UHGV virus genome: UHGV-0248979
Strand: one strand, 5' to 3'
DNA: 64,000 nucleotides
Origin: a virus
Shown here: positions 1 to 64,000 of the stretch, in pieces
Layout of the letters: every line of letters begins with the position of its first letter
How positions within the stretch are numbered: position 1 is the first letter of the stretch
Made by a program: the position numbers and the translations under genes
The notes under the pieces: generated by a model
What the model was told of the DNA's origin: nothing
The model's input: the letters and a program-made list of their open reading frames with translations, nothing else
Database searches by the model: none

Positions 1-172
1 TCAAAAGGATCGACCCCTTGCAGCAAAGGATTATGTAAGGCAAGGTGAATATACCAGTGCTTTACACCCAGCTTTTTTAGGATATTTGCAAACTTGATAA
101 ACGATTTGTTTGTGGTTTTATCATCCACAATTGCGCCCGGATAATAACGCCAATCCGATTCTCGTAGTATCA
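1..172 (-). CDS. hypothetical protein, N-terminal fragment (gene runs off the window start)
   Basis: ATG at 170-172 on minus strand preceded by GGAG; frame open to position 1; N-terminus MILRESDWRYYPGAIVDD. Confidence 0.35.
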
Positions 173-184
173 TACAGACTCCTC

Positions 185-210
185 GCCTCCTACCCTTTCG
201 GGTAGGAGGC
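185..210. terminator. GC-rich palindromic hairpin (putative intrinsic terminator)
   Basis: gcctcctaccc/gggtaggaggc stem, 4-nt loop, T-run on + strand after stem. Confidence 0.45.
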
Positions 211-219
211 TTGTTATTT

Positions 220-1860
220 TTATTCGATGTGGTGCGCCAGCATTGGCGACGCAGCTAAGTTTAGTGTATCTGTCGGTGTGCGACGTATCCAACGAATCAC
301 CAGCGGAGCGTCTAGCGGTACGCGGTAGTCGATAACCTTTTTATCCAACCACTCGTCTACGCTATAGGTGTAAACTTTACCCCCGACGTGGATTTCGAAG
401 TGTGTTGGTTCAGGCGGTTCAGACTCATTACGACGGTCGTACAACGGATAAATCGGTTCGTACAACAGCTTCAACCATTCTGCCTTAGAGGCCACTTTGT
501 TACTGACGTCGATTTCAGAATAATTGACGTTGGAGTATTTAAACTCCGCCCACACGTTTTCCCCATACTTCAAACCGTCTGGTAAGTATTCCAGAATGAA
601 GTTCGAGTTCAGTTCGTTACCTGGGTTTACAAGCGTAATGGCGAATGACTGAGACTGAATAAACGCACGGAATTTGCTGTCTACCTTACTAATATCGACC
701 TGGACGTTAAGACGTTGTTTAACACCCATCAATAACGGATCGAAGGTCGTGCCCGTGGTGTAGTTAACATGCGCCGTTGCATCGTAAACCTTACCGCGTG
801 TCAGGTTATACAGCAAGAAATCCAGACGATAGCCACGTGTGGCATCCAGCCATCTCGGCACAACGAAAAGTTTCATGCTGTAGGCACCATCGACCTGTTC
901 CGTTACCGCCGTATAGTTTTTCACAATGGTGTCACCTACGACATCGGTACCGCCGTAAGTTTCACCTCTGGATAACTTGTAGCTCAGTACACAAGGTAGG
1001 GTGTTACCTGAGTTAGACGCGATGTAGAACGTGTCGTGTGAACCCGCGTTACGTAATCCGTTGAATTTCACACGAGCCTGATCGATAGGTAGTCGTTTTG
1101 TGCCATCGCTGTACACAACGTCACACCAGAGCGGTATAGACTCGATTGGCATGTTGATTGGCAATGTCAGTGTGGTGCCGTCATTGTCTACCAAGAACGG
1201 CGACACCAACTTAATACCCAACACCGTACGTGCTGGCGTTTCTTGCGGCATTACCAGGTTCGTTTTGATGATGTGCGCGTGACCGATTTGCACCACGTTA
1301 CCGACGTCGGAGTAAACCGCGAACATACACTCTTCACCGTTTTCGACCTCAGCCAAGCAAGCACCAGGTAACGTTTGTTTAACGACACGCTCAGCACCCT
1401 CGACAGAAATCGTCTGGACTGGTAAGTAAGTGTATTTTAATTTACCGTCTTTGTAGTAGCCGGAAAGTATTTCAGCACTGTCGTCAACTTTACTGCCTCG
1501 GAAAATGCGCACCCCGTCCACATCCGGCCCTTCAAAGGTGAGTGCGTTATCCAACACCATTGTTGCCGGGAGTTTCGTAGAATCCACGTAGACACGATAT
1601 TTATCGCTACGCAGTGGGTAGTGACCGTTTAGACGGCCGTCTTGATTAGCCACACCCACGCCACCCCACGGTTCGGTTTCCCACGACGGTTTGGAGTAGT
1701 TAACGCTTACGACGATATCGAAACCAGAGGTGATATCGTTAACGATCAGATCTTTCGGGTTCGGTACGTATCCGGTTTGACGTTCCGGCGCATAGAGTTC
1801 TTCAGGACGCCATACACGAAACCCGCGATCCTTATTAATAATGTCGGTTGTTAAGGCCAT
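220..1860 (-). CDS. hypothetical protein, 546 aa, possibly virion-associated
   Basis: Long ORF packed tightly with neighbours in a structural-looking region; no recognisable motif. Confidence 0.6.
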   Translation of the reverse strand: MALTTDIINKDRGFRVWRPEELYAPERQTGYVPNPKDLIVNDITSGFDIVVSVNYSKPSWETEPWGGVGVANQDGRLNGHYPLRSDKYRVYVDSTKLPATMVLDNALTFEGPDVDGVRIFRGSKVDDSAEILSGYYKDGKLKYTYLPVQTISVEGAERVVKQTLPGACLAEVENGEECMFAVYSDVGNVVQIGHAHIIKTNLVMPQETPARTVLGIKLVSPFLVDNDGTTLTLPINMPIESIPLWCDVVYSDGTKRLPIDQARVKFNGLRNAGSHDTFYIASNSGNTLPCVLSYKLSRGETYGGTDVVGDTIVKNYTAVTEQVDGAYSMKLFVVPRWLDATRGYRLDFLLYNLTRGKVYDATAHVNYTTGTTFDPLLMGVKQRLNVQVDISKVDSKFRAFIQSQSFAITLVNPGNELNSNFILEYLPDGLKYGENVWAEFKYSNVNYSEIDVSNKVASKAEWLKLLYEPIYPLYDRRNESEPPEPTHFEIHVGGKVYTYSVDEWLDKKVIDYRVPLDAPLVIRWIRRTPTDTLNLAASPMLAHHIE

Positions 1861-1862
1861 GA

Positions 1863-4379
1863 TTAACCCTTGATTTTCAGATACTGGTTCAGCTGAACTT
1901 CACCATTCAGATACCGCTCGTTAACGCGATCCAAAAACGCGAACCCGAGTTCGTTAACTTCCACGGTTTGGTATTTCACATGCGGATGGAGTTTGACAAA
2001 CGCTTTATCGTAACCGATATACGCGGGGTCGAAAGGAAGCAGGTCTTTATACCGCTCCATAATTTCGTCCAACTGTGTTGTTGAGATACGATAGTCTGGG
2101 TCGTCTTCCACTAGGGTGAGAACACCCCGTAAGTAGTCCCACAGGATTTTATTCAGCGTAGGCGAATAAAGGTGATACAGGTGCGGCAACGGCACAGGAT
2201 TCTGTGGGGGTGGTGTCGGGAACCAGTTAGTCATGTAATTTTCTACACGACTGTCCAGGTCACGGGCTACGTCCCTGAGTGCATACGTGTTCCCCGTTAC
2301 CAGCGTACGCAATGGTATTGTAGGGTCATCGACAGAGTAGGGATAACCATCATCAACAATATTGACACCCACAGTGTTGTCTTCGCGGAACACTACTTCG
2401 TCACGTAATAACAAGGAACCGCCAGCAACGACACGAATAACTTTGTCGTCACGACAATCAAATTGGTTGTTATTTGATAACAACCCGCTCGAGACAAAAC
2501 CGTGTTTCGGAATACGAAGTTCACCGGTGACTCCACGACAACGCACCGCGATGTGGTTTTCATCGGAATCACTCATCCATGCTTTACAGACTACAACGAT
2601 TTCTGGCCAAATGACGTGATAATCGATGCCGTGTACCAGAGGGTGACCGTTTAACCACACTTCAACGGTTTCCATCGGAATCCACAGTGTGCGTTGATTA
2701 CCTTCTTGGTTTCGGGCCAGAATAGGAATACGAATCTCCCCTTCTCTGACTGGCACATCGATTTCGAAATACAGATGGCGATCGTCGTAAATCACCGTAG
2801 GATGACGACGAGTACGGTCCACAGTCCAGGTAATGTTATTACCTTCACGGGTGTAATCCGTCCCTTCTACTGCCTTCAGATATTCGTCCCGTGGAATATC
2901 ATCGATAACTTTACGCAACCACAAGTTAACGTTTTGGCCTTCCTGAATTTCGAAATCATCGGCGTTATCAACGATAGTTACTGCCTCGTCTTTATCACCT
3001 TCAATTGCTTCGATAATTCTGGTGTTAGGGTTGCGTGCTTGGTAAACATCATAACCACGGTTTTGATGTGCTTCTAACAGCAGTCCGTCACCGTCATACT
3101 CGTACACGGTCGAGTTGGTTGCCAGTAACGCAGGTAGGGTAGCGCGGTATCCTCCCTCCGTTAGCGTAAGTCGCTGAGGGGTGTCGGCAGCATAACGACT
3201 TACAGCATTGTAACCGTAGGCATCAGTACACAAATCACGCGTAATATTCTCAAGCTTAGCAGCTGCTAGTCGGTTAAAAGCAGCTTGTTCCAGATTAGCG
3301 GCTTGCCACTCAGTTACGTTTGCATTCGCGCCGATCATCGCGTCGATAATCAGGTCATCTGATAATCGGTATAGATCGTGTATGTGTGCCGAGTTAAACA
3401 ACGGCGCAATATCCAGATAGTCGTCGCGAATAATCAACCTGATGATCAGATCGTCCAGGTCTGTGATTGAGCCACTAAAAACGTTGCGGTATTTTGCAAT
3501 ACGTTCAGTCGGGATTGATAAATCGTTCCATGTTAGCTGACGCAGTGCCTGGTGTCGGTGCCGATGGTAATAACGCCCCCGGCCTTTCCAGTAAAGCTGG
3601 ATTTCCGCATCGTTGTTAAAAATCCAGATGCCATCTTTTTTCGGAATATGGAGCAAGTATTTTCGTTTGCTATCCAGTTTGGACATAAACGTTTGTAAGT
3701 CGCCGCAGCGAAATTCTACAACACGGCGAACACGACCATCGACGCGAATGTCGATATCGTCCCACGTTTTAATATCCGCAGGTTTTGGAGAATCAACCAG
3801 TTCTCCGTTTAACCAGAATTCAACATACCCTTTGTTTTGTTGTTTCAGGTAGTTGAACCGGTCAATAACTTTTTGAACTTGTTCTCGATTCGGCGGTGAA
3901 TAAAACTCAACCGTTGTTGGGTTGATGTACGGTGCGTTCTCACCCCCGCTGTAACCAGGATAAATTCGCAGGTAACAGGGATCGTTGTCCAACCAGGCAT
4001 ACCGATCGGATTGCGGAATAGCCATGTAAACCATTCCTGCGCTGTTACGGTAGAAATAAACGTATTCGGAAGGAATTGTCGTTCCGTTTTCGTTATAGAC
4101 TTGAATCCAGGTGCTAAAACCGTTTACGCAGGTGGAAAGTTTCTTCCAACGGTTTAGGGGAATAGCAAAATTCCCCCAGTTTACGTGAAGCTTATCCACC
4201 GCATAGGCGTGCCACCACGAATTTTCTTTCGGTAAAGCGACCGGAATCCGACCGTGTTTGAAAAAGCCGATCGCCCCGGTCTTGGGTGAAAGACGGAAGG
4301 GTGCGATGTTGAGCACCCCGTCGAGATATGGACGCTGCCACGCTTTTTGGATGGCGTGGGCGACCAGCCAGTTCTCCAT
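1863..4379 (-). CDS. hypothetical protein, 838 aa, possibly structural
   Basis: Long ORF 2 nt from the next gene; no recognisable motif. Confidence 0.6.
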   Translation of the reverse strand: MENWLVAHAIQKAWQRPYLDGVLNIAPFRLSPKTGAIGFFKHGRIPVALPKENSWWHAYAVDKLHVNWGNFAIPLNRWKKLSTCVNGFSTWIQVYNENGTTIPSEYVYFYRNSAGMVYMAIPQSDRYAWLDNDPCYLRIYPGYSGGENAPYINPTTVEFYSPPNREQVQKVIDRFNYLKQQNKGYVEFWLNGELVDSPKPADIKTWDDIDIRVDGRVRRVVEFRCGDLQTFMSKLDSKRKYLLHIPKKDGIWIFNNDAEIQLYWKGRGRYYHRHRHQALRQLTWNDLSIPTERIAKYRNVFSGSITDLDDLIIRLIIRDDYLDIAPLFNSAHIHDLYRLSDDLIIDAMIGANANVTEWQAANLEQAAFNRLAAAKLENITRDLCTDAYGYNAVSRYAADTPQRLTLTEGGYRATLPALLATNSTVYEYDGDGLLLEAHQNRGYDVYQARNPNTRIIEAIEGDKDEAVTIVDNADDFEIQEGQNVNLWLRKVIDDIPRDEYLKAVEGTDYTREGNNITWTVDRTRRHPTVIYDDRHLYFEIDVPVREGEIRIPILARNQEGNQRTLWIPMETVEVWLNGHPLVHGIDYHVIWPEIVVVCKAWMSDSDENHIAVRCRGVTGELRIPKHGFVSSGLLSNNNQFDCRDDKVIRVVAGGSLLLRDEVVFREDNTVGVNIVDDGYPYSVDDPTIPLRTLVTGNTYALRDVARDLDSRVENYMTNWFPTPPPQNPVPLPHLYHLYSPTLNKILWDYLRGVLTLVEDDPDYRISTTQLDEIMERYKDLLPFDPAYIGYDKAFVKLHPHVKYQTVEVNELGFAFLDRVNERYLNGEVQLNQYLKIKG

Positions 4380-4389
4380 AGTGGACCTC

Positions 4390-5298
4390 TTACTGGTTGT
4401 TTATCGGTTTGGTGTTTTGGTTAAGTAATGTGTCGTATGCCATGATAAAAGCGTCTTTACGTTTTGCCACGTCACATTTCTTAATTAGCCCACCTAAACG
4501 GGAGCGGTTGAATACCACGTTCTCTAAGCAAGTGCGGGTAATAACAAAGAGAGACGGCGGGTATTCGATAGCGCTGGTAACAAGTTGACGATCGTAGCTA
4601 ATAAAACTACCCAAGCTCGTTGCCAGCATACCTTGCAAACTTACTACGCTGAGATCTTTTAAGCGTGCGGTAATGTCTGCAGCTTTTACCATCTCGACGA
4701 ATTCACCGATATTGCGTGGGAACAGGAACTCTGTGTTTCCGGTAACGGTTTCAAAAATCTGTGGTCCGAGGCGAAGTTCACGCTCTAACTGCTGCTGCAT
4801 TCTTAACATTTTAACTTCATCTTCGAAGTTGTTGTAGAACTGTCCTACGGAAAACAGGGCAGCGAGTGCCTTGACTTGACCGCTTTGATATGGAGCAAGT
4901 GCGTAGGTGTGTTCAATTGCATCGCTAATCCACCTGCTGAAGATCTCATGGTGATAAGACATACGTGACATTAATGTACCGAGCTTATCATTGTTCCGTT
5001 TCCACACTAATTCCCAACGTGCTTCGTCGAGACGTAATTGGTGCTCAATGGGGTTACGGATTTTCAGTACGCCGTTTTTGTCTAGCGTAGTGAAAGTTCG
5101 TGCGTCAACGTACACGTCATCACCGATGACGATCGGTAACGGGAACGGTTTTACATCGGCGGTTTCGATAACGTAATGTACTTCGTCAGACTGTGCAACA
5201 GTCTGATTGACTTTACGCGCCAGTTCCAAATCCGCGTGTAAGCGGGTAAGGTCTATGGTATTAAACGGAGTACCGTTGTAAGCGTTTTTGAGTGCCAT
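4390..5298 (-). CDS. hypothetical protein, 302 aa
   Basis: ORF with tight spacing, first gene of a leftward unit; divergent from the 5361 gene. Confidence 0.55.
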   Translation of the reverse strand: MALKNAYNGTPFNTIDLTRLHADLELARKVNQTVAQSDEVHYVIETADVKPFPLPIVIGDDVYVDARTFTTLDKNGVLKIRNPIEHQLRLDEARWELVWKRNNDKLGTLMSRMSYHHEIFSRWISDAIEHTYALAPYQSGQVKALAALFSVGQFYNNFEDEVKMLRMQQQLERELRLGPQIFETVTGNTEFLFPRNIGEFVEMVKAADITARLKDLSVVSLQGMLATSLGSFISYDRQLVTSAIEYPPSLFVITRTCLENVVFNRSRLGGLIKKCDVAKRKDAFIMAYDTLLNQNTKPINNQ

Positions 5299-5360
5299 GA
5301 GTATGATACCTTAGTATGACCCTTTTTCAAGGTCTTAAAGACTGAATATGGAGACGTTCC

Positions 5361-7418
5361 ATGAGTTTTATTCCACGAAACGGCGCGCCATTGAATAACA
5401 AGCAAGGGTGGCAGGATAACTCTGTCCCTGAACTTGTCCGGACTCCCACGGGTGATCCGATTCATAAGCCGCTGATCTTCACCTTTGCATCACGCGGGGT
5501 AGACGACGAGGCGTTCCCGTTATCCGGGGATAATGCATTGTCTCTGCTTGGTCGTGATTTGTTCGACCTGCGTGGCGATTACGCGACGTTCAACACACCC
5601 TTCCAGGCGATGTTTAATGCCAATGGTAACGAGTGTATGTATCAGCGTCTGGTACCGGAAGATGCGAAAGTCGCAGCTATCCGTCTGGTGGCTGACGTCC
5701 TCGAAACCAAAGTTCCTTCATACGAGCGTGAGAACGGCATTATCCAGTATGAAACTAACGGTAAGCCGAAGAAGAAAGGGGACATTGATGGCTTGAAAGT
5801 GGTTTTCCGTCTGCAAGTTGTCGAAGATGTAAGCACCCTGAAAAAAGGTGTGGCTACTGAAGGGACAATGACTGACGAAACTACCCAGGCGAAATCAAAG
5901 CTCTATCCGATCTTCGACATTAAAGGCCCGTACGCGGGTGCTGATGTCAACGGTTTCGGTTTTAAACTGGTTCCGCTGAACGAAAAATCCAGCCCATCTA
6001 TCGCGTCTGCTTATCAGACTAACGTAGGTGGACGTATGTACGCACTGCAATGGTTTGAAACCTTAGCAGGGGTTACATCGCCGGTAATTTGGAAGACCCT
6101 TAAAGGTCTTAGCAGCATCAATGTTAGCTTCAAGCCCGATGCATACTATCAGCCGATGGCTACCCAACTGGACTTCGAAGTCGTTGTTCCAGATGCCTAT
6201 CGTCAGACGATGCCAGACATCGGCGGTCTGCCGGACTACGGTCCTTTCGAAGAGTTCTACATTTACCGTGAAAACCTGGAAACTGTTCTGAAACTGGCAC
6301 AGTCTAAAATTCAGAATGCGAAACCAGCGATCACCGATCCGTATATGGTTGATATCTTCGGCGGCCTGGATTTAACCGGTCAAATGTACGATGGTCTGCA
6401 AGTTAGCCCATCTGATGAAGTGGGTAAAGTTGTCTTTTCTGCTTCTAACATTCACTATCTGCAGGGCGGTAGTGACGGGACGATGGGCAATGATAATTAC
6501 GACAAACTCGTGCGTCGTGAGATGAGCCAGTTCCCGGACGGTGGTAAAGTCCGTTACGATAACGAGCTGAAATATTCGTTAGGTTGTTTCTGGGACTCCG
6601 GCTTTAGCATGGATACCAAGAAAATGCTGACCAATTTCATTGGTCGCTCTCGTAACACGTTCCTGACACTCTGTACTCACGTTTATAACCAAGATCGTAA
6701 TGACTTACAAACCGAAGAGAACGTGAAGACAGCGCTGATCGAAATGATTACGTCTGTGCCTGAGTCGTCCTATTACGGTACCCCATCGTGCCGTGGTATG
6801 ATTACTGGCCAGTCTGCATTCATCCGTAACTCGAGCTACAAGAAACCGGTTCCGATGTGTTATAGCATTGCGAACTTCTTCTCGAAGTATCTCGGTTCCG
6901 GTGAAGGACGTGCAAAACCGGCGTATCGTTTCAGCCGTGGTGAAGAGACGATCATCGAAGATCTGTACGATCTGAGTATGCCGTGGAAAGGTAATGAGGT
7001 TTACGCATCCGACTGGGATGTGTCCCTGGTTACCGCACGTTCCCGCGACTACTATCGTTTGTTCATCCCAGCCATCCAGTCCATCTATAGCGAAGAACGT
7101 TCAGTGCTGAACAATGCACTGTTTAACTTTATCCTGACTTACGTTTATCGTGTCAGTGATCAGGTTTGGGCAGATATGTCCGGTGAAAGCCGTATGACGG
7201 ACGACGAACGCGCGAAAATGATTGAAAACAAAATCACCGAGCGTTTGGAAGGTCGCCTGGATAATATTGCCGACATTACCCCGAGTGCGTATATGACAGC
7301 GGACGATAAAGCCAACGGCTACTCTATCACGCTGGACATTAAAGCTGAAGGCGGTGTACTGTTGTCGCAGTTCAACACGACGATCAAAGTTTATCGTCGC
7401 GACAGTACGGAGAGCTAA
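5361..7418 (+). CDS. putative tail sheath-like structural protein (size and gene order only)
   Basis: 685-aa ORF followed 3 nt later by a 291-aa ORF and a strong terminator; sizes and order resemble sheath/tube pairs of large myoviruses; no motif confirmation. Confidence 0.3.
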   Translation: MSFIPRNGAPLNNKQGWQDNSVPELVRTPTGDPIHKPLIFTFASRGVDDEAFPLSGDNALSLLGRDLFDLRGDYATFNTPFQAMFNANGNECMYQRLVPEDAKVAAIRLVADVLETKVPSYERENGIIQYETNGKPKKKGDIDGLKVVFRLQVVEDVSTLKKGVATEGTMTDETTQAKSKLYPIFDIKGPYAGADVNGFGFKLVPLNEKSSPSIASAYQTNVGGRMYALQWFETLAGVTSPVIWKTLKGLSSINVSFKPDAYYQPMATQLDFEVVVPDAYRQTMPDIGGLPDYGPFEEFYIYRENLETVLKLAQSKIQNAKPAITDPYMVDIFGGLDLTGQMYDGLQVSPSDEVGKVVFSASNIHYLQGGSDGTMGNDNYDKLVRREMSQFPDGGKVRYDNELKYSLGCFWDSGFSMDTKKMLTNFIGRSRNTFLTLCTHVYNQDRNDLQTEENVKTALIEMITSVPESSYYGTPSCRGMITGQSAFIRNSSYKKPVPMCYSIANFFSKYLGSGEGRAKPAYRFSRGEETIIEDLYDLSMPWKGNEVYASDWDVSLVTARSRDYYRLFIPAIQSIYSEERSVLNNALFNFILTYVYRVSDQVWADMSGESRMTDDERAKMIENKITERLEGRLDNIADITPSAYMTADDKANGYSITLDIKAEGGVLLSQFNTTIKVYRRDSTES

Positions 7419-7421
7419 TAG

Positions 7422-8297
7422 ATGTCTATTAAAGAACGCATGATTTTACCTGACCAGGGCCTCCACGTCGATGGCGGCCAGTACGATATGGTTAACCCCT
7501 TCTCGTCTGGTCAAAACGGTCCGGTCGGTCAGGTTGGTAAGTTCGTTACCAACGCCCACCGCCTGCGTCGTAACGTAATCGCACGTGTGATGGAATTCCC
7601 TCGTTGGGTTGATTACATGCCGAACCCACAACTGTGGCGTCAGGCAATCAAATCGTTCATCGAGGTTCACACCACGATTACTGGTCTGGACAAATCCCTG
7701 AGTGCTGAGTACGTACAGACCCAGCAGGGACGTAACAACCGCGTTCAGTACGAAGCTGGACTGGTAACAGAAGCGCTGTCTTCTGTTACACACACTACCC
7801 CGGATAAACTGGGTAAAGTGTATCAGAACATGCTCTGGGCGTGGTTGGTTTACGGTGTTTGTGATCCGCACACTGGTCACCCTGGCCTGGCGGCAATCAA
7901 CCCGAACGTACCGGATCACCTGCCGGATATGTACAGCATGACCGTGCTGTATTTCGAACCGGATGCGTATCAGCGTAAACCGCAGAACGCATGGTGGCTG
8001 ACGAACATGGCTCCTGAATCTAACGGTCAGGATATCGGTGAACGTGACCCGAACACCGGACCTCAGACCAACGAACTGTCTATCACCTTCACCTCCCAGC
8101 AATGGACAGGTTGGGGTCCGATGCAGGCAGCTCAGAAAGAACTGGAGCGCATGAAGCTTTACGGTCTGCGTCCTTACGAACGCAAACTGTGGCTTACCCC
8201 GTCTCAGCAGACCAACGGTATCAACCCAGACGTCGATGCTACGGCTGGCGGTTATCGTTCTGTGTCCGATGAGCAGATGGCAAATCAGCTTCGTTAA
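7422..8297 (+). CDS. putative tail tube-like structural protein (size and position only)
   Basis: 291-aa ORF directly after the 685-aa ORF, ending at a bidirectional terminator. Confidence 0.3.
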   Translation: MSIKERMILPDQGLHVDGGQYDMVNPFSSGQNGPVGQVGKFVTNAHRLRRNVIARVMEFPRWVDYMPNPQLWRQAIKSFIEVHTTITGLDKSLSAEYVQTQQGRNNRVQYEAGLVTEALSSVTHTTPDKLGKVYQNMLWAWLVYGVCDPHTGHPGLAAINPNVPDHLPDMYSMTVLYFEPDAYQRKPQNAWWLTNMAPESNGQDIGERDPNTGPQTNELSITFTSQQWTGWGPMQAAQKELERMKLYGLRPYERKLWLTPSQQTNGINPDVDATAGGYRSVSDEQMANQLR

Positions 8298-8313
8298 GCA
8301 AAAAAAATAAGTT

Positions 8314-8340
8314 TACCTACCTCCGTCAAGGAGGTAGGTA
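8314..8340. terminator. bidirectional intrinsic terminator hairpin
   Basis: tacctacctcc / gtcaa loop / ggaggtaggta, A-run upstream and T-run downstream; sits between convergent genes. Confidence 0.7.
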
Positions 8341-8344
8341 GCTT

Positions 8345-8923
8345 TTATTTTTCTTCTTTTTCCAGATGTTTACGGGCAGAAGAACGAATGATTAAGTTTT
8401 TCATCTGCATTAACAGCAGGAACGTAGAGAGTAAATCGAACGTGGTGGGCGGTGTGTTGGTGGCATCACCAGGATAAGCAACGCGCCACAGCGTTAGTTC
8501 TGCGCCACTATTTCCTTTTTCGTTACGTATAATATCGTTGTTGTGCAAGGTAATCAGTTCAGATTCCAACGATTCCAACACACTTTCACCGAATTCGATC
8601 AGTAAGAGTTGTTTGAAACGGATAACGTAACCGGCGACGATATTACCGGCAGAACTGCTACGTATTTCGGTTAAGAAACGCTGGTAGCCGTTGATGGTGT
8701 GTGGGATTGTTTCAGCAGGCCAACCCGCGATATGTGGAAACGCATCACCTAAAGTGGCTTCCATAGACAACGTAAAGACTTCACCGATTTGGTTAAGATG
8801 GCTAATGACTTCTGTACGGTTCATGACGTTAGGAAGCGGGGCAGGCCGTTCTGTATTCGGTTTTTCTTGAGCTATGGGATAGCCATCGAATAAGTTTTGC
8901 ATTGTTTTATCTCCTGAAATCAA
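8345..8923 (-). CDS. hypothetical protein, 192 aa
   Basis: ORF bounded by hairpin terminators on both sides. Confidence 0.5.
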   Translation of the reverse strand: MISGDKTMQNLFDGYPIAQEKPNTERPAPLPNVMNRTEVISHLNQIGEVFTLSMEATLGDAFPHIAGWPAETIPHTINGYQRFLTEIRSSSAGNIVAGYVIRFKQLLLIEFGESVLESLESELITLHNNDIIRNEKGNSGAELTLWRVAYPGDATNTPPTTFDLLSTFLLLMQMKNLIIRSSARKHLEKEEK

Positions 8924-8933
8924 AAAAAAATAA

Positions 8934-8951
8934 GGCGGTCATAAGACCGCC
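8934..8951. terminator. hairpin with flanking A/T runs (putative terminator)
   Basis: ggcggtc / ataa / gaccgcc flanked by A-run and T-run. Confidence 0.4.
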
Positions 8952-9112
8952 CTAGATTTTATTTTCTCCGTCGGTGGCTCAGGTAAACCAGACCATCGAT
9001 TGGTCTAGGTGGTCCTGGCTTCCGAGAAAGAGGTTGTTGCCATTTCGTAGGATTGATTTTCTCTTCAGGAACAAAAGCCCGATATAGTCGGGCCCCTGAA
9101 ATAATGCCGAAC

Positions 9113-9595
9113 TTATTCGTCGTCTTCGTCATCGCCCGCCATCATCGCATCGGCAAACACTTTGCGCATTTTCCCTTCCAGCTCTTTTGACTTAGGTACA
9201 CCGTAACCAAAGCCGATAGAAGCTGCCCATTCAGACGCCCCTACAGTTTCCCCAGTTGGACGTGAGAACACCGTAGAGAACGACGCGTTACCAATATTCG
9301 TGGTAAGGTCTAGTGCGACCAGTTCGTCGTCTGCTTTCGCTTTCTCAACGATAAGTTCTGACGCAACCTTACCGTAGACTTCCAGGAAGTTCGCATCGTG
9401 TTGGCGAACCGCATCCGCATCCTGTAGTGTCAGACGATAATCGGTGTCGTTCACTTTGATGACCGGAAGTGATTCTTCGTAGATTTTGATTAACGGGTCT
9501 GCGTTAAGCAGAGCGCTTTCGTCAAGAGTCATTGCCGGAGTTTCCAGCGCATCGATCATTGCAGCCAGTTCTTTAGTAGACATTACTTGTGCCAT
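9113..9595 (-). CDS. hypothetical protein, 160 aa, acidic C-terminus
   Basis: ORF ending ...MMAGDDEDDE; start region CCTTAAGGAATAAATCAA-ATG. Confidence 0.5.
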   Translation of the reverse strand: MAQVMSTKELAAMIDALETPAMTLDESALLNADPLIKIYEESLPVIKVNDTDYRLTLQDADAVRQHDANFLEVYGKVASELIVEKAKADDELVALDLTTNIGNASFSTVFSRPTGETVGASEWAASIGFGYGVPKSKELEGKMRKVFADAMMAGDDEDDE

Positions 9596-9614
9596 TTGAT
9601 TTATTCCTTAAGGT

Positions 9615-10286
9615 TTACTGTTGTTGAAGACGGCTTTCTAAGCCAGTGATGATTTCGTCGGTGAAATACGCTAAGTCGAGCATTTCAACGTACTCTTGGC
9701 GTTCCAAGATTTCTTTCGCAAACAATGCGTTATACCAATCAGGAACACGAGATTTGCCATTACGACCGAACTTATTTTGCACGTGACTGATTGCATGGAA
9801 CTTTGAATCGGTAACGGATTTTCCATGGTCACGTGCGTATAAGTAAGAGCGGTGCATGTAATTTTTAACTTCTTCGATGGTAGGGATACCACGATCGGCG
9901 GCAGCGACAATTTCAGAAACAATGGAATTATAACCACCTTTGTGGGAACTCCGATGTTCTAATACTGCATACGCTACCTCGGTTACATCGTCGGAACTAA
10001 GTTTAAAGCGACGTCTGAGAATAGGTGCAGAATCAAGCACGTAATTGAATGCTTTGATGTGGTGAGAAGCACGATCTGCGGGTGTGGATAAAATGTCGTG
10101 TGCTGCCACGGCAACCAGAACATTCTTTAAGTGCTGTGTTTCATTCAACAGGTAAGCGATACGAACAGCGTTCGACTTCACTGAAAGAATGTGGTCTAGT
10201 CGGTGTGCGCTATCGGTATAGCGATAGAAATCGCGGAAGTGGCTAAGTACACGTTCCCAGAATTTATTAATTTCAGTAGCTTCCAT
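9615..10286 (-). CDS. HD-domain phosphohydrolase-like protein (possible YfbR-type nucleotidase)
   Basis: Pattern SAHRLDHILSV ... VLVAVAAHDILS ... SHH resembles the HD metal-binding motifs. Confidence 0.4.
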   Translation of the reverse strand: MEATEINKFWERVLSHFRDFYRYTDSAHRLDHILSVKSNAVRIAYLLNETQHLKNVLVAVAAHDILSTPADRASHHIKAFNYVLDSAPILRRRFKLSSDDVTEVAYAVLEHRSSHKGGYNSIVSEIVAAADRGIPTIEEVKNYMHRSYLYARDHGKSVTDSKFHAISHVQNKFGRNGKSRVPDWYNALFAKEILERQEYVEMLDLAYFTDEIITGLESRLQQQ

Positions 10287-10307
10287 TGATAATACCTTAC
10301 AAGTCGA

Positions 10308-10697
10308 TTAAGAGAATGTGAACTGACAGCGTGCCAACAGAATACGATGGTTTTTCCAATCGTCAGGTTCTTGGATAATGTTTCGATAAAGGATATGGTC
10401 AGTGCTTATTGCCCTTGCAAGTTCTTGCACCATATCCGGGAGCGTAGATGCTTTTAGCTGATGCGCTTCACGCCACTTAGAAGACGCCATACGGCACAGA
10501 AATGCATCCTTAGGCTCAATGGTATTACTTTCCTCTTTTAACGCTTCTAAATGCGCCTCAATGCGTTTTACATGGAGCTCAAGAGCTTGAGGGTCTGTTA
10601 CGAAAGTATAGAATCTATCATCGCGACGTAAGCTACACAGAATCCATAAGGTAAAGGGGTCACGACAAATATCAATAAGTTCTTTTGACCATTCCAT
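10308..10697 (-). CDS. hypothetical protein, 129 aa (paralog of the next gene)
   Basis: N-terminus ELIDICRDPFTLWILCSLRRDD resembles ELFKDPFVVLMISTRAVMRPDD of the neighbour. Confidence 0.5.
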   Translation of the reverse strand: MEWSKELIDICRDPFTLWILCSLRRDDRFYTFVTDPQALELHVKRIEAHLEALKEESNTIEPKDAFLCRMASSKWREAHQLKASTLPDMVQELARAISTDHILYRNIIQEPDDWKNHRILLARCQFTFS

Positions 10698-10698
10698 T

Positions 10699-11088
10699 TT
10701 AGCTACCTACGCTAGAAAACACCCAATTGTTTCTGATGGCATTAATTTGTTTAACTGATTCTCGAATACCTTCAAACAGTTCGATGCGCTCTGATGTAGA
10801 AAGACATTGTTTGAGGTCTTTATCGAGGGAGAACAACATCGCCAATTTCGCAAGCGAAACACTCAAGATATCAGACAATTCATTACTTCTACGCCACTCG
10901 GGGTTACGGAAAATAGCCACTAGACGTCCAATACTTTCGCAAGGACATTCTTTGTTCAGTAGTTTGTCACGCTGCTCGCACAGATAAGTTTCATCTGTAA
11001 TTAATCGTTCCAGGTCATCTGGACGCATGACTGCACGAGTAGAAATCATTAATACAACAAACGGGTCTTTAAATAATTCGTTTTTCAT
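10699..11088 (-). CDS. hypothetical protein, 129 aa (paralog of previous)
   Basis: Same length and N-terminal motif as neighbour; start preceded by CCTAAAGGAG. Confidence 0.5.
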   Translation of the reverse strand: MKNELFKDPFVVLMISTRAVMRPDDLERLITDETYLCEQRDKLLNKECPCESIGRLVAIFRNPEWRRSNELSDILSVSLAKLAMLFSLDKDLKQCLSTSERIELFEGIRESVKQINAIRNNWVFSSVGS

Positions 11089-11195
11089 TTTTTAATACTC
11101 CTTTAGGTTAAACAGTCGAATAGCGTGTAATTCTACAACGCTCACCTAAGTAAAATATATCTAAGATAATTTTCAATACGGTTAAAATAAAGGTG

Positions 11196-11224
11196 GGCTA
11201 GTCTATTCGATGAATAGACTAGCC
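11196..11224 (-). terminator. intrinsic terminator hairpin
   Basis: ggctagtctatt / cgatg / aatagactagcc; T-run follows on minus strand. Confidence 0.5.
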
Positions 11225-11232
11225 GAAAGGTT

Positions 11233-11784
11233 TTACTGCACGCACAAAATCTGACCTGAGTATTCGAAGGGATTTTCTGCGAATGTTCTGAGCTGCCGAC
11301 AAACCGCTTCGACGTCAGGTTCATCCGTCCGCGTATAAATCGCGGTCCCGTTCTTTAACACCCACTCACGGCAATTCCGGCCATAGTCATCCACTAACAA
11401 TCTCCCTTTATCAGCGTAAGTCGCTTTTTCCGCAGAGTTTGTAGTTACGATAACTTTGTGACCAGGCACACCAAAGTGTTTCTCGAAGAATAATTTTTTA
11501 CACTCAACAACACGGTCGTGATCGAAATGGTCTTCCGAACCCGACGTTAATATCGCCCAACATTCCCCCAGACTTTCTACCGTTTCGAGGATTTTTGCGG
11601 CCTCGGGTATAGGGTCTAGTTTATAGAAAAGATCCGGGTCTTTTAAATACATTTCCCGGACTAGTGCACGGCGGTGCAATTCCGGCATTCCATGAAATTC
11701 TTGTATGGACATTCCTTGAAAGTGGTGAGTCAGCACGTATTTGCGCCAACTTGCGAATACGCCGTCACTATCTAAATTGAACAT
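11233..11784 (-). CDS. HAD-superfamily 5'(3')-deoxyribonucleotidase-like protein
   Basis: N-terminal MFNLDSDGVFAS matches HAD motif I (DxDGV) as in NT5C-type nucleotidases. Confidence 0.5.
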   Translation of the reverse strand: MFNLDSDGVFASWRKYVLTHHFQGMSIQEFHGMPELHRRALVREMYLKDPDLFYKLDPIPEAAKILETVESLGECWAILTSGSEDHFDHDRVVECKKLFFEKHFGVPGHKVIVTTNSAEKATYADKGRLLVDDYGRNCREWVLKNGTAIYTRTDEPDVEAVCRQLRTFAENPFEYSGQILCVQ

Positions 11785-11851
11785 TTTTGATTATCCTTTT
11801 TTGTAGAAATTCCTCCGACACAATAACGGTAGAAATCGTAAAAATAAAAAA

Positions 11852-12151
11852 TTAGGACTGCTTAATCGAAAGAATGAACCGAAACGGTTCAGTTAACAAG
11901 AGGTAAGTACGTGTAAAGTCGATTTCGGTACCGGCTTGACGCACATCGCAATAAAATTTCGCGATATCTTGTTGTGAAATACCTGCGACAATGTTGTTGA
12001 CTTTACGTTTGGTGTCAAAACGTTCAGCGAGTATCGAAGAAAGCACTTCCTTTCCAGCGCGTTCTTGAACGGCATAGATTGTTAGTGCTTTCAATTCCTC
12101 AGTCGTTAAAGTTTGCAAAGTCGGAGGTATGGCAATGTTAACCACTTTCAT
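11852..12151 (-). CDS. hypothetical protein, 99 aa
   Basis: ORF in operon context. Confidence 0.4.
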   Translation of the reverse strand: MKVVNIAIPPTLQTLTTEELKALTIYAVQERAGKEVLSSILAERFDTKRKVNNIVAGISQQDIAKFYCDVRQAGTEIDFTRTYLLLTEPFRFILSIKQS

Positions 12152-12200
12152 GCTTCCCTCACAATCGACAAATTCGGGTTGCAGACCATGAACTGGGCGA

Positions 12201-12839
12201 TTATGGAGTTACAGTGTATTCGTTTAACGCAGCGTCAAAAATACCCCGAGAGATTTCTTTTGCATCAGAAATCGTAATCTGAGGTTCCCGTTCACTACAC
12301 GTTACAGTAAGTTCGTAGAATGAACCACTTTTTAATAGCTGGTTAGCATTCAAACGAACGTCTTGGTTAAGCGCTACTGCTAACGTGTGAGTGTATCCGT
12401 TATTTGCTAATCGAACTAAACGCAGCTCACCAACCATACTAGGTTTAATTTCCCAGTTTGATAAGCGGTGAGGAACAATCCACACTTCATTGGCGCGGTA
12501 GGGTTCAGCAGACAGTTCTATCGAGGGCTGCACGACATCACGTTCGTCGAACCCATACAGATAAAAACGTGGCACAACGTTTGCGGTTTCCGCAGGTGTA
12601 AAGTAACGTCGAACACCACGCAGGCAACGTTCTAAATCGACAGAACAGCAAATACGGGGCACCGTTTTGTCTTCGTCACTGTAAACGCTATAAGGAATCC
12701 GAGGTGTGAAAACCGGAATCTTTCGATCGCTGATATGTAACGGGGCACTATCTAACTTTTTCAAAGAAACTTTCTTTGCGGTGCGTGGCAGTTGTTGCTC
12801 TAACCACTTCACCAACGAAGGTTCAATAGTATCAGCCAT
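12201..12839 (-). CDS. hypothetical protein, 212 aa
   Basis: ORF abutting the next gene (12839/12840). Confidence 0.5.
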   Translation of the reverse strand: MADTIEPSLVKWLEQQLPRTAKKVSLKKLDSAPLHISDRKIPVFTPRIPYSVYSDEDKTVPRICCSVDLERCLRGVRRYFTPAETANVVPRFYLYGFDERDVVQPSIELSAEPYRANEVWIVPHRLSNWEIKPSMVGELRLVRLANNGYTHTLAVALNQDVRLNANQLLKSGSFYELTVTCSEREPQITISDAKEISRGIFDAALNEYTVTP

Positions 12840-13643
12840 TTACCACTTCCCGTTACCTAAACCCATAACACGTAGGTTAGTTTTCTTATTAGCGATGGCC
12901 AGGTACTCCTGCGCTAACGCACGAACTTCACCACGACGAGATTCTGTCGCGATAGCAGACGTAGTGTTAGGATTTCGCAGAATGTCCTCCAGCGCCTGGA
13001 GAGAAACACGACGGTCCAGCAGTACACGAGTGGATTCTTGCGCCACTTTGCTACCGCGTTGAATTGCAGAGTATTTGTTACAAATCTGCAACCCGTCTTC
13101 GATAACCCAGTCGAACGTCACCAGGCGATCTAAGCGACGTGTTTTCACACCACCTACATAGCCTTCACGTACGATTGCGCGCAGAGAGAAACATACGTTC
13201 TGGTGTGGGTTTTCGAGCGCTTCTGCTAAGTACGGACCACGTTCACGGTTCGGCTTAACCCAGCCCCAGATTTCCATAACCGGCAACCCGTTACAGGTTT
13301 GGTCGGTTGGAATCACTTCAACCTCACGAATGTGCATACAGACGTTTTTCGTCTCAATCCACTCGTTGCGATCGATCCACTGCGCTTCGGTCATGCCAGG
13401 CTCTGGTGCCGGGTGATCTTCTTCCCCGAACAGATTCCCTGCTTTCACTTTACGCATAAAAATATTCGAGCGTTCGAATACGTGTTTAGACTCGTTATAG
13501 GCGTAAAAAATCCCTTCCGAGTTAAAGATATTCAAAGCACCCAACAGTACGCGGTAATAACCATCCGCGTCTTTCTCCAGTGTGGCTGGAGCGTTAACAC
13601 CGGCTAACGCTACACAGTTGTAACGCAGTGTTAAATTGTCCAT
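12840..13643 (-). CDS. hypothetical protein, 267 aa
   Basis: ORF abutting the downstream gene. Confidence 0.5.
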   Translation of the reverse strand: MDNLTLRYNCVALAGVNAPATLEKDADGYYRVLLGALNIFNSEGIFYAYNESKHVFERSNIFMRKVKAGNLFGEEDHPAPEPGMTEAQWIDRNEWIETKNVCMHIREVEVIPTDQTCNGLPVMEIWGWVKPNRERGPYLAEALENPHQNVCFSLRAIVREGYVGGVKTRRLDRLVTFDWVIEDGLQICNKYSAIQRGSKVAQESTRVLLDRRVSLQALEDILRNPNTTSAIATESRRGEVRALAQEYLAIANKKTNLRVMGLGNGKW

Positions 13644-13674
13644 TGTTTTCCCCGAGTAAAAGTAAAAGGTAGGA

Positions 13675-14409
13675 TTACCTCATAAACAAATCTTCGAGCG
13701 GTTCGGCACGCACCGGGTCAACCTGTAACGCGGAACGAATACCACGTTTAAGTTCTACGTCCGCAAGTTTCGCCAGTCTCGACGTTTTGTTAAGTGAACC
13801 ACTGCGCAACGGAATAAATTGCACAGGGTTGTTAAGATCGCTATCTTTCTTCAGCGTGTAACGGAAGAACGTTCTCGGATCACCTACTTTACGCTGTGTG
13901 TGTGCTGCGTAAACGTCAGCGGTAATCTGATCGGCAAATACAGTAAAACCGTTCCATTTCTTGACTTTATCAGGTGCCAAGAGTTCAGCATCATCCGCTG
14001 CAGTAAACCAGAAAGGACGATTACCAAAGTCGTAAATATACGACGCAATGTTGTAAATAGGGTGAGACAACACCTGTAAATTGCGGTTGGGGAAAACCAC
14101 TGTACCGGGATCAAAACGAAATTCGTAATAAGGAACGCCAAAGACGTCGATCTCTTCAAACGCCGTTGGGGTAATTTCCATAAGCGTTGTAACGCTGGAC
14201 ACCCCATATGTTTTACGGTCGGTAGAAATCGCAAAGATCCCTACAATTGTTACCGTAGAAGAAATAACCGCCAACTCCTTCGCCACAAACCCAACGGGGA
14301 TGTAAATGAAACATCCCCCTTTGGTAGTGGTGACCGTGCCGTTATTTACCAAGTCCGCATGAACCTTAGTAGGGTCACGACGGGCTGTTTCAATCGCACT
14401 CACGATCAC
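13675..14409 (-). CDS. hypothetical protein, 244 aa
   Basis: ORF in dense leftward operon. Confidence 0.5.
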   Translation of the reverse strand: MIVSAIETARRDPTKVHADLVNNGTVTTTKGGCFIYIPVGFVAKELAVISSTVTIVGIFAISTDRKTYGVSSVTTLMEITPTAFEEIDVFGVPYYEFRFDPGTVVFPNRNLQVLSHPIYNIASYIYDFGNRPFWFTAADDAELLAPDKVKKWNGFTVFADQITADVYAAHTQRKVGDPRTFFRYTLKKDSDLNNPVQFIPLRSGSLNKTSRLAKLADVELKRGIRSALQVDPVRAEPLEDLFMR

Positions 14410-14421
14410 CTCCTAAGCGCG

Positions 14422-15882
14422 TTAAAGTTTATCGACGAATACTGAACCTGCAATCCAGTTCAGTACATAGTCAATCATCCAACTGGTTGCGGCTTCTGCC
14501 GGGTCGGTGTTCTCAATCATCGCCGTATGAATCGCACGCATCAGCGGATCAATTTCGTAGGCGCAGAATACGGAGTTACATGCAGTCCGGATGATAAACA
14601 ACGTAATGTCTTCGTCTGCGTTGACAAAGAAATCATCACAAAAGCCCATAACAACCTGTTTGACTTCTTCGCGAGTACGCGTTAGTTCGCCAACAGTCAG
14701 GTACCCCTGGTCGAGCTGGTCGATTGCAATCGAGAACGCATTTTTCAGTGCCTGGCGGTTACGACTCACCCAATCGAGTTCGTTTCGTTTTTGAACGATA
14801 ATTGCACGACGATTGTAAGCCTCAACGTAGGCTTTCTGGTTCTCCAGCAGAGACGCAACACGTGCAGAAACGTTATAGTCGCCTTCATCCATCAGGTAAA
14901 TGGCACCCAACAGGGCTTCAACGATACCGCCTTTTTCCAGGTAGTCGTCCATCGTTTCCTGACAGATATAAACGTTTTTCTCGCTGGTATCGTAAGAGTA
15001 AACGATGTTACCTGTGGCGACACGGTTAGCCACCGCTTTTTCGAAACCGTATACCCAGCCGATAGACGTGTAGTAGGCACGACCCATTTCCGCTTTCCAT
15101 TTCAGGGCGTCAACACCTGAGTCAGGCCACGGACGTTCAATGAAGAACGAAGACAACAGCAGTACCAGAACACGTTCTTTTACCAGCTCTGGTGCTTTAT
15201 CTGCAACAGGTACGGTGTAGTTACCTGCCAGCAGCAGTCTTGCTGCGTCGTACATGCTGAGATTCAGGTCGTTCAGTAATTTACGTACCAGTTCATCGTA
15301 CGCTTTTACACCTGTTTCCGGAATCTCGATGTTGGTCGGTACATCGAACTTGATCGGGTCGTAGGTTGTACCGTTACCCATCGGGTTGGCGATTTCTTGA
15401 ATCAGCGCCTGGACGACTGGAGAATCTACACACGGATCGATACCTACTGGAATCAGGTTCCAGTCTTCGACCAACGGTTTGACATCCTCAATCGTGTTAT
15501 TCTGGATAACCAACTGTACAAACGGTTGAACAACGTTACGGGCAAAGTCTAGCATCCCGTTACAACGCTGAATGGCCATGTTCTTCAGTTCGAATAGCGT
15601 GGTTTCGTGATCGTCAACACGCAGTGCTTCAACTTCAACAGCGCCGTCACGAATAATCGAAGCTTCTGCCGTACCGTCTACAGGACGTTTAAGCTGAGTA
15701 ATCGCAGGCAGTTCCTGGAAGAACTGTTCGTCGGTGATTGTGGTATCGAAAACGCGCGTAGGGTCGACCGCACGGTTGAGTAAATCAACCGGAGAGTCAA
15801 CGTCTGTGCCAAGCTGAACATTATGCTGTTTGCACAGTTTCATGGCGTTAGTAACCGCATTCAGCGAGTATAAACTGATCAT
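14422..15882 (-). CDS. hypothetical protein, 486 aa
   Basis: ORF overlapping the upstream gene by 4 nt. Confidence 0.55.
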   Translation of the reverse strand: MISLYSLNAVTNAMKLCKQHNVQLGTDVDSPVDLLNRAVDPTRVFDTTITDEQFFQELPAITQLKRPVDGTAEASIIRDGAVEVEALRVDDHETTLFELKNMAIQRCNGMLDFARNVVQPFVQLVIQNNTIEDVKPLVEDWNLIPVGIDPCVDSPVVQALIQEIANPMGNGTTYDPIKFDVPTNIEIPETGVKAYDELVRKLLNDLNLSMYDAARLLLAGNYTVPVADKAPELVKERVLVLLLSSFFIERPWPDSGVDALKWKAEMGRAYYTSIGWVYGFEKAVANRVATGNIVYSYDTSEKNVYICQETMDDYLEKGGIVEALLGAIYLMDEGDYNVSARVASLLENQKAYVEAYNRRAIIVQKRNELDWVSRNRQALKNAFSIAIDQLDQGYLTVGELTRTREEVKQVVMGFCDDFFVNADEDITLFIIRTACNSVFCAYEIDPLMRAIHTAMIENTDPAEAATSWMIDYVLNWIAGSVFVDKL

Positions 15883-16172
15883 TGTTTAACCTCTTTATTC
15901 GTGCTGATGTTCGCCTGAAGCATCGCGTACAAACGCGCGCCCACCAGAGCTGCGATATCACGTTTCAGCAGTTTCTGATCACCGATACGGTCAGACATTC
16001 CTGAGTTACCGCGAATCAGTCCATGTACAATCTCCGTTGCTAATTCAACGGTATTACCTAAAGACACGTAGTTGGTACGTTGAATGGGACTGTATCCCTC
16101 CACGTTTTGCTGGGTAATATTTTTCCCAGTCGGAATACCGTGCCGCTGTTTGATTTTATCTAGAATAGACAT
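15879..16172 (-). CDS. hypothetical protein, 97 aa
   Basis: Small ORF overlapping the next gene by 4 nt. Confidence 0.45.
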   Translation of the reverse strand: MSILDKIKQRHGIPTGKNITQQNVEGYSPIQRTNYVSLGNTVELATEIVHGLIRGNSGMSDRIGDQKLLKRDIAALVGARLYAMLQANISTNKEVKQ

Positions 16173-16219
16173 TCTCTTCTCCGGAGTTTATCAGGGTGGG
16201 AGCGACCCACCCCTCGAGA

Positions 16220-19200
16220 TTATTTAAGTGTCGCGGGTAAATCAGGCACAGCTTCCCCATCGAGTATACGCCCGATGAGAATCCCGGCTTGTTCACCTAC
16301 AGCATTCGCGGTACCGATACGTTGGATTGAACCTACGATACGCGCATCGACAGAATCACGACCGAACAACACGTCCAGGTCATCACCATCCTCTGTTTTG
16401 TTGTCGCCGTACATGACTTCTTGTACGGTGGTTTTTAGCTGGTTAGCAATAACCATCTTATCCGCAGCGGCCATCTCAACGTCGTGTGTAATAAAGAATC
16501 GAACACAAAGTGAGTTAAAGGCTAATGGTACACCTTCGACACGGTAGTCGCCGTTTACACTGCCTGAAACCGGATCGCCACGCCCGACTGCCAAAGCGGC
16601 TTTACGACGAATTCTGTCGTATTTACGCACCAGTTCAGCAAGGCTTGGTGTCATGTCTTCGGTTTCACCGTGATACACCACTTCGATCTTATCCACGATA
16701 CCACGTACCCCTGCACGAGGTGCGTACGAACTTAAACTTTGCAACGTTGCGGCTGCTTCCTGACTAAAGGCACTCATATCGCCTGTCAAGTCGTCAGTAA
16801 ACGTGCATAGGATTGTATCGACGTCTACGTGGTCTCCTTCATTCACGATTTCCAGAAGCATCTGGTTGCTGTTAATCGTTACTTCTTTCAGCTTTGTTAC
16901 CTGCCCCACCATTTTCTTCGCGAACCGTTCAGAAATTGCGTTGGAGTCTTCGATAACTTCTTCAGCTTCTAATAAAGCAACGGTGGCCAGCACCCCGTTT
17001 TTCCAGGAAACCTGAGTAGGATCGTAAATATCAGGTTCAAAGTGTTGCTCGTTGTACGTAATCACTGCTCCGGCCGGGAGCTTATCACCGGCTTTCCAGC
17101 GTGTTACCAAGGTGTGCGGATAGAAGGTACCTTCGTGGGGGCCGAACCAGCGCCCTAGAGGAAAGGCTTCTTTACTTCCATCTTCGTACGTAATTTCAAT
17201 GTGGTCTTTCGACAGACCAGTAATCTTACCTGCTTTATCAATAACGCGTGCATGTTTCACCGAAGTACGGTGTGCGACGAATTTCTCCTGTTCAGTACGA
17301 TACGGGGTTGTGGTTGCCCCATTACAACTGGTGGCAGAACCTAACTGAATCCCAACGAAGTTTTGACGCTTTGCGTCGTCCATTAACGTATCTGGTACTA
17401 ACCCGTCAATAAACGAAAGGGTGTCGCTTGGTTTCGGGGTTTTCTCTTCACGTTTAAACGTAGTACCGTCAACGGTGTCAAAACGTGGGTTATTGGTGAC
17501 GAAAGCAGTAATACCTACGTCCCCGTTATCTACGGTGTTACCCGAGACTATCCCGATATCGCTGGGTTGGAATTCACGCGTGTGGTGGACCATCGTTTTA
17601 CGATTACGACCGCCTGTACCCCCCATCGTAATAACGTCTTTTTCTTTAATCGACTGAATAGGGTTAGCGCCTGGTGCCAAAAGTACCGACGGGTCGGAGT
17701 TAATTGCACCCCAAACCATGTCTTGCGTCAGTTCGAACTTACGGTTACTACCCGGTGCGTTATTGTAGTTACGCATCGCTCTGACCATCGCGGTATAGAT
17801 GTGGTAGGCAATCCTCTGATTTCCTAAGAACATCATTTCGTCGCCGTTAATCTCTGGTAAAGAGTGGTCAGTTTGTAACAGTTCGTTAGAACGTTCCAGC
17901 AATCCAATAAAGGTTTCCGGTTCACCCATTTTCCTGAGGATACGTGCGTGCATGTCGTCAACAAACGCGGACCGCATCTGTTTCAGCTCGTTGATGTACC
18001 GTGGTGTTAGGCCATCTGCATCACGTAATAAGTTCAGGTAAATGTCTTCACGGTCTGCTTCTGATTCGGTATAAGCAACCAGGTGTTTGAGATAGCGATC
18101 CAAACCATGCAGAATCATCTTCTGTTGATCGTTATCGCAAGTAACTAAAAGTTTACAGTCTTGTAGTCGAATAATGCTGTCGTAGGCATTCTTATCAACA
18201 CGTTGCCCTGCAGGAACCAACTCGTATTGGATACCGAAATGTTTCAACATTCCTTGGAGTCCAAGATAGAACGAGAAGATAAAACCAAGCGACAAAGATT
18301 TACCCATCAAAGACAGCTCGGTCATTTCGCGAGGCACCTTCTGGCTATTAAAGCCCAGTACCTCTGCGATAGTTCCCACTGGCTCAACTTTGTTTCCGTT
18401 CACACCGTAAAGCATGGATTTGTCATCCATTGCCAGGATTGTTTCACTACGCGGACGTTTCGCCACCGGCAGAAGTTTGGCAGCATCGGCGTCTCTGAGC
18501 TGCTCGTCGTTAAAGAAGTTAACGGCTTCTTTGTAGTCGAAGTTCCACATATAGCCGTTTGCATTAAAGCTGGCAATACGGCGTGCAATCTCCGTATACT
18601 GACGTGGCAGATGTTGCGTAGGATCGAACACATTTGCTAAACGTGCATCGGTGACTTCGGTGTTTGTCGGATCAACAGCACGTGTGATAATCGCGTTGGT
18701 TAACCAACGACCGTAATCGTTCGCGACCTTATCACTACGACGAACAAAGTTTTTACCGTAAGCGGTAGTCAGTGCGACTGTATCCGGTGCAACTTTACGA
18801 ATCGGTAAGTCCACACGTTGTCGACGCATGGTGTATTCGACACCGTTAGCTACCCAAGTACCGTCCTCGGTCAAGCCTGGGATGGAGAAGCGAACGGTTG
18901 TTGGTTCACCGCCGACCGGCTGAACACGTAAAGTGTGGTGTTCGATAGTCCCTGTAACAGAAACTTCTTTTTCCACCGTGTGGTTGTGAACTGCCAGACC
19001 CAAACGTTGTGAACTGGCGACCGCCGCCAGCACGTCCTTGGTCATCATGGTCTGGTTGTACTGTTTCACCATCTGGTCAGTGACGTTCTCTGCCCACCCT
19101 TCGTCGGTAACAAGCCGCTGAACTTTTTTCGGTTCAGCTTTAACGACGATATCCTTTTCGTGAACAGTAAGTGCTTCTCCGTAGGTTTCTTTCGGGTTAT

Positions 19201-20386
19201 ACGGGTTAGGCAGCTGAACGAAACGTTTAGACGATTCAGACAGGAACTGATATGCTTTAGAACTTAAGCGGCCCGCTTCAGCTAAGCGTTGTGCTTCCTG
19301 TTTAATAATTTCGTCATGCGGAATGACTTTCTCGACAACAATTGTCGTCGGTTTAACGTCTTCCTTCGGTTCTTCAATAACAACGTCTTCTTTTTCATCG
19401 AAGGTGTTATCGGATTCCACCACAGCGTCATTAACAACGTCATCGTCGTCGACAACATCAACGGTTTCTTCTTCGACGTCTTTAAGGAAAACACGTTCGT
19501 CACCTTCAGGCGTTAGGAACTCCGCTTCGTACGCGTTAGACGGTGCTTGTGTCATTACACGCACCAGCGTACGGTAGAACATCCGCGCCATTTGGTCGTC
19601 ACTTAAACGGCCGCCGGACGATTTACGCATTTTCTCTACAACACCCATGTTCATGGACGTAAAGCCCGTGTTGTGGGTGAAGATAAAGTTCATTCGTGAC
19701 AGCTGAGTTAAATCCATTCCCGCGAATAAGGAATCAGATTGTTTTCCATAAGCCCAAGCAAACAATTCTAATAACCACAGCAAGTTGAAGTCCTGGAACT
19801 TCTCAATCTTGCTCTTAACACGGTCGTTATAGGTTGTTTGAAACTTCTGGAACGAAGGCAATGTCGAACCCAGTTCAATAACGAAATAGTTCTGACGCAT
19901 GTATTCTTGCGTGTCGTATTTGAACTGGTTAATCATCAATAGTTGGATGTTACGCAATCTATCGTACCAGGCTAACTGGGTGTCAGGATAGTAGTAGTGC
20001 GATAACATCGGCGTGTAGTTCTCGATCAGGAGAACTTTTAAGTCTTTGCGAACCAGTTCGTCTGAGGTAAGACGACGCATCGGACGGTTTGCACGGTGGT
20101 AGGCAAAGATAGCACGTTCTTGTCCCTGTACAGGTTTGTTACGAGGATTCCCACTAATACCGTCTTCCGGTAATTTAAAGTGGTGGCGAACCTGCGCAGG
20201 TTTTTCTAACGGTTGAATAATTTCAAGCGTTGCAGGCGGTGCTAATACCACCTGGTCGAGATCAATGACGTGGAGTACAGAACCACGCGGTATCTGTAGC
20301 TTCTCGAGCGGGATAATCCTCGGATTACCAAACTCGTCGGTTTTGCGCACCGAGAAGCGTTGGTTAAACTGTTTAATGAGCAGCAT
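16220..20386 (-). CDS. large hypothetical protein, 1388 aa; candidate partner subunit of a non-canonical RNA polymerase
   Basis: Very long ORF directly downstream of the DYDGD-motif gene; internal acidic low-complexity stretch; no canonical motif confirmed. Confidence 0.6.
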   Translation of the reverse strand: MLLIKQFNQRFSVRKTDEFGNPRIIPLEKLQIPRGSVLHVIDLDQVVLAPPATLEIIQPLEKPAQVRHHFKLPEDGISGNPRNKPVQGQERAIFAYHRANRPMRRLTSDELVRKDLKVLLIENYTPMLSHYYYPDTQLAWYDRLRNIQLLMINQFKYDTQEYMRQNYFVIELGSTLPSFQKFQTTYNDRVKSKIEKFQDFNLLWLLELFAWAYGKQSDSLFAGMDLTQLSRMNFIFTHNTGFTSMNMGVVEKMRKSSGGRLSDDQMARMFYRTLVRVMTQAPSNAYEAEFLTPEGDERVFLKDVEEETVDVVDDDDVVNDAVVESDNTFDEKEDVVIEEPKEDVKPTTIVVEKVIPHDEIIKQEAQRLAEAGRLSSKAYQFLSESSKRFVQLPNPYNPKETYGEALTVHEKDIVVKAEPKKVQRLVTDEGWAENVTDQMVKQYNQTMMTKDVLAAVASSQRLGLAVHNHTVEKEVSVTGTIEHHTLRVQPVGGEPTTVRFSIPGLTEDGTWVANGVEYTMRRQRVDLPIRKVAPDTVALTTAYGKNFVRRSDKVANDYGRWLTNAIITRAVDPTNTEVTDARLANVFDPTQHLPRQYTEIARRIASFNANGYMWNFDYKEAVNFFNDEQLRDADAAKLLPVAKRPRSETILAMDDKSMLYGVNGNKVEPVGTIAEVLGFNSQKVPREMTELSLMGKSLSLGFIFSFYLGLQGMLKHFGIQYELVPAGQRVDKNAYDSIIRLQDCKLLVTCDNDQQKMILHGLDRYLKHLVAYTESEADREDIYLNLLRDADGLTPRYINELKQMRSAFVDDMHARILRKMGEPETFIGLLERSNELLQTDHSLPEINGDEMMFLGNQRIAYHIYTAMVRAMRNYNNAPGSNRKFELTQDMVWGAINSDPSVLLAPGANPIQSIKEKDVITMGGTGGRNRKTMVHHTREFQPSDIGIVSGNTVDNGDVGITAFVTNNPRFDTVDGTTFKREEKTPKPSDTLSFIDGLVPDTLMDDAKRQNFVGIQLGSATSCNGATTTPYRTEQEKFVAHRTSVKHARVIDKAGKITGLSKDHIEITYEDGSKEAFPLGRWFGPHEGTFYPHTLVTRWKAGDKLPAGAVITYNEQHFEPDIYDPTQVSWKNGVLATVALLEAEEVIEDSNAISERFAKKMVGQVTKLKEVTINSNQMLLEIVNEGDHVDVDTILCTFTDDLTGDMSAFSQEAAATLQSLSSYAPRAGVRGIVDKIEVVYHGETEDMTPSLAELVRKYDRIRRKAALAVGRGDPVSGSVNGDYRVEGVPLAFNSLCVRFFITHDVEMAAADKMVIANQLKTTVQEVMYGDNKTEDGDDLDVLFGRDSVDARIVGSIQRIGTANAVGEQAGILIGRILDGEAVPDLPATLK

Positions 20387-20395
20387 TGCTTAGCC

Positions 20396-22015
20396 TTATG
20401 GGTTCTTTAATAACGCTTGCGTTGCACGTTTAATCACGTTGTTGATGGGATTGATTTTAAAGTTCCCATCAGAATCGAACCAGTAGTTTTTCGAGTGTAT
20501 CCAGTTCCGGTTTTCCTCGAGCGCTTCCTGGGACATAGGCGCGTTAAACGAGCCGGTATCACCGTCATAGTCACCCCCTAAGCCACCTAAGCGTGAAGGG
20601 TGTGGTGCCATAGACTCAACGAAGGTAGGAACCGACCGGTCAGGGTAGCTGATAGCCCCTCGGGGTTTTTCAGTTTCCCAGTCATCTTCCAGTTCTTTTA
20701 AATATAAAGATGACGTGGTGGTCTCCAATCTTATGGTCGATGAATACGTCGAGCCTCGGCCTGTAACGGGATAACGTGTAACGAAACCGAAATAATCGTT
20801 CCAAAGTTCGTAGCCCGACAAATAAAGCAATTCGACGAGTGTCATACCGTGAACGAATTTTCGGTCAAACGTTTTAGGAAGTTCTTCAATATCGTAGAAC
20901 ACCTTAAAATGTTTGGTGTCTTGGTAAACCAACGCAATGTAGTGGGTGTCATCCAACATAATCGGCTGATGGCGAAGCTCGCGAGCTTCCATTCGGTTGA
21001 TTAAGGATTCAATCCCATCGTCGGTGGTAAAGGTGTCGTATACACGACCACCTACTTCCAAGAATTCACGTTTAAGGGTTTTGGTGTTTACGCCGTAAAG
21101 GTTGCCATCACCAGCACGGATGTTACCGAGGTAACGTTCACGTATTTGGTACTGCGCAACAGGGAGTAATGCTTTTAAACCCTGGTATAAGCCAATTTTG
21201 GTGTCGGTAGGACGAATAGCGTCTTCACGACCCATGCATTTAGACCCCGTCGAGAACGAGGACAATACGTTACGTGTCCCGTTCATTAATTTACGAGACG
21301 TCACTTTACGACGTTGGAAACCCCCTTTACCATCTTGGATGTTAAAGAAATACATCCAGATATCATTGAAGGTTTGTTGAAGTTTCCAGCGTACGGGGTT
21401 AGTTAATTCGACACGGGTTGCTCGGTCAGGGATTGCCCTGGCGAGAGATACCAACCGACGATACATCCCACCGATTTCTTCTTCTTGCTCTCTGCCATCT
21501 TGCCGAATTACTAAATCGCGTAAACCCGCGGGTAACACGAGAACGTATCGACTAAGACTGACGGGGCGGAATTTCAAAAAGAAATCCACGGTTTCGTCAC
21601 GCTGTAGGGACTCGTTACGCTTAGGTTTTAAATCGTTATAGTGACTGAGGAAGAAGTTAAAACCGGTATCTGCGCCTGGGTCTCCCGGCAAGGCCGGTTC
21701 GAAATCTTTTTCTTTTTCGCTCCACGTTGCGTAGCGTTTTCCAGAACAAATTTCTTCGTAGAGTTGTTTGAGTTGGAATAACGCCAAACACACTGTCGGC
21801 GAAATGATATCGAGCTTAATATCGATATAAGAGAATGTAGAGTCTCGCGCTTCACTACCCGTGAGTCCAAAAATCTCTGTAGAGTAAAGACCTTCGGGGT
21901 GAAAGTTTTTTGTTAACCCCTGGAAAGTATCCGTGGTCGTGACGGGTCGTAATCGCGACACAAGAGACTTGTTTACATTGAGCAGATAAAAGTCAACCCA
22001 ATTAAGTTTATTCAC
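20396..22015 (-). CDS. protein with DxDGD (DYDGD) motif; candidate RNAP beta-prime-like N-terminal fragment
   Basis: GTG start with AGGAGAT SD; ...RYPVTGRGSTYSS... and ...LGGLGGDYDGDTGSFNAPMS... near C-terminus resemble YSGRSV and NADFDGD of RpoC. Confidence 0.6.
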   Translation of the reverse strand: MNKLNWVDFYLLNVNKSLVSRLRPVTTTDTFQGLTKNFHPEGLYSTEIFGLTGSEARDSTFSYIDIKLDIISPTVCLALFQLKQLYEEICSGKRYATWSEKEKDFEPALPGDPGADTGFNFFLSHYNDLKPKRNESLQRDETVDFFLKFRPVSLSRYVLVLPAGLRDLVIRQDGREQEEEIGGMYRRLVSLARAIPDRATRVELTNPVRWKLQQTFNDIWMYFFNIQDGKGGFQRRKVTSRKLMNGTRNVLSSFSTGSKCMGREDAIRPTDTKIGLYQGLKALLPVAQYQIRERYLGNIRAGDGNLYGVNTKTLKREFLEVGGRVYDTFTTDDGIESLINRMEARELRHQPIMLDDTHYIALVYQDTKHFKVFYDIEELPKTFDRKFVHGMTLVELLYLSGYELWNDYFGFVTRYPVTGRGSTYSSTIRLETTTSSLYLKELEDDWETEKPRGAISYPDRSVPTFVESMAPHPSRLGGLGGDYDGDTGSFNAPMSQEALEENRNWIHSKNYWFDSDGNFKINPINNVIKRATQALLKNP

Positions 22016-22044
22016 GCTAAATCTCCTGATACGGATTAAACGTT

Positions 22045-25000
22045 ATGGCTAAAAAAGGTAAAGATGATTTCGATGAAATCGATCTTGATAACATGGACGA
22101 CTGGGACGATTTTGATGAGCCCCCTCGTCAACAAGACCAATCGCGTAACCCGGTCATGGACACATTTCGTGCTGCCCGTAAGTCGGCGTTGTCGACTATC
22201 TGGCCCGAAAACAAACGTGATCAGGTTATTTTAAAAGGGATGCCCAAACCTGCGGCAGAAGCCTACGAAGGCTATCAAAACGTTAAAGCTGCAGGTCAAG
22301 ACATTCTGGCCCATACGAAAGACGAGATTGAAAAGACGTCTCGCGTCGTTAAGATGCAAGCGAGACAGTTAGGCCCAACACTGAAACGGTATTTACCGGA
22401 ATCCGTAACACGGAAAATCGACAAGTGGGCACGTAACGATCAAATCGACTATGGGAATTACGATCCTAAACAAGCGATGATGGATCGTGAGCTGGACAGC
22501 GTGTTCTCAGGTGCACCGCAAACAGCGGACCAGCAACGTGAAACGCAAGAAGGGATGGTTGAAGACCGCCTGCGTGACACGATTAAGGACATGAAGTCCG
22601 ACGCACTGTTCCAGACAGTAATCGGTATTGCAAAAGACGTCAACTTAACGACTAGCTTAAGTCGTGGCGTGTTGTTGAATGTTCAGCGTAAGCAGTTAGA
22701 GCTACAATATCGAACATTGTTTGCTTTGCAGGATATTGCGAAACTCAAACAAGACGAGTTTGCACGCAATACACCGGCATTAGAAGCTATCGTTAAGAAC
22801 ACAGCACTGCCAGACTACGCGAAGGAAGAGTTTTCTGAAGTTCGTTGGGCTAATGTAAAACGTAAAGCTGCGGAGTGGATGAACCCCTTACGCTACGCAG
22901 ATAATTTCGTTGATCAGATTCGTGAAAATGCGAAGAAGAAAATCTCGAACATCTTTAGTGACGGCCGTGGAATTCTAGAACAAGTTCTAGGGATGGCTCA
23001 GGAAGATGACTTTGGCATGTCGGACAGCTCATCGTTGTCCCCTGACCGTCGTAACACAAACTCGCGTAATAAAGCGGCAGGTTTTGCAGGTGGTTGGTTA
23101 GCAAAACGGTTCTTACAACCCCAGATCGAGCGTCTCCAAAACTGGACTCGTGGCGAGTTAGAGAAAAATCCAGAAGTAATGAAGCGGTTGGAAAAGCTGA
23201 ATTACATCGTTAGTAATAAATCGTCACTTTCTAACTCAGCTATTGCGGGGGAGTCGAGCGGATGGTTAGCTGACTTTTTCCGCCTGTTGAACGACGTGGG
23301 ATTGGTTAACCCGCTACGTCGCGAAACGTTAGCATTAGACGATCGCTCTGCGGAATCTCTTTCTGCGGCGGCGAAATTCGATCGTAAAGCTTACCTTAGT
23401 ATCACCGAAGTTATTCCGACGTTACTGTCCGAGATTAACAAATCTATCCGTCGTGGATATGGGGAACACCACGATCAGGTTTATGACCTGACCACACGCG
23501 GTATGGTGGATCGTAAAGTTATTGGTAATCGTGTTCGTAAAGCGGTTGCTAATGACGATCAGCGTAAACGTTTACAGACTTACATCAACGATACTGTTGA
23601 CTTTATCGATAAAGATAAAACGCTCGATCGGAAAACACGCCAAGCATTAGCGGACTACATCGAATCTCGTGCCTCAGAAGGGAAAGCGTTCGACGTAGGG
23701 TCTTTATTGAAAGACCCGATGCACATGTATCGGTACATGAACGCAAACGCTGTGGAAGCGATTCAGGGTGTTTTAGAAGCCCGTTCTGCGGAACTGGTTG
23801 GTGGACACCATGAACTGAGCAACGCGATTTCAAACAAAATCGCCGCTATCCAGTCAACGATTCGCGCACGTCAGGACACTGTTGATGCTGCGTCTGTGAT
23901 TTACGGCGAGAATGCACTTCGTGATTCCGGTATTTTTAAATACGATGCGAAGAAAGACATTTTCGAGGTCGATAAGGACATTAACGATCCCTATACGTTA
24001 TTTAATGACCTGTCGATGGGTAAGACCCGCTCTGGACGTTCGTTAACCCGTGAGCAAGAGATTCAGCGTAAATTGCAAAACGGTTCTGCGCTGGGTGATT
24101 ACTTGCGTCGGATGGGTGCAGGCGCAGAGCCGAGCTTTGAAGACAAAGAACTGTCCAATGTACGTGGCGGTGGAAAAGGAGGTCGTGGTCGCGGTTTAAG
24201 CGCACGCCAACTCGCTGCGGTACTTTATGGAGAGAAATCCACTAACTTTGTTGAACTATTAAGCAGTCGTCCAGACACGAACGCCGGGTTGGAGCATCAA
24301 TTCGACCGTTTGATTGATGCTGTACGTAAACAGCCCGAATCTAGCACAGTGCAAGATATCCTCAAACACGTTAAGAACATGGATGAGGAAGGTATTCTCC
24401 TAGCCAGTTTAGGCGGTAGTCGTGATGACGGTGACGAATCTGAAAGTTCGAGTGACTCGGGTCGTAAACGTCGTCGTAAACGCAAACGTATTGTGCTAGG
24501 CGAGACAGGCTTGTTACGCCGTTGGGCTGGAGTGCTTTGGGATACCGGTTCAGGTGTAGGGCGTTTTGGTAAGAATCTGTTCCTACGTGGGAAAGATCGT
24601 CTGCAGGCTTTAGGTGGTTTTATCCGTGGGAAATTCTCAGGCGGCTCCTCCGAAGGACCCGGTGTATTTAGCCGACTGAAAGGGTTAGTAACAGGTACTC
24701 TATCGACAGGTTGGAATTCTGCTGTAGCTTTCGGTAAAGGCGTTTTAGGTGTTCGTGATATTTACGATGAACGTGGCAACGTCGTATTACAAGGAAGTCG
24801 TTTAGAAGCTGGGGAATATTACCAGGCTGACCCGAAAACTGAGAAGCTGATTCAACTTAAAACCCTCGACGATATTAAACTGGGACGTGATATTGTCGAT
24901 GAAGCGGGTAATTTAATCTTAGCTGCTGCTGATTTGGCTGCCGCAGGTAAACTGCGCTTCTACAAAGGTGGTAAAGTTCAAGCGCTTTTCCAGTACATTT

Positions 25001-28000
25001 CTGGGAAAGCAGGAACGGCGGTAAACAAAGCTGTGACTTTACCGAAGAAACTTTTAGGCTTCATTTCACCTAAAGCGGCTTCGTTGTTCGAGAAAGCACG
25101 TGAGTGGCTAAATGAGGTTCCAGAGGGCGCAGAGAAAACCCGTTTACAAAGCATGATTTCCCGTGTAACTGGAATGCCAGCACGTTTGTGGAACAATGCA
25201 AAACGCGGGTTTGAGAAGCTCAAAGAGTTGGCTTCTGATAACCCTCTGACACGTTGGTGGCAGAACCGTAAGGAAGGGGGTTCTGGTGGTGGGTTTAGTG
25301 TGTTCTCATGGTCGAACGGCCGTAAAACTAACCACATCTTAATCCGTATCTACAAACTCCTTAACCGGAGATTGCCAGGTGAACCAGAAGATGATACCTG
25401 GACAGAACAGATGGAACGGAATACGGGAGCCAGCTCAGTTAAAGGATTATTCCAACGTGCTAAGGACATACGTGAAGGGTTCCGTGAACATTTTCGGGGG
25501 TTCCGGGATTGGCGTGGTCGGATGCGTGACAGAATGTCCCGTTATCGCAGTGCGGTAGGTGGTCGTCTTTCTCGTTGGGGCGGTGCCGCACGTGGTTGGT
25601 TTGATCGTTTCCGTGGCCGTGCAAGCGATATGGTCGATACTTTCCGAGACCCACGTTACGATATCGGCACACGTTATCGAATGGAGAGTCGTTTAGCAGG
25701 ACGCGATGACGATGTTGCTGAGTTTTATCGTCAACACATCTACGCAAGAGGCAAGGTGTCTAAAACACGTATCATCGATGCGGCAAAAGAAGACTTAGAC
25801 ACCGTAACGGATAGCGCTGGACGTGTGATTAATAAAGGGAAACAGAAAGCCCGTAGCGTTGGGTCAGCTTTACTGGAACGCCTGAACCGAATGGTTAATC
25901 TTCAGGAAATGTCATGGTTTAACACCATGCGTGATTCTGCGGAAAAAGCAGGTGCTTCGGAAGGTTTGTTAAGAACTATGTTCAGTAAGTTCGGCCAACG
26001 CAATAAGCCGCCTGCCAGTGATGAAAAACGCGATTACTTCCAGTTCTTCCGACGCCGTCGGCGTTCTAAGGAAGAGGAAAAGGCTAAGAAAGAGGCTGAG
26101 AAGAAAGGTGGTAAACGTGGGGTAATGGATTTCCTTAAAGGATTGCCGTTGGTAGGACCAATCGTGAGTATTTTAGGCACAGTGGGTTCAATCTTAGGTA
26201 AACTTGCAAAATGGGGAATCTTCAAGCCGGTTGGATTTGCAGGCAAAGCGTTGTGGAACGTTGGTAAGTTTGCCGTGACCCGTTTGGCTGTCCCTGCGGT
26301 TAGTGCTGTCGCGACAGCTGCATCTGCAGTGGTAACTGCGGTTGGCTGGCCGATTATCGGTTTGGTAGCCGCTGGCGCAGGGTTAACGTGGTTTTATTAT
26401 AAAACTAAAGATCGTGTAAATGCCCAGTATCTGGATAACATGCGATTGGCACAGTACGGTTTTAGAGACCACGATGAATGGTCTTCCGACGACGGTGCAA
26501 AAGCACGTTATTTAGAAGACAACTTGAAACCGTATATCTCTTATACAGAGAACGGTCAAGCGCAGCTGCGTGGTTTGTCCGGTGACGATGTGAAGAAACT
26601 GGCCGAAGGGTTTGGTACTAACGTAGAAGACAAAGGCGAAATGCTGGCGTTTAGTGCGTTTATGCTACAACGTTTTGTGCCGATCTATTTACGTTGGATT
26701 ACAGCGTTACGTTCAATGGATAACGATATCGCGTTAGCTGACGTCGGTAATCCGTCGAAGGTATCAAAAGCAGACATGCTTACCATCTTTAACAAAATGA
26801 AGATGACAAAAGATGCACCTGCTTTTAAATCGCTGACAGACCCCCGTAAAGTTAACCAAGGTTGGTTCTCTAAAGCGTGGGATTTCGTGACCTTCACACC
26901 GGCAGAATTTTTGTCAGGCGAAGAAGTTGTTGAGGCACAAGATCGTGTTTTCCGTTCGATCAACATGCGCCGCGATGATAAGCGTAAGAAAACAACTGGA
27001 GCCGGTGCTGTGCCTGAAGGACATAAGGTTGCTTCTGTGGCAGAATCTTCGCAGGTACTCGCGAAGAACGATACCGAACGTAACGAAACCGTTGCTAAAG
27101 CTGAGGGTTGGGAAGACGGTACTGAACAGGTTCAAATTCAAGTTGACTGGAGAGTATTACCTGAGAAGAAAGATTTGGACGCGATGGAATCCGTCCGTTG
27201 GAAATCTTACGGTGTGAAATCTGTTAATGAGACAACACGTACCCTCTTTAGGTTGCTTGAGAAAGAAGTGTTGAAAGACACGGATATCAAAAATTGCATT
27301 TATAAGGGTGATTGGAAGAAAGCAATTTCTGCGATTGCGCCTGATGCAATTGGCGGTCCAAAAGAGGAGCGTTACAAGAACTGGTTCTATAATCGATTCT
27401 TACCAGTATTCATGACCTACGTTTATGGTGTAAAACGTTACGTACCTCATGCCGATCCGTTGGATTTGAAACTCACGGGGGGTTTCCTCTATGAGCTGGC
27501 ACTGATGATGCGTGGTGCTTACAACATGAAAGGGGGTATCCGTCAGTCTGTGTGGGAAATCGCATTTAACCCGTTAGGAGGCGATGCGAATACTGACGCG
27601 GGTTCGGTGAAGGAAGAATTAGCAACGTTGAAAGAGTTGTCTAAAGAACCTGATCTGGCTGTAAGGAATATGCTCAAAGAAACACCGAGCACGCCTAAGC
27701 GTATGACATGGAAATCACCAGCGACAAACTCCAGTGTCCATCAGACGAATGAAGATAGCAAAGAGCGTTATAAGGGAATTAACAGCTACGGCGAAGCTTC
27801 AAACGACGGATACTTACCAAAAGGTGGTCAGTACGGTACGCCAGGTGACTTATCACAAGTTGTTGGCGATATGGGTATAGGGAACTATGCGAAGTATTCC
27901 ACTGGACAATCTGGTATCACCCTCGGTGAGTTACAAGACGGTGATTACAAATCGTTAGTGACTAAATACCCAAGGGAAATGCTTGGCAAACCGATGCAGT

Positions 28001-29208
28001 CAAATACCGAAGCCATTAAGTCATTGATTATTGACGCGGCAAACATGGTGGGTGTTCCGCCATCCGTTGCGATTGCAATGGCACAAGCAGAATCTGGCTT
28101 ACAGTATGGCAACTACCCTGGCGCATCCTCTGGTAGACCGAGAAGTAATAAGATGTCTGCCGCTGGACTGTTCCAATTTACCAATGGTACTTGGAACGGG
28201 GTTATGAAGCAGTACGCCCGAAGATACGGTATCCCACAAACCGACCAGTTCGACCCGTGGGCTAACGCAATCTTAGGTGTTAACTTCATTAGAGACAACA
28301 TCAAGACCGCACAAAAGGATCTGGGTGGAATTGCCCCACCTCCGGCAGTAGCGTACCTATACCACTTCTTAGGTCCAGGTGGTGGTGCTGAGTTCCTTAA
28401 AGCCTGGAAAACCAATCCTAACGGGTCGCCCGACAAAGTGAAGTATATTACACCTGCTGTTCTTAACGGCAACGAAGGTGTTTTCTATATCATGAACGGG
28501 AAGAAACGCGTTAGGATGCGTACGATCGGTGAGGTTGTCGAGGAACTGAACCGCCGTATGGGCGCGGTTGGAACTAACGAGATTGCGGCAAATCCTGCGT
28601 CTGCGAAAAACATGACAAAAGGGTTATCGCCAGTTCCATCGTCTCCTGCAATTGCTGCTGGCGCAGCTAACGATCCGTCTATTTCTGGTCCGGCAGATAA
28701 CCTGCCAGCCGCGAACGAGGCGAATCGTGACTCCGCTTTAGCAGACAAAGGAGCGATGGGCGCTGAAGATATTAAAGCTGCAACTGGGGGTGGTCCAGCT
28801 GTGCCGAGTCCTGGCGGTGACGTCACGCCAAGTGATGCGTCTGTCGTTGTTGAAACGGTGGGTCAAAATGCGCGTGCTGATGGCCTGGGCGAAGAGGAAG
28901 TTGCCAAAGTAAAAGAAGGTGCTAGACAGCAAATGGAGAAAACAGCTCGTCCTGCGCCAACGGTAACGTCTGATGCACAGACTGCGCCAACGGTGAACAG
29001 CGGTGATCCGATTAGCGTACAGCAGCTGGCGGTTGCAAAAGAGTCTGCGGGTTATCTGAGAGAGATTGTTACAATTCTTCGTCAGCGACCACAGGCTATG
29101 CAGTCCTCCCCAGCTAGTTCGGCGGCTTCTGCCCCGGGGTCAGCATCACGTAACATCGCGGTTGAACAACCTGCCCGCCAACTCGACGTTGGTCGTAAAC
29201 GGGCGTAA
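22045..29208 (+). CDS. giant virion-type protein with transmembrane cluster and C-terminal lytic transglycosylase (SLT) domain
   Basis: 2387-aa ORF; hydrophobic segment ...LPLVGPIVSILGTVGSILGKLAKWGIF...AVGWPIIGLVAAGAGLTWFYY; SLT-like ...AMAQAESGLQYGNY...AAGLFQFTNGTWNG... near C-terminus. Confidence 0.7.
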   Translation: MAKKGKDDFDEIDLDNMDDWDDFDEPPRQQDQSRNPVMDTFRAARKSALSTIWPENKRDQVILKGMPKPAAEAYEGYQNVKAAGQDILAHTKDEIEKTSRVVKMQARQLGPTLKRYLPESVTRKIDKWARNDQIDYGNYDPKQAMMDRELDSVFSGAPQTADQQRETQEGMVEDRLRDTIKDMKSDALFQTVIGIAKDVNLTTSLSRGVLLNVQRKQLELQYRTLFALQDIAKLKQDEFARNTPALEAIVKNTALPDYAKEEFSEVRWANVKRKAAEWMNPLRYADNFVDQIRENAKKKISNIFSDGRGILEQVLGMAQEDDFGMSDSSSLSPDRRNTNSRNKAAGFAGGWLAKRFLQPQIERLQNWTRGELEKNPEVMKRLEKLNYIVSNKSSLSNSAIAGESSGWLADFFRLLNDVGLVNPLRRETLALDDRSAESLSAAAKFDRKAYLSITEVIPTLLSEINKSIRRGYGEHHDQVYDLTTRGMVDRKVIGNRVRKAVANDDQRKRLQTYINDTVDFIDKDKTLDRKTRQALADYIESRASEGKAFDVGSLLKDPMHMYRYMNANAVEAIQGVLEARSAELVGGHHELSNAISNKIAAIQSTIRARQDTVDAASVIYGENALRDSGIFKYDAKKDIFEVDKDINDPYTLFNDLSMGKTRSGRSLTREQEIQRKLQNGSALGDYLRRMGAGAEPSFEDKELSNVRGGGKGGRGRGLSARQLAAVLYGEKSTNFVELLSSRPDTNAGLEHQFDRLIDAVRKQPESSTVQDILKHVKNMDEEGILLASLGGSRDDGDESESSSDSGRKRRRKRKRIVLGETGLLRRWAGVLWDTGSGVGRFGKNLFLRGKDRLQALGGFIRGKFSGGSSEGPGVFSRLKGLVTGTLSTGWNSAVAFGKGVLGVRDIYDERGNVVLQGSRLEAGEYYQADPKTEKLIQLKTLDDIKLGRDIVDEAGNLILAAADLAAAGKLRFYKGGKVQALFQYISGKAGTAVNKAVTLPKKLLGFISPKAASLFEKAREWLNEVPEGAEKTRLQSMISRVTGMPARLWNNAKRGFEKLKELASDNPLTRWWQNRKEGGSGGGFSVFSWSNGRKTNHILIRIYKLLNRRLPGEPEDDTWTEQMERNTGASSVKGLFQRAKDIREGFREHFRGFRDWRGRMRDRMSRYRSAVGGRLSRWGGAARGWFDRFRGRASDMVDTFRDPRYDIGTRYRMESRLAGRDDDVAEFYRQHIYARGKVSKTRIIDAAKEDLDTVTDSAGRVINKGKQKARSVGSALLERLNRMVNLQEMSWFNTMRDSAEKAGASEGLLRTMFSKFGQRNKPPASDEKRDYFQFFRRRRRSKEEEKAKKEAEKKGGKRGVMDFLKGLPLVGPIVSILGTVGSILGKLAKWGIFKPVGFAGKALWNVGKFAVTRLAVPAVSAVATAASAVVTAVGWPIIGLVAAGAGLTWFYYKTKDRVNAQYLDNMRLAQYGFRDHDEWSSDDGAKARYLEDNLKPYISYTENGQAQLRGLSGDDVKKLAEGFGTNVEDKGEMLAFSAFMLQRFVPIYLRWITALRSMDNDIALADVGNPSKVSKADMLTIFNKMKMTKDAPAFKSLTDPRKVNQGWFSKAWDFVTFTPAEFLSGEEVVEAQDRVFRSINMRRDDKRKKTTGAGAVPEGHKVASVAESSQVLAKNDTERNETVAKAEGWEDGTEQVQIQVDWRVLPEKKDLDAMESVRWKSYGVKSVNETTRTLFRLLEKEVLKDTDIKNCIYKGDWKKAISAIAPDAIGGPKEERYKNWFYNRFLPVFMTYVYGVKRYVPHADPLDLKLTGGFLYELALMMRGAYNMKGGIRQSVWEIAFNPLGGDANTDAGSVKEELATLKELSKEPDLAVRNMLKETPSTPKRMTWKSPATNSSVHQTNEDSKERYKGINSYGEASNDGYLPKGGQYGTPGDLSQVVGDMGIGNYAKYSTGQSGITLGELQDGDYKSLVTKYPREMLGKPMQSNTEAIKSLIIDAANMVGVPPSVAIAMAQAESGLQYGNYPGASSGRPRSNKMSAAGLFQFTNGTWNGVMKQYARRYGIPQTDQFDPWANAILGVNFIRDNIKTAQKDLGGIAPPPAVAYLYHFLGPGGGAEFLKAWKTNPNGSPDKVKYITPAVLNGNEGVFYIMNGKKRVRMRTIGEVVEELNRRMGAVGTNEIAANPASAKNMTKGLSPVPSSPAIAAGAANDPSISGPADNLPAANEANRDSALADKGAMGAEDIKAATGGGPAVPSPGGDVTPSDASVVVETVGQNARADGLGEEEVAKVKEGARQQMEKTARPAPTVTSDAQTAPTVNSGDPISVQQLAVAKESAGYLREIVTILRQRPQAMQSSPASSAASAPGSASRNIAVEQPARQLDVGRKRA

Positions 29209-29216
29209 CAGTAATC

Positions 29217-29236
29217 GGGGGTAGGTAACTACCCCC
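29217..29236 (+). terminator. hairpin after the giant gene (putative terminator or attenuator)
   Basis: gggggtag / gtaa / ctaccccc followed by tactttttag. Confidence 0.45.
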
Positions 29237-29255
29237 TACTTTTTAGAGGTATAAA

Positions 29256-31427
29256 GTGGACGCTAGAACAGCTAACGACTCAAGCTGGGTCAAAAGCCTC
29301 TTTAACGGCGTGTTGGATGGCCGAGATGAACGTTTCCTGGCCTTGCGACGCTACTCCAACGGCATGTTATCGTTCGAGGACACCACGTTAGGTGGCAGTA
29401 AAGCGATTAACACGCCGCCCCAATTTACATGGTTTGCAGATCCGCCGTCGACTGGCGCATTTGCACAACCTGACAACCCGAGAGCCGAAACCAAATCATT
29501 CTCTAATAACCGAGAAACGGGTTCGTATAAACTCGGTACCTATTTCTACGAAAGTATTAATCAGAATTCGTTTTATGTTCATTGTCGGTTTGGTAAACCG
29601 AAATATCTGGGTATGGCCGCGTTCTTTGCGAACATGTACGACTCCAACCTAGCGTACTTGGCCCGTACTGGGGACTATCCAGGTATGATGAGAACGATGG
29701 TTTCGTATTTAGGTGCAGCGGCAATATGGGCCACTGTAGGTACCGTTGCTTTTGCGGTAATTCTTATTACGCCGCGAATTCTAAAAGCGGTATTGAATAA
29801 ACAAACTTCACGTTACTATTACGTTAAGCCAACGATGCATTTGTATTTACGTGCCGTGCAAAACATTCTAAACACGCAACTCATTTATCGTCGTTTGGTT
29901 CCCACAGGCGTGCTCGGTAATTTCAAACTACAAGAAAATACCGATGATGGTACAAATTCATACAGCAATGATAAACAAGACTGGTATGCTTCGTTACCTA
30001 CTATCTGGAAAGATAACGGGGAGTTTGACGTCTACCGAATGATAAACCGCTATCAAACTTTAGCGAATTATCAGACCAAAGCCATAGAGCAAATGCGCGT
30101 TGAAAGCGGTGGGGACGAAGAAGCATTTGCAAGAAAACTACGTGCGTTTTATAACGAAGGGATGTACTCCAAACGCGTTATTAATGATGCGGGTAGTTTC
30201 GAAGTTTCATTGCATGACTTAGAAACGGTTGCTCAAAAAGACAACGCTTATAAAGCGCCTTTTGAAAATATTAACGATCAAGAGTCTAAGTTGGTTGAAG
30301 GGATCACTGGCACACTAACCGCTGGCGGTACCGCAGATGAAATCGATGCGAACACAAAGAAACTTCGAGAATCGATGGCAGCAAACATGGCTGCGGCGGA
30401 AAAAGCTGAAAATGAAATCGGTGGTGAGGATGTCCCCGATATAGCTAAGATACAAGAATGGGCAGATGCTGGTTCTAAAGAAAACGTAGGGACCTTCTTT
30501 AAAGATTTCGTCGAAATGGGTAAAAACTATATCGATGGTATTAAGGAAAATGCGCTTTCTGAAATCCGTAACGGCTCACAATGGGTGTCGTGGCGTATCG
30601 ACGCTAAAGACACGGTTTCTCGTTCGTTCTCCAACTCTACAAAAGAGCCAGAGATTTCAGGCACCGTTAACTCGTTAACCGCGAAAGCACGTTCGTTAGA
30701 AGTCAACCTTTCCGGCGGCCAAACGGGTTTCAGCGCCGTAGATGCTTTAGTTTCCGGGATTAAGTCCGCGATGCGTGGCGTTGCCGACACCTTACATTTG
30801 ACAGGGATCATGTCGTTGTACAACTCTTCGGTAATTGACTTTCCGGAGGTGTGGGATAGTTCGGACGCATCGGGAGATGACATTACGTTAACGATACCGT
30901 TACGTTGTTGGTCTGGCAACGACTTGGATATCTTCCAAGACCTGCTCGTGCCGCTGTCATTCTGGATCGCTGCGGTCTGTCCTCTGGCTACAGGTAAACA
31001 ATCCTTTACTCACCCGTTCTACTTAGAGTGTTACTCACAAGGACGCTTTTCTTTCCGTAACGCGATGGTGACGTCGATGTCGTTACAGTTCGGTGTGGGT
31101 GGTTTAGGTTGGCGGCCAGGTGATTCCGTCCCATTGTCTTGCGACATCTCTGTTACTATTCGTGACTTGACTCGCGTTATGTACATGCCCATTGTTACCG
31201 ACACAGGTGTGTGGGATGATGATAACAAATTCAGTGAATTTATGGCGTGTTTAGGTGGTGCTACGTTGTACGAGCGTACTAACGGTATTGCACGTGCCAA
31301 GATTAATGCGAGCATCTGGGCACAAAACTGGGCATCTGCGTGGTCACAGGGTAGTTTTATTAACTCGGCACTGGATGTTATCCCAGCCCGTCAGATCGCG
31401 AACATCTTCTTGCCGCAAGCACGTTAA
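29256..31427 (+). CDS. hypothetical protein, 723 aa, likely virion-associated
   Basis: GTG start with AGAGG SD; co-directional with and just downstream of the giant gene. Confidence 0.55.
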   Translation: MDARTANDSSWVKSLFNGVLDGRDERFLALRRYSNGMLSFEDTTLGGSKAINTPPQFTWFADPPSTGAFAQPDNPRAETKSFSNNRETGSYKLGTYFYESINQNSFYVHCRFGKPKYLGMAAFFANMYDSNLAYLARTGDYPGMMRTMVSYLGAAAIWATVGTVAFAVILITPRILKAVLNKQTSRYYYVKPTMHLYLRAVQNILNTQLIYRRLVPTGVLGNFKLQENTDDGTNSYSNDKQDWYASLPTIWKDNGEFDVYRMINRYQTLANYQTKAIEQMRVESGGDEEAFARKLRAFYNEGMYSKRVINDAGSFEVSLHDLETVAQKDNAYKAPFENINDQESKLVEGITGTLTAGGTADEIDANTKKLRESMAANMAAAEKAENEIGGEDVPDIAKIQEWADAGSKENVGTFFKDFVEMGKNYIDGIKENALSEIRNGSQWVSWRIDAKDTVSRSFSNSTKEPEISGTVNSLTAKARSLEVNLSGGQTGFSAVDALVSGIKSAMRGVADTLHLTGIMSLYNSSVIDFPEVWDSSDASGDDITLTIPLRCWSGNDLDIFQDLLVPLSFWIAAVCPLATGKQSFTHPFYLECYSQGRFSFRNAMVTSMSLQFGVGGLGWRPGDSVPLSCDISVTIRDLTRVMYMPIVTDTGVWDDDNKFSEFMACLGGATLYERTNGIARAKINASIWAQNWASAWSQGSFINSALDVIPARQIANIFLPQAR

Positions 31428-31443
31428 TGTTTGAGAGGAAATA

Positions 31444-32007
31444 ATGGCTAATACGCTATTAGGTAAATCAGGAAAACAACTGGTTTATGAGTTATTAGTA
31501 AAAAAGAATCCAGGTTTGGTAGAGAAAGGTATTACAATCGATAAGTTGAATTTTGGCACACCGTCACATATTCCCGCGGTAGAAACACCAGAAACTCAAT
31601 TTACGCGATTAAATACCCAACTTAGCGTCCAGGGAATTATTGAACAGAAAACGTTTGGTAAAATTGACGTTATTTATCGTCGGTTGGATTTAGAGCACCT
31701 CTTAGGTGATTTTGTAGTTTCTGTTGCGGGTGTTAATGCGGCTACGGTATCTGAGGTACTACAGCTTTTTCGCACTAAGTACAATTTGCAGATTACCGAC
31801 GATGAAGTTGAGAACCCAACAGCTGCACCAGACAGCAAAGATAAAACCATCATTATCATGAATGGGAGATCTTTGGCGTGGACGGGGCGGTTGGAGGTGT
31901 ACTTGACAGAGCTACCGTCCGACGGTAAGGATATTTCGAAGTTGATTAAAGTCACCGAACTTGACGGTTTAACGTATATCTCTTCTGGGATTGTTCCTGG
32001 CGCTTAA
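31444..32007 (+). CDS. hypothetical protein, 187 aa
   Basis: ORF 16 nt after the previous gene, ends at a bidirectional terminator. Confidence 0.5.
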   Translation: MANTLLGKSGKQLVYELLVKKNPGLVEKGITIDKLNFGTPSHIPAVETPETQFTRLNTQLSVQGIIEQKTFGKIDVIYRRLDLEHLLGDFVVSVAGVNAATVSEVLQLFRTKYNLQITDDEVENPTAAPDSKDKTIIIMNGRSLAWTGRLEVYLTELPSDGKDISKLIKVTELDGLTYISSGIVPGA

Positions 32008-32034
32008 AAAAAAGAAAAAAAAATAAGAAAGTTA

Positions 32035-32058
32035 ACCTACCTCCGAAGGGAGGTAGGT
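32035..32058. terminator. bidirectional intrinsic terminator hairpin
   Basis: acctacctcc / gaag / ggaggtaggt with long A-run upstream and T-run downstream between convergent genes. Confidence 0.7.
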
Positions 32059-32066
32059 GCTTTTAT

Positions 32067-32924
32067 TTATTTCGCCAAGTCTGCTTCTTTTACAAAGATG
32101 CCGTCGGCGTTCAGGTAACCTTTACGGTCTTTGATTTCATGCCAGGCTAAAGAGAAGCAATGGCGAATATCCAATTTATAATACAAGGCGATACGAGCAA
32201 GATGGGCTAAACCCAGGCTAACGAAATCGAAACCATGATCTTTACCTTCCATAAAGGTTGTGGCAAAACTTTCAATAGCGTGAAGGTATTGTTGATGTGG
32301 GTATCCAGCGTTGTTTAAATTTTCTTCAACTTCAGCTACATCTTCCACGTCTAAGCGTAGACCAGACTCGATGCAGTCTTCTGCCACTGTAAGGTAACCA
32401 GAATTCGCATCCCCTAATTCGATGATGTTTACCAGAACCACCAACGCATCGCCGATACCATCCATGATCATTTCAGGTTTGTTTTTACTGATGCCCGCCG
32501 CAATTTCACCTAACTCTTCAAAGAACTTCGTGATTTGGGTTTCCAGTTTGCCGTTATCGAGAATCCCACGTTCTTTAGACCAACCTTTAACGAGTTTTAC
32601 ACATTTTGCGATCGTGCAAACTAGAACAGATTCTGTATGCATTACCGTACCGTTATAAACGGCATCGGTAAGCTTAATAGGCGCTACAATCGTTTCAATA
32701 TCCAGTTCTTGATTACCGGTGTGGCGTTTACCTTCTACACGAATACGGCTGGTACCAGGGTTTACACCAATTGTGTAAATAGCGTCGAACTGTACTGCAT
32801 TCTCATTCAGAGCGCGCAGTTGCGCGTTAACTTCTTCCAGGTGTTGGCCAGGATTAACCACGATGTTGTAAATAGTGTTGATGTCAAAACGTTCGCCCAT
32901 TTTAAACTCCATTAGATTAAACAA
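32067..32924 (-). CDS. MazG-like nucleotide pyrophosphohydrolase domain protein
   Basis: ...ITKFFEELGEIAAG...DGIGDALVVLVNIIE... resembles the EExxE / DxxD metal-binding helices of MazG-type all-alpha NTP pyrophosphatases. Confidence 0.45.
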   Translation of the reverse strand: MFNLMEFKMGERFDINTIYNIVVNPGQHLEEVNAQLRALNENAVQFDAIYTIGVNPGTSRIRVEGKRHTGNQELDIETIVAPIKLTDAVYNGTVMHTESVLVCTIAKCVKLVKGWSKERGILDNGKLETQITKFFEELGEIAAGISKNKPEMIMDGIGDALVVLVNIIELGDANSGYLTVAEDCIESGLRLDVEDVAEVEENLNNAGYPHQQYLHAIESFATTFMEGKDHGFDFVSLGLAHLARIALYYKLDIRHCFSLAWHEIKDRKGYLNADGIFVKEADLAK

Positions 32925-32940
32925 AAAAGAATAAGGATTA

Positions 32941-32962
32941 GGGGTGCTACATAAGCACCCCG
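32941..32962 (-). terminator. intrinsic terminator hairpin
   Basis: ggggtgct / acataa / agcacccc; T-run follows on minus strand. Confidence 0.5.
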
Positions 32963-32969
32963 TGAACTG

Positions 32970-33113
32970 TTAAATTTTGCAAGCCCCGCCTGAGCAGTTA
33001 TCGTCTTCCGTAGTTGGGTCAGCACCCTTCTCTACGGTTGCTTCTGGGTCTAAGCCAGGGATTGCAAATTCGTCAGTTTCTTTAACGGTTTCTACTTTAA
33101 CTTCTTCAGTCAT
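32970..33113 (-). CDS. small acidic peptide, 47 aa (below the ORF-track cutoff)
   Basis: Hand-translated: MTEEVKVETVKETDEFAIPGLDPEATVEKGADPTTEDDNCSGGACKI; terminator hairpin immediately downstream; weak SD. Confidence 0.3.
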   Translation of the reverse strand: MTEEVKVETVKETDEFAIPGLDPEATVEKGADPTTEDDNCSGGACKI

Positions 33114-33155
33114 TTTAGTTCCCAAATTTCTTACAAAGGTGTTAGCAGTTTTGAT

Positions 33156-33338
33156 TTAACGATGGCGAATGTGAGACAGAAGCAGGCCCATCCGTAATGG
33201 AACTGTCGCTGTCATTGCCTTTTTATACTGCACAGTGCGTACTTTCGATTTACCAGGTCCCTTACGTACGCGGTTGTAGCCAATAAAATATAGAGTACCT
33301 GTAAAGAATCTGAGGTTATGAAAATATGGCTTCTTCAT
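33156..33338 (-). CDS. small basic protein, 60 aa
   Basis: Strong SD (GAAGGAGGAACA-ATG); start overlaps stop of upstream small ORF (ATGA). Confidence 0.45.
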   Translation of the reverse strand: MKKPYFHNLRFFTGTLYFIGYNRVRKGPGKSKVRTVQYKKAMTATVPLRMGLLLSHIRHR

Positions 33339-33508
33339 TGTTCCTCCTTCTCGAATGGGTTAGCTTCAAGGAACTTGGAATAAGAAAATTGAATTACTTG
33401 GAAACGTTTACGTCCTTTACGTGGCCCTTTGCACCAACGTGTAACAATGGTACGGAACTTCTTCGGCTCGAAATACGTTATCGTGAAATTAAGAACATCG
33501 TCCAACAT
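33335..33508 (-). CDS. small basic protein, 57 aa (below the ORF-track cutoff)
   Basis: Hand-translated MLDDVLNFTITYFEPKKFRTIVTRWCKGPRKGRKRF...; stop overlaps next start. Confidence 0.3.
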   Translation of the reverse strand: MLDDVLNFTITYFEPKKFRTIVTRWCKGPRKGRKRFQVIQFSYSKFLEANPFEKEEQ

Positions 33509-33529
33509 ATCAATTCCCCACAGGTTACC

Positions 33530-33919
33530 TTAATCGGTGTGGATAGTGAGATAATTGCTTTCAAAATCGAAGGTTTCGATTAGTTTTTGCAATTCTTCCA
33601 ACGCGCGCTGTTTCCATTCATCGCGTGGAATGAGCTGATCCAATTCTTCAATATATTGTTTAAAAGCGGTGAGTTGTTCTTTATTGATTGCGAACTCACT
33701 GCTACCGCATACCGTCGTTATATTGAATTCGGATTTAAGTTTGTTAAACGCGTTCCAACAAAACGACAGCCTTTCTGTCCACACCAACTCACCCTGATCA
33801 GATATTTCGCCGTGTATGTCGTCAACATGATCGACAAATTGTTGGTTGTCCCAAGCCTGACGCACGGATTCTTTTACAGCGGATTTTGAGTATGAATAAA
33901 CGTAGATATCGATTGACAT
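33530..33919 (-). CDS. hypothetical protein, 129 aa
   Basis: ORF with GGGAG upstream. Confidence 0.5.
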   Translation of the reverse strand: MSIDIYVYSYSKSAVKESVRQAWDNQQFVDHVDDIHGEISDQGELVWTERLSFCWNAFNKLKSEFNITTVCGSSEFAINKEQLTAFKQYIEELDQLIPRDEWKQRALEELQKLIETFDFESNYLTIHTD

Positions 33920-33947
33920 AATGAATTTACTCCCTGAGTTAATTTAA

Positions 33948-34118
33948 TCAGTAAGGTCGGATTATAACCTTTTCGAAGTATTTATAAATAAATACCTTCT
34001 TGTTTTGATGTTTTCTTGGACCTTTCTTGATACGAGAGATCAAAATACGATCGATGTAACATTCTTTTATAACACGTCTTCTAGGAATGTAACAGGGAAC
34101 CGCCTCTAATTCTTCCAT
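33948..34118 (-). CDS. possible small basic protein, 56 aa, in an otherwise 216-bp gap
   Basis: Hand-translated MEELEAVPCYIPRRRVIKECYIDRILISRIKKGPRKHQNKK...; weak SD. Confidence 0.2.
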   Translation of the reverse strand: MEELEAVPCYIPRRRVIKECYIDRILISRIKKGPRKHQNKKVFIYKYFEKVIIRPY

Positions 34119-34135
34119 AGAACTAACCCCACTGA

Positions 34136-34582
34136 TTAACCCATTAAATGTATTACGACGTCTTTAGTTACTGAGTTTGCTAGTAAGCGGAAAAACTTCA
34201 TGTAACGGAAAATGCTAAAGAAAACCCCAGCGTCGTCTACAATAACAAGGCTGTATTTTTCTTTTTCTGTACCCATCTGATAACCGATGATTTGTGTGAT
34301 ATTCTCCGGTAAGTCTTCGAGACCCAAACGGAATAGCACATCGTCCTCTAAGAACCCTTTTGGATTAACGAATAATACCTTCCCTTTATGGTTCTTAGCT
34401 AACTCGACACCGAAGTCTGTAAGTCCTGTCTGCCTGCCCGTACCGTAACGAATAGTTCGAAATTCAGATAAGGCTTTGGGACCATAACGATCGGTAAACG
34501 GATTATCTTTGGAATCCAGATCAGTTAAACCTTTTGATAATTCTTCTACTACGATGTTATAGTTAACATGAGTTTTAGACAT
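34136..34582 (-). CDS. hypothetical protein, 148 aa
   Basis: ORF in operon. Confidence 0.5.
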   Translation of the reverse strand: MSKTHVNYNIVVEELSKGLTDLDSKDNPFTDRYGPKALSEFRTIRYGTGRQTGLTDFGVELAKNHKGKVLFVNPKGFLEDDVLFRLGLEDLPENITQIIGYQMGTEKEKYSLVIVDDAGVFFSIFRYMKFFRLLANSVTKDVVIHLMG

Positions 34583-34639
34583 TTCAATGTTCCTTTTAGT
34601 TTCGAGGTGGTTCAGATATAGATTGCATGTGAAACAACT

Positions 34640-34936
34640 TTACTGAAAATCACGTTTAGCCTTGCTAATGATTTGAGATATTCGGCTTGGCGTCACCCCG
34701 TGTATTTCGGCCAATTTCTTGTTACTTAGGCCACCCAATTTACCAACAAGAATGTTTAATAGACGCAAGTCTTTTAACGTTGCCGAAATCTTTTCTAAGA
34801 TCTCGATATCGTCTTGATCAAACTTACCTTTGGTCTGCAAAGCTATCCCAGCACGCTCGGTAATAGTTTTTAGCTCAGCTAATCGACTAATGCCGAAAGA
34901 AGTTAACTCCACGTACGATTTCTCATTAATCATCAT
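34640..34936 (-). CDS. small HTH protein resembling sigma-70 region 4
   Basis: C-terminal ...LSNKKLAEIHGVTPSRISQIISKAKRDFQ resembles sigma region 4.2 / LuxR-type HTH. Confidence 0.45.
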   Translation of the reverse strand: MMINEKSYVELTSFGISRLAELKTITERAGIALQTKGKFDQDDIEILEKISATLKDLRLLNILVGKLGGLSNKKLAEIHGVTPSRISQIISKAKRDFQ

Positions 34937-34943
34937 GTACCCC

Positions 34944-35978
34944 TTAGACAGCTATGGGAGCTTTAATTGTGTCGTGTGATTGATACCCAACCAATTCGAA
35001 GTCTTCGTATTTGTAATCGAAGATAGAATCAGGTTTACGTTTGATAACCAGTTTAGGTAGCGGGTAAGGTTCGCGAGTAAGTTGAAGTTTTGCCTGCTCC
35101 AGATGGTTAGAGTAAAGATGAACGTCTACACCACTATAAACCAACTCGTCTGGAACCATATTCAACTGCTGTGCAATCATGTGGGTTAGCAACGCGTACG
35201 AAGCGACGTTAAACGGCGCGCCAAGTAGGTAATCGTTGCTCCGCATCATGTAAAAACATGAAAGCTTACGGCGTGGAATACCTTCACGATCTAAAGTTTC
35301 ATGAAGACGTTCTTCATCATCAATATCTTCGTGATTAATAAGCGGTGCGCTCGCAAATTTTTCCGGCTCGTTTATTTCGTACCAATCCAGTCGCTCAAGC
35401 AGTGTCATTTCTGTAGTGTAGAATTGGAAATAGTTGTGGCATGGGTTAAGTGCCATATCGTCCAGGTCACCTACATTCCAGGCACTAACAATAATACGAC
35501 GGGAGTCAGGGTCTTCACGAAGTTGTTGGATAACTTTACTGATCTGGTCATGTGCTTTCTCATAGACCAAATACGTCGTACCATCTTCCTTCATATTCCC
35601 AATATACTTGTAACCCCGCTGCATTAGTTGTTGTGTACGTCTTACGTCATGACACTCCACAACTTTACAGTCACGCCATTCGCGCCACTGTTTACCATAA
35701 ACTGGTCCTAAGTTCCCCTCCTCGTCACTCCATTCGTTCCAAATTTTTACCCCGTTCTCTTGCAGGTACTTCACGTTAGTGTCACCATTTAAGAACCACA
35801 GCAGTTCATGAATGATACTTTTCAGGTGAACCTTTTTCGTAGTAACTAATGGGAAACCTTCTTTTAGGTCGAAACGTAGTTGGCGACCAAATACAGAAAG
35901 TGTCCCTACGCCTGTACGGTCTTTCTTGACAACACCGTTATCTAGAATGTCTTGCATTAACGCTAAATACTGTTTCAT
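34944..35978 (-). CDS. thyA: thymidylate synthase (ThyA) with two insertions
   Basis: [15 protein letters not shown]...[12 protein letters not shown]...GPVYGKQWR...[14 protein letters not shown]...[10 protein letters not shown]...HLYSNH... nearly colinear with E. coli ThyA, including the catalytic Cys. Confidence 0.9.
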
Positions 35979-36292
35979 TTGTTATTCTCCATACGTTTCG
36001 TTAAAATGTCTAAATTACGTTGCGCTTGCTCAGGACTAAAAATAATGTTTTCCTGGCTATACGTTACATGGAAATGTTTTTTGTTAACAATCTCAACCTT
36101 AAGGCCACGAACTTCGAATTGCCGTTTAGCCTCTTCAACCTTTTTTGGTGAGATTCTAAGAAGACCTGGAAATAGTTCGTCTGCAGGAACGTAGTATTTG
36201 ATTTCCTTAGTTTCGGGAATTAATTCGATCCTATCTAAACTGACGCTTATGATTTCGTCAATCTTTTTCTTTATATTGTCGTTCACAGTCAT
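35975..36292 (-). CDS. hypothetical protein, 105 aa
   Basis: ORF overlapping thyA start by 4 nt. Confidence 0.45.
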
Positions 36293-36600
36293 CAGATTTT
36301 GTCCTTTTCGAGTTCAGTTAAAATTTCAAACAGGTCTGCGTTGGACTGCAGTACGATTTCACTGCCTTCTGCTACAACAGTAATTAAAGGCTTCTTACCA
36401 CGTAGCAAGAACTCCCAACGCATTGTTCTTACGTGGCTGTCGAGTAACTGTTTTAATTTGTGGTTAACTTCAACTTCCAATTTGCCCAGTAACTGTGGTG
36501 TAATGCTTTCACCTGAGTTTTTGTTATAAAGTGTACGCACTAAAGAACGTAAAGAATAGCCAATGCACTGCGAAATTGCCCAACCCGAATAGTTTTCCAT
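36292..36600 (-). CDS. hypothetical protein, 102 aa
   Basis: ORF overlapping the next gene by 1 nt. Confidence 0.45.
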   Translation of the reverse strand: MENYSGWAISQCIGYSLRSLVRTLYNKNSGESITPQLLGKLEVEVNHKLKQLLDSHVRTMRWEFLLRGKKPLITVVAEGSEIVLQSNADLFEILTELEKDKI

Positions 36601-36601
36601 G

Positions 36602-37147
36602 TTAATCCTTCAAAATGTCTTTAAGTTTTAGTTTTGTATAGAACGGAGAACTACTTAGTTCTTCTGTCCAACTTATACGTCCGTTCTGTAGAACCCGGTC
36701 GAAGATTAGGCCGTTCATCTTTATAATTCTGGCCAATTGATAAAAGAGCGTCGCGAGATGTAGACGTCGCTCCATTTGTGCGCGAGCGGTACAACTTCGT
36801 ACCGCTTTGATAGCAAGTACCGCTTCTGGCATCAACGTAACCGCGATTGACTCAGAATGTTCGTTTTTCCATTTCTTAATGGCTAGTAGTCGGTGTAGTG
36901 ATTTTTCAAGGGGACGTAAATCCCCGTTATTCATCACGTAAACTAGAGCAGCAATATCCCACAAGGCGTTACCCACCGCTTTAGCAACAAACAACCCGTC
37001 GTGTGATGTCGTGGATTCACAGACTTTGCCAATACTTCCATAAACACGTGCAGTCCATGCGTCTGTCTGTTCGCCGGGTTTTATACCCGCGTTATCCAGA
37101 AAGTGTTTAAACGCATTAACGTGATCAGTTAACTGTATTTGTTTCAT
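36602..37147 (-). CDS. hypothetical protein, 181 aa
   Basis: ORF in operon. Confidence 0.5.
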   Translation of the reverse strand: MKQIQLTDHVNAFKHFLDNAGIKPGEQTDAWTARVYGSIGKVCESTTSHDGLFVAKAVGNALWDIAALVYVMNNGDLRPLEKSLHRLLAIKKWKNEHSESIAVTLMPEAVLAIKAVRSCTARAQMERRLHLATLFYQLARIIKMNGLIFDRVLQNGRISWTEELSSSPFYTKLKLKDILKD

Positions 37148-37161
37148 TTCCGATACCCGAT

Positions 37162-37626
37162 TTAGTCACGAGACTTTATTTTAAGGTACGCAACCGCAGC
37201 TCCCACGATTGCAATACCGGCGCCCCAACCTATCTTTTCTATTACACTCATATCGTCCCATCTTTTCTCTTCGTTACGTCGTTTGGCCTCGTCTGCCCGT
37301 TCTCTCCACATCGCTTCGCGTTCCAGACAGCTGGGATTTATTTCCTCTTCACAACGACGTTTCCGCTCTTCTTCCCTAACCAGTTCTTCTAAATAGAGCC
37401 TCGTTTCTTCCACAGCTTGTTCATAGACGTCTATGCGTTCGGGAAGAATTCTCCTGTGAGCGGCTTTGTTGCGAACGGAAGCAATCATGTGGAGTTTCCG
37501 TTCGTATTTTGGTTCGAGAAGATGAGCTATGCTTTTGGTCTTCCCATGAAGCCCATGACCGGTACCGCCGAGTTTTTCCACAAGTTCTTCTACAGAAATT
37601 GCAAGATCGAGAATATATCCACGCAT
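37162..37626 (-). CDS. HEPN-like protein with C-terminal transmembrane anchor
   Basis: Start moved to internal ATG with GGAGAAA SD (track start is TTG); ...HMIASVRNKAAHRR... fits the Rx4H HEPN motif; C-terminus IGWGAGIAIVGAAVAYLKI is hydrophobic. Confidence 0.4.
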   Translation of the reverse strand: MRGYILDLAISVEELVEKLGGTGHGLHGKTKSIAHLLEPKYERKLHMIASVRNKAAHRRILPERIDVYEQAVEETRLYLEELVREEERKRRCEEEINPSCLEREAMWRERADEAKRRNEEKRWDDMSVIEKIGWGAGIAIVGAAVAYLKIKSRD

Positions 37627-37686
37627 AATTGTTTCTCCGCTTAAACGCAGTCTTGGGAGACATAAGTCTGTTCCCAACTGTAAAAA

Positions 37687-38055
37687 TCATTTCAACAAAA
37701 CAAGATGAATTTGGTATTCGTCATCAGCAGGAGAAGAATAATCGCCAGCTTCAGGTAACGTTATATCTCCCAGTAGAGCGTGGAAGGGTAATCCACGAGC
37801 AGCCTCAACTATTCGTACAAGCGGAAAACCTGTTCTTTTAATCCAATTGTAATCAACAAACATAACACCACCAGGACTTCCCGAACCTTCCCACACACGA
37901 ATTTCCACAGTCTTTCCCGAAAAGTTGGCAAGTACGGTGCGTAGTCCTAATCGCACATAACTGGGAAAGGGTACTTCAATAACTTGTTTTGGTAAAACAA
38001 ATTCAGGGAATTTAAAACCGAAACCTTTGGGTGTACTAAAAAACTGAGCTTGCAT
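37687..38055 (-). CDS. hypothetical protein, 122 aa
   Basis: ORF preceded by CCCTAAAGGAG. Confidence 0.5.
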   Translation of the reverse strand: MQAQFFSTPKGFGFKFPEFVLPKQVIEVPFPSYVRLGLRTVLANFSGKTVEIRVWEGSGSPGGVMFVDYNWIKRTGFPLVRIVEAARGLPFHALLGDITLPEAGDYSSPADDEYQIHLVLLK

Positions 38056-38087
38056 GATAATTCTCCTTTAGGGTAAAAAATGAAAAT

Positions 38088-38113
38088 ACCCTACTCCTGT
38101 CTAGGAGTAGGGT
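38088..38113 (-). terminator. intrinsic terminator hairpin
   Basis: accctactcct / gtcta / ggagtagggt; T-run follows on minus strand. Confidence 0.55.
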
Positions 38114-38118
38114 AGGTA

Positions 38119-38778
38119 TTACATACGGGTAACTGAATCCCAGTAATCGCGAAGATATTCTTGATCTTCAGGATCTTTCGGTGTAGCCGGAATGTGGCCG
38201 TCAAACTCAAACGGAATTACAGACAGAACATCCGCAATCTCGTAACGCTCGACTTCCAGTTCAACTTTCACCCAGTCACCGACGCTGGTACTACTACGCA
38301 TCTCGGTGAGGAGATCGTTAAAGTCAGCCGAAACTTCAATTGCAGGGTGTCCGGTGGTGATAGTGAAAATATCAATATCCCAATGCTTAGCGCCTTTATC
38401 GGCTAATTCACCCGGTTCTAAGTGGATACGTTTCACCAGGTGAGCCAAATAACCGTCCTTGTAAAAAGAGAGTGCAGAACTAATACCGATATCCGAATTC
38501 TCTTCAACCTTTCCGTCCAGGAATTTACGCTTAAGCGTTAGCTGTGCTGTACCGTCTTCTTTAATACGGATACGACGACGCCCACCTTCTATCGGCATGA
38601 GAATGTCCATGAACATCTTAGTGGACTGTGCGTGTAGCCAATCCCATCCCGCTTGCGTGGGTTTTACCCAAACGCAATATTCCTTTTCCACTTCACGTTT
38701 AATGGATTCGCCTGCAACGCGAATAACTTCTTCTTCCTGCGCTTTTTCCAATTGCGCAAGGGTATCGAATAATCCCAT
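38119..38778 (-). CDS. CYTH / triphosphate-tunnel-like domain protein
   Basis: REVEKEY (ExExK), GGRRRIRIKEDGTAQLTLK (RxR...K), DIDIFT and VKVELEVE appear in the order of CYTH signature motifs (compare YgiF EIELKF / LRIRGENGRYEMTMK / ELELEL). Confidence 0.5.
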   Translation of the reverse strand: MGLFDTLAQLEKAQEEEVIRVAGESIKREVEKEYCVWVKPTQAGWDWLHAQSTKMFMDILMPIEGGRRRIRIKEDGTAQLTLKRKFLDGKVEENSDIGISSALSFYKDGYLAHLVKRIHLEPGELADKGAKHWDIDIFTITTGHPAIEVSADFNDLLTEMRSSTSVGDWVKVELEVERYEIADVLSVIPFEFDGHIPATPKDPEDQEYLRDYWDSVTRM

Positions 38779-39620
38779 TAGATTAATCCCATACTTTCAC
38801 TGACGCTCGTAATGTCGAACGTTGTGTCGTTAAAGTCGATGTTTTCTACAATAGAAACCACCAGATTAGGAAGCCATTCTGAATGGGGTGGTGTAATAAC
38901 CCGGCCGTTCATAACGTAGTAATGCAAGAACGGTAGTCCCATCGAATGGCAGTACGATAACACATTACCTAAGCAACTCCCGTCAAACTTCAAGAGTCGG
39001 AGCTTACGCAGCAATGCGTTTTGAAATGCACCGTTCGCGTAATTGCTAAACTCGCCAGGTCGATAATCCGTGCCCCCGTAGATACTCGCCTTTAATCGCC
39101 GACCGCGTTGTATACATTCAGCCCCAGTCAGGGTTCGTAATAAACGAATGTCTGGATATTCAGTTTCCAAACGACCCAAAGCGTTTATTCCGTAGCCCTT
39201 GTAGAACAGATAGTCTACGATCCTTAAATAATGATAGTAACCTTCCAACGTTAAAAACTGACCGTGAATTGTGTCGAATTTAGCACCGTTAGGTTGCGCG
39301 TAGAAGTTACTGATCATTTTCCCTACGGTAGTGCGACCGTTAGAGTAAAGATTAAGATGGTTGATACCGTCGGTAAAAGGGAGTTTTTCGGGTAACGCAC
39401 AAACGTAGCCTAAACGACGAAGGTATAGGACATAAACAAAGCGCTCATCAGGAGTAAGCACAATGTTCGACGCGCTAACGTATGTATTAGGATTATTTCG
39501 GCCAGGCTGATAACCCAGCGTTAAAGCCAATGCTTGATTGTCTTCGCTCTGACTTTTGATCTTCTTTAATACGGAACGCAGTAATTGTGGTTCGGTCATA
39601 ACCGGCCTCTTAAATTGCAA
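38778..39620 (-). CDS. hypothetical protein, 280 aa
   Basis: ORF overlapping neighbours at both ends. Confidence 0.5.
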   Translation of the reverse strand: MQFKRPVMTEPQLLRSVLKKIKSQSEDNQALALTLGYQPGRNNPNTYVSASNIVLTPDERFVYVLYLRRLGYVCALPEKLPFTDGINHLNLYSNGRTTVGKMISNFYAQPNGAKFDTIHGQFLTLEGYYHYLRIVDYLFYKGYGINALGRLETEYPDIRLLRTLTGAECIQRGRRLKASIYGGTDYRPGEFSNYANGAFQNALLRKLRLLKFDGSCLGNVLSYCHSMGLPFLHYYVMNGRVITPPHSEWLPNLVVSIVENIDFNDTTFDITSVSESMGLI

Positions 39621-40884
39621 AATAGTCTTCCACGATTTTATCGGTAGACTGGTAACTTACACTGCCTGCAGCAATCACGTAATTACGTTTCTCAGTGGTC
39701 AGTAGTGCCTGAATCGCATTTACGCCCGCGTAGGTGTAAAGTTTAAGTTCAGTCATCTCCGGCGTGATGTTCTTCGCTTTGTCCCACTTTGCATCTAATC
39801 CTTTAAATAGCGTTAATAGGCGAGTACCATACGTTTTGAAACTGACACCAGGTTCAACCCGAAGGTTAGCCATGAGGTTTTGGATAACGGTGGTTGCGAT
39901 CTGGGTTCCTTGTCCTGGTTGGAGTTTATCCAGATAGTATTCCGTTGAATCCAGATTACCTGTCGCTGCCGCCTGAATCATCAACTCGCCGTACAGTACC
40001 TCTTTTGCTTGTGTGTCGGTAATCGCTTGAAGCATCGGTTCGATTTTAGCCGGTAAACCATAACTGTTCAGTTTGGTAGATAGGCCATAAATCAGTGCTG
40101 AAGAGGTATTAATGTCTAACGTGGAGAAACTGTCGCTGCCTTTAAAGCTGTTAATCAGGTTATCGATGGCTAAGAAGTCGTCTAAGTCTTTGTAGCTGTC
40201 GAAAGTATGTTGTACGTCATCAACGATCGAGGTGATTTGATAACGCATACTGTTGACTTCGGACATAAACCCGTTGACTTCTTGACTAACTTCCGAGGGG
40301 AGTTTAGCCAATTGCCCAGCAATGTTCATCGTCCCTTCGAGACGTTTTTTCACCGAGTTAAAGTCAGTACCGATACCGGATAAAACGGAGTCGGTTAAGC
40401 TGCCGATACTATCCCACCCTTTACCTAACAGCTTCCCCATCCCACCTGGACTTAGGTAGTCTAGTGCTTTTAGGCCATCTTCATCCTTTTTCTTAAAGGG
40501 TTCAGAAACGTCACGCTTTTGTGGGTCGAGGACAGGAAGCGTTTCTTTGGTATTAGATGCAAAACCGGGAACCTTTTGTCCTGGCGACACCCCGGAGGCT
40601 GAACTCCCCGCAGTCTTAGTTCCCCCAACACTGGCGGTATCGCTACCGCCAAAAAGGTTACCAATTTTACTGGTCAGCTCGTTGCCGCCGCTAATGAGTT
40701 TGTTGAAAGTTTCACCAGCGCGGTCTGATAGTCGGCTGACGCTATCGACCGTGTTCTTAATACCACGCTCCGCATTTTCCACTGTTGTTTGTACGCGGTT
40801 TGTGGCGCTCTTTGCCGTATTAACGGAATTATCGATTGCCGACTGACCTTTATTTATCTGACTGGTTATTTGGTCGATTTTCAT
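39610..40884 (-). CDS. hypothetical protein, about 424 aa
   Basis: Start moved to ATG with GGAG SD (track start is TTG); Ser/Thr/Gly-rich middle region. Confidence 0.5.
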   Translation of the reverse strand: MKIDQITSQINKGQSAIDNSVNTAKSATNRVQTTVENAERGIKNTVDSVSRLSDRAGETFNKLISGGNELTSKIGNLFGGSDTASVGGTKTAGSSASGVSPGQKVPGFASNTKETLPVLDPQKRDVSEPFKKKDEDGLKALDYLSPGGMGKLLGKGWDSIGSLTDSVLSGIGTDFNSVKKRLEGTMNIAGQLAKLPSEVSQEVNGFMSEVNSMRYQITSIVDDVQHTFDSYKDLDDFLAIDNLINSFKGSDSFSTLDINTSSALIYGLSTKLNSYGLPAKIEPMLQAITDTQAKEVLYGELMIQAAATGNLDSTEYYLDKLQPGQGTQIATTVIQNLMANLRVEPGVSFKTYGTRLLTLFKGLDAKWDKAKNITPEMTELKLYTYAGVNAIQALLTTEKRNYVIAAGSVSYQSTDKIVEDYFAI

Positions 40885-41695
40885 TCTGGTCTCCAATTTG
40901 GTATTCGTCAAGGTTTACCGTGACCTGAACTTCGTAGATCTTATTGTCTTTCTGACGCCTTAAGGTCAAAAGGATTTCGAAACTACGAACATCAATTGCC
41001 TTGAGTACCCTCATAAACCATTTCCAGGAAAACTTCTTTTTTAACCTTAGATTGTGCTGCATATTGTGCCGCAAATCATTTCGTTTCGACGGCGTCTGCT
41101 CACAGTTAGCGGGATCGTTAACGAAGTTTGTGGAAAGACGGTACCACCAATCCGCATTCATTTTCATGTTTGCGAAGATAGTCCAAGTTAACCGAGATAA
41201 CGGATGTACCATCATCTTTGCGGTCTCACCACAGTTCTGGAAATAACGGTTCAGTTGCGCCGTTGCAGACTCCTTAGGTCGTTCGTCGTTATCTTCGAAC
41301 AAATCCCGAGCGAGATCTTCACGCACGCGTGTGGTAACTTCAGATACGGTTTTTGTTTTGAAGTGTCCTCGGTAAGTGGTTACACAAATCCGCAGTGTTT
41401 CCACTCCGGTAATCACCAACCCTTCTGTAAAACCTCGCCAGGTAAGATCGACAGGTAGTGCAGGGATGTTACCTGAACTCAGCTTCGTGGAGATACGTTG
41501 TATTCGATCGTCCATCGTTGCTTTTGAACGTGTTTTAAATTCTGGAGACAGAATATGTTTGGCGACGGCGAGTTTGTAATCCGAAGGCTTCCATCCGATC
41601 AATTCTTTATAATTCCAATAAAGCGTTTGAAGTGGTCCGCCAGCACGTTCGTCTTCAGCGTCCACGACCACACTTACTTTTTTGCTATCCATCAC
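40850..41695 (-). CDS. hypothetical protein, 281 aa
   Basis: ORF whose 3' end overlaps the next start by about 35 nt. Confidence 0.5.
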   Translation of the reverse strand: MMDSKKVSVVVDAEDERAGGPLQTLYWNYKELIGWKPSDYKLAVAKHILSPEFKTRSKATMDDRIQRISTKLSSGNIPALPVDLTWRGFTEGLVITGVETLRICVTTYRGHFKTKTVSEVTTRVREDLARDLFEDNDERPKESATAQLNRYFQNCGETAKMMVHPLSRLTWTIFANMKMNADWWYRLSTNFVNDPANCEQTPSKRNDLRHNMQHNLRLKKKFSWKWFMRVLKAIDVRSFEILLTLRRQKDNKIYEVQVTVNLDEYQIGDQNENRPNNQSDK

Positions 41696-41725
41696 ATCAC
41701 CTTGTTACAAGGGGTTACTGGTTTG

Positions 41726-42274
41726 TTAAATAGGGCGTTCTAAAAGGTAGTGTTCGATCAGTGTTTCCAACTCCCGGAATAAATGCGCTGTTTGGTTTAC
41801 CAACGCTTTGTCTTCGTCGGACTCCGGTTTAAGGAACGTCGATTCATAAGGTTGAATTAGCGCGAGTAATTTACCCAATTTATAAGCGGCAACCTCAGGA
41901 CTGGACGTCCCAAAATAAGTGTCTAGCCATCGGTATTCTGCCAAGTCGTTTCGTTTATTTAAAGCATCGGGCAATGGTAGCCATTCAATTGAACTCCTGT
42001 TAATTGCTCGTTGGTATTCGTTAATGAGAAATGCTAAACGTTGATAAAGAATGTCAATGTTATTAACGCGCAATTCGAGGAAACCGCGAAGGCTGGGGCG
42101 AAAGGGTTCTTCATTTATGTTTAAAGGCAATGTAAGCAATTGTAAGCCGGTAAAGACTCTGACATAGGGGTTGTGGGTGTTCTTATGGAACTCCTGCTTC
42201 AAAGACTCTCTGAGGGCTTTTAAACGGTTATTCTCTAACCGTTGTTTAAAACGAGTTATTATTCCTGTTAACAT
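41726..42274 (-). CDS. hypothetical protein, 182 aa
   Basis: ORF preceded by TCTTTAGGAGTGAATT-ATG. Confidence 0.5.
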   Translation of the reverse strand: MLTGIITRFKQRLENNRLKALRESLKQEFHKNTHNPYVRVFTGLQLLTLPLNINEEPFRPSLRGFLELRVNNIDILYQRLAFLINEYQRAINRSSIEWLPLPDALNKRNDLAEYRWLDTYFGTSSPEVAAYKLGKLLALIQPYESTFLKPESDEDKALVNQTAHLFRELETLIEHYLLERPI

Positions 42275-42345
42275 AATTCACTCCTAAAGAATGTCTCACG
42301 TAGATAATATCTGTCTGACTTCTTTTTGAAATTGAGGTAGTAAGA

Positions 42346-42810
42346 ATGGCTGACGAAGAAGTGAAATATCAGGCGTTTGATGGAGATGTGGACGACGAAG
42401 AATCGCTTCTCCGCCAAACGCAACAAGCCCGTGTACGGATTGTGAACCTCATCTTAGACGATCCACAAGCACACAAAGACTTGAAAACGGTAGACCGTCT
42501 AGGGTCTTTGCTTAACGACGTTGATAAACAAATCATTTCCAAACGTCGTGTCGCCGCTGCACAGAAAAACAGCGAAGCTAACCAAGATTTGGCGAATGCA
42601 CTTAATAGCATCCTCATGCAACGTGGTAATATCAAAATACGACGTCATGATGAGGAAATCGAAGAAACCCAGGGCTACCAGCCCCCCGTTCCTGCTATTC
42701 CCAATGTTGAGGTAACAGAAGGGGAGCTGGCACCAGTAGGTGAACAAATCGATGTTAAGTCCATTATGATGGCGGCGTTTGCACGTCCTGAACAGGACGA
42801 GCAAGACTAA
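42346..42810 (+). CDS. acidic hypothetical protein, 154 aa
   Basis: GAGGT SD 9 nt upstream; isolated + strand gene; 3' end overlaps a convergent ORF. Confidence 0.45.
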   Translation: MADEEVKYQAFDGDVDDEESLLRQTQQARVRIVNLILDDPQAHKDLKTVDRLGSLLNDVDKQIISKRRVAAAQKNSEANQDLANALNSILMQRGNIKIRRHDEEIEETQGYQPPVPAIPNVEVTEGELAPVGEQIDVKSIMMAAFARPEQDEQD

Positions 42811-43486
42811 ATAAAGCAGCATCCCGTGGGTCGACACCGACCCACTCTGCCATAAACCGGATATGTTCCTTAAACGGGTTAACGCCGTCTTGTTTGATTT
42901 GTTCAACCAACACGCCGGTCAATTCTGGTGTGAGCATGGCAGGGTGTGTGATGGTAAAGCTTGGAATCGGTTTTTTCAAGTGCGAAGCGTTAAGCTTAAT
43001 CCACTCGAACCAATCGTACATTATCCAGCAATCCCACGCCAATGATAATCTCCCCGGTGTGAGGTCTTCTAACGACCAAGACACCAATTCGACTTGTACG
43101 TTATTGTAATACATCCGAAACAGATTCAAAAAGGCTTGAAGTTCTTCGCCTGTTAAATCCGTATAAGGCCATGTATTGATGGTCAGAGTAGGTTTTTCAA
43201 TTGGCGAATGCATTTCGATTTCAAGCATCATACACTCGAATTCGTTTTTCATCGTTGCCAATAATTCAGTAGGCTGCGCATTAATCAAAGCGCGCTTATC
43301 CCGCTTCCGCCACTCTTCATCCCATTTTTCAAACCCGAGTACACCCGCCCATGCTTCTGTATAGCGACGCCGATAAACATCGTAGTCTAGTAAGGCTAAG
43401 CTTTCAGGCTTAATGGCTTTTACCCAACCTAAACGCGTATCAAATAACGTATCAATATCGATTAAGAAACGTCGAGATAATCTCAT
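42764..43486 (-). CDS. hypothetical protein, 240 aa
   Basis: ORF overlapping the next gene by 4 nt. Confidence 0.5.
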   Translation of the reverse strand: MRLSRRFLIDIDTLFDTRLGWVKAIKPESLALLDYDVYRRRYTEAWAGVLGFEKWDEEWRKRDKRALINAQPTELLATMKNEFECMMLEIEMHSPIEKPTLTINTWPYTDLTGEELQAFLNLFRMYYNNVQVELVSWSLEDLTPGRLSLAWDCWIMYDWFEWIKLNASHLKKPIPSFTITHPAMLTPELTGVLVEQIKQDGVNPFKEHIRFMAEWVGVDPRDAALFSLARPVQDVQTPPS

Positions 43487-44151
43487 GACGGATGGCCTAT
43501 GTTGTTACCGATATGCATCGCTTTGAGGTACGCTGACCACGTCCGTGTTGCTTTAGAACTCGTTCGCTCAGCTCCAGGCAAATCGATACGTCCTTTACCG
43601 GTTTGGCGCAGCGACTGATAGAAAGCACGTTGTAGTGCGTCGTTACCACCACGCGCCCACAAGAACTCTTTCAGTGTCCAGTCGTGACCATCGGAATACA
43701 TGATGTATGCTTCTGGGAAGGAGACCCCGGATGCTTTGGAAGGACCGACAACTTGACCGGAGAGTTTATCGCGAACTTTGTCGTTCTTCGCAACCGCCAT
43801 TTTCTTCTCTTGCATCTGCGTCTGACGACGGACAGGCAAGCGTAAGACCAAGTGAGGGTAACGAGTACGGTGATAAACACCTGTTTTTGGTTCTGTTAGC
43901 CACAACCGTTGCTCCAGGTTTACCCCTAGGATTTTGCACACCTCGATATTGCGCAGGTGGTCAATTTCGACTTTACTTCCCACCGGGTTGTAAATAGGTA
44001 AACCGTTACGAAGTCGGTTAAACTGTTCGTCGGTCATTCGTGCGAAGGCTTTCTTCGCGGCTTCGGCATTAATGCCAGAAGGGTCTACCAACTTTAAGAT
44101 TTGTAAGGCGTAGGCTTCCGCCTTTTTACGCCGCGCTGGTTCGAGTTTCAT
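43483..44151 (-). CDS. hypothetical protein, 222 aa
   Basis: ORF in operon. Confidence 0.5.
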   Translation of the reverse strand: MKLEPARRKKAEAYALQILKLVDPSGINAEAAKKAFARMTDEQFNRLRNGLPIYNPVGSKVEIDHLRNIEVCKILGVNLEQRLWLTEPKTGVYHRTRYPHLVLRLPVRRQTQMQEKKMAVAKNDKVRDKLSGQVVGPSKASGVSFPEAYIMYSDGHDWTLKEFLWARGGNDALQRAFYQSLRQTGKGRIDLPGAERTSSKATRTWSAYLKAMHIGNNIGHPS

Positions 44152-44425
44152 TGTCTACCGCCTTACGTAAATTGGATAACGTTTCTGCTTCAAGCAGGTC
44201 AATCCAGTAGCTGATAGCTTCCGTGTTTTCAGGAAGTTCGGAACGTACTGGCGCATACCCGTAACGTACTAATAGATTCGAGTAATACTCAGCGACCTTT
44301 AAACAAAAGGATTCCAGATCGGGAAACGGAAGAGTGAAGGCTTCACGAAATTCGGCCGCTGTTTCTAAATTAACACTTGCCAATCCTTCACTTAAGCGTT
44401 CCACAATCTCCGTTTGATAACGCAT
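44126..44425 (-). CDS. hypothetical protein, 99 aa
   Basis: ORF overlapping neighbour by 26 nt. Confidence 0.4.
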   Translation of the reverse strand: MRYQTEIVERLSEGLASVNLETAAEFREAFTLPFPDLESFCLKVAEYYSNLLVRYGYAPVRSELPENTEAISYWIDLLEAETLSNLRKAVDNETRTSAA

Positions 44426-44439
44426 GATGACTCCTTAGG

Positions 44440-44463
44440 TCGGGTAGGGTTTACCCTACCCGA
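44440..44463. terminator. GC-rich palindromic hairpin
   Basis: tcgggtaggg / ttta / ccctacccga; T-run on + side overlaps the stop of the 44470 gene. Confidence 0.4.
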
Positions 44464-44469
44464 TCCTAT

Positions 44470-45966
44470 TTATTTCTTTTTCGTCAGGAACTTCGGTTCT
44501 AGTCCATCGACAGCCATACCCAGAATAGTACGTGCAGTCAGTGTACGTTTACCACCTTTGGTTTCCTGGTCTTTAAACATCCAGTATTCTACCGTGTTAT
44601 CCAGAATTTCATTCCAGTCCCACTTCTCGTCAATCAGTTTGTAAATCTCACCCATGCTGAGATGATACTTCATTTCAAGACGGTGGTAGTTGTTTTGCAT
44701 ATACGCGATTGCCGCCGTGATTTCTAAAGCGCGACGTAAGCGTGCGTTATCAGAAATCATATCACGGATTGTCGTACGTTGGAATTTCACACCAGGTAAA
44801 ATGTCCAGTTCTTTGATAGAACCGCCACTACCGCTTGACGTAAAACCAAAGTCTGACTTCTTCAGCGTGTCACTTAAATAGTGCCACAGGCTCAGGTGAT
44901 ATAACAGACCCATTTCCTGAGAGAAGATCATCTGGAATTTCACACCGGTGTGACCACCCTTCGCACGATACTGAGTAAAGGTGATAATCTTCAAGTCGTT
45001 TACCGAAGCATTCATCGCTTTAGAACGTGACGTCGGATAAAGTTCTTCGTTAACACCGGTCTGTGCGTTATAGCTCTGGTCTTTCTTCAACTCCCCTGAT
45101 TTCGTCGCGACGATAAAAGAGTTTGTTAAAAAGCTAAGCTGACGGCGAGGAATACCTGCGAATTTTAAATCGTCGTTGGCATCGTCAAGAATTTTCGCAT
45201 TTGCTTTTTGTGCCTGACGACCACCTGCCATCGCTTTCCCAGAGTCATCGGCCATCTGTGCCACGAAACCCATATAGAAACCACCGCGTGCAAACGCAGA
45301 CGGCCAGCGGCTCATCATGTTCGATTTTTGCAGTGCATCGTGGGCGTTCAGGATGTTCTGATCAGAATCACCGATATCTGTTTTTGCGTGTTTGTCTTCC
45401 AGCGAACTGGAATGCCACTCTGACAAAGAGTCGATAGAATAAAGCCAGGGGTCCAGGATTTCTTTTAACTTCCGACGAACCGGATCGGGGAACGGCGTTA
45501 CACGGGTTTTACCAGACATATACTGCTTGAAGCGTTTTTCAACTTCGTCACGAATATAATCACTGTAATACTGTTCCCCAGGCATTACATCAGAACCGAC
45601 CAGGTTATAACGACCTTCGTGGATGAGTTCCAATACGGACGTTCCGTCGTCGATACCGTTGGCGTTCATGGCAGAGATGTACCCAGTTTCTAAACGATCG
45701 AGGGCGGCGGACACTTCTGTATCGTACTTAGAACCCCACTCTGCTTTATAACGTTGCAGGATTTGGAAGATACAGAAATCTAACAAAGTGGATTTAAAGG
45801 TGTTACCGCGACCTGCGAAACCCATGATGTGGGCAAAACCACCGTTAAGGTAGTACAAACCATCTTCACCTTTTTCGTAGTTACCTAAGGCATGATCCAT
45901 GATGGTGTAAACGTTAAAACGTGGACGAATTACTTCACCGATAACTTGCTTAGTTGGGCCTGCCAT
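44470..45966 (-). CDS. UvsX/RecA-family recombinase-like ATPase
   Basis: ...HIMGFAGRGNTFKSTLLDF... closely resembles the T4 UvsX Walker A region ...LILAGPSKSFKSNFGLT... Confidence 0.5.
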   Translation of the reverse strand: MAGPTKQVIGEVIRPRFNVYTIMDHALGNYEKGEDGLYYLNGGFAHIMGFAGRGNTFKSTLLDFCIFQILQRYKAEWGSKYDTEVSAALDRLETGYISAMNANGIDDGTSVLELIHEGRYNLVGSDVMPGEQYYSDYIRDEVEKRFKQYMSGKTRVTPFPDPVRRKLKEILDPWLYSIDSLSEWHSSSLEDKHAKTDIGDSDQNILNAHDALQKSNMMSRWPSAFARGGFYMGFVAQMADDSGKAMAGGRQAQKANAKILDDANDDLKFAGIPRRQLSFLTNSFIVATKSGELKKDQSYNAQTGVNEELYPTSRSKAMNASVNDLKIITFTQYRAKGGHTGVKFQMIFSQEMGLLYHLSLWHYLSDTLKKSDFGFTSSGSGGSIKELDILPGVKFQRTTIRDMISDNARLRRALEITAAIAYMQNNYHRLEMKYHLSMGEIYKLIDEKWDWNEILDNTVEYWMFKDQETKGGKRTLTARTILGMAVDGLEPKFLTKKK

Positions 45967-45981
45967 TTAGCGCTCCGATAA

Positions 45982-46281
45982 TTAACGATTCTTGGTCGGA
46001 AGAAGAAGACGGCGGTTGTGCCAGAATTCAAAGTAGGTCTCTACCCACTCAGTAACTTCTTCCGCATTTTCAGGATAAGGGTTTTCAATAGACTCGAAAC
46101 GGCGTTTGTTACGCTCGTCAATTTCCAGTTCCATAACACGTTTACCGCTCGGGCACGACGTTACGCTCAAGACTTTTCCAACTTGAATAGGCTTACCGTT
46201 CTGACCTTTTTTAACAGGGCTCAGATAAATTTCCGGTTCTAAACGCGGTGTGGTGTTTCGAGTCAGTAATTTGATTTTCAT
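45982..46281 (-). CDS. hypothetical protein, 99 aa
   Basis: ORF 16 nt downstream of the recombinase-like gene. Confidence 0.45.
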   Translation of the reverse strand: MKIKLLTRNTTPRLEPEIYLSPVKKGQNGKPIQVGKVLSVTSCPSGKRVMELEIDERNKRRFESIENPYPENAEEVTEWVETYFEFWHNRRLLLPTKNR

Positions 46282-46379
46282 CGAGCTTTACCTTTATGGA
46301 ATTGTCTCGGTCATAAGGTTTGGGTGAACTGTAAAAAGACTTTACTATGTAACCCTGACTTATAATCCGAGGTTTTAGA

Positions 46380-47135
46380 ATGAATGTAAATCCACTTGCA
46401 GCGTTATCTAGCTTCGCCGCTAAAGCGTCTGCAATCTTACCGAAAGGCTTTAGTGGCCCTCAACAAGAGATTGCATTAACCACTTATGACGAGATGTCGG
46501 ACGTTTCCAAGTGGATGCAACAAGAAAAATTCCTTCACTTTGCGGGAATGTTGGTTATCGTTCCACCTGGGTTTAATACCTACGTGATGGATCATTTGAA
46601 CCGCTTAGAATCCGTATGGAGTTCACTGCAAAACATTTATACGGGTATTCTGTTCCCGGTCGATAAACAACTTTCGGCCCTTACACATGATGTGGGTGTA
46701 CTGTCATTACCGATTGGTTTCCGTTACAAAAATGTTAATATACCTTTACGTAACGTTAACCCGAAAGATCTGGTTAACTTGTTAGCGAAATCGTACACTA
46801 ACAACGTTATTGACCAGCGACCAATCGAGAAGACGTATCACAGCGCGTCCGAAATTGATGTTGCGTTCAATCGTGCTAAGGCACTGAACGTTGAAATCAC
46901 AAAACGTCTACGGACAAACATCGACAAGTCAATCGAGTCTATTCGCACTACGTCAGAAATCTTGTCAGAACAAAACATTCATCCGAATGTAGCAAAAGAA
47001 CTGACGATGATGTTAGATTTTGCTTCCGATTGGGTGGAGCTGTTTGGTTTGTTCATGAAACAGGTTAACGAATTAATCGAATGCCTGAACGTTACTGCCG
47101 AACGCTTAAAAGCGCTTAAGGCAAACAAAAAATAA
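46380..47135 (+). CDS. hypothetical protein, 251 aa
   Basis: + strand ORF ending at a bidirectional terminator. Confidence 0.5.
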   Translation: MNVNPLAALSSFAAKASAILPKGFSGPQQEIALTTYDEMSDVSKWMQQEKFLHFAGMLVIVPPGFNTYVMDHLNRLESVWSSLQNIYTGILFPVDKQLSALTHDVGVLSLPIGFRYKNVNIPLRNVNPKDLVNLLAKSYTNNVIDQRPIEKTYHSASEIDVAFNRAKALNVEITKRLRTNIDKSIESIRTTSEILSEQNIHPNVAKELTMMLDFASDWVELFGLFMKQVNELIECLNVTAERLKALKANKK

Positions 47136-47149
47136 AAAAGTAAAGCTAC

Positions 47150-47173
47150 CCCTAGACCACACGGTCTAGGGGT
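47150..47173. terminator. bidirectional intrinsic terminator hairpin
   Basis: cccctagacc / loop / ggtctagggg with A-run upstream and T-rich downstream between convergent genes. Confidence 0.6.
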
Positions 47174-47180
47174 AAACTAT

Positions 47181-48080
47181 TTATTTCCCACGATAAAATC
47201 CAGAGATGTAGCTTGGCGCTATCCATCGCCATTCGCGCCAACGCATTTCTGACATTTTACCACACCATACACGCTTCCAATGAGCACGACGGATATGTGC
47301 TGCGCAATAAATCGCCAAACAAACCTCGTGTCCCTCCTTGCGTTGTTGTTCTATATCTTCCCATTGTACCGGACTTACGTCTAAAACGACCGCTTCACTA
47401 CGTGGGCGAATCTCTGTATCAGGAACATAACGAATGGTCCTCCCGCGAAATTCTTTCTTCTCACGTTCAGTTCGTTTAATTCGCGATGAAAGATATAGTC
47501 CGATATAGACGGCGTCGAGTAGTCGTTGATTCTCCTTAACCGAAGTAAGGAGCGGCTTTAACTCCACGAAATCATCATTACTTTTATCGATCGTGTAAAT
47601 CTCAAACTCCATGTATACCGACTCGTCATGTTCTTCGCATGACATCACAAAGAGAACTTCTTCACCTTCGTAAAGACGTCTTCCGATAAATAACGTGATT
47701 GGACATTCGTCGAGATTTACGGTAACCGAGAAAGTAAATGAAGGGATGGTTTCTATCCAGAAGTACGGGATATTTTTTAGTCTCTCAGTTTTTGCTAAGA
47801 GCGCCATCAGTTCTTCATCCGAGATGATTTCAACAGCAGCGTATTGCCATCCTAGTCCCAGGGACTGCTTAATCAGTCTGGGAATCTGTTCGGTAACGCC
47901 ATATTCACGATAGGTCGGATCTTTAACTGGCATAAACGTTACGGGTATTTGTCGTTTATGCTCGTTAATGAACCGAATAAAACGGCACTGATCTAATCCG
48001 TGAATTGTTTGGTGTGCTTTTTCTATCTGTTCGCTCATGCGTCTTAGCGCTTTCCCGTAAAGTCTATTATTCGTTGTCAT
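47181..48080 (-). CDS. hypothetical protein, about 300 aa, with C-terminal His/Arg/Trp-rich motif (paralog A)
   Basis: Start moved to ATG at 48080 with AGGAG SD; C-terminal ...CAAHIRRAHWKRVWCGK...RWIAPSYISGFY. Confidence 0.55.
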   Translation of the reverse strand: MTTNNRLYGKALRRMSEQIEKAHQTIHGLDQCRFIRFINEHKRQIPVTFMPVKDPTYREYGVTEQIPRLIKQSLGLGWQYAAVEIISDEELMALLAKTERLKNIPYFWIETIPSFTFSVTVNLDECPITLFIGRRLYEGEEVLFVMSCEEHDESVYMEFEIYTIDKSNDDFVELKPLLTSVKENQRLLDAVYIGLYLSSRIKRTEREKKEFRGRTIRYVPDTEIRPRSEAVVLDVSPVQWEDIEQQRKEGHEVCLAIYCAAHIRRAHWKRVWCGKMSEMRWREWRWIAPSYISGFYRGK

Positions 48081-48105
48081 TTTAATGCTCCTAAACACTT
48101 TTAGC

Positions 48106-49032
48106 TTAATTGTGGGGTACGTAGCCACGGACAAATGTAGGTGGAATCCAACAAAGTTTTCTTTTTCTTTCCCCATCTCTTGGACCGACCCAATATCTGC
48201 GCCAGTGCGCGCGACGAATATGTGCGGCCTTGGCGTGTTTGATACCTTCCATGGTTTTCAAGTCGGTGTTAAATCCCTTTAGATATTTCACTTGTTCTGG
48301 TGTGATGTCTATTTTAACGTCACGTTCACGAGGTTTGATTTCGTGACTTATGCTACCATTCTTTTTGATTTCTTTGAACTTAATGTCATTGAAAGACCCT
48401 CTGAGATTGGGCGGGATTAGCGTACAGAGAAATATCAACGATATGGCGGTTTTGGCCAGTGATAACCATAACGTCTTCTCTTGTTCGGTCTGTACGCCAG
48501 TTGTATAATCGATTTCAACAAGCCCGTTTCCAACACTACATATCTCTAACGAGCAGGTGGCGATTGTGGTAACGCCTTCTGTTAACCCGTAATCAGTATT
48601 TGTAGCAATTATAATAAACCTTCTATTCCCATTTTTTCGATAACCGAGAAAGAAAGTCTCATCTTCTTTACCTACATCGATTGCTACAGTCCAAGTAGGT
48701 ATAAAGTCTAACCACTCTTCAGGGAATTTACTGGGCATCTCAGTCTCGAAAACAAGTTCTCTAAGTGCTCGATCGGATATTAAGGAAGCACCACCGTATA
48801 GCCATCCAATTGCCAATGTTTGAGCGTGAAGAGAACGGGGATCTTTGAGACCTAACTCAGCGTCGTAGGGTATAAAGGCATTAGTTAAATGCTTACGATT
48901 CTTTTTTATCCATTTCGAGACGGGATTTTCTTTTGTTTGATTTTCTTCCATGACATTTTCTAGATGCTGACTCCCCATTTGTCTAAGGCAGTCTTTAACA
49001 CCTTTTACTTTTTTACTTTTGTACAAATACAC
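48106..49032 (-). CDS. hypothetical protein, 308 aa, with C-terminal His/Arg/Trp-rich motif (paralog B)
   Basis: GTG start with AGGAG SD; C-terminal ...AAHIRRAHWRRYWVGP...LCWIPPTFVRGY. Confidence 0.55.
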   Translation of the reverse strand: MYLYKSKKVKGVKDCLRQMGSQHLENVMEENQTKENPVSKWIKKNRKHLTNAFIPYDAELGLKDPRSLHAQTLAIGWLYGGASLISDRALRELVFETEMPSKFPEEWLDFIPTWTVAIDVGKEDETFFLGYRKNGNRRFIIIATNTDYGLTEGVTTIATCSLEICSVGNGLVEIDYTTGVQTEQEKTLWLSLAKTAISLIFLCTLIPPNLRGSFNDIKFKEIKKNGSISHEIKPRERDVKIDITPEQVKYLKGFNTDLKTMEGIKHAKAAHIRRAHWRRYWVGPRDGERKRKLCWIPPTFVRGYVPHN

Positions 49033-49065
49033 GGTATATTCTCCTAAAATGGTTAAAAATAAAGT

Positions 49066-49087
49066 TACCCTAGCCGAAGCTAGGGTG
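49066..49087 (-). terminator. intrinsic terminator hairpin
   Basis: taccctagc / cgaa / gctagggtg; T-run follows on minus strand. Confidence 0.5.
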
Positions 49088-49091
49088 TCTA

Positions 49092-49580
49092 TTAGTCGAT
49101 TTTGACGTAGTCGGGATAGTTAGCTTTTAACCACTCCCATAGCTGTAAGGAAAGTAGGTTTTCACTACGTTCGATGATTTCCATGATATCTGCCACGTAA
49201 GACCCACCAATCCAAATTCGTCTATAAAAATTTTCCCATTCCGGTTCTGTATAGGGAACAATCGGTGTAGGAAATTTCTCTAAATTGTACGCATCGGTAA
49301 CTTTTCTTAAGAACTGATACCGGCAATCGCGAAGGCGTTGTCGAACGTCTGTTTCTGTTATGTGGTCGTTTGATGGATTGAAGAAATCAAACAGGTTAGC
49401 TGTGTATGCTATTATGCTCTGGCAACTGAAGTAGGCCGCAGCGTAATCTGCCATCCAAGGAGTGGAAGCAACCATTGGGGCCAACTTTTCTTCTATTTCT
49501 TTTCTTACACGCGCACCGTGATTGAGAAATTCATGCACAATATCACTTTTACTAAGATTGATAATATCATTTACGTTCAT
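49092..49580 (-). CDS. hypothetical protein, 162 aa
   Basis: ORF in operon. Confidence 0.5.
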   Translation of the reverse strand: MNVNDIINLSKSDIVHEFLNHGARVRKEIEEKLAPMVASTPWMADYAAAYFSCQSIIAYTANLFDFFNPSNDHITETDVRQRLRDCRYQFLRKVTDAYNLEKFPTPIVPYTEPEWENFYRRIWIGGSYVADIMEIIERSENLLSLQLWEWLKANYPDYVKID

Positions 49581-49581
49581 T

Positions 49582-50106
49582 TTACTGTCCTAAAATTGGG
49601 GTGAGTCTGTCTGCGGTGTTTAACAATGCTTTTGTAATTTCGTGGTTGGTCTCTTTTAGGATGGCGCAGCAGAGAGTGGTATAAACCTCGATTGCTAAAC
49701 CGATTTCTTGTTCAGTCAGACACGGTTCGGTGCCGCCAATCCCGTAACGCTGCGCTGCATACTCAATTTCAAGTTTCAAACGTTTTCGTAGTGCCTCGTC
49801 ATCAGTTAAACGCGCGCACGCCCGATCGAAACGTCTATTGTAAGCCTCGATCTTGTGGACAATTTCGCGTCGCAGTTGGTCGACCTTTACGTTATCATCA
49901 AGAGTGATGGTGACGTTGTCAACTAAACAGTAATGCACCGCGTGTCGTAAGTTGTGTAATGTGGCGGCAGTAACGACCCGCTCCTGATGGTCGCTAAAGC
50001 CGTGGGCACCACAGAGCTTGCGTGCAACCGCGCCAGAGATTTTCTCCTCTAACGCTATCGGCGTGGCAATGGTTGTTTTCTTACGAAGCTGAATTAAAAT
50101 ATCCAC
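49582..50106 (-). CDS. hypothetical protein, 174 aa
   Basis: GTG start preceded by CCTAAAGGAG. Confidence 0.5.
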   Translation of the reverse strand: MDILIQLRKKTTIATPIALEEKISGAVARKLCGAHGFSDHQERVVTAATLHNLRHAVHYCLVDNVTITLDDNVKVDQLRREIVHKIEAYNRRFDRACARLTDDEALRKRLKLEIEYAAQRYGIGGTEPCLTEQEIGLAIEVYTTLCCAILKETNHEITKALLNTADRLTPILGQ

Positions 50107-50108
50107 GG

Positions 50109-50651
50109 TTATACTCCTTTAGGTTGTCCGTATTTTGACGATAGGTAGATGAGTTCAGCATGGCAGATTTTCTCAACTAACCCGAGTGTCTCAAGGAAAA
50201 TATCCCGGATACGGGACATCGTTTCGTTGGTAAGAATATCGCTCCAACATGTTGTGTCTATTATATCCGTCGTTGAAGATTGGCGCTGCAATATTGCGAC
50301 ATACACTTCGTCGAGGCTATCTGGTGCATTATTCTGTAAGTAATGGGCGGCATGTAGAAAGGCTTTCTCAAGAATCAGCTGAATATCCGTATCGGGATCA
50401 GTTACCCGTACTAAATGCGGGTATGTCATAGCCGAACTGATTTTTATCACTAACTGCTCAACGAGGTTATTCACCATCGCTTCTGAATCCAGGATAGTAA
50501 TATCAGCTCCATCGTGTTCTTCAGAAATCTTATTCTCATGCACTGCTATCGCATCGTGTAATTCAAACGCAACGCGACTTCGCATCTCACTTAACACTTT
50601 GTTTAATTTGTCCCGTGACTCGCTGAGTGAGAAATCGATAAGTATTTTCAT
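50109..50651 (-). CDS. hypothetical protein, 180 aa
   Basis: Start overlaps stop of upstream gene. Confidence 0.5.
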   Translation of the reverse strand: MKILIDFSLSESRDKLNKVLSEMRSRVAFELHDAIAVHENKISEEHDGADITILDSEAMVNNLVEQLVIKISSAMTYPHLVRVTDPDTDIQLILEKAFLHAAHYLQNNAPDSLDEVYVAILQRQSSTTDIIDTTCWSDILTNETMSRIRDIFLETLGLVEKICHAELIYLSSKYGQPKGV

Positions 50652-51394
50652 TATACGTACTCCTGATAAATTGGCCGACCCCGATCTTCTCGAATCTGGC
50701 AGTATGTTACAACAATACCGTTAGGGATTTGTGCGCCGCTGTCTTCAAGGTAAATAACGCCCGTAGCTTCACAGAGATAAAACGACCACAATCGTGAGAT
50801 ACCAAGCCGTGCGTTCTCGTAGTGACTGAATGGCCAGAAACCACAGTGAATCTCATCATAGTCTCCCCGTTCTATCCCGTAAGCAATCATTTCTTTTTCC
50901 CACAACGTACATTCAGCGTCGTAAGTCGAAAACCAGAAACCAACGAGATTCTTTGTCCGCTTAACGTTCATTAAGTCGTTATAAATGGGAAAGAGTGCTT
51001 TATTGAAATTTTCTAACATCTCTGGAGAGAATAGAAAATTCATGTAGTATTCTAGCCATTGATAAACGGCTTCCCAGACATCTTCAGAAGAGAAATGTTC
51101 GAATACGGCGTCATCGCAATCGTAGTTATCGAAGATCCCTGAGAGATCTATTTCGACGACGCCGCGAAGGTCAAAGTTTCTGTTGGTATTGACAGCGTCA
51201 ATAACCTCAGCGATGAGACGAGTAAAGACGATTGTGCAGGCGGTTTGTGCGGTATAAAAGAATTCTCCTTGTACGGTTGACCACTTCGGGTCCTTCAAAT
51301 GTTCATTGAAGTATTGTGGCCAAATTTTATAAAAGATTCCCTCGAACAACGAGGGATTGATACGTTGTAATTGAGGGACATAAACTTTTAGCAT
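50651..51394 (-). CDS. hypothetical protein, 247 aa
   Basis: ORF with GGAG SD. Confidence 0.5.
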   Translation of the reverse strand: MLKVYVPQLQRINPSLFEGIFYKIWPQYFNEHLKDPKWSTVQGEFFYTAQTACTIVFTRLIAEVIDAVNTNRNFDLRGVVEIDLSGIFDNYDCDDAVFEHFSSEDVWEAVYQWLEYYMNFLFSPEMLENFNKALFPIYNDLMNVKRTKNLVGFWFSTYDAECTLWEKEMIAYGIERGDYDEIHCGFWPFSHYENARLGISRLWSFYLCEATGVIYLEDSGAQIPNGIVVTYCQIREDRGRPIYQEYV

Positions 51395-51430
51395 TCTAAT
51401 AACTCCAATGGTGTTACACCTGGATAATAT

Positions 51431-52099
51431 CTATCTAAGAATATTTTTAATGAAAAAAGGATCGGCTGTAAACTCCTTCACTTGTGAGTCATAACCCGAA
51501 TGTATTTGATCGCTACTGAGCAAATACTGGTCTAGGTCGTGCGGAAGAATCCAAGAATCACCTTGCTTAAAAATACCATAATCTGCTGTTCCTGCGGAAA
51601 AAATGATTTCCTCTGGAAACGAATAGACACGGCGTAAGGCAAGATCGGATGGCTTTAACACGATTAATCGAACGGGATGTTGACTGACTGCCTCTTTAAT
51701 AAACTGTTCACGATTAAACCAAATTATTTTTTCGGGGTAAGTTTCGAATTCAGCCCATGCCCGCGTGATAACTAATTTGGAAATCTTTCTCAATTCTTCA
51801 GAACGCTCTGCGTAGCCGATGCACTCCTTGCGTACTTCATGATTTTCTATCGATGTTGTGAATTTTTGGAATAGGTGTTGTTGGAAAAAGCCGTTCTCCG
51901 GGATATCACAACCCGCGTTGTATAGTGCAATGATCTCCCACAACAACGAAAGAGAAAACACAAATGCTAACTTTTCCACAACTTCCCAATCTTCGGAGTA
52001 AGGGGCTTTAAAGCCCCAATACTGCCGTGCGTTATACATAAAGTGAGTTTGTAAAAACCGAGGGGCTTTTGACAAGACCTCACTATAAACGATCAGCAT
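51431..52099 (-). CDS. hypothetical protein, 222 aa
   Basis: ORF overlapping the RNase H gene end by 7 nt. Confidence 0.5.
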   Translation of the reverse strand: MLIVYSEVLSKAPRFLQTHFMYNARQYWGFKAPYSEDWEVVEKLAFVFSLSLLWEIIALYNAGCDIPENGFFQQHLFQKFTTSIENHEVRKECIGYAERSEELRKISKLVITRAWAEFETYPEKIIWFNREQFIKEAVSQHPVRLIVLKPSDLALRRVYSFPEEIIFSAGTADYGIFKQGDSWILPHDLDQYLLSSDQIHSGYDSQVKEFTADPFFIKNILR

Positions 52100-53613
52100 T
52101 CAAGCTCCTTATCCGTCAATATTCGTTTGTTTGAATAATAGCCGCACCACAAACCATGATATTTTTCCCCGATATAAACCAACGCGTATTCGATATACTG
52201 CCGTTCTGGACGACGTACAGCCACGTAAAACCGCCCTTCCGGTTCTTTGATACGGTTGATTTCCGTACGCGTCGGTATGTCGATACCTCGAGTAAGGATA
52301 GCTTTAACCTTGTTTTTACTACCAGGGATCTTGATGGTTACGTCAAAACCTTTATCTACGTTACGATAAATGTCTTTCTTCGGCTTACCTTTCTCATCGT
52401 AAAGTACGTCAGTAATGTCATTCAACACTACTGAGTTTTTCCCTTCCATGGCATCGCGTAACCAACCTGCAAGCTCATCACGAATCGCAATACAACGATA
52501 AGATAATAGCGCAGGACGAAGAATTCGTGTAATCGAAAGATCTTCAAACATCCACAGGTTTTTGTCTTCACTAAAATGCATCCGATCGATAGGAATGCCG
52601 TTAGCAGCGGCTTCTGCGAACTTCTTGCGCTTTACGAATAAGTTAAAAACAACGGCGATTGGATCAAATTGACGTAAACGGGGCACCCCTTCCCACGCTT
52701 TCGCAGAATGGGTATTTACCAACTCGTATACGTTATCCCACGGTTCTTTGGTAAACATTACGCAGAATTGTGCATCTGGAATGTACTTACCAACGAAGAC
52801 GATATCATCCTTCTGTTTTGCGTGGTTTCCACCGAACATGTAATAAAGTTTATTACCGTTAACTGTAACAGTGGGGTGAGGCTCGTTCACCATCGGGTAA
52901 CAGAACTTCGTAACACAGATATCGGGAAAAGTGGACAAATTGACACCCTCACCAACAACTTCCGGTTGCTGTTCTTCCTCAGGCAGTTCGTCTTTTGACC
53001 AATACGGTGTATAGTCTAACCCCTCCCCTCGGGCAGAGATAATTGAGCCTTTCCGCGCTAACTCGTCTGCGCGTTCGTTTCCATAACGTCCAGAGTGGCC
53101 TTTAATTTTAAGGACACGAACACCTTTCCCTTCTTTCTTTAAGCGCTGTTTAACCACCCACATCCGTTGGATTAATTCCAGATTCGCAATAGGTGTACCG
53201 TCCGCACGACGCCAACCACGTGCTGCCCAACCATCAATCCAGTCGTTATACGTGTTGACAACGTAAGATGCGTCGATATAGATAACGTAGTTTTTGGCAA
53301 CGAAGGGGGCGTGTTCGAAGACGGTCAGGAAAGCCACGAGTTCTGCAACGTCGGAGTGTGACATTTTTGGTACAGGAACAACTCCGTCAATAAACTCCAC
53401 GGTTTCTGGTAAAGGCGGAAGTTTTTCATCTTTGTTTATCTGGCGGTATCCTGACGTCGTAATCCCCTCGGGAATAGTGGGATGGCGGTAAACCCGACCA
53501 TCCTCAATCGCTTCACGATTAAATAAGTATCCATGAATCCCCGCCCCTGTACCGAGCGGGGAAGTCAAATGGCTACCGTCCGTGTAAATTACTGCAACAT
53601 CAACGTTCTTCAT
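52093..53613 (-). CDS. RNase HI domain protein fused to a ~330-aa C-terminal region of unknown function
   Basis: N-terminal ...VAVIYTDGS...IDASYVVNTYNDWIDGWAARGW...KIKGHSGRYGNERADELARKG matches RNase HI catalytic motifs. Confidence 0.7.
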   Translation of the reverse strand: MKNVDVAVIYTDGSHLTSPLGTGAGIHGYLFNREAIEDGRVYRHPTIPEGITTSGYRQINKDEKLPPLPETVEFIDGVVPVPKMSHSDVAELVAFLTVFEHAPFVAKNYVIYIDASYVVNTYNDWIDGWAARGWRRADGTPIANLELIQRMWVVKQRLKKEGKGVRVLKIKGHSGRYGNERADELARKGSIISARGEGLDYTPYWSKDELPEEEQQPEVVGEGVNLSTFPDICVTKFCYPMVNEPHPTVTVNGNKLYYMFGGNHAKQKDDIVFVGKYIPDAQFCVMFTKEPWDNVYELVNTHSAKAWEGVPRLRQFDPIAVVFNLFVKRKKFAEAAANGIPIDRMHFSEDKNLWMFEDLSITRILRPALLSYRCIAIRDELAGWLRDAMEGKNSVVLNDITDVLYDEKGKPKKDIYRNVDKGFDVTIKIPGSKNKVKAILTRGIDIPTRTEINRIKEPEGRFYVAVRRPERQYIEYALVYIGEKYHGLWCGYYSNKRILTDKELEC

Positions 53614-53615
53614 TC

Positions 53616-54350
53616 TTAATCCCTGGTTAATTGATCACGAATCTGCGGCGCAACATACTCGCCAGTTTTCAGTTCTTCGTGACAGGCTTTGGCGCGTTCA
53701 AACCCGTATTGGCGGGTGACCAAAGCGAGGTGATAAATACGTGCCGTGGTGTAGGCTTCTTTTGCTGCATCCCACATTGCGTGGTGCTCAAAAGCGGGCT
53801 TACCGCGTGTCCAATAAACTTGCTCTACCGTTAAGTCGGGTTCGAAACCAAACGCAAAAGCTAAACGCTCTGCGGTACGATCGCTATCCAACGCACTAAA
53901 TTTACGGAACTTCCCTGGCGGAATATCGCATTGTGCGAAAGCGTTTATGAAAATCGGCGCATCGAAGTCGGGACCGCGCATGGTAATAACAAACTCATGT
54001 TTTGCGGTGATCTCCCCGAGCCATTTTTGCATCGCCCACAGAGCATCAGGCAATGCTGTTGTTCCACCCCATGCTTCCGCATAGGCTTCACGAGACGGCG
54101 CGTATTCAGGTTCGCCTTTACCTTCCCACCATCCAACCGTTTGTGGGTCTTCGTGGAAAATAGCTTTTGCTTTAGGGTCATTAGGATCGATACGGATGTA
54201 TGAGGAACCAACCATTTTCAAGGTAGGGACGTCAAACGCCACTAAACCTGCACTCAACAGATAAGCGTCGGGACGTAACGATTTGGTTTCTGCATCGGCA
54301 CCAATAACCAACGTCGGTGTGTACGGGGTGATAATTTTTGGGTAGGTCAT
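53616..54350 (-). CDS. DEDDh-type 3'-5' exonuclease-like protein
   Basis: ...LVIGADAETKSL... (Exo I-like D-x-E) and ...FEHHAMWDAAKEAY... (Exo III-like H-x4-D). Confidence 0.5.
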   Translation of the reverse strand: MTYPKIITPYTPTLVIGADAETKSLRPDAYLLSAGLVAFDVPTLKMVGSSYIRIDPNDPKAKAIFHEDPQTVGWWEGKGEPEYAPSREAYAEAWGGTTALPDALWAMQKWLGEITAKHEFVITMRGPDFDAPIFINAFAQCDIPPGKFRKFSALDSDRTAERLAFAFGFEPDLTVEQVYWTRGKPAFEHHAMWDAAKEAYTTARIYHLALVTRQYGFERAKACHEELKTGEYVAPQIRDQLTRD

Positions 54351-54405
54351 GTTGAATTCTCCTGTTAGTCTACATTAAAATAGTCGTAAACGTTAAAAAG
54401 AAAGG

Positions 54406-54435
54406 CCCTCCTGTACCTCGAAGGGTACAGGAGGG
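54406..54435 (-). terminator. intrinsic terminator hairpin
   Basis: ccctcctgtacc / tcgaa / gggtacaggaggg; A-rich on + side upstream gives T-run on minus strand. Confidence 0.6.
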
Positions 54436-54439
54436 AGTG

Positions 54440-54898
54440 TCAGTACAAACACGATGTCAAGTATTGGTTATACGAATCGAGCAGTGCCTGACGGTCGGAA
54501 CGGTAATTCCACAACAAATTATTGAGTTTACGCGATAAATCACGGCTAATCTCCTGGGCCGTTAAAGAGCTCTCATCAAGAAACATGCGCTCAGGTACAA
54601 CGTGTAATTTCGGTAACTCATAGCGTTCACAAAGTGGAGCCAACATTGGTGGACTCCAGCCACGTTTAGCGGCTTGCTGGTTTAAATTTCGTGTGTAGAC
54701 ATAAACGTAATAAGCATAGGTGTTGACATCTGCAACATACTCACGCATTGCATTCTTGTCAATTTTCCAATTCACCATTATTGGCGGTTCAGGAGGAAGT
54801 TCCAGTGGTCTATAAGCTGGACGTTTAACTTCGTCACCGTAGCTATTACTCACCAACCCCACGAACACTACCATGATGAATAATAGCATTTTCATCAA
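54440..54898 (-). CDS. secreted/periplasmic hypothetical protein, 152 aa
   Basis: N-terminal MMKMLLFIMVVFVGLVSNSYG looks like a signal peptide; no lipobox Cys. Confidence 0.5.
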   Translation of the reverse strand: MMKMLLFIMVVFVGLVSNSYGDEVKRPAYRPLELPPEPPIMVNWKIDKNAMREYVADVNTYAYYVYVYTRNLNQQAAKRGWSPPMLAPLCERYELPKLHVVPERMFLDESSLTAQEISRDLSRKLNNLLWNYRSDRQALLDSYNQYLTSCLY

Positions 54899-55402
54899 TC
54901 ACTCCTTAGAAGACGATAGCGTCTTTATGATCTCCTGTCGAAAACTGTTCGCGTTTAAATTACCAACAGGTCTCGCCGAAGCCTCTTTACGTTGTTCTGG
55001 TGTTGAAGCCGGATTAACAGGAGTTTCTGGTTTTGCCGAGGACAGATCCTTCGTCGTACCGCTCGCTTTCGATGAATTAAACGTGCTTTCATATGGCGGT
55101 TTCTGGCCGAGGCAAACGAAGAGTCTGTCGTATAACTTATCATTATCTTCTTTTAGTTTATCTCGATCTTGTTTCATCTCTTGGTAAGACTGTGACATAT
55201 AAGTGTCATGAGACTGCACTGCAACGAGCGCGTGAAACTGTTGTACATAGGCGTAGGAGACGAAGCCAGAATACGACAACAAGATCGTGATGATTAAAGT
55301 CATTATCTTGCTTGCTCTTGATACGTTTTCTCCTTCTCCTGGTTTAAATGCTTCCATTAACATCTGAAGGAAGAACGGAAGCACTTTAAAAAATGAACCC
55401 AT
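54899..55402 (-). CDS. membrane-anchored hypothetical protein, 167 aa
   Basis: Hydrophobic segment IMTLIITILLSYSGFVSYAYV followed by a charged, probably helical region; contiguous with next gene. Confidence 0.5.
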   Translation of the reverse strand: MGSFFKVLPFFLQMLMEAFKPGEGENVSRASKIMTLIITILLSYSGFVSYAYVQQFHALVAVQSHDTYMSQSYQEMKQDRDKLKEDNDKLYDRLFVCLGQKPPYESTFNSSKASGTTKDLSSAKPETPVNPASTPEQRKEASARPVGNLNANSFRQEIIKTLSSSKE

Positions 55403-55427
55403 TGCTCACCTCGGAGTATTTTTAATT

Positions 55428-56801
55428 ATGTTAGACTTACAAGGTTTTATTCAGATACCGGCACTGTTTGACAATCAGGACGGCGTCACCGCTCCGGTGG
55501 GCGAGCTGTCGGATTTGACACTCTCGTACGCGAAGAGTAAACAGACGTTTACCAAAACCAATTTGCAAGTTCAATTGGTGACTTTTACGTCTAAACGAGA
55601 AAAACAGACGGTTGTTGTACCAGCCGAATTTTCTGATCATATTCTAACCGTTTCTCAATGGATATACCAGCAAGCCATCTTGGGGAATCTGAGAAATGAC
55701 GAACTTGAATTCCAGCGCCTGTTACTAGGACAATTCCAATCAACCATTTCTGGCGTTCAGTCCGGTGCGATGATTCAGACGAACAGTAATTGGTTCCCAC
55801 GCTGGGTGAGCTGGAAATATGAAGCAACAGCAGATCAAGTACAAGATGACACTGATGTAGATAATCAGATCATTGTTTGGTTCTCGGATGAAGACTTCGA
55901 TCAAGATTACACAGGGTTCGAAATCGAAGTGCAGATGCCGATTTCACCAATCGACACATTTTTGTCGACCAAGTCAGTCGTTGAAAAGGCGATGGAAGGG
56001 TTTAACCTTACCGAACACCATAAGAAAATCAATGAGTTAATGGCAGGATTTCCTTACACCGCTATCCAAACCAACTACTATACTTGGCACGATAAAGAAA
56101 ACTACGAGTCCACCCTAGTTGTCCCAATGTCGGTTATTATTTACGGCCGCGCGGGAAAAAACCCAACGAAAATAAAGCAAGCATTGCGAGAACATATTCT
56201 TGCCAATTCTAGCTTTACTGTCCCCGTCGGGGTAAAGGTATTTCCTGAAATTTTCACTACCACGAAATTTACAATTGTTCCTGGATGGAAAATTCGTGGA
56301 ATACCTAATGAGGAAGACGTAGCGGCGCTTTATTCCCCTATCCTTCCATATGATTTCTGGGTCAAAGCTATCAGTCGGTTTGGAGAATGGGCAGACCTGA
56401 CGGTAGCGGAAAGAAATACTAAAACGATCAGTAAGCCTACGACAGATGTAACTGACTTACCAACCGTTTATAAATCATTAAACTGTGTTGTAATCAGTGG
56501 GCCGGAAAATGATACGCGGAAAGCGACCTTACACGAAACTATCCCGGATTATGCGTTAATTGCGACGACTAACCCTGATATTGCACGTATGTCGAAAACA
56601 ACGACCGAATGGTTGGCGTTATTCTTCCAGGCACTTATTGCTGCGGAAGAATACCACCCGTATCAAACCAGCTTAGACATTGTAAAACTGGTCGATGAGG
56701 CAGACCCTGATAACTATTTCTGGGTATTTGAGTACGATAATGTGGAATATCGAATCCTGTCTCGGAAAGCGAAATGGTACAGCGAGTTAGACAAGGAGTA
56801 A
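55428..56801 (+). CDS. hypothetical protein, 457 aa
   Basis: + strand ORF. Confidence 0.55.
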   Translation: MLDLQGFIQIPALFDNQDGVTAPVGELSDLTLSYAKSKQTFTKTNLQVQLVTFTSKREKQTVVVPAEFSDHILTVSQWIYQQAILGNLRNDELEFQRLLLGQFQSTISGVQSGAMIQTNSNWFPRWVSWKYEATADQVQDDTDVDNQIIVWFSDEDFDQDYTGFEIEVQMPISPIDTFLSTKSVVEKAMEGFNLTEHHKKINELMAGFPYTAIQTNYYTWHDKENYESTLVVPMSVIIYGRAGKNPTKIKQALREHILANSSFTVPVGVKVFPEIFTTTKFTIVPGWKIRGIPNEEDVAALYSPILPYDFWVKAISRFGEWADLTVAERNTKTISKPTTDVTDLPTVYKSLNCVVISGPENDTRKATLHETIPDYALIATTNPDIARMSKTTTEWLALFFQALIAAEEYHPYQTSLDIVKLVDEADPDNYFWVFEYDNVEYRILSRKAKWYSELDKE

Positions 56802-56804
56802 TGA

Positions 56805-57428
56805 ATGGCTACGCGTTTACCACTACAGGTACCAGTCAACACCACGGGTCTGTTTAAAGTAAAAACACCATTTACTTTAGCCGAGACAGTCATTTATACG
56901 GTAGAGGCATCGCGTACCTTCCCAGATTTAGTACGTCAGAATATCGACGTTTATAATTCGTATTACCAGCCAGCAGGGCTAGGGCGTGAAGAATATTTAG
57001 CAGATGCGAATGTTAGTGCGTCGATTTTGACATTTAAATCTCGTGATGGTCAAGTTGTATACATACCTGACACCTACCTGGAATCGTACCCAGGTTTATC
57101 CGGGATCACGTATCAACGAAATGTGTTAGTGGTAGATTTGGCACTAGTACCGGATTACGTGAAAGTGTCGTCTATAACAAAAGACGTTTCAGATATTCTC
57201 ACGCATACTCTGGGGATTGAACCGAAAGTTGAAATTACAACTCTCGAGTATGAGGGGAAGGTAACGGAGGAACAACACTTGCAGATGGAAGCGGCACGAA
57301 AAAATAAAATTCGTGAGTCTATTCCGTTGGGCGAGAAAGTTGCTGCGTTGACAGAAGAAAACAAAAAATTAAAAGAGTTAAACAACCAAATGTTAGAGAT
57401 TCTTAAAGCTAACGGGTTAGTTAACTAA
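56805..57428 (+). CDS. hypothetical protein, 207 aa, C-terminal coiled-coil-like region
   Basis: ORF 3 nt after previous gene; ends at a terminator. Confidence 0.5.
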   Translation: MATRLPLQVPVNTTGLFKVKTPFTLAETVIYTVEASRTFPDLVRQNIDVYNSYYQPAGLGREEYLADANVSASILTFKSRDGQVVYIPDTYLESYPGLSGITYQRNVLVVDLALVPDYVKVSSITKDVSDILTHTLGIEPKVEITTLEYEGKVTEEQHLQMEAARKNKIRESIPLGEKVAALTEENKKLKELNNQMLEILKANGLVN

Positions 57429-57435
57429 AAAAGAT

Positions 57436-57461
57436 TACCCTACTCCTTCGGGAGTAGGGTA
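57436..57461. terminator. bidirectional intrinsic terminator hairpin
   Basis: taccctactcc / ttcg / ggagtagggta with A-run upstream and T-run downstream. Confidence 0.7.
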
Positions 57462-57470
57462 GCTTTTATT

Positions 57471-58019
57471 TTAAATGTCGACTTCTAGTTTACGGTAATC
57501 GATGACGCCTTGAGCAATCATAGCAGCAACATCGTTCCAAGTACGAAAAATGAAGTAAACGGTATCCCCGTTTAAATAGATATTGGATTCTTTATCCGGG
57601 AAATCATCTTCGCTAAGGTAATAGTAGGGCCTGTCGAATGGGAAGTCGCGTTCATCAGAGGAGCCAAGTACCGCATAACGATTGCCACAATCAAACAGAA
57701 TCTTCCAACCAGACATTTCACTATTAATGTCAATACGATCGGCGATTTCAACGGTAATAGGGGAATGATCAAGAAAACTGATTGTAATATCACCGTTATA
57801 ACGCTTGAATCGCCAAATATCTGTAGGTACGATTTCAGACGCCGCTATAAGGGAATAAAGTTGTGTTGAGGTGATCTTTTTGTAAACGTTAGTTCCATCT
57901 CCAAAATGGTTATATAAGAAATTAGCCAGGAAATTTATATCCTTTAAACGTGTGCGGAAAACAGAACCACGGCGAATACCGTAAGCCAGATGAGTTAAAT
58001 ATTCAGACGATGGAAACAT
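57471..58019 (-). CDS. hypothetical protein, 182 aa (paralog family, member 1)
   Basis: N-terminus FPSSEYLTHLAYGIRRGSVFRTRLKDINFLANFLYNHF resembles that of the 58081 gene. Confidence 0.5.
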   Translation of the reverse strand: MFPSSEYLTHLAYGIRRGSVFRTRLKDINFLANFLYNHFGDGTNVYKKITSTQLYSLIAASEIVPTDIWRFKRYNGDITISFLDHSPITVEIADRIDINSEMSGWKILFDCGNRYAVLGSSDERDFPFDRPYYYLSEDDFPDKESNIYLNGDTVYFIFRTWNDVAAMIAQGVIDYRKLEVDI

Positions 58020-58050
58020 TTTAATACTCCTAAGATGGAAAAAGAATTAA

Positions 58051-58073
58051 CCCTACTCCCGGAGGAGTAGGGG
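58051..58073 (-). terminator. intrinsic terminator hairpin
   Basis: ccctactcc / cgga / ggagtagggg; T-run follows on minus strand. Confidence 0.55.
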
Positions 58074-58080
58074 TCTTAGA

Positions 58081-59025
58081 TTATTTTTTGGTTTGGCCCA
58101 GCTTTTCAAGAACCAGTTCACGAATGTACTTTTGAGTACGTTTCTTCGGTGGTAAAGCCATAAGTGTGTCAACAATTTCCTGGCCACCGATAACCTTGCT
58201 GACGAGTTGTTGAACTTGGAAGAGTTCTGCTTCTTCGTCGCTAATTTCGTTAGCTTGGTCTTTCTGACACAATGCTTCTACCAGGTCAGCTACGGATATT
58301 TCATTTTCGTCACCAGGGAAATCCAGGTTTAACGATTCGAAAACATCGCGTTTAACGAGCACAGATTTCAGATCGTCGTAGTTTTCACAGACGGCGACTT
58401 CTGTGCCAGGTACCGCCGGTTCATTGTACGCAGCAAACAAATCTTCCATTACTTTCTGATTGTGCTCTACTTTCAAAGCGTGGAAAGTTTTGGAGGCGCT
58501 GGTTAAAACGTAACCAATTTGCGGCCAGCTGCTCAGAATGAAGCAAACCGTGTTTCCAGTTAGACCGATATTGCCCTGACGTGCGTCAAAAAAGATTTCT
58601 TCGGTGCGAGAAATCTGTCCAAGTTCGAAATAGGTTTCTTTTTTGGCCGCGACGACTTCATACTGATTCTTACCCTGCTCTACAACAACTAACCAGTTAC
58701 CAAGAATTTCGTGTTGGTAGTTTGATACGGAAAGTGACTCGTTGCCCGCGTGCGGCTTAATGTCAATGGACGCCCGACGCATACCCATTGAGAAGTTGAA
58801 CTTAACCCCGTCATGATACGCTGAGGCGTAGTCGATCGGGATAATTTCCGAGACACGTTCGATATCCATAATTGTTTCCTGCGTAACACATGCAGGATCG
58901 GTACCAATTAGATAATTATACAGAAAGTCGGCTGTAACATCTACTGATTTCCGGAAGATTGGGAAATTATGGCTGCGACGGAAAATGTTAGCCAGTGTGT
59001 AAATTACTTCAGATGGAAAAGTCAT
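58081..59025 (-). CDS. hypothetical protein, 314 aa (paralog family, member 2)
   Basis: N-terminus FPSEVIYTLANIFRRSHNFPIFRKSVDVTADFLYNYL. Confidence 0.5.
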   Translation of the reverse strand: MTFPSEVIYTLANIFRRSHNFPIFRKSVDVTADFLYNYLIGTDPACVTQETIMDIERVSEIIPIDYASAYHDGVKFNFSMGMRRASIDIKPHAGNESLSVSNYQHEILGNWLVVVEQGKNQYEVVAAKKETYFELGQISRTEEIFFDARQGNIGLTGNTVCFILSSWPQIGYVLTSASKTFHALKVEHNQKVMEDLFAAYNEPAVPGTEVAVCENYDDLKSVLVKRDVFESLNLDFPGDENEISVADLVEALCQKDQANEISDEEAELFQVQQLVSKVIGGQEIVDTLMALPPKKRTQKYIRELVLEKLGQTKK

Positions 59026-59078
59026 TTTAATAGTCCTCTTTTAGGTTTGTTCAAATCAACTAAGGGTTATGTAAAAAG

Positions 59079-59558
59079 TTAAAACAGTGGTAAGTTACGC
59101 CATTGACCTACCGAGTAAAAAGCTTTTGGATGTTTGCGGATATACGCTTTCGCTTCTTCTGGCAACCAACGATCGCCTACCAGTTTTTGTTGCGCAACAA
59201 TTACCGCCAACAGTAAATACGGGTTTTTCGCACCGGGGAACTTTGCATTGGTTTCTAGCGCAATATCTAACATTGACGACCAGCCCAGTAATTTACGTTG
59301 CGCCGGTAAACGTCCTTCAATAAACATTAGCCAGTCCATGATTTGTCTGGGTTTATACGGACACGTATAATTCGCCCAACTCACCATGGCGAACTTAATA
59401 GCCTTCGCAATAACCCATACAGGAACTGCCACGAAAAGACAGAAAATGGTCAACTGTGAGGCAGGTGCATCGATAAAAGTAACCGCTACAAGAACCATAC
59501 ACAGTTCAAGCACCACAAACCAAAAACGTGTTGGATAACGCCAAATGAATTTTATCAT
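59079..59558 (-). CDS. membrane protein with two predicted TM helices (holin-like candidate)
   Basis: Hydrophobic segments FWFVVLELCMVLVAVTFI and LTIFCLFVAVPVWVIAKAI. Confidence 0.45.
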   Translation of the reverse strand: MIKFIWRYPTRFWFVVLELCMVLVAVTFIDAPASQLTIFCLFVAVPVWVIAKAIKFAMVSWANYTCPYKPRQIMDWLMFIEGRLPAQRKLLGWSSMLDIALETNAKFPGAKNPYLLLAVIVAQQKLVGDRWLPEEAKAYIRKHPKAFYSVGQWRNLPLF

Positions 59559-59590
59559 ATCTCTGTTCCTTTAGGGAATGAAAATAAAAT

Positions 59591-59620
59591 TACCCCTTAC
59601 TCCGTAAAGGGTAAGGGGTA
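59591..59620 (-). terminator. intrinsic terminator hairpin
   Basis: taccccttac ... gtaaggggta; T-run follows on minus strand. Confidence 0.55.
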
Positions 59621-59624
59621 GAGA

Positions 59625-60134
59625 TTAGAAGAACGGCCGATTTGGAATGACAGCGTACTCTAAAATGAACATGTGCTCTGGGGCGTCTTCTTTACGCCAG
59701 ACTTTGTGTGTTAACACAAGTTTTTCCAGAATCGTTAGAAAACTACGCTGGCAGTATGTGTTTTCGCCAAGTAGCAGTTTCTGAAGTTCTACAGTAGCGT
59801 CCATATACGCCTGTTTAAAGACTAGGCTACGGTTATACTGTCCGGTAAAATTCCAAAGCAAGACTTTCCCTTCTTCGGTTTCTTTTACCGTTGGACGTAA
59901 ACCACAAATCCACAGCAAGGCAAGGTTGACGTTCCAGTCAAACTCTAAACCTTCCTCTTCGTCATCACCGAATGCTGTAGGTAAAGCATCGTAAAATTCG
60001 TGTTTCTCTGCGAATTCTTCATCCGATTTAATCTCGTCTTCGATGCTGCTTCGGACGATACCGTAAATGTCTTTCGCGGTTAGTTGTGCGGCTTTTGTAA
60101 TGCCTTTATACCAATCGGTTACAACGATGCTCAA
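59625..60134 (-). CDS. hypothetical protein, 169 aa
   Basis: ORF overlapping the SLT gene by 4 nt. Confidence 0.5.
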   Translation of the reverse strand: MSIVVTDWYKGITKAAQLTAKDIYGIVRSSIEDEIKSDEEFAEKHEFYDALPTAFGDDEEEGLEFDWNVNLALLWICGLRPTVKETEEGKVLLWNFTGQYNRSLVFKQAYMDATVELQKLLLGENTYCQRSFLTILEKLVLTHKVWRKEDAPEHMFILEYAVIPNRPFF

Positions 60135-60856
60135 AGGGTAACTCCTCTATTGATTGGAAAACTCGTGTTTATCGTATCCCAAATTTTACTAACTTCCGCC
60201 AATTGAATCTGACGTGATGTTTTCTTCGCAAACGCAAGCTGACGTGGGGCCGAGCCCACAACAACAGGCACATCGATTTTCGCGCTATAGAACGCGGCAT
60301 CTTTCATAAAGCCTGCCATTTCTCGTTGTGCTGCTCGAGATTTGCTTTTGATTCGCGTGTGAGCGCCACTTTCACCCCAGTGGTAAGCTAACGCAACTTC
60401 AGCCATGGTGGGCTTGCGTTTGAGTCGTTTGGTTAACCCCTTCTCAAGATGTTTAACATACGCGGTAGCCAGCAAAACAGCGTTACGCGGATTATACAAA
60501 TCGGCGTTCTGACTAAGACCTAATTCTTTTCCATAAAGCTTTAGCAGACTACGCTTGGTACTTGGAAGCATCTGTACCAGGCTGTGTGCCCGTGAGCTTT
60601 TGTTGTAAGCCTTGGGATCAAAACGTGATTCGCGATAAATCAGCGTAATCATCAGCTTAGGATCAACGCCTTGCTTTCGTGAGATTTCCACAATTAACGG
60701 ACTGACTTTTTCGAACCGATGTTGGATTTGTGTAAACTCACGCTGATGTTTAGTTTGTGGCGTTGACGTTGACGCCTGTGCGTTAAACGCGAAAAGTGTT
60801 ACCAGTAAAAGAAAGAAGATACGAAACATTTTGTTTCTCCAGTTGGATTTATACAT
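60131..60856 (-). CDS. secreted lytic transglycosylase (SLT domain), candidate endolysin
   Basis: N-terminal hydrophobic signal-like FRIFFLLLVTLFAFNAQA; ...LIYRESRFDPKAYNKSSRAHSLVQMLPST... resembles the SLT catalytic E-S ... GLMQ region. Confidence 0.6.
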   Translation of the reverse strand: MYKSNWRNKMFRIFFLLLVTLFAFNAQASTSTPQTKHQREFTQIQHRFEKVSPLIVEISRKQGVDPKLMITLIYRESRFDPKAYNKSSRAHSLVQMLPSTKRSLLKLYGKELGLSQNADLYNPRNAVLLATAYVKHLEKGLTKRLKRKPTMAEVALAYHWGESGAHTRIKSKSRAAQREMAGFMKDAAFYSAKIDVPVVVGSAPRQLAFAKKTSRQIQLAEVSKIWDTINTSFPINRGVTL

Positions 60857-60929
60857 TTCCGTATTCCGTAAGACGAAATGACGGCGCGGACAGCTAATAC
60901 TCCTTTGTTGTGTGCCCTAATGATAATAT

Positions 60930-61490
60930 CTATTTAAAAGAGTTTGGAATTAATGACTCTGCTTCTCGGTACAGCTTATCGGGTAAGTATAACGTGTAGT
61001 GTTGCCTCCTCGGTTCAAGTTTTTTGTAAAGCCACAAGAAGATTTCTTGCCTTTCCCAGGAATCTAACCACCCATTTGCCATTCCCAGTGGAGGGATAGC
61101 AACGCTGGTATCCAGTTCCTCAACACAATCTGCTAATGCGGTAATGCCCGCAGTAACATAAGAAACCTTGGACTTTAAACGCCAATGTGTTTTCGTGGGG
61201 AGCAAGATGCACTTTTCATCAGGGTAAACGTAAACACTTCCAATCTTGATTTCGTCTTCGCGACACCGCTTACGGTAATCTTGATAAAGGTTGGGGTAGC
61301 GTTCACGGCACGCCAGTGCAATACCGCGACCCATTGCTCCTACACAGTTAATGGTAACGACTTTATAGTCTTCGGGCGCATTAAAAAGATCGTTACCAAT
61401 TTTAGATTCTTTACGTACCGTTAACATAACGAATCGGCCATAGTTGATGTGTAGTATTAAAACGTGTACCGCCGATTGATAGCTCGACAA
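60930..61490 (-). CDS. macro domain protein, OARD1/TARG1-like
   Basis: ...[35 protein letters not shown]... and ...[10 protein letters not shown]...[17 protein letters not shown]... parallel human OARD1 GDLFACP...[22 protein letters not shown] and YLITKKRASHKP...LSMPRIGCGLDRLQWE; start uncertain (TTG at 61490 or ATG at 61427). Confidence 0.6.
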   Translation of the reverse strand: [186 protein letters not shown]

Positions 61491-61514
61491 GTATAGCGAT
61501 ATATGTTTTACCCA

Positions 61515-61883
61515 TTAGCGATTTTTTGTAATCCATTGTTTGACCGCCGTTTCTAAACCTTCGTGTTGTAAGCCCAGGCGTTGCATAGTCAGTGCCAAGT
61601 TGAGCGTGTGGACAACCTGTTCACGGAACTGATGATCGTTCATGCGGTCCCAGACCTTTTCTACTGAAATATTGTGTTTCCACAGCAAATAAGCTTCGCG
61701 ACACGATGCACGACGAACCAAGCTGGGTTTAACAAAAGGTAGCTCGATTTCAGGTAAGTAACCTAAAAGCTTAACTAGCTCTGTTACCTGCGTCTTACCA
61801 AAGTCGTCGCACTGATAACAAATTTGTAGAATGTCAATTTCATTCAACGGTATGCCGTAAATTGATGGGTTCACTGTGAACAT
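61515..61883 (-). CDS. hypothetical protein, 122 aa
   Basis: ORF with GAGGAG SD. Confidence 0.5.
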   Translation of the reverse strand: MFTVNPSIYGIPLNEIDILQICYQCDDFGKTQVTELVKLLGYLPEIELPFVKPSLVRRASCREAYLLWKHNISVEKVWDRMNDHQFREQVVHTLNLALTMQRLGLQHEGLETAVKQWITKNR

Positions 61884-62085
61884 TCGTATTCTCCTCAGGC
61901 TCGAAATATGGTTCGGGTGGCAACGTCCCTAAAGCCCCTTGGATACAAGCCGTCAATGAAGGTTTGCCGAAACAGACCTTACCTATTGTCCCTACATTGG
62001 GATGTTGTAAGAACGCTTTTGCACGTTCGTATTCTTTCCAACAAATACTCGTATCCAAACCACCCACTCCGTACGATTTTAACAT
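61840..62085 (-). CDS. hypothetical small protein, about 81 aa
   Basis: Start moved to internal ATG with AGGAGAG SD, avoiding overlap with the GNAT gene. Confidence 0.35.
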   Translation of the reverse strand: MLKSYGVGGLDTSICWKEYERAKAFLQHPNVGTIGKVCFGKPSLTACIQGALGTLPPEPYFEPEENTNVHSEPINLRHTVE

Positions 62086-62152
62086 AATTAGCTCTCCTGA
62101 CGTAAATTTCTCACACTCATAGTGAGGTACGCCAAGAGAGCTTTTATTGTTT

Positions 62153-62596
62153 TTAGAATGTTTTGCTAAAATCGACCCACTCACGATCGTGTGAGTAAAC
62201 CGCCTGATAGCCGCGTCGGATGAAATACTCTTTTGCTTCTTTACATTTCGCATACATGCCAGTAACAATTTCACCGAAAACTTCATCAGCGGCAATTGCT
62301 TTGAAAATCTCTTTCATTACACCCCGCTGACGATAGTCTGGGAGCACGTATACCGAACGTATCTTAAGTGAACCGTTACGATTCCGATAACTACAGTATC
62401 CTACCGCGACATCATCCTGATACACCAGAACTATGCAGTTACCTTCGATCAGTTGCCGAGCTTTTAATTTCGGTACCGACGTTTTTATTTTTAGTAATGT
62501 AGCCTGGTGGTCCAAGTAACGGTAGTGTAGTTTGAGTAAATCGGCAGCTTGTCGTTCGCCGACTTTAGAAGATGCGTTCAACAAATAAATTTCCAT
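62153..62596 (-). CDS. GNAT-family N-acetyltransferase
   Basis: ...VGYCSYRNRNGSLKIRSVYVLPDYRQRGVMKEIFKAI... fits the GNAT acetyl-CoA-binding motif A; start taken at ATG rather than the track's TTG. Confidence 0.6.
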   Translation of the reverse strand: MEIYLLNASSKVGERQAADLLKLHYRYLDHQATLLKIKTSVPKLKARQLIEGNCIVLVYQDDVAVGYCSYRNRNGSLKIRSVYVLPDYRQRGVMKEIFKAIAADEVFGEIVTGMYAKCKEAKEYFIRRGYQAVYSHDREWVDFSKTF

Positions 62597-62627
62597 TTGC
62601 AAACCTTAGAGACGCAAAAAAGTAAAA

Positions 62628-62756
62628 TTAAAACCAACGCGCGATGACGAATGCCGCTGCGGCTAATATGGCCGTGGTGATTATCAACCCACCCCATGAA
62701 AGTTCCGCATCGTATAATGCGGATATCGCTACATTCGTAGTGTTTATCGAGGTCAT
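62628..62756 (-). CDS. small hydrophobic peptide, 42 aa (below the ORF-track cutoff)
   Basis: Hand-translated MTSINTTNVAISALYDAELSWGGLIITTAILAAAAFVIARWF; AGGAG SD 6 nt upstream. Confidence 0.4.
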   Translation of the reverse strand: MTSINTTNVAISALYDAELSWGGLIITTAILAAAAFVIARWF

Positions 62757-62814
62757 TTTCTGCTCCTAGTAATACCCTCACGCCGGAGGGTATTTTCCGG
62801 ATTATTTGGGTGTT

Positions 62815-62913
62815 TAGTCTTCAAACGCCCATCTGTGTTGTTTAACCAGCAAGTTTAAACCTTTACCGATTAACCACATCGCACCAAGTGTTAACAGAAC
62901 CCCTTCAACCATA
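62815..62913 (-). CDS. small hydrophobic peptide, 32 aa (below the ORF-track cutoff)
   Basis: Hand-translated MVEGVLLTLGAMWLIGKGLNLLVKQHRWAFED; AGGAGAAGGG upstream. Confidence 0.35.
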
Positions 62914-62923
62914 TTCCCTTCTC

Positions 62924-63109
62924 CTAATTCCGCCATTCGCATTCACGTTGACGCCAAATTGAACCCCATGATAGTTTAATCAGATAAGATGAAACTACCC
63001 ATAAAATCATCACCACGCAAAACATGACATAAAGAACCGCTAGAATGGACATGAAACCAAACCCCGCCGCGTCCATAAAACGACGGAACCAATCAGTTTG
63101 CATAAACAA
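62924..63109 (-). CDS. small membrane protein, 61 aa
   Basis: Hydrophobic segment FGFMSILAVLYVMFCVVMILWVVSSYLI; AGGAG 6 nt before the TTG start. Confidence 0.4.
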   Translation of the reverse strand: MFMQTDWFRRFMDAAGFGFMSILAVLYVMFCVVMILWVVSSYLIKLSWGSIWRQRECEWRN

Positions 63110-63995
63110 TTTTTACTCCTTCGTTATACACCGCAGGCAATGTCACTCCTTCCGGTTCGATGACACAGTACGATGCTTCATTAAGTTTAGAATGGACCTC
63201 AGCTTCGTGGGAAACTACCAAGAGTTGTGAAAATTCTCCCGAGTTTGCTAACGTTTTAATAAAGCCGACCAGGTTATTACGGTGTTCCTCGTCCATGCCT
63301 TCCGAAGGCTCATCCAAAAGCAACGGAAACTGATGCAACTTCAGCGCTTTGTACGCAGTCAGTCTGAACATCAGATTAAATATAGCACGCTGTGCCTTAG
63401 ACCCTTTACGCACGTCAGGAACAGGCTCAGGGTGCGTTTTTAGCTGGACAGGAAAAGTATAATCCAAATCACCGTCAGTGAGATCACAGGGCATAACACG
63501 CATGGGGTACGTCCAGACCTGTTCGATATAACGCGTCATTAACTCTGTGATTCTAACGATAGCGTTGTAAAAATACTTTCTAAGTACACCCTTTTCTGGC
63601 GAGAAGGCTTGAATCATCAGTTTGTTATTGAACTGTTGGGCTTGTAAGTCTGTAAGTTCGCGCTCCAAACTGTTGAGCTGATTCAATTCATTTTCCATCT
63701 GACGATAACGTTCGCGTGCAGTTGTAAAAGCATCCAGCTTCCCTTCCCGCACTCGTAAGAGTTCCTCGACGACCGTATTTGTCAACGTAACCTTAACATC
63801 ACTCTCTAACCGTTCGAATAACGCACTGAAATCATCTACAGCACGTTTAACATTCACTAGATAGGTAAGTGTCGTGTTAGCCAGTTCGTGCTCTCTACGA
63901 CGCATTGAGAGCATCTCTGTGGCTTTACCTAACCGTGACTGTTGGAAGGCGATCTTTTGTTGTAAAGCACCATCGACGTTACCAACGGCCGCCAC
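63093..63995 (-). CDS. Rad50/SbcC-like ABC ATPase, C-terminal portion (may extend past the window end)
   Basis: Long coiled-coil-like region, then ...LHQFPLLLDEPSEGMDEEHRNNL...LLVVSHEAEV (Walker B, D-loop, H-loop-like). Confidence 0.45.
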   Translation of the reverse strand: MAAVGNVDGALQQKIAFQQSRLGKATEMLSMRRREHELANTTLTYLVNVKRAVDDFSALFERLESDVKVTLTNTVVEELLRVREGKLDAFTTARERYRQMENELNQLNSLERELTDLQAQQFNNKLMIQAFSPEKGVLRKYFYNAIVRITELMTRYIEQVWTYPMRVMPCDLTDGDLDYTFPVQLKTHPEPVPDVRKGSKAQRAIFNLMFRLTAYKALKLHQFPLLLDEPSEGMDEEHRNNLVGFIKTLANSGEFSQLLVVSHEAEVHSKLNEASYCVIEPEGVTLPAVYNEGVKIVYAN

Positions 63996-64000
63996 GGCAT

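What the first reader, a model, noticed from the sequence alone, without database searches (positions are those of the whole stretch)
47181..49032. Tandem paralogs sharing a C-terminal His/Arg/Trp-rich motif
Seen: two adjacent minus-strand genes of about 300 aa, each with its own SD, ending in near-identical segments: ...AAHIRRAHWKRVWCGK...RWIAPSYISGFY and ...AAHIRRAHWRRYWVGP...LCWIPPTFVRGY. The N-terminal regions are more diverged. I do not recognise the motif. Inference: a duplicated gene whose basic/aromatic C-terminal module could bind nucleic acid or form a nuclease-like site, with N-terminal domains diverging under selection (for example anti-defence specificity).
Basis: partly seen in the sequence, partly recalled or inferred. 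Interest (0 to 1): 0.55.

Follow-up and report, generated by a model that had tools for sequence, protein, structure and literature searches.

The report
Tandem AcrVA2-like genes, jumbo phage
The two neighbouring genes are diverged duplicates of the known AcrVA2/FinQ family, whose founding member makes bacteria destroy the messenger RNA of one chosen protein (Cas12a); here they sit in an SPN3US-like giant phage whose likely hosts are not known to have Cas12a, so the family is known but their targets are not.

Summary
Genes A (48106-49032, minus strand, 308 aa) and B (47181-48080, minus strand, 299 aa) are full-length paralogs: BLASTP E=4e-20, 23% identity, with an identical AAHIRRAHW core.

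- **Sequence:** a 52-sequence family profile seeded on A matches the AcrVA2 crystal-structure sequence (7CI1) end to end, E=5.5e-40.
- **Residues:** all five residues shown by mutagenesis to matter in AcrVA2 (W79, D89, H286, R288, H291) are kept in both. The Cas12a-peptide contacts D129 and D195 are not.

The window is an SPN3US-like jumbo phage. A relative is filed as an Enterobacter ludwigii "plasmid". The gene is single-copy at the same syntenic spot in all 28 matching isolate phage records, and in 61 other viral contigs. Two copies occur only in this clade.

The locus evolves much faster than its neighbours. Variation concentrates in the middle domain, and alleles of A and B reassort.

Most likely these are two polypeptide-specific, translation-coupled mRNA silencers with different, non-Cas12a targets. 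That step is inferred. This is a new member of a known kind, of moderate interest.

The parts
48106..49032 (-). Gene A: AcrVA2/FinQ-family protein, 308 aa, GTG start. It is the copy closer to the single-copy gene of SPN3US-like and Erwinia jumbo phages.
47181..48080 (-). Gene B: second AcrVA2/FinQ-family paralog, 299 aa, ATG at 48080. It is the more diverged duplicate.
48118..48237 (-). C-terminal module of A (residues 266-305). It contains H271-x-R273-x-x-H276-W277...W281-G283...W295, equivalent to AcrVA2 H286/R288/H291.
   Evidence: Almost invariant among A orthologs.
47193..47312 (-). C-terminal module of B (residues 257-296), with H262-x-R264-x-x-H267-W268...W272-G274...W286.
48418..48672 (-). 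Hypervariable middle-domain segment of A (residues 121-205), the presumed target-recognition part.
   Evidence: 39% aa identity between allele types against 70-89% elsewhere; dN/dS 0.41 against 0.07-0.16. It lies inside the 1.2-kb patch where the otherwise 96-100% identical L002 and L005 fall to 69-82%.
47481..47720 (-). Most variable middle-domain segment of B (residues 121-200).
   Evidence: 50% aa identity between B alleles against 59-77% elsewhere.
49041..49045 (-). Shine-Dalgarno AGGAG of A, 8 nt before the GTG.
   Evidence: conserved in L002, L005 and L075.
48088..48092 (-). Shine-Dalgarno AGGAG of B, 7 nt before the ATG. The A-B spacer is 25 nt.
49067..49086 (-). Terminator-like GC hairpin plus T-tract between the upstream 162-aa gene and A.
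   Evidence: A hairpin with a different stem sequence followed by TTTTATTTTA sits at the same place in EC001 and Asesino.
47146..47175 (.). Bidirectional terminator-like hairpin between B and the convergent 251-aa gene (46380-47135, plus strand).
   Evidence: its position is conserved in all relatives.

Best explanation
The pair is a tandem duplication of an AcrVA2/FinQ-family gene in an SPN3US-like (Seoul-like, chimallin-encoding lineage) jumbo phage of Enterobacteriaceae.

**Shown:** both proteins have the AcrVA2 fold and keep every residue known to be needed for AcrVA2 activity. Both are flanked as a unit by terminator-like hairpins and are probably co-transcribed.

**Inferred:** each protein uses its variable N-terminal and middle domains to bind a particular polypeptide, probably as it emerges from the ribosome. 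Through the invariant C-terminal H-x-R-x-x-H-W module it then causes loss of the mRNA being translated. The two copies recognise different targets. These are probably host defence or rival-element proteins made in the cytoplasm, and probably not Cas12a. The recognition segment is diversified by mutation and by allele exchange between related phages.
For: **Family**
- Precomputed PF26125 'AcrVA2-like' on 63-98% identical homologs.
- The family profile matches 7CI1 AcrVA2 at E=5.5e-40 over 12-306 of the profile and 9-318 of the chain.
- The seven-sequence jumbo-phage profile already aligns the C-terminal motif.

**Residues:** AcrVA2 W79/D89/H286/R288/H291 correspond to A W77/D87/H271/R273/H276 and B W78/D88/H262/R264/H267. 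H, R and H are invariant in 52 members.

**Mechanism of the family:** (Marino et al.; mLife review PMC13131331).

**A different target**
- D129 falls in an AcrVA2-specific insertion that both copies lack, and D195 is not conserved.
- A relative resides in Enterobacter ludwigii.
- Related phages infect Salmonella, E. coli and Erwinia.

**Arms-race-like behaviour**
- A and B are 27-31% identical to the SPN3US-like gene, while flanking genes are 60-82%.
- The middle domain is the variable part.
- There is a 1.2-kb replacement patch and reassorting allele combinations A1B1, A1B2 and A2B2.

**In-lineage duplication:**
Against: - No experiment exists on these proteins or on any jumbo-phage homolog.
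- How AcrVA2 itself destroys mRNA is unknown, and no catalytic activity has been shown for the HxR module.
- The gene holds a fixed syntenic position inside a replication and recombination module (UvsX, RNase H, exonuclease). That looks more like a vertically inherited phage function than a mobile anti-defence cassette.
- dN/dS stays below 1.
- Host assignment rests on one deposited 'plasmid' and on relatives.
- That Enterobacteriaceae lack Cas12a is my own knowledge and was not tested here.
Confidence: 0.6

Rival explanations
1. They are genuine anti-CRISPRs against Cas12a, like AcrVA2 itself.
For: Same family, fold and active-site-like motif.
Against: - Only about 14-18% identical to AcrVA2.
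- The Cas12a 620-636 contact residues D129 and D195 are absent.
- Relatives infect Enterobacter, Salmonella, E. coli and Erwinia, where Cas12a is not known (own knowledge).
- Seoul-like phages encode chimallin, and phage nuclei shield DNA from DNA-targeting Cas enzymes.
- Marino et al. report that most family members occur where Cas12a is absent.
Confidence: 0.04
2. They are phage housekeeping regulators rather than counter-defence. They would switch off particular host or phage genes at the translation or mRNA level as part of the normal infection or persistence programme. The second copy would add a second regulatory target.
For: - One copy sits at the same syntenic position in every Seoulvirus, Erskinevirus and Alexandra-like record found: 28 records, one place each.
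- It is embedded among replication genes.
- Seoul-like phages often persist in their hosts, which might need fine control.
Against: It is the fastest-evolving sizeable gene in the block. Its recognition segment is replaced between near-identical genomes. That pattern is unusual for a regulator of conserved phage or host housekeeping targets.
Confidence: 0.22
3. They are FinQ-like weapons against competing mobile elements (plasmids or co-infecting phages), not against host immunity.
For: FinQ, a family member on IncI/F-like plasmids, lowers F transfer-gene mRNA. The family is spread over many kinds of mobile elements.
Against: No direct evidence. FinQ is too distant to be found by tblastn in plasmids with A: the only hit is the phage-like Enterobacter record.
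Confidence: 0.1
4. A and B work together as one heteromeric machine, or one copy is an inactive decoy or adaptor.
For: They are always found together in this clade, 10-25 nt apart, and are presumably co-transcribed.
Against: - Both keep all five functional residues, so neither looks degenerate.
- Alleles of A and B reassort independently (A1B1, A1B2, A2B2), which argues against tight co-adaptation.
- Relatives manage with one copy.
Confidence: 0.04

Closest known systems
AcrVA2 (Moraxella bovoculi prophage anti-CRISPR; PDB 7CI1/7CI2; Pfam PF26125 AcrVA2-like)
   Different: - Only about 14-18% identity.
- Lacks the AcrVA2 insertion carrying D129, and D195 is not conserved.
- Encoded by a virulent or persistent jumbo phage of Enterobacteriaceae rather than a Moraxella prophage next to AcrVA1.
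- Present as two diverged tandem copies.
- Target unknown and probably not Cas12a.
FinQ (fertility inhibition protein of IncI/F-like plasmids)
   Same: Marino et al. report it as a family member with the conserved HxR motif that lowers mRNA of specific genes in a rival element. It is the precedent for non-Cas12a targets.
   Different: Plasmid-borne, and its sequence was not compared directly here. A found no FinQ-like match in the plasmid collection by tblastn.
Single-copy homologs in Seoulvirus (SPN3US-like EC001 MGA_211), Erskinevirus (Asesino gp235) and Alexandra-like Erwinia phages; PHROG 6160 (unknown function)
   Same: Orthologous position between the small-gene block and the convergent 251-aa gene and UvsX. 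Same terminator-like hairpins on both sides. Same family.
   Different: One copy instead of two, and 21-31% identity to A or B. Annotated only as hypothetical proteins.

Membership tests
AcrVA2/FinQ family (Pfam PF26125) | Significant sequence similarity to the family along the whole length | tested here: met
   - The A2 profile (A first, 52 members found with a window-seeded profile) matches 7ci1_A at E=5.5e-40 over 12-306/9-318.
- There are 648 representatives at E<=1e-3.
- Homologs at 63-98% identity carry precomputed PF26125.
- Caveat: the local Pfam copy gave no hit, apparently because it lacks this model, and NCBIfam has none.
AcrVA2/FinQ family (Pfam PF26125) | AcrVA2 fold: helical N-terminal domain, beta-rich middle domain, small four-stranded C-terminal domain | tested here: met
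   [not shown]
AcrVA2/FinQ family (Pfam PF26125) | C-terminal H-x-R-x-x-H motif (AcrVA2 H286/R288/H291), essential for mRNA down-regulation | tested here: met
   A has H271/R273/H276 and B has H262/R264/H267. The three are invariant in 52 members.
AcrVA2/FinQ family (Pfam PF26125) | Conserved N-terminal-domain W79 and D89 | tested here: met
   A W77/D87; B W78/D88.
Anti-CRISPR type V-A (functional class) | Residues contacting the Cas12a 620-636 peptide (E98/D129/D195) | tested here: not met
   E98 is kept in A (E96) but is K97 in B. D129 lies in an insertion absent from both. D195 aligns to non-acidic or non-conserved positions. This triad was dispensable in vivo for AcrVA2, so the failure bears on Cas12a specificity and not on the mechanism.
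Anti-CRISPR type V-A (functional class) | Inhibits Cas12a, recognises its N-terminal LSKT peptide, and occurs with Cas12a in the host | not testable with these tools
   Needs experiments. The relatives' hosts are Enterobacter, Salmonella, E. coli and Erwinia.
AcrVA2/FinQ family (mechanism) | Translation-dependent, polypeptide-specific loss of target mRNA | not testable with these tools
   Known only for AcrVA2. Inferred here from conserved residues.

The most novel reading that the evidence does not exclude
Nucleus-forming Seoul-like jumbo phages do not need DNA-level anti-CRISPRs. They keep AcrVA2-type proteins as programmable, nascent-peptide-directed mRNA silencers aimed at cytoplasmic threats or host functions. 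In this clade the system has been doubled, and its middle domain behaves as an exchangeable specificity cassette. The two copies silence two different proteins, and allele swaps retarget them. This would give the first natural non-Cas12a targets of the family, in genetically tractable enterobacterial hosts.
Probability: 0.3. Interest if true: 0.7.

Novelty: new member of a known kind. Interest (0 to 1): 0.4.

Why it matters
AcrVA2 is so far the only bacterial example of a protein that recognises a nascent polypeptide and has its mRNA destroyed. Its authors note that most homologs occur where Cas12a is absent, so their targets are unknown.

This locus offers three things. It shows a conserved homolog in SPN3US-like phages of E. 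coli, Salmonella and Enterobacter, which are tractable hosts. It provides a natural pair with identical effector motifs but different recognition domains. It also provides natural allele swaps restricted to the recognition segment. Together these make a ready-made experimental design for finding targets and mapping specificity.

Separately, "hypothetical protein" annotations in at least 28 jumbo-phage genomes can be upgraded to AcrVA2-like. A published BLASTP survey found no verified anti-CRISPRs in nucleus-forming jumbo phages (PMC11448039). That survey missed this distant family.

Tried and rejected
- **Megablast** of the locus against phage genomes found no match.
- **Local Pfam and NCBIfam** scans of A, B and close homologs found nothing. 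The family name came only from precomputed Pfam labels.
- **Low-complexity or chance motif** is rejected by full-length homology and family-wide invariance.
- **B acquired horizontally from a distant element** is rejected. Its nearest relatives outside its own clade are A and the jumbo-phage single copies at about 1e-21, and the next are at 1e-9.
- **The three small upstream genes as paralogs of each other** gave no BLASTP similarity.
- **The order of the A, B and single-copy clades** could not be resolved by neighbour-joining (bootstrap 40-42%). The first tree attempt used the wrong ORFs and was discarded.
- **Positive selection** could not be shown. dS is near or at saturation and dN/dS is below 1.
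- **Sigma-70 promoter scan** was not above shuffled expectation. No promoter is assigned.

Full report
**1. Observation**

The region holds two adjacent minus-strand ORFs.

- Gene A runs 48106-49032. It is 308 aa, starts with GTG, and has AGGAG 8 nt upstream.
- Gene B is best read from the ATG at 48080 to 47181, giving 299 aa with AGGAG 7 nt upstream.
- The mechanical 331-aa version that starts at 48176 overlaps A. Orthologs that start at the same codon as 48080 do not support it.

BLASTP of A against B gives E=4e-20 and 23% identity across about 280 residues. They are therefore full-length paralogs, not merely sharers of a motif. The shared core reads AAHIRRAHWRRYWVG in A and AAHIRRAHWKRVWCG in B. 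A family-HMM scan of every ORF in the 64-kb window finds only these two copies.

**2. What the motif is**

Both proteins match PHROG 6160, which has unknown function. The local Pfam and NCBIfam libraries gave nothing. Their close homologs in the large protein collection, however, carry a precomputed Pfam label, PF26125 "AcrVA2-like". Four independent tests followed.

- **Narrow profile.** A profile of the two paralogs and five close homologs aligned its C-terminal end to the AcrVA2 crystal-structure sequence: HIRRGHWHGYWQG against HIRRAHWRRYWVG (7ci1_A, E=0.033).
- **Library search.** The same profile, searched against 1.8 billion representative proteins, found 648 relatives at E<=1e-3. Most are 300-380 aa and match from about residue 75 to the C-terminus.
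- **Broad profile.** A 52-sequence alignment of these, with A first, matches AcrVA2 end to end: E=5.5e-40, profile positions 12-306, chain residues 9-318.

**3. Functional residues**

Marino et al. (bioRxiv 10.1101/2022.11.29.518452) showed three things about AcrVA2. [quoted passage not shown] It causes translation-dependent loss of cas12a mRNA. H286A, R288A and H291A abolish the down-regulation while preserving binding, whereas W79A and D89A weaken activity.

Reconstructing the 7CI1 sequence from the alignment and adding it to the family alignment gives these equivalents:

| AcrVA2 | Gene A | Gene B |
|---|---|---|
| W79 | W77 | W78 |
| D89 | D87 | D88 |
| H286 | H271 | H262 |
| R288 | R273 | R264 |
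| H291 | H276 | H267 |

The H, R and H, plus two Trp and one Gly of the module, are invariant in all 52 members.

The acidic triad that contacts the Cas12a 620-636 peptide in the crystal (E98/D129/D195) behaves differently. Only E98 survives, and only in A. D129 sits in an AcrVA2-specific insertion. D195 is not conserved. So the effector-like module is kept while the Cas12a-specific surface is not.

**4. Genomic setting**

The window encodes split phage RNA-polymerase beta subunits, a tail sheath and a 2387-aa tail protein, which are typical of phiKZ/SPN3US-like jumbo myoviruses.

The neighbourhood is collinear with SPN3US-like Escherichia phage EC001 and Erwinia phage Asesino. The order is exonuclease, RNase H, a block of small genes, the AcrVA2-like gene, a convergent 251-aa gene, a 99-aa gene, then UvsX-like recombinase. 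Those phages have one AcrVA2-like gene there, annotated as hypothetical.

- tblastn found one place per record in all 28 matching isolate-phage genomes: Seoulvirus, Erskinevirus, Alexandra-like and other Erwinia jumbo phages.
- Near-identical (98-99%) and related 200-225-kb metagenomic contigs carry the tandem pair.
- A 222-kb circular "plasmid" of Enterobacter ludwigii 51A:C (NZ_CP134650.1) has the same gene order and both paralogs. This points to Enterobacter as a host. It also fits the report that Seoul-like, chimallin-encoding jumbo phages frequently persist in bacterial isolates.
- Across 74 fetched loci containing the family, two copies occur only in this clade. Sixty-one other viral contigs, EC001 and Asesino have one copy within 6 kb on either side.

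A GC-rich hairpin with a T-tract sits immediately upstream of A, and a bidirectional one sits after B. Hairpins with different stem sequences occupy the same positions in EC001 and Asesino. The gene or gene pair therefore looks like an insulated transcription unit. No promoter could be assigned.

**5. Evolution**

A and B each form a clade with 100% bootstrap support, as do the single-copy genes. Their branching order is unresolved.

- A is closer to the single-copy genes (phmmer 1e-30 to 1e-37) than to B (about 1e-20).
- B's nearest relatives outside its own clade are A and the single-copy genes (about 1e-21). The rest of the family lies at 1e-9 or worse.

So B is an old, faster-evolving duplicate that arose within the jumbo-phage lineage. 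It is not an import from a distant element.

The locus evolves far faster than its surroundings:

| Comparison | A | B | Flanking genes |
|---|---|---|---|
| Window vs EC001 | 31% aa | 27% aa | UvsX 82%, 251-aa gene 73%, RNase H 64% |
| Window vs L002 | 68% aa | 62% aa | 85-97% |

Within each ortholog set the variable columns concentrate in the middle domain. A residues 121-205 are 39% identical between allele types with dN/dS 0.41. The rest of A is 70-89% identical with dN/dS 0.07-0.16. The last roughly 100 residues are almost invariant.

Two contigs, L002 and L005, are 96-100% identical over 21 kb. They fall to 69-82% only in a 1.2-kb patch covering the 3' part of the upstream 162-aa gene and the first two-thirds of A. 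Allele types combine as A1B1 (the window), A1B2 (L005) and A2B2 (L002).

This is localised allele replacement and reassortment, the pattern expected for a specificity determinant in a conflict. Formal positive selection is not shown, because dS is near or at saturation and dN/dS stays below 1.

**6. Mechanism proposed**

*Shown:* family membership, fold, conserved functional residues, duplication, variable middle domain, conserved C-terminal module.

*Inferred from AcrVA2:*
- Each protein binds a specific polypeptide, probably nascent, through its variable N-terminal and middle domains.
- Through the H-x-R-x-x-H-W module it causes loss of the mRNA being translated.
- The two copies have different targets.

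The target is unlikely to be Cas12a. The Cas12a contact residues are missing. The hosts are enterobacteria. Seoul-like phages encode chimallin, and phage nuclei shield DNA from DNA-targeting nucleases. Acting on cytoplasmic translation is compatible with a nucleus-forming lifestyle. How the module destroys mRNA is unknown even for AcrVA2.

**7. Rivals**

- A true anti-Cas12a role is improbable.
- A housekeeping or persistence regulator is the most serious rival. It is supported by the fixed syntenic position among replication genes. It is weakened by the extreme divergence and allele swapping.
- A FinQ-like role against competing plasmids or phages is possible.
- An obligate A-B heteromer or decoy is disfavoured, because both keep all key residues and their alleles reassort independently.

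**8. Comparison and novelty**

The family (AcrVA2, FinQ, PF26125) and its presence on "megaphages" are already published. This is therefore a new member of a known kind.

Three things are new here. A homolog is conserved and syntenic across Seoul-like and Erwinia jumbo phages, where it is annotated as hypothetical and was missed by a BLASTP Acr survey. There is a clade-specific tandem duplication. The middle domain shows cassette-like variability.

Interest is moderate. The finding does not overturn anything. It does make the open question of what non-Cas12a AcrVA2 homologs target directly testable in tractable hosts.

Noticed in passing
L075 (NZ_CP134650.1, 27517-40434); corresponds to window 43000-55000: A 222,441-bp circular 'plasmid unnamed1' of Enterobacter ludwigii 51A:C (gull cloaca) is collinear with the window and carries both paralogs. 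This suggests the host genus and a persistent or carrier state, as described for Seoul-like phages in bioRxiv 10.1101/2024.12.31.630880.
   Followed up: partly
window 49092-49580 (-): The 162-aa gene just upstream of A is the most divergent gene of the block: 45-47% aa identity to L002 and L005, where flanking genes are 85-97%. It has no BLASTP match in EC001 or Asesino and no Pfam or PHROG hit. Its 3' part lies inside the same 1.2-kb replacement patch as the 5' two-thirds of A, so it may co-vary with A.
   Followed up: partly
window 50109-52099 (-): Other small genes in the upstream block are also unusually divergent: the 180-aa gene is 60% and the 222-aa gene 57% identical to L002. All have unknown function (phrog_8379, phrog_9472). 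The whole stretch 47181-52099 behaves as a variable island inside a conserved replication module.
   Followed up: no
window 49067-49086 and 47146-47175; L001 about 7700-7740 and 8685-8720; L008 about 3835-3880 and 4830-4865: Terminator-like hairpins flank the AcrVA2-like unit in every lineage examined. Their stem sequences are completely different, but their positions and the T-rich tail (TTTTATTTTA) are conserved. The upstream one leaves only about 35-45 nt for a promoter.
   Followed up: partly
window 16220-22015 (-), 5361-7418 (+), 22045-29208 (+): Split phage RNA-polymerase beta-subunit genes (1388 and 539 aa), a tail sheath, and a 2387-aa tail-fibre-like protein with a transglycosylase segment identify the window as a phiKZ/SPN3US-like jumbo myovirus.
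   Followed up: partly
window 45982-46281 (-): The conserved 99-aa gene (phrog_10750) has a weak, sub-threshold match to the ASCH domain (E=0.035).
   Followed up: no
[not shown]
   Followed up: yes
L019 (307-kb contig), L029 (302-kb contig), L066 (210-kb contig): Other, unrelated huge-phage contigs in IMG/VR also carry a single AcrVA2-family gene. Most other carriers are 20-100-kb viral contigs.
   Followed up: no

What the first reader, a model, noticed from the sequence alone, without database searches (positions are those of the whole stretch)
52093..54350. DEDDh exonuclease followed by an RNase HI domain fused to a large uncharacterised C-terminal region
Seen: 53616-54350 has DnaQ-like Exo I and Exo III motifs (IGADAETKSL, HHAMWDAAKEAY). 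52093-53613 begins with a complete RNase HI signature (YTDGS ... KGHSGRYGNERADELA) and continues for about 330 residues with no recognisable motif. Established: RNase HI removes RNA primers, and DEDDh exonucleases proofread or degrade oligonucleotides. Inference: a primer-removal/repair pair, or nucleases that degrade host or signalling nucleic acids. The C-terminal extension may target the RNase H to a partner.
Basis: partly seen in the sequence, partly recalled or inferred. Interest (0 to 1): 0.5.

Follow-up and report, generated by a model that had tools for sequence, protein, structure and literature searches.

The report
Phage RNase H–clamp polymerase subunit plus exonuclease
The long gene is this jumbo phage's copy of Rhc, a recently described protein in which an RNase H is tethered to a sliding-clamp-like domain that helps the phage DNA polymerase, and the gene just before it encodes an intact 3'-5' exonuclease that only this branch of phages places there.

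Summary
Both ORFs exist exactly as described, on the minus strand: 53616-54350 (244 aa) and 52093-53613 (506 aa). The 244-aa protein is an Rv2179c-like DEDDh 3'-5' exonuclease with all catalytic residues conserved. The 506-aa protein has an intact RNase HI domain (D12/E91/D114/H173/D183), a disordered acidic linker and a well-folded C-terminal domain of about 280 aa. That domain has no sequence-family match. Its model's best matches in three structure libraries are DNA sliding clamps (9-1-1, PCNA, gp45, beta clamp, herpesvirus processivity factors), with weak scores. The whole protein is a full-length homologue of phiKZ gp155/Nlp2 and Goslar gp190 (hhalign probability 100%). Two October 2026 preprints name this protein Rhc (RNase H-clamp) and describe it as the third, processivity-conferring subunit of the split B-family DNA polymerase of nucleus-forming phages. 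The "uncharacterised C-terminal region" is therefore already explained, and this is a new orthologue in an SPN3US/Asesino-like phage. What remains unexplained is the exonuclease. It is translationally coupled to Rhc in every relative down to about 29% identity, but absent next to Rhc in phiKZ and Goslar, the two experimental models. Its substrate and any link to the replisome are unknown.

The parts
53616..54350 (-). Gene for a 244-aa DEDDh 3'-5' exonuclease of the Rv2179c-like family (stop codon included)
   Evidence: ORF. Pfam PF16473 E 3.9e-11. phrog_255 E 8e-44. D19/E21/D130/H189/D194 conserved in 24 homologues, plus an invariant S156-D157-R158-T159 motif. Weak profile match to RNase T, E 0.11.
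52093..53613 (-). Gene for the 506-aa Rhc (RNase H-clamp) orthologue (stop codon included)
   Evidence: ORF. phrog_3265 full length E 2.8e-168. hhalign probability 100% against phiKZ gp155 (E 7.7e-45, 454 columns) and against Goslar gp190 (E 1.3e-48, 467 columns).
53029..53613 (-). RNase HI domain (residues 1-195), with an insertion of about 30-40 residues between strands 2 and 3 relative to E. coli RNase HI
   Evidence: Pfam RNase_H covers residues 81-190. PDB RNase HI / human RNase H1 hits at E about 1e-11. Active-site residues align with E. coli in the three-way alignment, which also shows the insertion and a retained basic-protrusion segment. pLDDT above 90.
52939..53028 (-). Flexible acidic linker (residues 196-225)
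   Evidence: pLDDT below 50 at residues 209-219. Mean column conservation 0.33 and net charge -8.
52096..52938 (-). Sliding-clamp-like C-terminal domain (residues 226-506)
54406..54435 (-). Terminator-like hairpin (12-bp stem, 8 GC pairs, T-rich tail) that separates the upstream small gene from the exonuclease-Rhc unit
54359..54363 (-). AGGAG ribosome-binding site 8 nt upstream of the exonuclease ATG
   Evidence: Sequence read.
53611..53618 (-). Junction: exonuclease TAA stop, 2 nt, then the Rhc ATG. This layout suggests translational coupling.
   Evidence: Sequence read. The same abutting or overlapping junction occurs in loci L006-L009 and L012.

Best explanation
The 506-aa protein is the orthologue of Rhc (phiKZ gp155/Nlp2, Goslar gp190) in an undescribed SPN3US/Asesino-like nucleus-forming jumbo phage. 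Its C-terminal domain is a diverged, monomeric sliding-clamp-derived module. By homology, it docks on the C-terminal subunit of the phage's split B-family DNA polymerase and, together with the polymerase thumb, holds the emerging duplex. This supplies processivity in a replisome that has no ring clamp or clamp loader. The catalytically intact RNase HI domain hangs on a flexible acidic linker, where it can remove RNA paired to template DNA (primers, R-loops). Shown here: the domain architecture, the conserved active site, the clamp-like fold, full-length homology to the characterised proteins, and the conserved genome context. Inferred from the literature: polymerase binding, processivity and nuclear localisation. 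The 244-aa protein immediately upstream is an active-looking DEDDh 3'-5' exonuclease. It is transcribed and probably translated together with Rhc. The most likely reading, which is inferred and held with low confidence, is that it works on the same nucleic-acid intermediates, for example by trimming 3' ends or clearing RNase H products. The confidence figure applies to the Rhc identification and mechanism; for the exonuclease's link to the replisome it is only about 0.3.
For: Architecture and catalytic residues. Model confidence and disordered linker. Clamp-like fold from three independent libraries. Homology to phiKZ gp155 (BLASTP E 2e-31; hhalign probability 100%) and to Goslar gp190. The clamp-like domain alone retrieves 139 phage records; every one listed is 200-310 kb, and they include Goslar, PhiPA3 and phiKZ-like phages. 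The window keeps the phiKZ core gene order of Rhc, UvsX-like recombinase and small RNAP beta subunit, and also carries virion RNAP subunits (compared). Literature: PMC13648687 (Rhc has an RNase H domain plus a clamp-related domain, binds the DNAP-N/DNAP-C complex and dsDNA, and boosts primer extension); PMC13648698 (Goslar Rhc is essential, binds DNAP-C, and has replication and transcription roles); PMC12571901 (phiKZ155 is a core gene, essential, nuclear, and a bona fide RNase H in vitro); PMC7824862 (this phage group lacks a classical clamp and primase, yet all members have RNase H1). Exonuclease coupling.
Confidence: 0.85

Rival explanations
1. The exonuclease is functionally independent of Rhc. 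It would be a cytoplasmic nuclease that degrades host or phage RNA/DNA oligonucleotides for nucleotide salvage or turnover. Its position in front of Rhc would only reflect shared middle-gene timing.
For: RAY gp64, also PF16473 (E 1.2e-13), is diffuse in the cytoplasm in infected cells (10.1101/2023.02.24.529968). The exonuclease is missing next to Rhc in phiKZ, KEN51, Goslar and the most divergent metagenomic relatives, so Rhc does not need it. Pfam names the family an exoribonuclease family. Thymidylate synthase and other nucleotide-metabolism genes occur in the same genomic region in the window and in relatives.
Against: RAY gp64 is only a distant relative (hhalign probability 16%). The stop-start abutment with Rhc is maintained across relatives from 97% down to about 29% Rhc identity, and gene order places the two genes side by side in a Vibrio phage as well. 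That is tighter than mere co-timing requires.
Confidence: 0.45
2. One reading: a generic primer-removal pair, in which RNase HI is simply targeted to a partner by an otherwise inert extension and an oligonucleotide-degrading exonuclease works alongside it.
For: Both active sites are intact. This phage group lacks an identified primase but always has RNase H1 (PMC7824862). Goslar needs the RNase H catalytic activity (PMC13648698).
Against: The extension is a conserved folded domain with 20 conserved basic positions and a clamp-like fold. In phiKZ a catalytically dead D102N mutant still complements, so the essential role does not depend on RNase H catalysis (PMC12571901). The C-terminal domain itself boosts polymerase activity through the observed interface (PMC13648687).
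Confidence: 0.1
3. The C-terminal domain is mainly a nuclear-import or shell-docking module that binds Imp1/PicA, not a DNA or polymerase-binding clamp derivative.
For: Import of Nlp2/gp155 depends on specific Imp1 surfaces (10.1101/2024.03.27.586873). GFP-gp155 forms a punctum at the nuclear periphery, similar to PicA (PMC12571901).
Against: All nuclear cargo needs import, so this does not explain a 280-residue domain with a conserved basic surface. The fold searches point to clamps. Cryo-EM places the domain on the polymerase and dsDNA (PMC13648687). The two roles are not mutually exclusive.
Confidence: 0.05
4. Annotation artefact: the C-terminal region is a separate gene joined to the RNase H by a sequencing frameshift.
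For: None found.
Against: It is a single uninterrupted ORF. The same 470-550-aa architecture occurs in 55 aligned homologues and in 173 phage records that cover at least 80% of the query. The full-length model is confident across both halves. phiKZ gp155 has been expressed and studied as one protein (PMC12571901).
Confidence: 0.01

Closest known systems
Rhc (RNase H-clamp) of Chimalliviridae: phiKZ gp155/Nlp2 and Goslar gp190
   Same: Full-length homology (hhalign probability 100% to both). The architecture is the same: RNase HI domain, flexible linker, clamp-like domain. The conserved catalytic Asp matches the one mutated in phiKZ (D102 = D114 here). The genome block is the same: DUF7194 gene, virion protein gene, small genes, Rhc, then UvsX-like recombinase and small RNAP beta subunit.
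   Different: Only 24-25% identical to the two studied proteins. In this clade Rhc is preceded by a translationally coupled DEDDh exonuclease that phiKZ and Goslar lack. Polymerase binding and processivity have not been tested for this clade.
Erwinia phage Asesino gp226 and SPN3US-group 'putative ribonuclease H' (phrog_3265)
   Same: Closest cultured relatives: 67% and 64% identity over the full length, with an identical exonuclease-Rhc gene pair and flanking genes.
   Different: Database records annotate them only as ribonuclease H, and annotate the neighbour as 'endodeoxyribonuclease', which the DEDDh motifs do not support. There is no near-identical DNA in the phage collection. A protein cluster from public metagenome assemblies is 97% identical (P0001).
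Monomeric or dimeric viral processivity factors with the clamp fold (herpesvirus UL42, UL44, PF-8, BMRF1)
   Different: No detectable sequence relationship. Those proteins have no fused nuclease. The resemblance is in fold and mode of action, not family membership.
E. coli RNase HI / human RNase H1 catalytic domain (PF00075)
   Same: The DEDD-plus-His active site and the basic-protrusion segment are conserved.
   Different: It carries an extra insertion of about 30-40 residues between strands 2 and 3, and it is fused to a domain of about 280 residues. It scores below NCBIfam's equivalog cut-offs.
Rv2179c-like DEDDh 3'-5' exoribonucleases (PF16473); RNase T / DnaQ epsilon superfamily
   Same: Exo I (DxE), Exo II (D) and Exo III (H-x4-D) are all present and conserved. 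The Pfam score is above the gathering threshold (43.4 against 27 bits).
   Different: No solved close relative: the best PDB profile match is RNase T at E 0.11. The protein has its own invariant SDRT motif and a conserved C-terminal tail. Its substrate is unknown.

Membership tests
Rhc (RNase H-clamp) of nucleus-forming phages | N-terminal RNase HI domain with a complete active site | tested here: met
   Pfam E 2.4e-20. D12/E91/D114/H173/D183 are conserved and align to E. coli D10/E48/D70/H124/D134.
Rhc (RNase H-clamp) of nucleus-forming phages | [quoted passage not shown] | tested here: met
Rhc (RNase H-clamp) of nucleus-forming phages | Flexible linker between the two domains | tested here: met
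   pLDDT below 50 at residues 209-219. Full-length pTM is 0.57 against 0.83 for the C-terminal domain alone. The linker is poorly conserved and acidic.
Rhc (RNase H-clamp) of nucleus-forming phages | Full-length homology to the characterised proteins | tested here: met
   hhalign probability 100% to phiKZ gp155 and to Goslar gp190. That these two genes are the published 'Rhc' is inferred, because only the abstracts are held.
Rhc (RNase H-clamp) of nucleus-forming phages | Encoded in a chimallivirus genome | tested here: inconclusive
   The window has virion RNAP subunits, a UvsX-like recombinase, a small RNAP beta subunit and the phiKZ gene order. Its nearest relatives are Erskinevirus and Seoulvirus phages. 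The chimallin gene itself was not looked for and is not evident in the window.
Rhc (RNase H-clamp) of nucleus-forming phages | Binds the DNAP-C/DNAP-N polymerase and stimulates primer extension | not testable with these tools
   This needs biochemistry or complex prediction. No polymerase subunit lies in the window.
Canonical ring sliding clamps (PCNA, beta clamp, gp45) | Sequence-family membership | tested here: not met
   No Pfam, NCBIfam or PDB-sequence match for the C-terminal domain.
Canonical ring sliding clamps (PCNA, beta clamp, gp45) | Closed ring oligomer loaded by a clamp loader | not testable with these tools
   The literature reports a single Rhc subunit on the polymerase (PMC13648687) and no classical clamp system in this phage group (PMC7824862).
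DEDDh (DnaQ-like) 3'-5' exonucleases, Rv2179c-like family PF16473 | Exo I DxE, Exo II D and Exo III H-x4-D motifs | tested here: met
   D19, E21 and D130 are at least 90% conserved; H189 and D194 are invariant in 24 sequences. The Pfam score is above the cut-off.
DEDDh (DnaQ-like) 3'-5' exonucleases, Rv2179c-like family PF16473 | 3'-5' exonuclease activity and substrate preference (RNA or DNA) | not testable with these tools
   This needs an enzyme assay.

The most novel reading that the evidence does not exclude
In the SPN3US/Erwinia/Cronobacter/Vibrio branch of nucleus-forming phages, the DEDDh exonuclease is a fourth, lineage-specific component of the Rhc-DNAP replisome. It would be made in fixed proportion with Rhc through translational coupling and recruited by the clamp-derived domain or the polymerase. 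Its job would be to proofread or trim 3' ends, or to clear RNase H products. This would parallel the way the DEDDh epsilon subunit rides on the beta clamp and Pol III in bacteria.
Probability: 0.25. Interest if true: 0.55.

Novelty: new member of a known kind. Interest (0 to 1): 0.3.

Why it matters
Nucleus-forming jumbo phages were long thought to lack a sliding clamp. Rhc has just been proposed as the missing processivity factor. This window shows that the same RNase H-clamp architecture, with an intact active site and a conserved basic clamp-like domain, holds in a divergent enterobacterial-type lineage only about 25% identical to the studied proteins. That supports Rhc as a family-wide core replisome part. 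The practical gains are corrected annotation ('ribonuclease H' should become Rhc, and 'endodeoxyribonuclease' should become DEDDh 3'-5' exonuclease) and one concrete open question: why does one large branch of these phages hard-wire an exonuclease to Rhc expression when phiKZ and Goslar do not?

Tried and rejected
- Megablast of the locus against the phage collection found nothing, so the phage itself is not in that collection.
- Profiles of the C-terminal domain against PDB sequences, and the domain against Pfam and NCBIfam, found nothing. Only fold comparison was informative.
- The AFDB50 fold library was unavailable.
- I considered testing whether the split polymerase of this clade has lost its own proofreading motifs, which would favour a trans-proofreader role for the exonuclease. 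phiKZ gp82 gives no Pfam match at all and no polymerase subunit is in the window, so I dropped the test.
- The SPN3US essential-gene paper says nothing about either gene.
- RAY gp64 was checked as a possible localised orthologue of the exonuclease. It is in the same Pfam family but only distantly related, so its cytoplasmic localisation is weak evidence.
- The frameshift/separate-gene idea was rejected.
- An anti-signalling (cyclic-oligonucleotide) nuclease role for either protein was considered. Nothing was found to support it, but it was not tested directly.
Full report
**Observation.** All four quoted motifs are present. The 244-aa protein matches the Pfam Rv2179c-like 3'-5' exoribonuclease domain (PF16473, E 3.9e-11, above threshold) and phrog_255 'exonuclease' (E 8e-44). 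The 506-aa protein matches Pfam RNase_H over residues 81-190 (E 2.4e-20) and phrog_3265 'ribonuclease' end to end (E 2.8e-168). The full-length PHROG match shows that the long architecture is itself an established phage family.

**Phage identity and context.** There is no near-identical DNA in the phage collection. At protein level the closest cultured relatives are Erwinia phage Asesino (67%), SPN3US-group Salmonella phages (64%) and Erwinia phage Huxley (56%). phiKZ-like phages match at 25% over 97% of the length. A metagenome-derived protein cluster is 97% identical. The window also encodes a tail sheath, two large virion-RNAP-type beta subunits, a small RNAP beta subunit, a UvsX-like recombinase and thymidylate synthase. 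The order Rhc, UvsX-like recombinase, small RNAP beta subunit mirrors phiKZ gp155-gp152-gp149 and Goslar gp190-gp193-gp196. This is a nucleus-forming-type jumbo phage of the SPN3US/Asesino lineage.

**The RNase H domain.** In an alignment of 56 homologues, E91, D114, H173 and D183 are invariant and D12 is at least 90% conserved. A three-way alignment with phiKZ gp155 and E. coli RNase HI places these residues on D10, E48, D70, H124 and D134. It also shows that the basic-protrusion segment is retained, and that Rhc has an extra 30-40 residues between strands 2 and 3. PDB RNase HI and human RNase H1 match at E about 1e-11. The domain looks catalytically competent.

**The C-terminal region.** This region is not a loose tail. 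It has its own invariant and near-invariant positions (W205, G262, H264, K276, D280, L370, R373, D399, T401 and others). Its mean conservation equals that of the nuclease domain (0.58 against 0.56). It has 20 positions that are K/R in at least 80% of sequences. AlphaFold2 on the family alignment gives mean pLDDT 90.9, with one disordered stretch at residues 209-219 and pTM 0.57, which indicates two rigid bodies on a flexible acidic linker. Modelled alone, residues 196-506 give pTM 0.83. Sequence methods find nothing for this domain.

**Identification with Rhc.** The window protein aligns over its full length with phiKZ gp155 (BLASTP E 2e-31; hhalign probability 100%, E 7.7e-45, 454 columns). 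It aligns equally well with Goslar gp190 (probability 100%, E 1.3e-48, 467 columns). The clamp-like domain alone retrieves 139 phage records. Every one listed is a jumbo phage of 200-310 kb, and they include Goslar, PhiPA3, PCH45, RSF1 and phiKZ-like phages.

The literature on this protein is as follows:
[quoted passage not shown] It is a bona fide RNase H in vitro, but the D102N mutant still complements. D102 corresponds to D114 here (PMC12571901).
- Its import depends on Imp1/PicA (10.1101/2024.03.27.586873).
- Two preprints from October 2026 name it Rhc (RNase H-clamp). In phiKZ, a single Rhc subunit with a sliding-clamp-related C-terminal domain binds the DNAP-N/DNAP-C split B-family polymerase and the emerging duplex, and strongly boosts primer extension (PMC13648687). 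In Goslar, Rhc is an essential third polymerase subunit that contacts DNAP-C. Both the nuclease activity and the clamp-derived domain are required there, and it has a separable role in late transcription, probably R-loop removal (PMC13648698).
- An earlier comparative study had noted that this phage group lacks a classical clamp and primase yet always has RNase H1 (PMC7824862).

Only the abstracts of the two preprints are held, and they give no gene numbers. Equating Rhc with gp155/gp190 is therefore an inference from the unique architecture and the matching knockdown phenotype, though a strong one. My fold result was obtained before I found these papers, and it agrees with them.

**The exonuclease.** In 24 homologues, D19 and E21 (Exo I) and D130 in 'GPDFD' (Exo II) are at least 90% conserved. 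H189 and D194 (Exo III, H-x4-D) are invariant, which makes this a DEDDh enzyme. There is an additional invariant S156-D157-R158-T159 motif. One outlier homologue has lost the DxE motif. The nearest solved relative by profile is RNase T, at an insignificant E of 0.11. Database records call this protein 'putative endodeoxyribonuclease', which the motifs do not support.

Its distribution is narrower than that of Rhc: 65 phage records, all in the SPN3US, Erwinia, Cronobacter or Proteus group or a few Vibrio phages. Its position is strikingly fixed:
- In the window, its TAA stop is followed after 2 nt by the Rhc ATG.
- It lies immediately upstream of Rhc in Asesino, SPFM19 and Huxley.
- It does so again in five metagenomic contigs whose Rhc is 49% to 29% identical to the window protein, where stop and start abut or overlap.
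- A Vibrio phage shows the same adjacency by coordinates.
- In relatives at about 25% identity (two metagenomic contigs, phiKZ, KEN51, Goslar), the surrounding block is intact (DUF7194 gene, virion-protein gene, small genes, Rhc), but the exonuclease is absent.

A 12-bp-stem terminator-like hairpin (54435-54406, minus strand) lies just upstream, followed by an AGGAG site. This suggests the exonuclease opens a transcription unit. At its downstream end, the Rhc stop overlaps the start of the next gene.

**Mechanism.** For Rhc, I commit to the published model, transferred by homology. The clamp-derived domain docks on the polymerase and grips the product duplex. The tethered RNase HI clears RNA from template DNA. 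The conserved basic positions and the flexible linker seen here fit that model.

For the exonuclease, the evidence supports only three things: it is an active-looking 3'-5' exonuclease, it is co-expressed with Rhc, and it is lineage-specific. Whether it acts at the fork or independently in the cytoplasm is open. The tight coupling favours a fork role. Against that, a distant same-family protein in phage RAY is cytoplasmic, and the two model phages do without an exonuclease next to Rhc. I rate the two readings as roughly comparable, with independence slightly ahead.

**Verdict.** The locus is a new orthologue of a known and very recently characterised system, so the overall interest is modest. 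The only unexplained element is the conserved exonuclease-Rhc coupling in this lineage.

Noticed in passing
window 47181-48176 (-) and 48106-49032 (-): Two adjacent genes both match phrog_6160 (unknown function; E 2.6e-19 and 4.3e-38), so they are tandem paralogues. As listed, the ORFs overlap by 71 nt, so the listed start of the downstream gene (47181-48176) may lie too far upstream.
   Followed up: partly
window 22045-29208 (+): A giant 2387-aa ORF next to the virion-RNAP-type subunit genes. It was not examined.
   Followed up: no
window 51338-51356 (-): A second terminator-like hairpin (7-bp stem, T-rich tail) lies about 40 nt inside the ORF 50651-51394, whose PHROG match starts at residue 1. 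It could be an internal attenuator or a chance match.
   Followed up: no
window 53616-54350 (-) and relatives in public records: Public phage records consistently annotate this DEDDh 3'-5' exonuclease as 'putative endodeoxyribonuclease' and annotate Rhc as plain 'ribonuclease H'. Both labels are misleading.
   Followed up: yes
BFVD entry I1VX43: A 233-aa viral protein matches the clamp-like domain alone (E 1.4e-9, 224 columns). It may be a stand-alone or split version of the Rhc C-terminal domain, or a truncated annotation.
   Followed up: no
P0076 in alignment A2: One exonuclease homologue has lost the Exo I DxE motif (GCVAKTKS in place of GADAETKS) and has other substitutions. It may be an inactivated copy or a sequencing error.
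   Followed up: no
literature: phiKZ gp155 and Goslar Rhc: The published results disagree on whether RNase H catalysis is needed. The phiKZ D102N mutant complements (PMC12571901), whereas Goslar requires catalytic activity (PMC13648698). The window protein keeps the full active site, so it cannot settle the question.
   Followed up: partly
window 54440-55402 (-), 55428-56801 (+), 56805-57428 (+): The block of two small genes, a virion structural protein (phrog_3293) and a DUF7194 protein upstream of Rhc is conserved from this phage to Goslar, and probably to phiKZ. That is unusually stable synteny for a phage group known for genome rearrangements.
   Followed up: partly

Follow-up and report, generated by a model that had tools for sequence, protein, structure and literature searches.

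The window analysed in this study (the whole stretch of 64,000 nucleotides from the virus genome UHGV-0248979) carries on its minus strand a string of genes in the same orientation. It comprises a gene for an SbcC/SMC-like ATPase, several small genes, a GNAT gene, genes for proteins of 81, 122 and 34 amino acids (aa), a gene for a macro domain protein, an SLT gene and, past the latter, conserved phage genes of unknown function. The features of this region are as follows:

63093 onwards, minus strand: SbcC/SMC-like ATPase, upstream of the macro gene
62153..62596, minus strand: GNAT acetyltransferase, a few genes upstream of the macro gene
61840..62085, minus strand: 81-aa gene, as called on identical contigs, overlapping 61515..61883 by 44 nt
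61515..61883, minus strand: 122-aa gene, preceding the 34-aa gene
61411..61515, minus strand: 34-aa gene (MGKTYIAILVELSIGGTRF...), called on related contigs, with a hydrophobic N-terminal stretch
60930..61427, minus strand: AdfM-like gene for a stand-alone DarG-type macrodomain (165 codons plus stop), defined by the ORF, homologue lengths, family matches and a structural model
60131..60829, minus strand: SLT transglycosylase whose N-terminus resembles a signal peptide, immediately downstream of the macro gene

The first-pass annotation, made from the sequence alone, had placed an OARD1/TARG1-like macro domain protein at 60930..61490 (minus strand), and had presented it as a candidate eraser of ADP-ribosylation and an anti-defence factor. 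The mechanical ORF is present as described (186 aa, read from a TTG codon), and both peptide segments which had been aligned by eye with human OARD1 were found within it. The strand and the end at 60930 stand, but the start has to be moved. The TTG at 61490 is merely the first possible start past the upstream stop, whereas the homologues, all of 161-166 aa, align from the ATG at 61427. The same ATG was picked independently by gene callers on metagenome contigs that encode the identical protein (498 nt, 165 aa). For this reason the TTG start was dropped and the gene was defined as 60930..61427; the residue numbers used below are those of the 165-aa protein.

No Shine-Dalgarno sequence was seen ahead of this ATG, and a scan of positions 60000-62700 for sigma-70 promoters and terminators gave no coding-strand signal beyond that expected from shuffled sequence. 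The lack of a sigma-70 signal around the macro gene is to be expected, since the phage uses its own RNA polymerases. There was also no signal of recent horizontal acquisition (the GC content of the gene is 43.8%, that of the window 45.4%, and the composition profile is flat).

The 34-aa ORF that precedes the macro gene has the appearance of a genuine small gene. Its start codon and the stop codon of the 122-aa gene overlap (TAATG), its 3' end overlaps the ATG of the macro gene by 17 nt, and relatives at ~90% and ~75% identity show many synonymous changes over the first ~19 codons while the protein is kept. This small gene may potentially act as a translational-coupling link into the macro gene. 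In phages SPN3US and Asesino its place is taken by a different, longer gene. Further upstream, a mechanical 151-aa ORF (61840..62295, minus strand, TTG start) overlaps the GNAT gene. A GNAT gene also lies upstream of the macro gene in SPN3US (gp075) and Asesino (gp212), at 3057..3545 in L001 and 751..1242 in L002, and in Serratia phage Moabite the stretch matched by tblastn bears annotations for both a macro gene and an acyl-CoA N-acyltransferase gene. The GNAT-macro association may reflect a functional link or mere synteny.

The phage itself bears the hallmarks of PhiKZ-like phages. The window encodes split RNAP beta genes, a tail sheath, the PhiKZ vertex protein (PhiKZ_VTX) and DUF7193, and the RNAP beta piece shows 85.7% protein identity to its counterpart in the SPN3US/SPFM Salmonella phages, which the NCBI taxonomy places in Seoulvirus, Chimalliviridae. 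Megablast of positions 59000-64000 against 50,697 phage records returned nothing, so the phage is an uncatalogued relative; its relatives were found at the protein level, by tblastn. Many metagenome contigs (up to ~226 kb long) encode the identical macro protein, and a 90%-identical copy lies on a 226-kb contig within a Salmonella enterica assembly. A Pfam search of ten larger window ORFs found no chimallin, and neither chimallin nor PicA was found among the window ORFs examined; the genes probably lie outside the 64 kb. A nucleus-forming lifestyle is nevertheless probable, judging from the relatives.

That the protein is a macrodomain was confirmed by several independent searches. The Pfam Macro profile (PF01661) matched residues 46-137 of the 186-aa mechanical ORF with 26.6 bits (E 6.3e-6), above the gathering threshold of 22 bits. 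The best match in the PDB sequence search was the M. tuberculosis DarG macrodomain (5m3i, E 1e-26), followed by T. aquaticus (Taq) DarG (5m31/5m3e, E 2.9e-21) and then the DarT-DarG fusion 7omu; identity to DarG over the domain is 40-44% (T. aquaticus, M. tuberculosis). The resemblance to macrodomains is far beyond chance. The PADLOC DarG model gave E 3.2e-37, and the NCBIfam model antitoxin_DarG (NF048014) gave 125.6 bits (E 2.6e-36), covering only positions 7-155 of the 338 in the profile and falling below the equivalog cut-off of 250 bits, which is set for full-length proteins. In PHROGs, homologues fall under phrog_335, which bears the label “phosphatase”.

The first-pass annotation had proposed a Foldseek comparison as a check, and its outcome agreed with the sequence searches. 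The AlphaFold2 model, built with 27 homologues, is confident (pLDDT 94.2, pTM 0.90), and the modelled fold is the three-layer alpha/beta/alpha macro fold. Against the PDB, Foldseek placed first the Taq DarG complex with ADP-ribose (5m3e, E 2.5e-13, TM 0.79/0.85, rmsd 2.0 Å), then Mtb DarG (5m3i), apo Taq DarG (5m31) and the DarTG fusion. At E<=0.001 there were 186 PDB chains, and the matches listed are macrodomains or designed proteins on that scaffold. TARG1 (4j5q/4j5s, TM 0.70-0.84), eighth and lower, and the alphavirus macrodomains came below all DarG entries.

The likeness to human TARG1/OARD1 (C6orf130; 4J5Q, 4J5R, 4J5S) is thus real as a kinship of folds: both proteins belong to the same macrodomain subclass, and TARG1 has been described as the closest structural neighbour of DarG (PMC5179494). 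The alignment made by eye is weak on its own, however, and the nearest relative is bacterial DarG. Against the human OARD1 sequence, BLASTP gave 19% identity with E 0.005, and phmmer returned no TARG1 among its PDB matches at E<=10. Orthology with OARD1 was rejected on the basis of these BLASTP values and of the lead of DarG in both the PDB sequence search and Foldseek. The catalytic dyad of TARG1 (Lys84/Asp125) is matched with certainty only in part: K79 is the equivalent of Lys84, while the counterpart of Asp125 depends on the alignment. MAFFT puts Asp125 on the invariant Gly119 (and a TARG1 Ser at the position of the DarG-family Asn27), whereas the gapped alignment of the first-pass annotation puts it on D122, a variable position which is D in 73 of 173 DarG-like domains. 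Finally, TARG1 is a eukaryotic protein de-ADP-ribosylase, while the protein studied here is phage-encoded and nearer to DarG.

The residues expected to form the active site and to hold ADP-ribose were examined by alignment. Those of main interest are encoded at the following positions:

61347..61349, minus strand: codon of Asn27, equivalent to Taq DarG N22 and PhiKZ AdfM N23, present in 27 of 27 homologues and 172 of 173 domains
61323..61340, minus strand: first glycine-rich loop, G30-A-M-G33-R-G35, aligning to Taq DarG G25-G30
61191..61196, minus strand: codons of Thr78 (in 173 of 173 DarG-like domains) and Lys79 (in 171 of 173)
61065..61094, minus strand: second loop, grasping ADP-ribose, P112-P-L-G-M-A-N-G-W120-L121, placed by alignments
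61068..61070, minus strand: codon of Trp120, where DarG (Taq G122) and PhiKZ AdfM have Gly

Eleven positions (N27, G30, M32, G33, G35, T78, K79, P112, L114, G115 and G119) are invariant in 27 close and distant homologues, and the same eleven are near-invariant across the 173 DarG-like domains. Lys79, which aligns with Taq DarG K80, TARG1 K84 and PhiKZ AdfM K78, is the predicted catalytic lysine. In Taq DarG, the K80A substitution inactivates the enzyme and N22A lowers its activity (PMC5179494); N23A has the latter effect in PhiKZ AdfM (PMC13309987). W82 aligns with Taq W83, which has been proposed to stack on thymine (PMC5179494). Compared with the ADP-ribose-contacting residues of Taq DarG, the protein differs in A117 (G119), W120 (G122) and A39 (Q34), and keeps G115, N118 and G119 along with N27, T78 and K79. 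The G119E substitution impairs the activity of Taq DarG (PMC5179494), and an Ala in place of this glycine, as in A117, is likewise found in the active PhiKZ AdfM. Trp120 falls within the part of the loop which in Taq DarG (residues 117-122) closes on ADP-ribose (PMC5179494). A Trp at this position is present in 28 of the 173 domains, and 26 of these 28 are stand-alone proteins of 151-174 aa.

DarG of T. aquaticus and M. tuberculosis, the antitoxin of the DarTG2 toxin-antitoxin system (5M31, 5M3E, 5M3I; PMC5179494), is therefore the best match of the protein in both sequence and structure, and the alignments give the two the same ADP-ribose-binding loops and catalytic lysine. The two proteins also differ. 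DarG combines the macrodomain with a C-terminal DarT-binding domain, while the phage protein consists of the macrodomain alone; and DarG is a cognate antitoxin, while the phage protein would act against a toxin of the host. In a PADLOC search of eight neighbouring ORFs, none matched DarT or another toxin of a toxin-antitoxin or defence system (the SbcC-like neighbour gave only generic SMC-type ATPase matches), and for this reason the macrodomain is regarded as an orphan. The surrounding genes are those of a phage. It should be borne in mind that against Taq DarT the macrodomain suffices as an antitoxin by itself (PMC5179494).

Phage proteins of this kind have already been described. Morgan et al. 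(Cell Rep 2026; PMC13309987) named the family AdfM (anti-DarT factor macro) and aligned as its members PhiKZ gp104, PhiPA3 gp108, Goslar gp83 and Asesino gp217. According to these authors, the DarG2-like macrodomain PhiKZ gp104 is taken up into the phage nucleus, strips the ADP-ribose added by DarT2 off a DNA oligonucleotide, and relieves DarT2 toxicity. AdfM is required by PhiKZ and PhiPA3 on hosts carrying DarTG2, and in its absence DNA packaging fails; on hosts without DarTG2, deletion of the PhiKZ gene has no phenotype. GFP fusions of the PhiKZ, PhiPA3 and Asesino proteins enter the phage nucleus in a PicA-dependent manner. The evidence comprises enzymology and genetics for PhiKZ, genetics for PhiPA3 and localisation only for Asesino (PMC13309987). 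Since the AdfM family has been published, the anti-DarT idea is not novel.

The protein encoded in the window is 64% identical to SPN3US gp070 and 61% identical to Asesino gp217 (tblastn over 96% of the length, E 5e-59; 60% in the MAFFT alignment), and the genes flanking the macro gene are the same in both phages, in the order SbcC/SMC-like gene, GNAT gene, small genes, macro gene and SLT gene. Identity to PhiKZ gp104 is 36% (E 8e-29). Like the AdfM proteins, it is a stand-alone, DarG2-like domain of ~160 aa in which the active-site Asn and Lys (PhiKZ N23 and K78) are kept. It differs from PhiKZ AdfM in that its lineage has NGWL (with Trp120) where PhiKZ AdfM and DarG have NGGL, in its genome neighbourhood, and in its separate placement in a crude tree. 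These data point to an AdfM orthologue of the SPN3US/Asesino type.

Whether the two types of AdfM descend from one capture of a DarG-like domain or from two was considered on several lines of evidence. By tblastn, the protein was found in 260 records of the phage collection, mostly jumbo phages of Pseudomonas, Erwinia, Escherichia, Salmonella and Serratia, and an exhaustive HMMER search yielded 5,152 representative clusters at E<=0.001. Outside its own clade, it comes closest to DarG-like proteins 330-390 aa in length, with up to 49% identity and scores of 200-235 bits on NF048014. With many of these proteins PhiKZ gp104 scores higher (up to 116 bits) than with the window protein, which reaches 91 bits and ranks 83rd of 198. 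In a bootstrapped NJ tree (a crude one, based on 149 columns, Kimura distances and taxa picked by similarity to the window protein, and hence to be read as a hint), the two meet only in a clade of 149 of the 173 taxa, and a clade of at most 25 taxa that unites them appears in just one of 200 replicates. The PhiKZ gene (context examined: PhiKZ 98517-117002) follows head-protein genes, and its vicinity contains neither an SMC nor an SLT gene. More distant Trp-loop relatives, which share 40-47% identity and come from contigs of 11.5-225 kb, do lie between SMC-like and SLT genes, and because they keep this position, the macro gene must have been resident in the phage lineage for a long time. Taken together, these observations suggest, rather than prove, that the Trp-loop lineage arose by a capture separate from that of PhiKZ gp104. 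A stronger form of this proposal, in which DarG-like macrodomains were captured independently a second time and have since been inherited by a large enterobacterial jumbo-phage clade at a fixed SbcC...macro...SLT locus, with the loop Trp as the marker of the lineage, seems to us doubtful. If it were true, the substrate range or the partner might differ from those of PhiKZ AdfM; the differences might lie in another DarT2 motif context, in another ADP-ribosylated nucleic acid, or in a loop adapted to nuclear import or to the evasion of an inhibitor. Judged by similarity ranking, the crude tree and synteny, PhiKZ gp104 and the window lineage are not sisters, so that function is being transferred here across two possibly independent captures of DarG-like domains.

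Stand-alone DarG-like macrodomains with 38-42% identity to PhiKZ gp104 were also observed in non-jumbo E. coli phages of 54-79 kb (e.g. Escherichia phages Paul, vB_EcoP_DE5, FS2B and MN03). This indicates that the strategy of carrying an orphan DarG-like domain is not limited to nucleus-forming phages.

By analogy with the PhiKZ protein, the most likely function is the enzymatic reversal of DarT2-mediated ADP-ribosylation of thymidines on single-stranded phage DNA, and to this reading as a whole, including the placement as an AdfM orthologue, we assign a probability of roughly 0.78. In the proposed mechanism, DarT2 of the host would ADP-ribosylate thymidines in single-stranded phage DNA. The macrodomain pocket would then take up the ADP-ribose, with N27 and the two glycine-rich loops holding and positioning the substrate, and Lys79 would attack C1'' of the ribose, so that the thymidine-ribose bond is cleaved. 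The unmodified DNA thus regained would allow replication and, above all, genome packaging to go on. Since the DarT-binding C-terminal half of DarG is absent, neutralisation is expected to be enzymatic and not to proceed by sequestration of the toxin. Our analysis establishes the gene, its fold and family, the retention of the catalytic residues, the orthology and synteny with Asesino gp217 and SPN3US gp070, and the orphan state of the macrodomain. The substrate, the role against DarTG2 and import into a phage nucleus are all extrapolated from the experiments with PhiKZ, PhiPA3 and Asesino.

The role as an eraser of ADP-ribose put forward in the first-pass annotation is well supported by analogy, given the DarG-type fold, the invariant catalytic Asn and Lys, and the reversal of DarT2 marks by PhiKZ AdfM (PMC13309987). 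The same applies to the anti-DarT role in anti-defence, in view of the protection of PhiKZ and PhiPA3 from DarTG2 by the orthologous family (PMC13309987). The processing of NAD-derived signals, also suggested there, found no support in our analysis.

Other phage factors are known to neutralise a DarTG system. AdfN (PMC11825919), an orphan NADAR-domain anti-DarT1 factor of T-even phages, represents the same orphan antitoxin-like strategy, although its fold is unrelated and it acts on the guanine modifications made by DarT1. AdfA and AdfB are, like AdfN and AdfM, factors of this kind; AdfB of phage ICP1 probably binds DarT rather than hydrolysing its product (PMC11481870).

Several other functions have to be weighed against the reversal of DarT2 marks. 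The protein might be a DarG-fold hydrolase with a shifted specificity, in which case the Trp120 subfamily would reverse another ADP-ribosylation of nucleic acids (RNA, another base or another sequence context may be named as targets) and counter a defence other than DarTG2. The near confinement of the ligand-loop Trp to stand-alone proteins (26/28) speaks for this, as does the distance of the lineage from the tested PhiKZ type. The four Trp contexts checked beyond the close clade are also on jumbo-phage contigs, save for one contig of 2.4 kb that is too short to judge. Macrodomains which reverse RNA ADP-ribosylation exist (PMC11833690). We nevertheless consider this explanation unlikely: all contact and catalytic positions of Taq DarG except G122 were counted as conserved, including the one that corresponds to W83 (W82), and Asesino gp217 was placed together with PhiKZ AdfM by the authors who described the family (PMC13309987). 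Even less probable, in our opinion, is a general enzyme acting on ADP-ribose metabolites or on ADP-ribosylated proteins, which would serve NAD/ADP-ribose housekeeping or remove protein marks and not repair DNA. Homologues in GenBank and PHROGs do carry labels such as “Appr-1-p processing protein”, “phosphatase” and “O-acetyl-ADP-ribose deacetylase”, but these are generic transfers within the Macro family and not the outcome of tests. The structural neighbour TARG1 does act on proteins, and structures of ADP-ribose-1''-phosphate phosphatases were matched weakly in the PDB sequence search (E 0.018-0.05); the DarG macrodomains are ~24 orders of magnitude ahead of the latter, however, and also lead the fold search. 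A housekeeping role would moreover agree poorly with the lack of a phenotype of the PhiKZ AdfM deletion on hosts free of DarTG2 (PMC13309987).

Macrodomains bind ADP-ribose derivatives, and phages use other folds to sponge signals of this type. The protein might on this basis be a non-catalytic binder or sponge of immune signals derived from ADP-ribose (e.g. the cyclic ADP-ribose isomers of Thoeris) or a reader domain, a possibility which the first-pass annotation had also raised. The invariance of Lys79 and Asn27 throughout the family would be unexpected in a pure binder, and the closest characterised relatives are all hydrolases, which makes this the most improbable of the functions discussed. 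The reversal of DarT2 marks on phage DNA remains the reading that we prefer.

The annotation made from the letters of the sequence had correctly singled out this gene as one of anti-defence. The result extends AdfM counter-defence to an unsequenced relative of Salmonella and Erwinia jumbo phages, and it may be of practical significance, since an SPN3US-type phage considered for therapy would, if it carries the macro gene, be predicted to be insensitive to DarTG2 of the host. The scientific gain is modest, because both the mechanism and the family have already been published.

The base composition of the window was also analysed with respect to DarT2 motifs, using a first-order Markov model. 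No depletion that would indicate motif avoidance was found for TNTC (O/E 1.03) or TTTC (O/E 1.07), a neutral outcome. In the same model TCT was over-represented (O/E 1.10, z 4.5) and both TTT and TCTC were mildly under-represented; these skews probably result from codon or compositional bias.

Two further genes of the window deserve mention. An SLT lytic transglycosylase domain, located around residues 1994-2092, is part of a 2,387-aa ORF (22045..29208, plus strand), which probably encodes a giant virion- or tail-associated protein which degrades the cell wall. The thymidylate synthase gene (34944..35978, minus strand) encodes 344 aa, and since the 266-position Pfam profile is matched end to end, the ~78 extra residues would be accommodated as one or more insertions.

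What the first reader, a model, noticed from the sequence alone, without database searches (positions are those of the whole stretch)
61515..62596. GNAT acetyltransferase and two small genes co-transcribed upstream of the macro domain gene
Seen: a GNAT motif (SVYVLPDYRQRGVMKEIFKAI) in 62153-62596, then two short ORFs, then the macro domain gene, all on the minus strand with overlaps. Established: GNAT enzymes acetylate small molecules, proteins or tRNA, and some macro domains deacetylate O-acetyl-ADP-ribose. Inference: an acetylation/ADP-ribose processing module that may modify a host factor or immune signal. The link between the two enzymes is conjecture from adjacency alone.
Basis: partly seen in the sequence, partly recalled or inferred. 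Interest (0 to 1): 0.5.

Follow-up and report, generated by a model that had tools for sequence, protein, structure and literature searches.

The report
Phage acetyltransferase paired with EF-Tu mimic
The acetyltransferase gene is real, but its constant partner in related giant phages is a small protein copied from the start of the host translation factor EF-Tu, not the known anti-DarT macro-domain enzyme further downstream.

Summary
On the minus strand lie a GNAT gene (62596..62153), small ORFs, and a macro-domain gene (61427..60930). There are three small ORFs, not two.

The macro protein is the ortholog of AdfM, a DarG2-like enzyme already shown to remove ADP-ribose from DNA, and it needs no acetyltransferase. 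It occurs without a neighbouring GNAT in most nucleus-forming phage lineages sampled.

The GNAT's invariant neighbour is orfB (62085..61840, 81 aa). This microprotein is homologous to EF-Tu residues about 11-50 (strand beta1, P-loop, helix alpha1; hhalign 98%, E 3e-13), but its GTP-binding motif is degenerate.

GNAT and orfB occur together in five genera of SPN3US-like jumbo phages and are both missing from a sixth that keeps the same gene order. A conserved 66-80 nt spacer separates them. It folds into a long hairpin that buries the orfB ribosome-binding site (z = -7; compensatory changes at four pairs).

I propose a two-gene GNAT/EF-Tu-mimic module aimed at the translation apparatus or at EF-Tu-centred immunity, sitting beside AdfM but independent of it. 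The target is inferred, not shown. Interest is moderate.

The parts
62153..62596 (-). GNAT acetyltransferase, 147 aa. Homolog of SPN3US gp191; phrog_3810.
   Evidence: Pfam Acetyltransf_1, _7 and _10 score above their cut-offs; phrog_3810 E 1e-25. It is 34-40% identical to the GNATs of Seoulvirus, Erskinevirus and Machinavirus. dN/dS is 0.06. The subfamily has only 16 representatives among 1.84 billion proteins.
62090..62142 (-). Conserved RNA hairpin in the GNAT-orfB spacer. The outer stem pairs 5'-AGCUCUC...-3' with the orfB Shine-Dalgarno region (AGGAG at 62098..62094). An inner hairpin lies at about 62126..62110.
   Evidence: MFE is -29.5 kcal/mol with z = -7.0. All 14 distinct homologous spacers adopt the same architecture. 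Covariance model R1 finds the element once per genome, including Kwan, which was not in the training set. Eight outer pairs are paired in 14 of 14 sequences, with compensatory changes at four pairs. There is no Rfam match.
61840..62085 (-). orfB, an 81-aa microprotein homologous to EF-Tu residues about 11-50 (strand beta1, degenerate P-loop, helix alpha1). Homolog of SPN3US gp192.
   Evidence: NCBIfam EF-Tu models match at E 4e-4. The family profile matches solved EF-Tu chains at E 3e-7. hhalign against EF-Tu N-termini gives 98% probability, E 2.9e-13. Relatives are annotated 'putative elongation factor Tu' in GenBank. dN/dS is 0.12. The gene always lies directly after the GNAT.
61515..61883 (-). 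orfA, 122 aa, function unknown. Homolog of SPN3US gp194; phrog_11720. It overlaps orfB by 44 nt. It is a variable member of the block.
   Evidence: phrog_11720 E 6.5e-31. There are no Pfam, NCBIfam, PADLOC or PDB matches. It is present in SPN3US, Stratton, Huxley and Kwan, and absent from ChrisDB, Caitlin and L013.
61411..61515 (-). orfC, a 34-aa ORF that links orfA (TAATG) to the macro gene (17-nt overlap). It is a truncated relative of the SPN3US gp195 family, which precedes the macro gene in relatives.
   Evidence: An independent gene caller calls it. Divergence from L009 is dominated by synonymous changes. Its N-terminal motif aligns with SPN3US gp195, Stratton gp218 and SNUABM29_239 (weak).
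60930..61427 (-). Macro-domain protein, 165 aa. Ortholog of AdfM, a DarG2-like DNA ADP-ribosylglycohydrolase.
   Evidence: NCBIfam and PADLOC DarG matches at E about 1e-36. Solved DarG macrodomains match at E 1e-26. It is 61% identical to Asesino gp217. The catalytic Asn (PhiKZ N23 = window N27) and the Lys of the PTK motif are conserved. The function is described in PMC13309987.
62628..62756 (-). 42-aa hydrophobic peptide, first gene after the upstream hairpin. Probably the first gene of the same transcription unit.
   Evidence: ORF list and sequence reading, with AGGAGC before the ATG. It has no family match.
62771..62794 (-). Hairpin AUACCCUCCGGCGUGAGGGUAU upstream of the block. Possible unit boundary.
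   Evidence: Fold z = -1.95. It shares the UACCCU...AGGGUA motif with the terminator-like hairpins at 59614..59590, 58072..58051 and 57435..57462.
60131..60856 (-). SLT lytic transglycosylase (alternative start at 60829). The next gene in the block.
   Evidence: Pfam SLT E 5e-15. It is syntenic in all relatives.

Best explanation
The window comes from an uncultivated jumbo phage of about 225 kb, related to Salmonella phage SPN3US and to the Erwinia Erskinevirus, Machinavirus and Wellingtonvirus phages. The flagged region is part of a conserved block of accessory genes that holds two separate functions.

(1) A two-gene module.
- It consists of a small GNAT N-acetyltransferase followed by orfB, a microprotein derived from the first 50 or so residues of EF-Tu.
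- orfB keeps the beta1 strand motif HxNVGTIG and helix alpha1. It has lost a working GTP-binding loop and everything downstream, so it cannot be a GTPase. It can only imitate that surface of EF-Tu.
- orfB synthesis is restrained by a conserved long hairpin that pairs its ribosome-binding site with a sequence starting 6-11 nt after the GNAT stop codon.
- My proposed mechanism: the GNAT acetylates a component of the translation machinery that EF-Tu's N-terminal region resembles or binds (EF-Tu itself, or a partner of it). orfB then acts as an EF-Tu-like pseudo-substrate, adaptor or decoy, made in limited and regulated amounts.

(2) AdfM.
- Downstream, through overlapping small genes (orfA, orfC), lies AdfM, which independently removes DarT2 ADP-ribose from phage DNA.

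What is shown: gene identities, the EF-Tu homology, co-occurrence, the RNA structure, and AdfM orthology.

What is inferred: that GNAT and orfB work together; that the target is related to translation or EF-Tu; and that the hairpin acts on translation rather than on processing or termination.
For: Evidence that GNAT and orfB form a module:
- They are directly adjacent in every locus examined across Seoulvirus, Erskinevirus, Machinavirus, Wellingtonvirus and the window's own clade. Genes on both sides come and go.
- Both are missing together from Phobos, which keeps the SMC...macro-SLT gene order.
- Both families have the same very narrow distribution: 16 GNAT representatives among 1.84e9 proteins, and orfB relatives only in these phages among 5.8e9 proteins.
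- The spacer length is constant (66-80 nt). Its sequence is 78% conserved where the flanking proteins are only 35-50% identical. It is 92% identical to L009, where dS is about 1.5.

Evidence for EF-Tu mimicry:
-.
- The invariant residues are the EF-Tu-specific beta1 motif, not the generic P-loop.

Evidence for the hairpin:
-.
- In Kwan the Shine-Dalgarno sequence changes to GGGGAA and the 5' arm co-varies.

Leads towards the translation machinery:
- The GNAT profile's PDB matches include N-alpha-acetyltransferases (Naa50, archaeal NAT) at E about 1e-3.
- Iyer et al. 2021 noted group-1 jumbo-phage GNATs closest to ribosomal-protein GNATs (PMC7824862).
- E. coli RimI acetylates EF-Tu (PMC9079301).

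Evidence that AdfM is independent:
-.
Against: - No direct evidence links the GNAT's activity to orfB or to EF-Tu.
- All the phages that carry the pair are related and collinear, so adjacency may partly be inherited gene order.
- The GNAT is not a RimI ortholog (TIGR01575 17 bits vs cut-off 86). Its best family and PDB matches are generic GNATs: ArsN2, YjcF, 2FIW.
- Its motif A deviates from the canon: the final G/A is replaced by an invariant Met, and SPN3US has Lys in place of Gly.
- orfB has no conserved lysine, and its EF-Tu-like segment is not at its N-terminus. It is therefore not an obvious acetyl acceptor mimic.
- AlphaFold models of both proteins were of low confidence (pLDDT 51 and 50), so there is no structural support.
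- Statistical covariation in the hairpin is modest because most pairs never vary.
- The hairpin's 5' arm lies outside the GNAT ORF, so simple ribosome-driven coupling would melt only a few pairs.
- In Kwan and Wellington, orfB is split across two reading frames.
Confidence: 0.45

Rival explanations
1. GNAT and the macro enzyme act in one pathway, an acetylation and ADP-ribose processing module. For example, the GNAT modifies an ADP-ribose-related signal or the same target as AdfM, or the macro enzyme removes an acetylated ADP-ribose species.
For: - GNAT and macro lie in one block and one orientation in five genera.
- orfB, orfA, orfC and the macro gene are chained by overlaps in the window.
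- Moabite, a distant lineage, has an unrelated GNAT that overlaps its macro gene.
- From my own knowledge: the related human macrodomain TARG1 can deacylate O-acyl-ADP-ribose.
Against: - PhiKZ AdfM alone removes DarT2 ADP-ribose from DNA and rescues DarT2 toxicity (PMC13309987).
- There is no GNAT next to AdfM in PhiKZ-like phages, Phabio, RAY, PhiEaH1, Eowyn or Phobos.
- Macro homologs occur in 260-278 phage records, against 50 for this GNAT.
- Two to five variable genes separate the two genes.
- GNATs do not produce O-acetyl-ADP-ribose (established knowledge).
Confidence: 0.1
2. Neighbours by descent only. The GNAT is a stand-alone enzyme, such as a small-molecule, polyamine or antibiotic acetyltransferase, or a modifier of host RNA polymerase like Rac. 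orfB is an unrelated stand-alone EF-Tu decoy or regulator. The hairpin merely sets orfB expression or ends the GNAT transcript.
For: - All carriers are collinear relatives.
- The GNAT's best matches are to small-molecule enzymes or generic GNATs (ArsN2 28.7 bits, YjcF, 2FIW, SSAT, PaiA).
- The hairpin is followed by a U-rich tract (UAUUUAUGUUU) and could terminate or attenuate transcription.
- Other phage GNATs target RNA polymerase (Rac; PMC7824862).
Against: - The two genes are absent together from Phobos, have the same narrow distribution, and are never separated although indels are frequent on both sides.
- The spacer is of constant length and conserved, and it begins right after the GNAT stop codon.
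Confidence: 0.3
3. orfB is a decaying remnant of a captured tuf gene fragment with no function of its own.
For: - The P-loop is degenerate.
- The AlphaFold model is largely disordered.
- The gene is split across two frames in Kwan and Wellington.
Against: - dN/dS is 0.12.
- The gene is retained in five genera, with six invariant and fourteen nearly invariant residues.
- It has its own conserved ribosome-binding site and regulatory hairpin.
Confidence: 0.04

Closest known systems
AdfM (anti-DarT factor macro), the PhiKZ gp104 / Asesino gp217 family; bacterial DarG2 macrodomain
   Same: The window's macro protein is 61% identical to Asesino gp217. It matches DarG models and solved DarG macrodomains, and it keeps the catalytic Asn and the Lys of the PTK motif. 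It is a stand-alone macrodomain without the DarT-binding C-terminal domain, like the phage AdfM proteins.
   Different: Nothing substantial differs; it is a new member. The gp195-like gene that precedes it in relatives is truncated here to 34 aa. Activity and nuclear import were not tested for this protein.
RimI and other ribosomal-protein or N-alpha-acetyltransferases (RimI also acetylates EF-Tu; PMC9079301)
   Same: It is a small single-domain GNAT. Relatives are annotated 'ribosomal-protein-alanine acetyltransferase'. Profile matches to Naa50 and archaeal NAT reach E about 1e-3. Its neighbour resembles RimI's second substrate, EF-Tu.
   Different: It fails the RimI family cut-off (17.4 vs 86.4 bits), and motif A is atypical. 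The EF-Tu-like segment of orfB is internal, not N-terminal, so orfB does not simply copy RimI's substrate end.
Phage GNATs that take over host functions, such as Rac of phiKMV-like phages, which acetylates the RNA polymerase alpha subunit
   Same: A phage-encoded small GNAT located in an accessory gene block.
   Different: No sequence relationship was tested or found. No host-protein mimic partner or hairpin that sequesters a ribosome-binding site is reported in the Rac passages I read.
EF-Tu (N-terminal G-domain segment) and trypsin- or caspase-generated EF-Tu N-terminal fragments
   Same: orfB aligns with EF-Tu residues about 11-50 at 48% profile identity. The best PDB matches are the isolated 37-45 residue N-terminal EF-Tu fragments of nicked EF-Tu (2HCJ, 5I4R chain C). 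The type IV Thoeris caspase cuts EF-Tu after R45 and R59.
   Different: orfB has no Walker A GxxxxGK[ST] motif, no G2-G5 motifs and no domains II and III. It has an extra conserved N-terminal motif (CWxEYxRVxPFL) and a conserved GALGTLP motif.
GNAT toxin-antitoxin pairs (TacT, AtaT, ItaT, KacT), which block the loading of aminoacyl-tRNA onto EF-Tu or IF2
   Same: A small GNAT plus a small adjacent partner protein, with a possible link to the EF-Tu step of translation.
   Different: The partner lies downstream, is not an RHH or DNA-binding antitoxin, and is translationally repressed rather than made in excess. No NCBIfam or PADLOC toxin model matched.

Membership tests
GNAT (GCN5-related N-acetyltransferase) superfamily | Profile match above the curated threshold | tested here: met
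   PF00583 33.2 bits (cut-off 20.7), PF13508 32.9 bits (27) and PF13673 27.0 bits (23.6); phrog_3810 'acetyltransferase' E 1e-25.
GNAT (GCN5-related N-acetyltransferase) superfamily | Motif A, Q/R-x-x-G-x-G/A, the acetyl-CoA pyrophosphate-binding loop | tested here: inconclusive
   The window has R89-Q-R-G92-V-M94. Arg is invariant. Gly is replaced by Lys in the SPN3US group. The last position is an invariant Met rather than G/A. The loop binds through backbone amides, so binding is not excluded.
GNAT (GCN5-related N-acetyltransferase) superfamily | GNAT fold and acetyl-CoA-dependent transfer | not testable with these tools
   The AlphaFold model from the shallow permitted alignment had pLDDT 49.6. 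Its secondary-structure order is GNAT-like but unreliable. Activity needs biochemistry.
RimI (ribosomal protein S18 / EF-Tu N-alpha-acetyltransferase) | Match to the equivalog model TIGR01575 above its cut-off | tested here: not met
   17.4 bits vs cut-off 86.4. Solved RimI (9MTO) matches only at E 0.2 with the family profile.
GNAT toxins of type II toxin-antitoxin systems | Match to toxin family models, and an adjacent RHH-type antitoxin | tested here: not met
   No NCBIfam or PADLOC toxin model matched at E <= 0.1. The neighbour is EF-Tu-like, not an RHH protein.
EF-Tu / translational GTPases (for orfB) | Sequence homology to the N-terminal beta1 / P-loop / alpha1 segment | tested here: met
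   hhalign probability 98%, E 2.9e-13, 40 columns. The profile matches solved EF-Tu chains at E 3.4e-7, and 59 of the 60 matches listed are EF-Tu or EF-Tu fusion chains, the last being eIF2-gamma. NCBIfam EF-Tu models match at E 4e-4.
EF-Tu / translational GTPases (for orfB) | Walker A motif GxxxxGK[ST] | tested here: not met
   The window has GKVCFGKPS. Relatives have GHVDHSRS, GHVDHGRS or GRVAFDDT. None of the 27 family members has the canonical motif.
EF-Tu / translational GTPases (for orfB) | Complete G domain (G2-G5) plus domains II and III | tested here: not met
   The protein is 69-112 aa long, and homology ends at about EF-Tu residue 50. orfB is an EF-Tu-derived fragment, not a GTPase.
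AdfM / DarG2-type macrodomain (for the downstream gene) | Macrodomain of the DarG/TARG1 class, with the catalytic Asn and the Lys of PTKxxW | tested here: met
   NCBIfam DarG E 1.7e-36. The score of 126 bits is below the whole-protein cut-off of 250 because only the macro half of the DarG model (profile positions 7-155 of 338) is matched. PADLOC DarG 2e-37. PDB 5M3I matches at E 1e-26. N27 and the PTK motif align with PhiKZ N23.
AdfM / DarG2-type macrodomain (for the downstream gene) | Removes DarT2 ADP-ribose from ssDNA and is imported into the phage nucleus | not testable with these tools
   Activity was shown for PhiKZ AdfM, and nuclear localisation for the PhiKZ, PhiPA3 and Asesino proteins (PMC13309987). 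For the window protein this is inferred from 61% identity to the Asesino protein.
Known RNA families (for the GNAT-orfB hairpin) | Match to an Rfam covariance model | tested here: not met
   No match at E <= 1 in 59000..64000.

The most novel reading that the evidence does not exclude
orfB is a host-protein mimic. It is an EF-Tu N-terminal decoy or adaptor that, with its dedicated GNAT, forms a previously undescribed phage module. That module either rewires EF-Tu-dependent translation or blunts EF-Tu-centred immunity (Lit, type IV Thoeris caspase cleavage after R45/R59, Avs7 co-factor use). The dose of orfB is set by an RNA switch that occludes its ribosome-binding site.
Probability: 0.2. Interest if true: 0.75.

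Novelty: new variant of a known kind. Interest (0 to 1): 0.5.

Why it matters
EF-Tu has recently emerged as a recurrent hub of anti-phage immunity. Lit and the type IV Thoeris caspase cleave it, and Avs7 uses it as a co-factor.

In the papers I searched I found no description of a phage protein that imitates EF-Tu. This finding would give a concrete, testable candidate:
- a conserved EF-Tu N-terminal look-alike,
- tied to a dedicated acetyltransferase,
- under its own RNA control,
- present in well-studied, genetically tractable phages (SPN3US, Asesino).

It also corrects the functional reading of the neighbouring macro gene, which is AdfM (anti-DarT) and not an acetyl-ADP-ribose enzyme. And it shows that 'putative elongation factor Tu' annotations in these genomes are misleading, because the protein cannot be a GTPase.

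Tried and rejected
- DNA-level search of 60000..64000 against 50,697 phage records found nothing. Relatives were reachable only at protein level.
- AlphaFold2 of orfB (27-sequence alignment) and of the GNAT (7 close sequences, the only ones permitted) both gave low confidence (pLDDT 51.4 and 49.6). No fold search was run, because the matches would be meaningless.
- The first word-indexed homolog searches for orfB and the GNAT returned only near-identical proteins.
- A scan for distant GNAT loci in viral contigs failed once (no conserved stretch). A second attempt returned only loci already held.
- orfA has no informative match in Pfam, NCBIfam, PADLOC or PDB; the best was BrxR at E 0.27.
- I tested whether the genes next to AdfM in other lineages are cryptic GNATs. 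They are not, by Pfam or by pairwise phmmer.
- The inner-hairpin palindrome CTCACTATGAGTG is not repeated elsewhere in the window, so there is no sign of a regulon.
- L018 and L019, which matched orfB, turned out to carry a full-length EF-Tu gene of a 370-500 kb phage. They are not the microprotein.
- I considered ribosome-driven translational coupling of orfB to the GNAT. It ranks low because the anti-Shine-Dalgarno arm lies outside the GNAT ORF.
- Literature searches found no study of SPN3US gp191 or gp192, or of a phage EF-Tu mimic.
Full report
**What is there**

Every gene in this block is on the minus strand. Reading the sequence and ORF list gives this order:
- the C-terminus of an SMC-like protein (63995..63093);
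- three tiny hydrophobic ORFs;
- a hairpin (62794..62771);
- a 42-aa peptide (62756..62628);
- a GNAT gene (62596..62153, 147 aa);
- a 67-nt spacer;
- orfB (62085..61840, 81 aa, with AGGAGA 7 nt before the ATG);
- orfA (61883..61515, 122 aa, overlapping orfB by 44 nt);
- a 34-aa orfC (61515..61411, whose ATG overlaps the orfA stop as TAATG);
- the macro gene (61427..60930, 165 aa, overlapped by orfC for 17 nt);
- an SLT transglycosylase (60856..60131);
- a 169-aa gene (60134..59625), followed by a good terminator-like hairpin (59614..59590).

The GNAT passes three Pfam GNAT models and the macro gene passes Pfam Macro. An independent gene caller on identical 225-kb metagenomic contigs gives the same gene models, including the 34-aa ORF. 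GNAT and orfB are under purifying selection against a 79-86% related phage (dN/dS 0.06 and 0.12). There are three small genes, not two. GNAT and orfB do not overlap.

**What genome this is**

There is no DNA-level match in 50,697 phage records. Every protein in the block has 35-65% identical homologs, in the same order, in Salmonella phage SPN3US (Seoulvirus) and in Erwinia phages of Erskinevirus, Machinavirus and Wellingtonvirus. Uncultivated contigs of 220-225 kb are 79-100% identical at protein level across the block. The SPN3US equivalents are gp191 (GNAT), gp192 (orfB), gp194 (orfA), gp195 (related to orfC), gp196 (macro) and gp198 (SLT).

**The macro gene is already explained**

- It matches DarG models at E about 1e-36 (NCBIfam and PADLOC).
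- It matches the solved DarG macrodomains of M. tuberculosis and T. aquaticus at E 1e-26 and 3e-21.
- A 2026 paper names this chimallivirus protein AdfM. PhiKZ gp104 removes DarT2 ADP-ribose from DNA in vitro and rescues DarT2 toxicity on its own. The PhiKZ, PhiPA3 and Asesino proteins localise to the phage nucleus (PMC13309987).
- The window protein is 61% identical to Asesino gp217. It keeps the catalytic Asn (PhiKZ N23 = window N27) and the Lys of the PTK motif.

This is a DNA ADP-ribosylglycohydrolase acting against DarTG2. No acetylation step is involved in the activity shown for it.

**Is the GNAT linked to the macro gene?**

Within the SPN3US-like supergroup both genes are always in the block. 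They are separated by two to five genes whose identity varies. SPN3US gp193-like genes are absent from the window. orfA-like genes are absent from ChrisDB, Caitlin and L013.

Outside that group, AdfM homologs occur in 260-278 phage records, against 50 for this GNAT. I inspected the neighbours of AdfM in PhiKZ-like PA_ZH1, Phabio, RAY, PhiEaH1, Eowyn, and Phobos, which keeps the SMC...macro-SLT gene order. None is a GNAT by Pfam or by pairwise HMM comparison. The one exception is Serratia phage Moabite, where an unrelated GNAT overlaps the macro gene. That is a hint, but jumbo phages carry several GNATs and one coincidence is weak evidence.

**The GNAT's real partner**

orfB gave an unexpected hit to the N-terminus of EF-Tu (NCBIfam, E 4e-4). 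The Erwinia phage homologs are even closer: KHVNVGTIGHVDHSRS against EF-Tu's KPHVNVGTIGHVDHGKTT. Several GenBank records call them 'putative elongation factor Tu' or 'putative GTPase'. The supporting searches are:
- A family profile matches solved EF-Tu chains at E 3e-7. The top two matches are the isolated 37-45 residue N-terminal fragments of nicked EF-Tu.
- The profile still reaches EF-Tu fragments at E about 1e-5 in a database of 5.8 billion proteins.
- Profile-profile comparison gives 98% probability and E 2.9e-13, over orfB columns 35-74 and EF-Tu residues 11-50.

The invariant residues are H-x-N-V-G-x-I-G, the EF-Tu-specific beta1 strand. The Walker A lysine and threonine are not conserved in any of the 27 members. 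The protein ends where EF-Tu's switch I begins. So orfB is derived from EF-Tu but cannot be a GTPase. AlphaFold gives two helices and disorder (pLDDT 51), which is consistent with a fragment that folds only on a partner.

**Evidence that GNAT and orfB form a module**

1. orfB follows the GNAT directly in every locus of five genera. The small ORFs upstream of the GNAT and the genes downstream of orfB vary, and Kwan has a tandem GNAT paralog upstream.
2. Both are absent together from Phobos, which keeps the same gene order.
3. Both families are confined to this clade. Only 16 representatives of the GNAT subfamily exist among 1.84 billion proteins. The named ones are from Asesino, Kwan and Wellington. 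orfB relatives were found only in these phages.
4. The spacer is 66-80 nt long in all of them. It is far more conserved than the flanking coding sequence: 78% mean column identity where the proteins are 35-50% identical.

**The spacer is a structured RNA**

All 14 distinct spacers fold into the same long, irregular hairpin (MFE -27 to -34 kcal/mol). In the window the z-score is -7.0 against shuffles.
- The outer stem pairs 5'-AGCUCUCC(UUACG) with (CGUNA)GGAGAGCU-3'. It therefore sequesters the orfB Shine-Dalgarno sequence. The ATG lies 7-8 nt beyond the stem.
- Covariance model R1, built from these sequences, finds the element exactly once per genome. It also finds it in Kwan, which was not used for training.
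- In Kwan the Shine-Dalgarno region reads GGGGAAGC and the 5' arm reads GCUUCCC. That amounts to two compensatory pair changes.
- SPN3US has a U-A to A-U swap, and a fourth pair shows UG, GC, CG and UA.
- The inner hairpin differs in sequence but is kept in Erskinevirus and Kwan.
- By the shuffle control the covariation is modest, because most pairs never vary. The case rests on conservation, energetics and a handful of compensatory changes.
- There is no Rfam match.

What the hairpin does is inferred. Translational repression of orfB is the simplest reading. An RNase III processing site (20-25 bp of near-continuous helix) or an attenuator (a U-rich tract follows the stem) remain possible.

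**What the GNAT might do**

The GNAT is a generic small GNAT.
- Its best matches are ArsN2 (28.7 bits, far below cut-off), YjcF and 2FIW. After these come N-alpha-acetyltransferases (Naa50, archaeal NAT) at E about 1e-3.
- It is not a RimI ortholog (17 bits vs 86).
- Motif A is atypical, with an invariant Met in place of the last G/A.

Iyer et al. noted group-1 jumbo-phage GNATs closest to ribosomal-protein GNATs and suggested that they modify the translation apparatus (PMC7824862). E. coli RimI acetylates EF-Tu (PMC9079301). Together with an EF-Tu look-alike as obligate neighbour, the most economical hypothesis is a module aimed at translation or EF-Tu, with orfB as pseudo-substrate, adaptor or decoy. 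This step is inference. orfB has no conserved lysine, and its EF-Tu-like part is internal, so it is not a simple substrate copy.

EF-Tu is a recurrent node in anti-phage defence. Lit is one example. The type IV Thoeris caspase cuts after R45 and R59 (bioRxiv 10.1101/2024.10.24.620036). Avs7 uses EF-Tu as a co-factor (PMC13581612). These give a plausible selective context, but no direct link.

**Novelty and verdict**

- The macro gene is a new member of a known, characterised family.
- The GNAT is a new member of a known superfamily.
- orfB's resemblance to EF-Tu had been noticed only as a misleading database annotation.
- The pairing of GNAT, EF-Tu-derived microprotein and Shine-Dalgarno-sequestering hairpin appears in no paper retrieved by my searches.

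I class it as a new variant of a known kind: a phage host-takeover or counter-defence enzyme with a host-protein mimic. Interest is moderate (0.5). The anatomy is well supported, the mechanism is open, and the experiments are straightforward in SPN3US or Asesino.

Noticed in passing
window 62090..62142 (minus strand); homologous spacers in L001-L024 and L033: A conserved hairpin of about 55-70 nt lies between the GNAT and orfB and buries the orfB Shine-Dalgarno sequence. It shows compensatory changes in SPN3US and Kwan and has no Rfam family. It could be a translational repressor, an RNase III site or an attenuator.
   Followed up: yes
window 61411..61515 (minus strand): An unflagged 34-aa gene (orfC) bridges orfA and the macro gene. 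It is conserved with mostly synonymous changes in L009. It looks like a truncated relative of the SPN3US gp195 / Stratton gp218 family, which precedes and overlaps the AdfM gene in SPN3US, Stratton and SNUABM_29; that family may be AdfM's true functional neighbour.
   Followed up: partly
L033 (Erwinia phage Kwan) 2511..3867: Wellingtonvirus has two tandem GNAT paralogs (gp215 and gp216). Its orfB homolog is split across two reading frames: the N-terminal CWNEYQR part at 3462.. and the NVGTIGHVD part inside annotated gp217. This may be a frameshift, an insertion or a sequencing or annotation problem.
   Followed up: partly
L025 (Serratia phage Moabite) 3523..4432: A GNAT unrelated to the window's (Pfam Acetyltransf_1, 31 bits) overlaps the start of Moabite's AdfM-like macro gene by 38 nt, in a different context (RNA polymerase beta, helicase, ABC-like ATPase). 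This is an independent GNAT-macro adjacency.
   Followed up: partly
window 57435..57462, 58051..58072, 59590..59614, 62771..62794: The intergenic hairpins share a UACCCU...AGGGUA stem motif. Three are followed by U-runs (terminator-like) and one is bidirectional between convergent genes. This may be a family of phage terminators or processing signals.
   Followed up: no
window 62814..63103 and 62628..62756 (minus strand): A run of three or four very small hydrophobic ORFs (32-59 aa; phrog_13448 and phrog_16515) lies between the SMC gene and the GNAT. The number varies among relatives.
   Followed up: no
L018 and L019 (IMG/VR contigs of 497 kb and 372 kb), about 4962..6191: These very large phage contigs encode a full-length 409-aa EF-Tu. 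The ORF translations around it suggest a tRNA-gene-rich stretch, but no tRNA scan was run. It is unrelated to the microprotein family.
   Followed up: no
window 60829..60856: The SLT start is ambiguous. The longest ORF starts at 60856 (241 aa), but the second ATG at 60829 has the better ribosome-binding site (GGAGAAACAAAATG) and is the one an independent gene caller chose (232 aa).
   Followed up: no
L036-L039 (ENA metagenome scaffolds of about 225 kb): The exact orfB protein is listed in 156 blocks of the public assembly collection. About 35 of these have their longest contig at 0.2-1 Mb, and the four scaffolds read are about 225 kb. This uncultivated phage is therefore common in some sampled environment; the sample names begin VATA22-2.
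   Followed up: no
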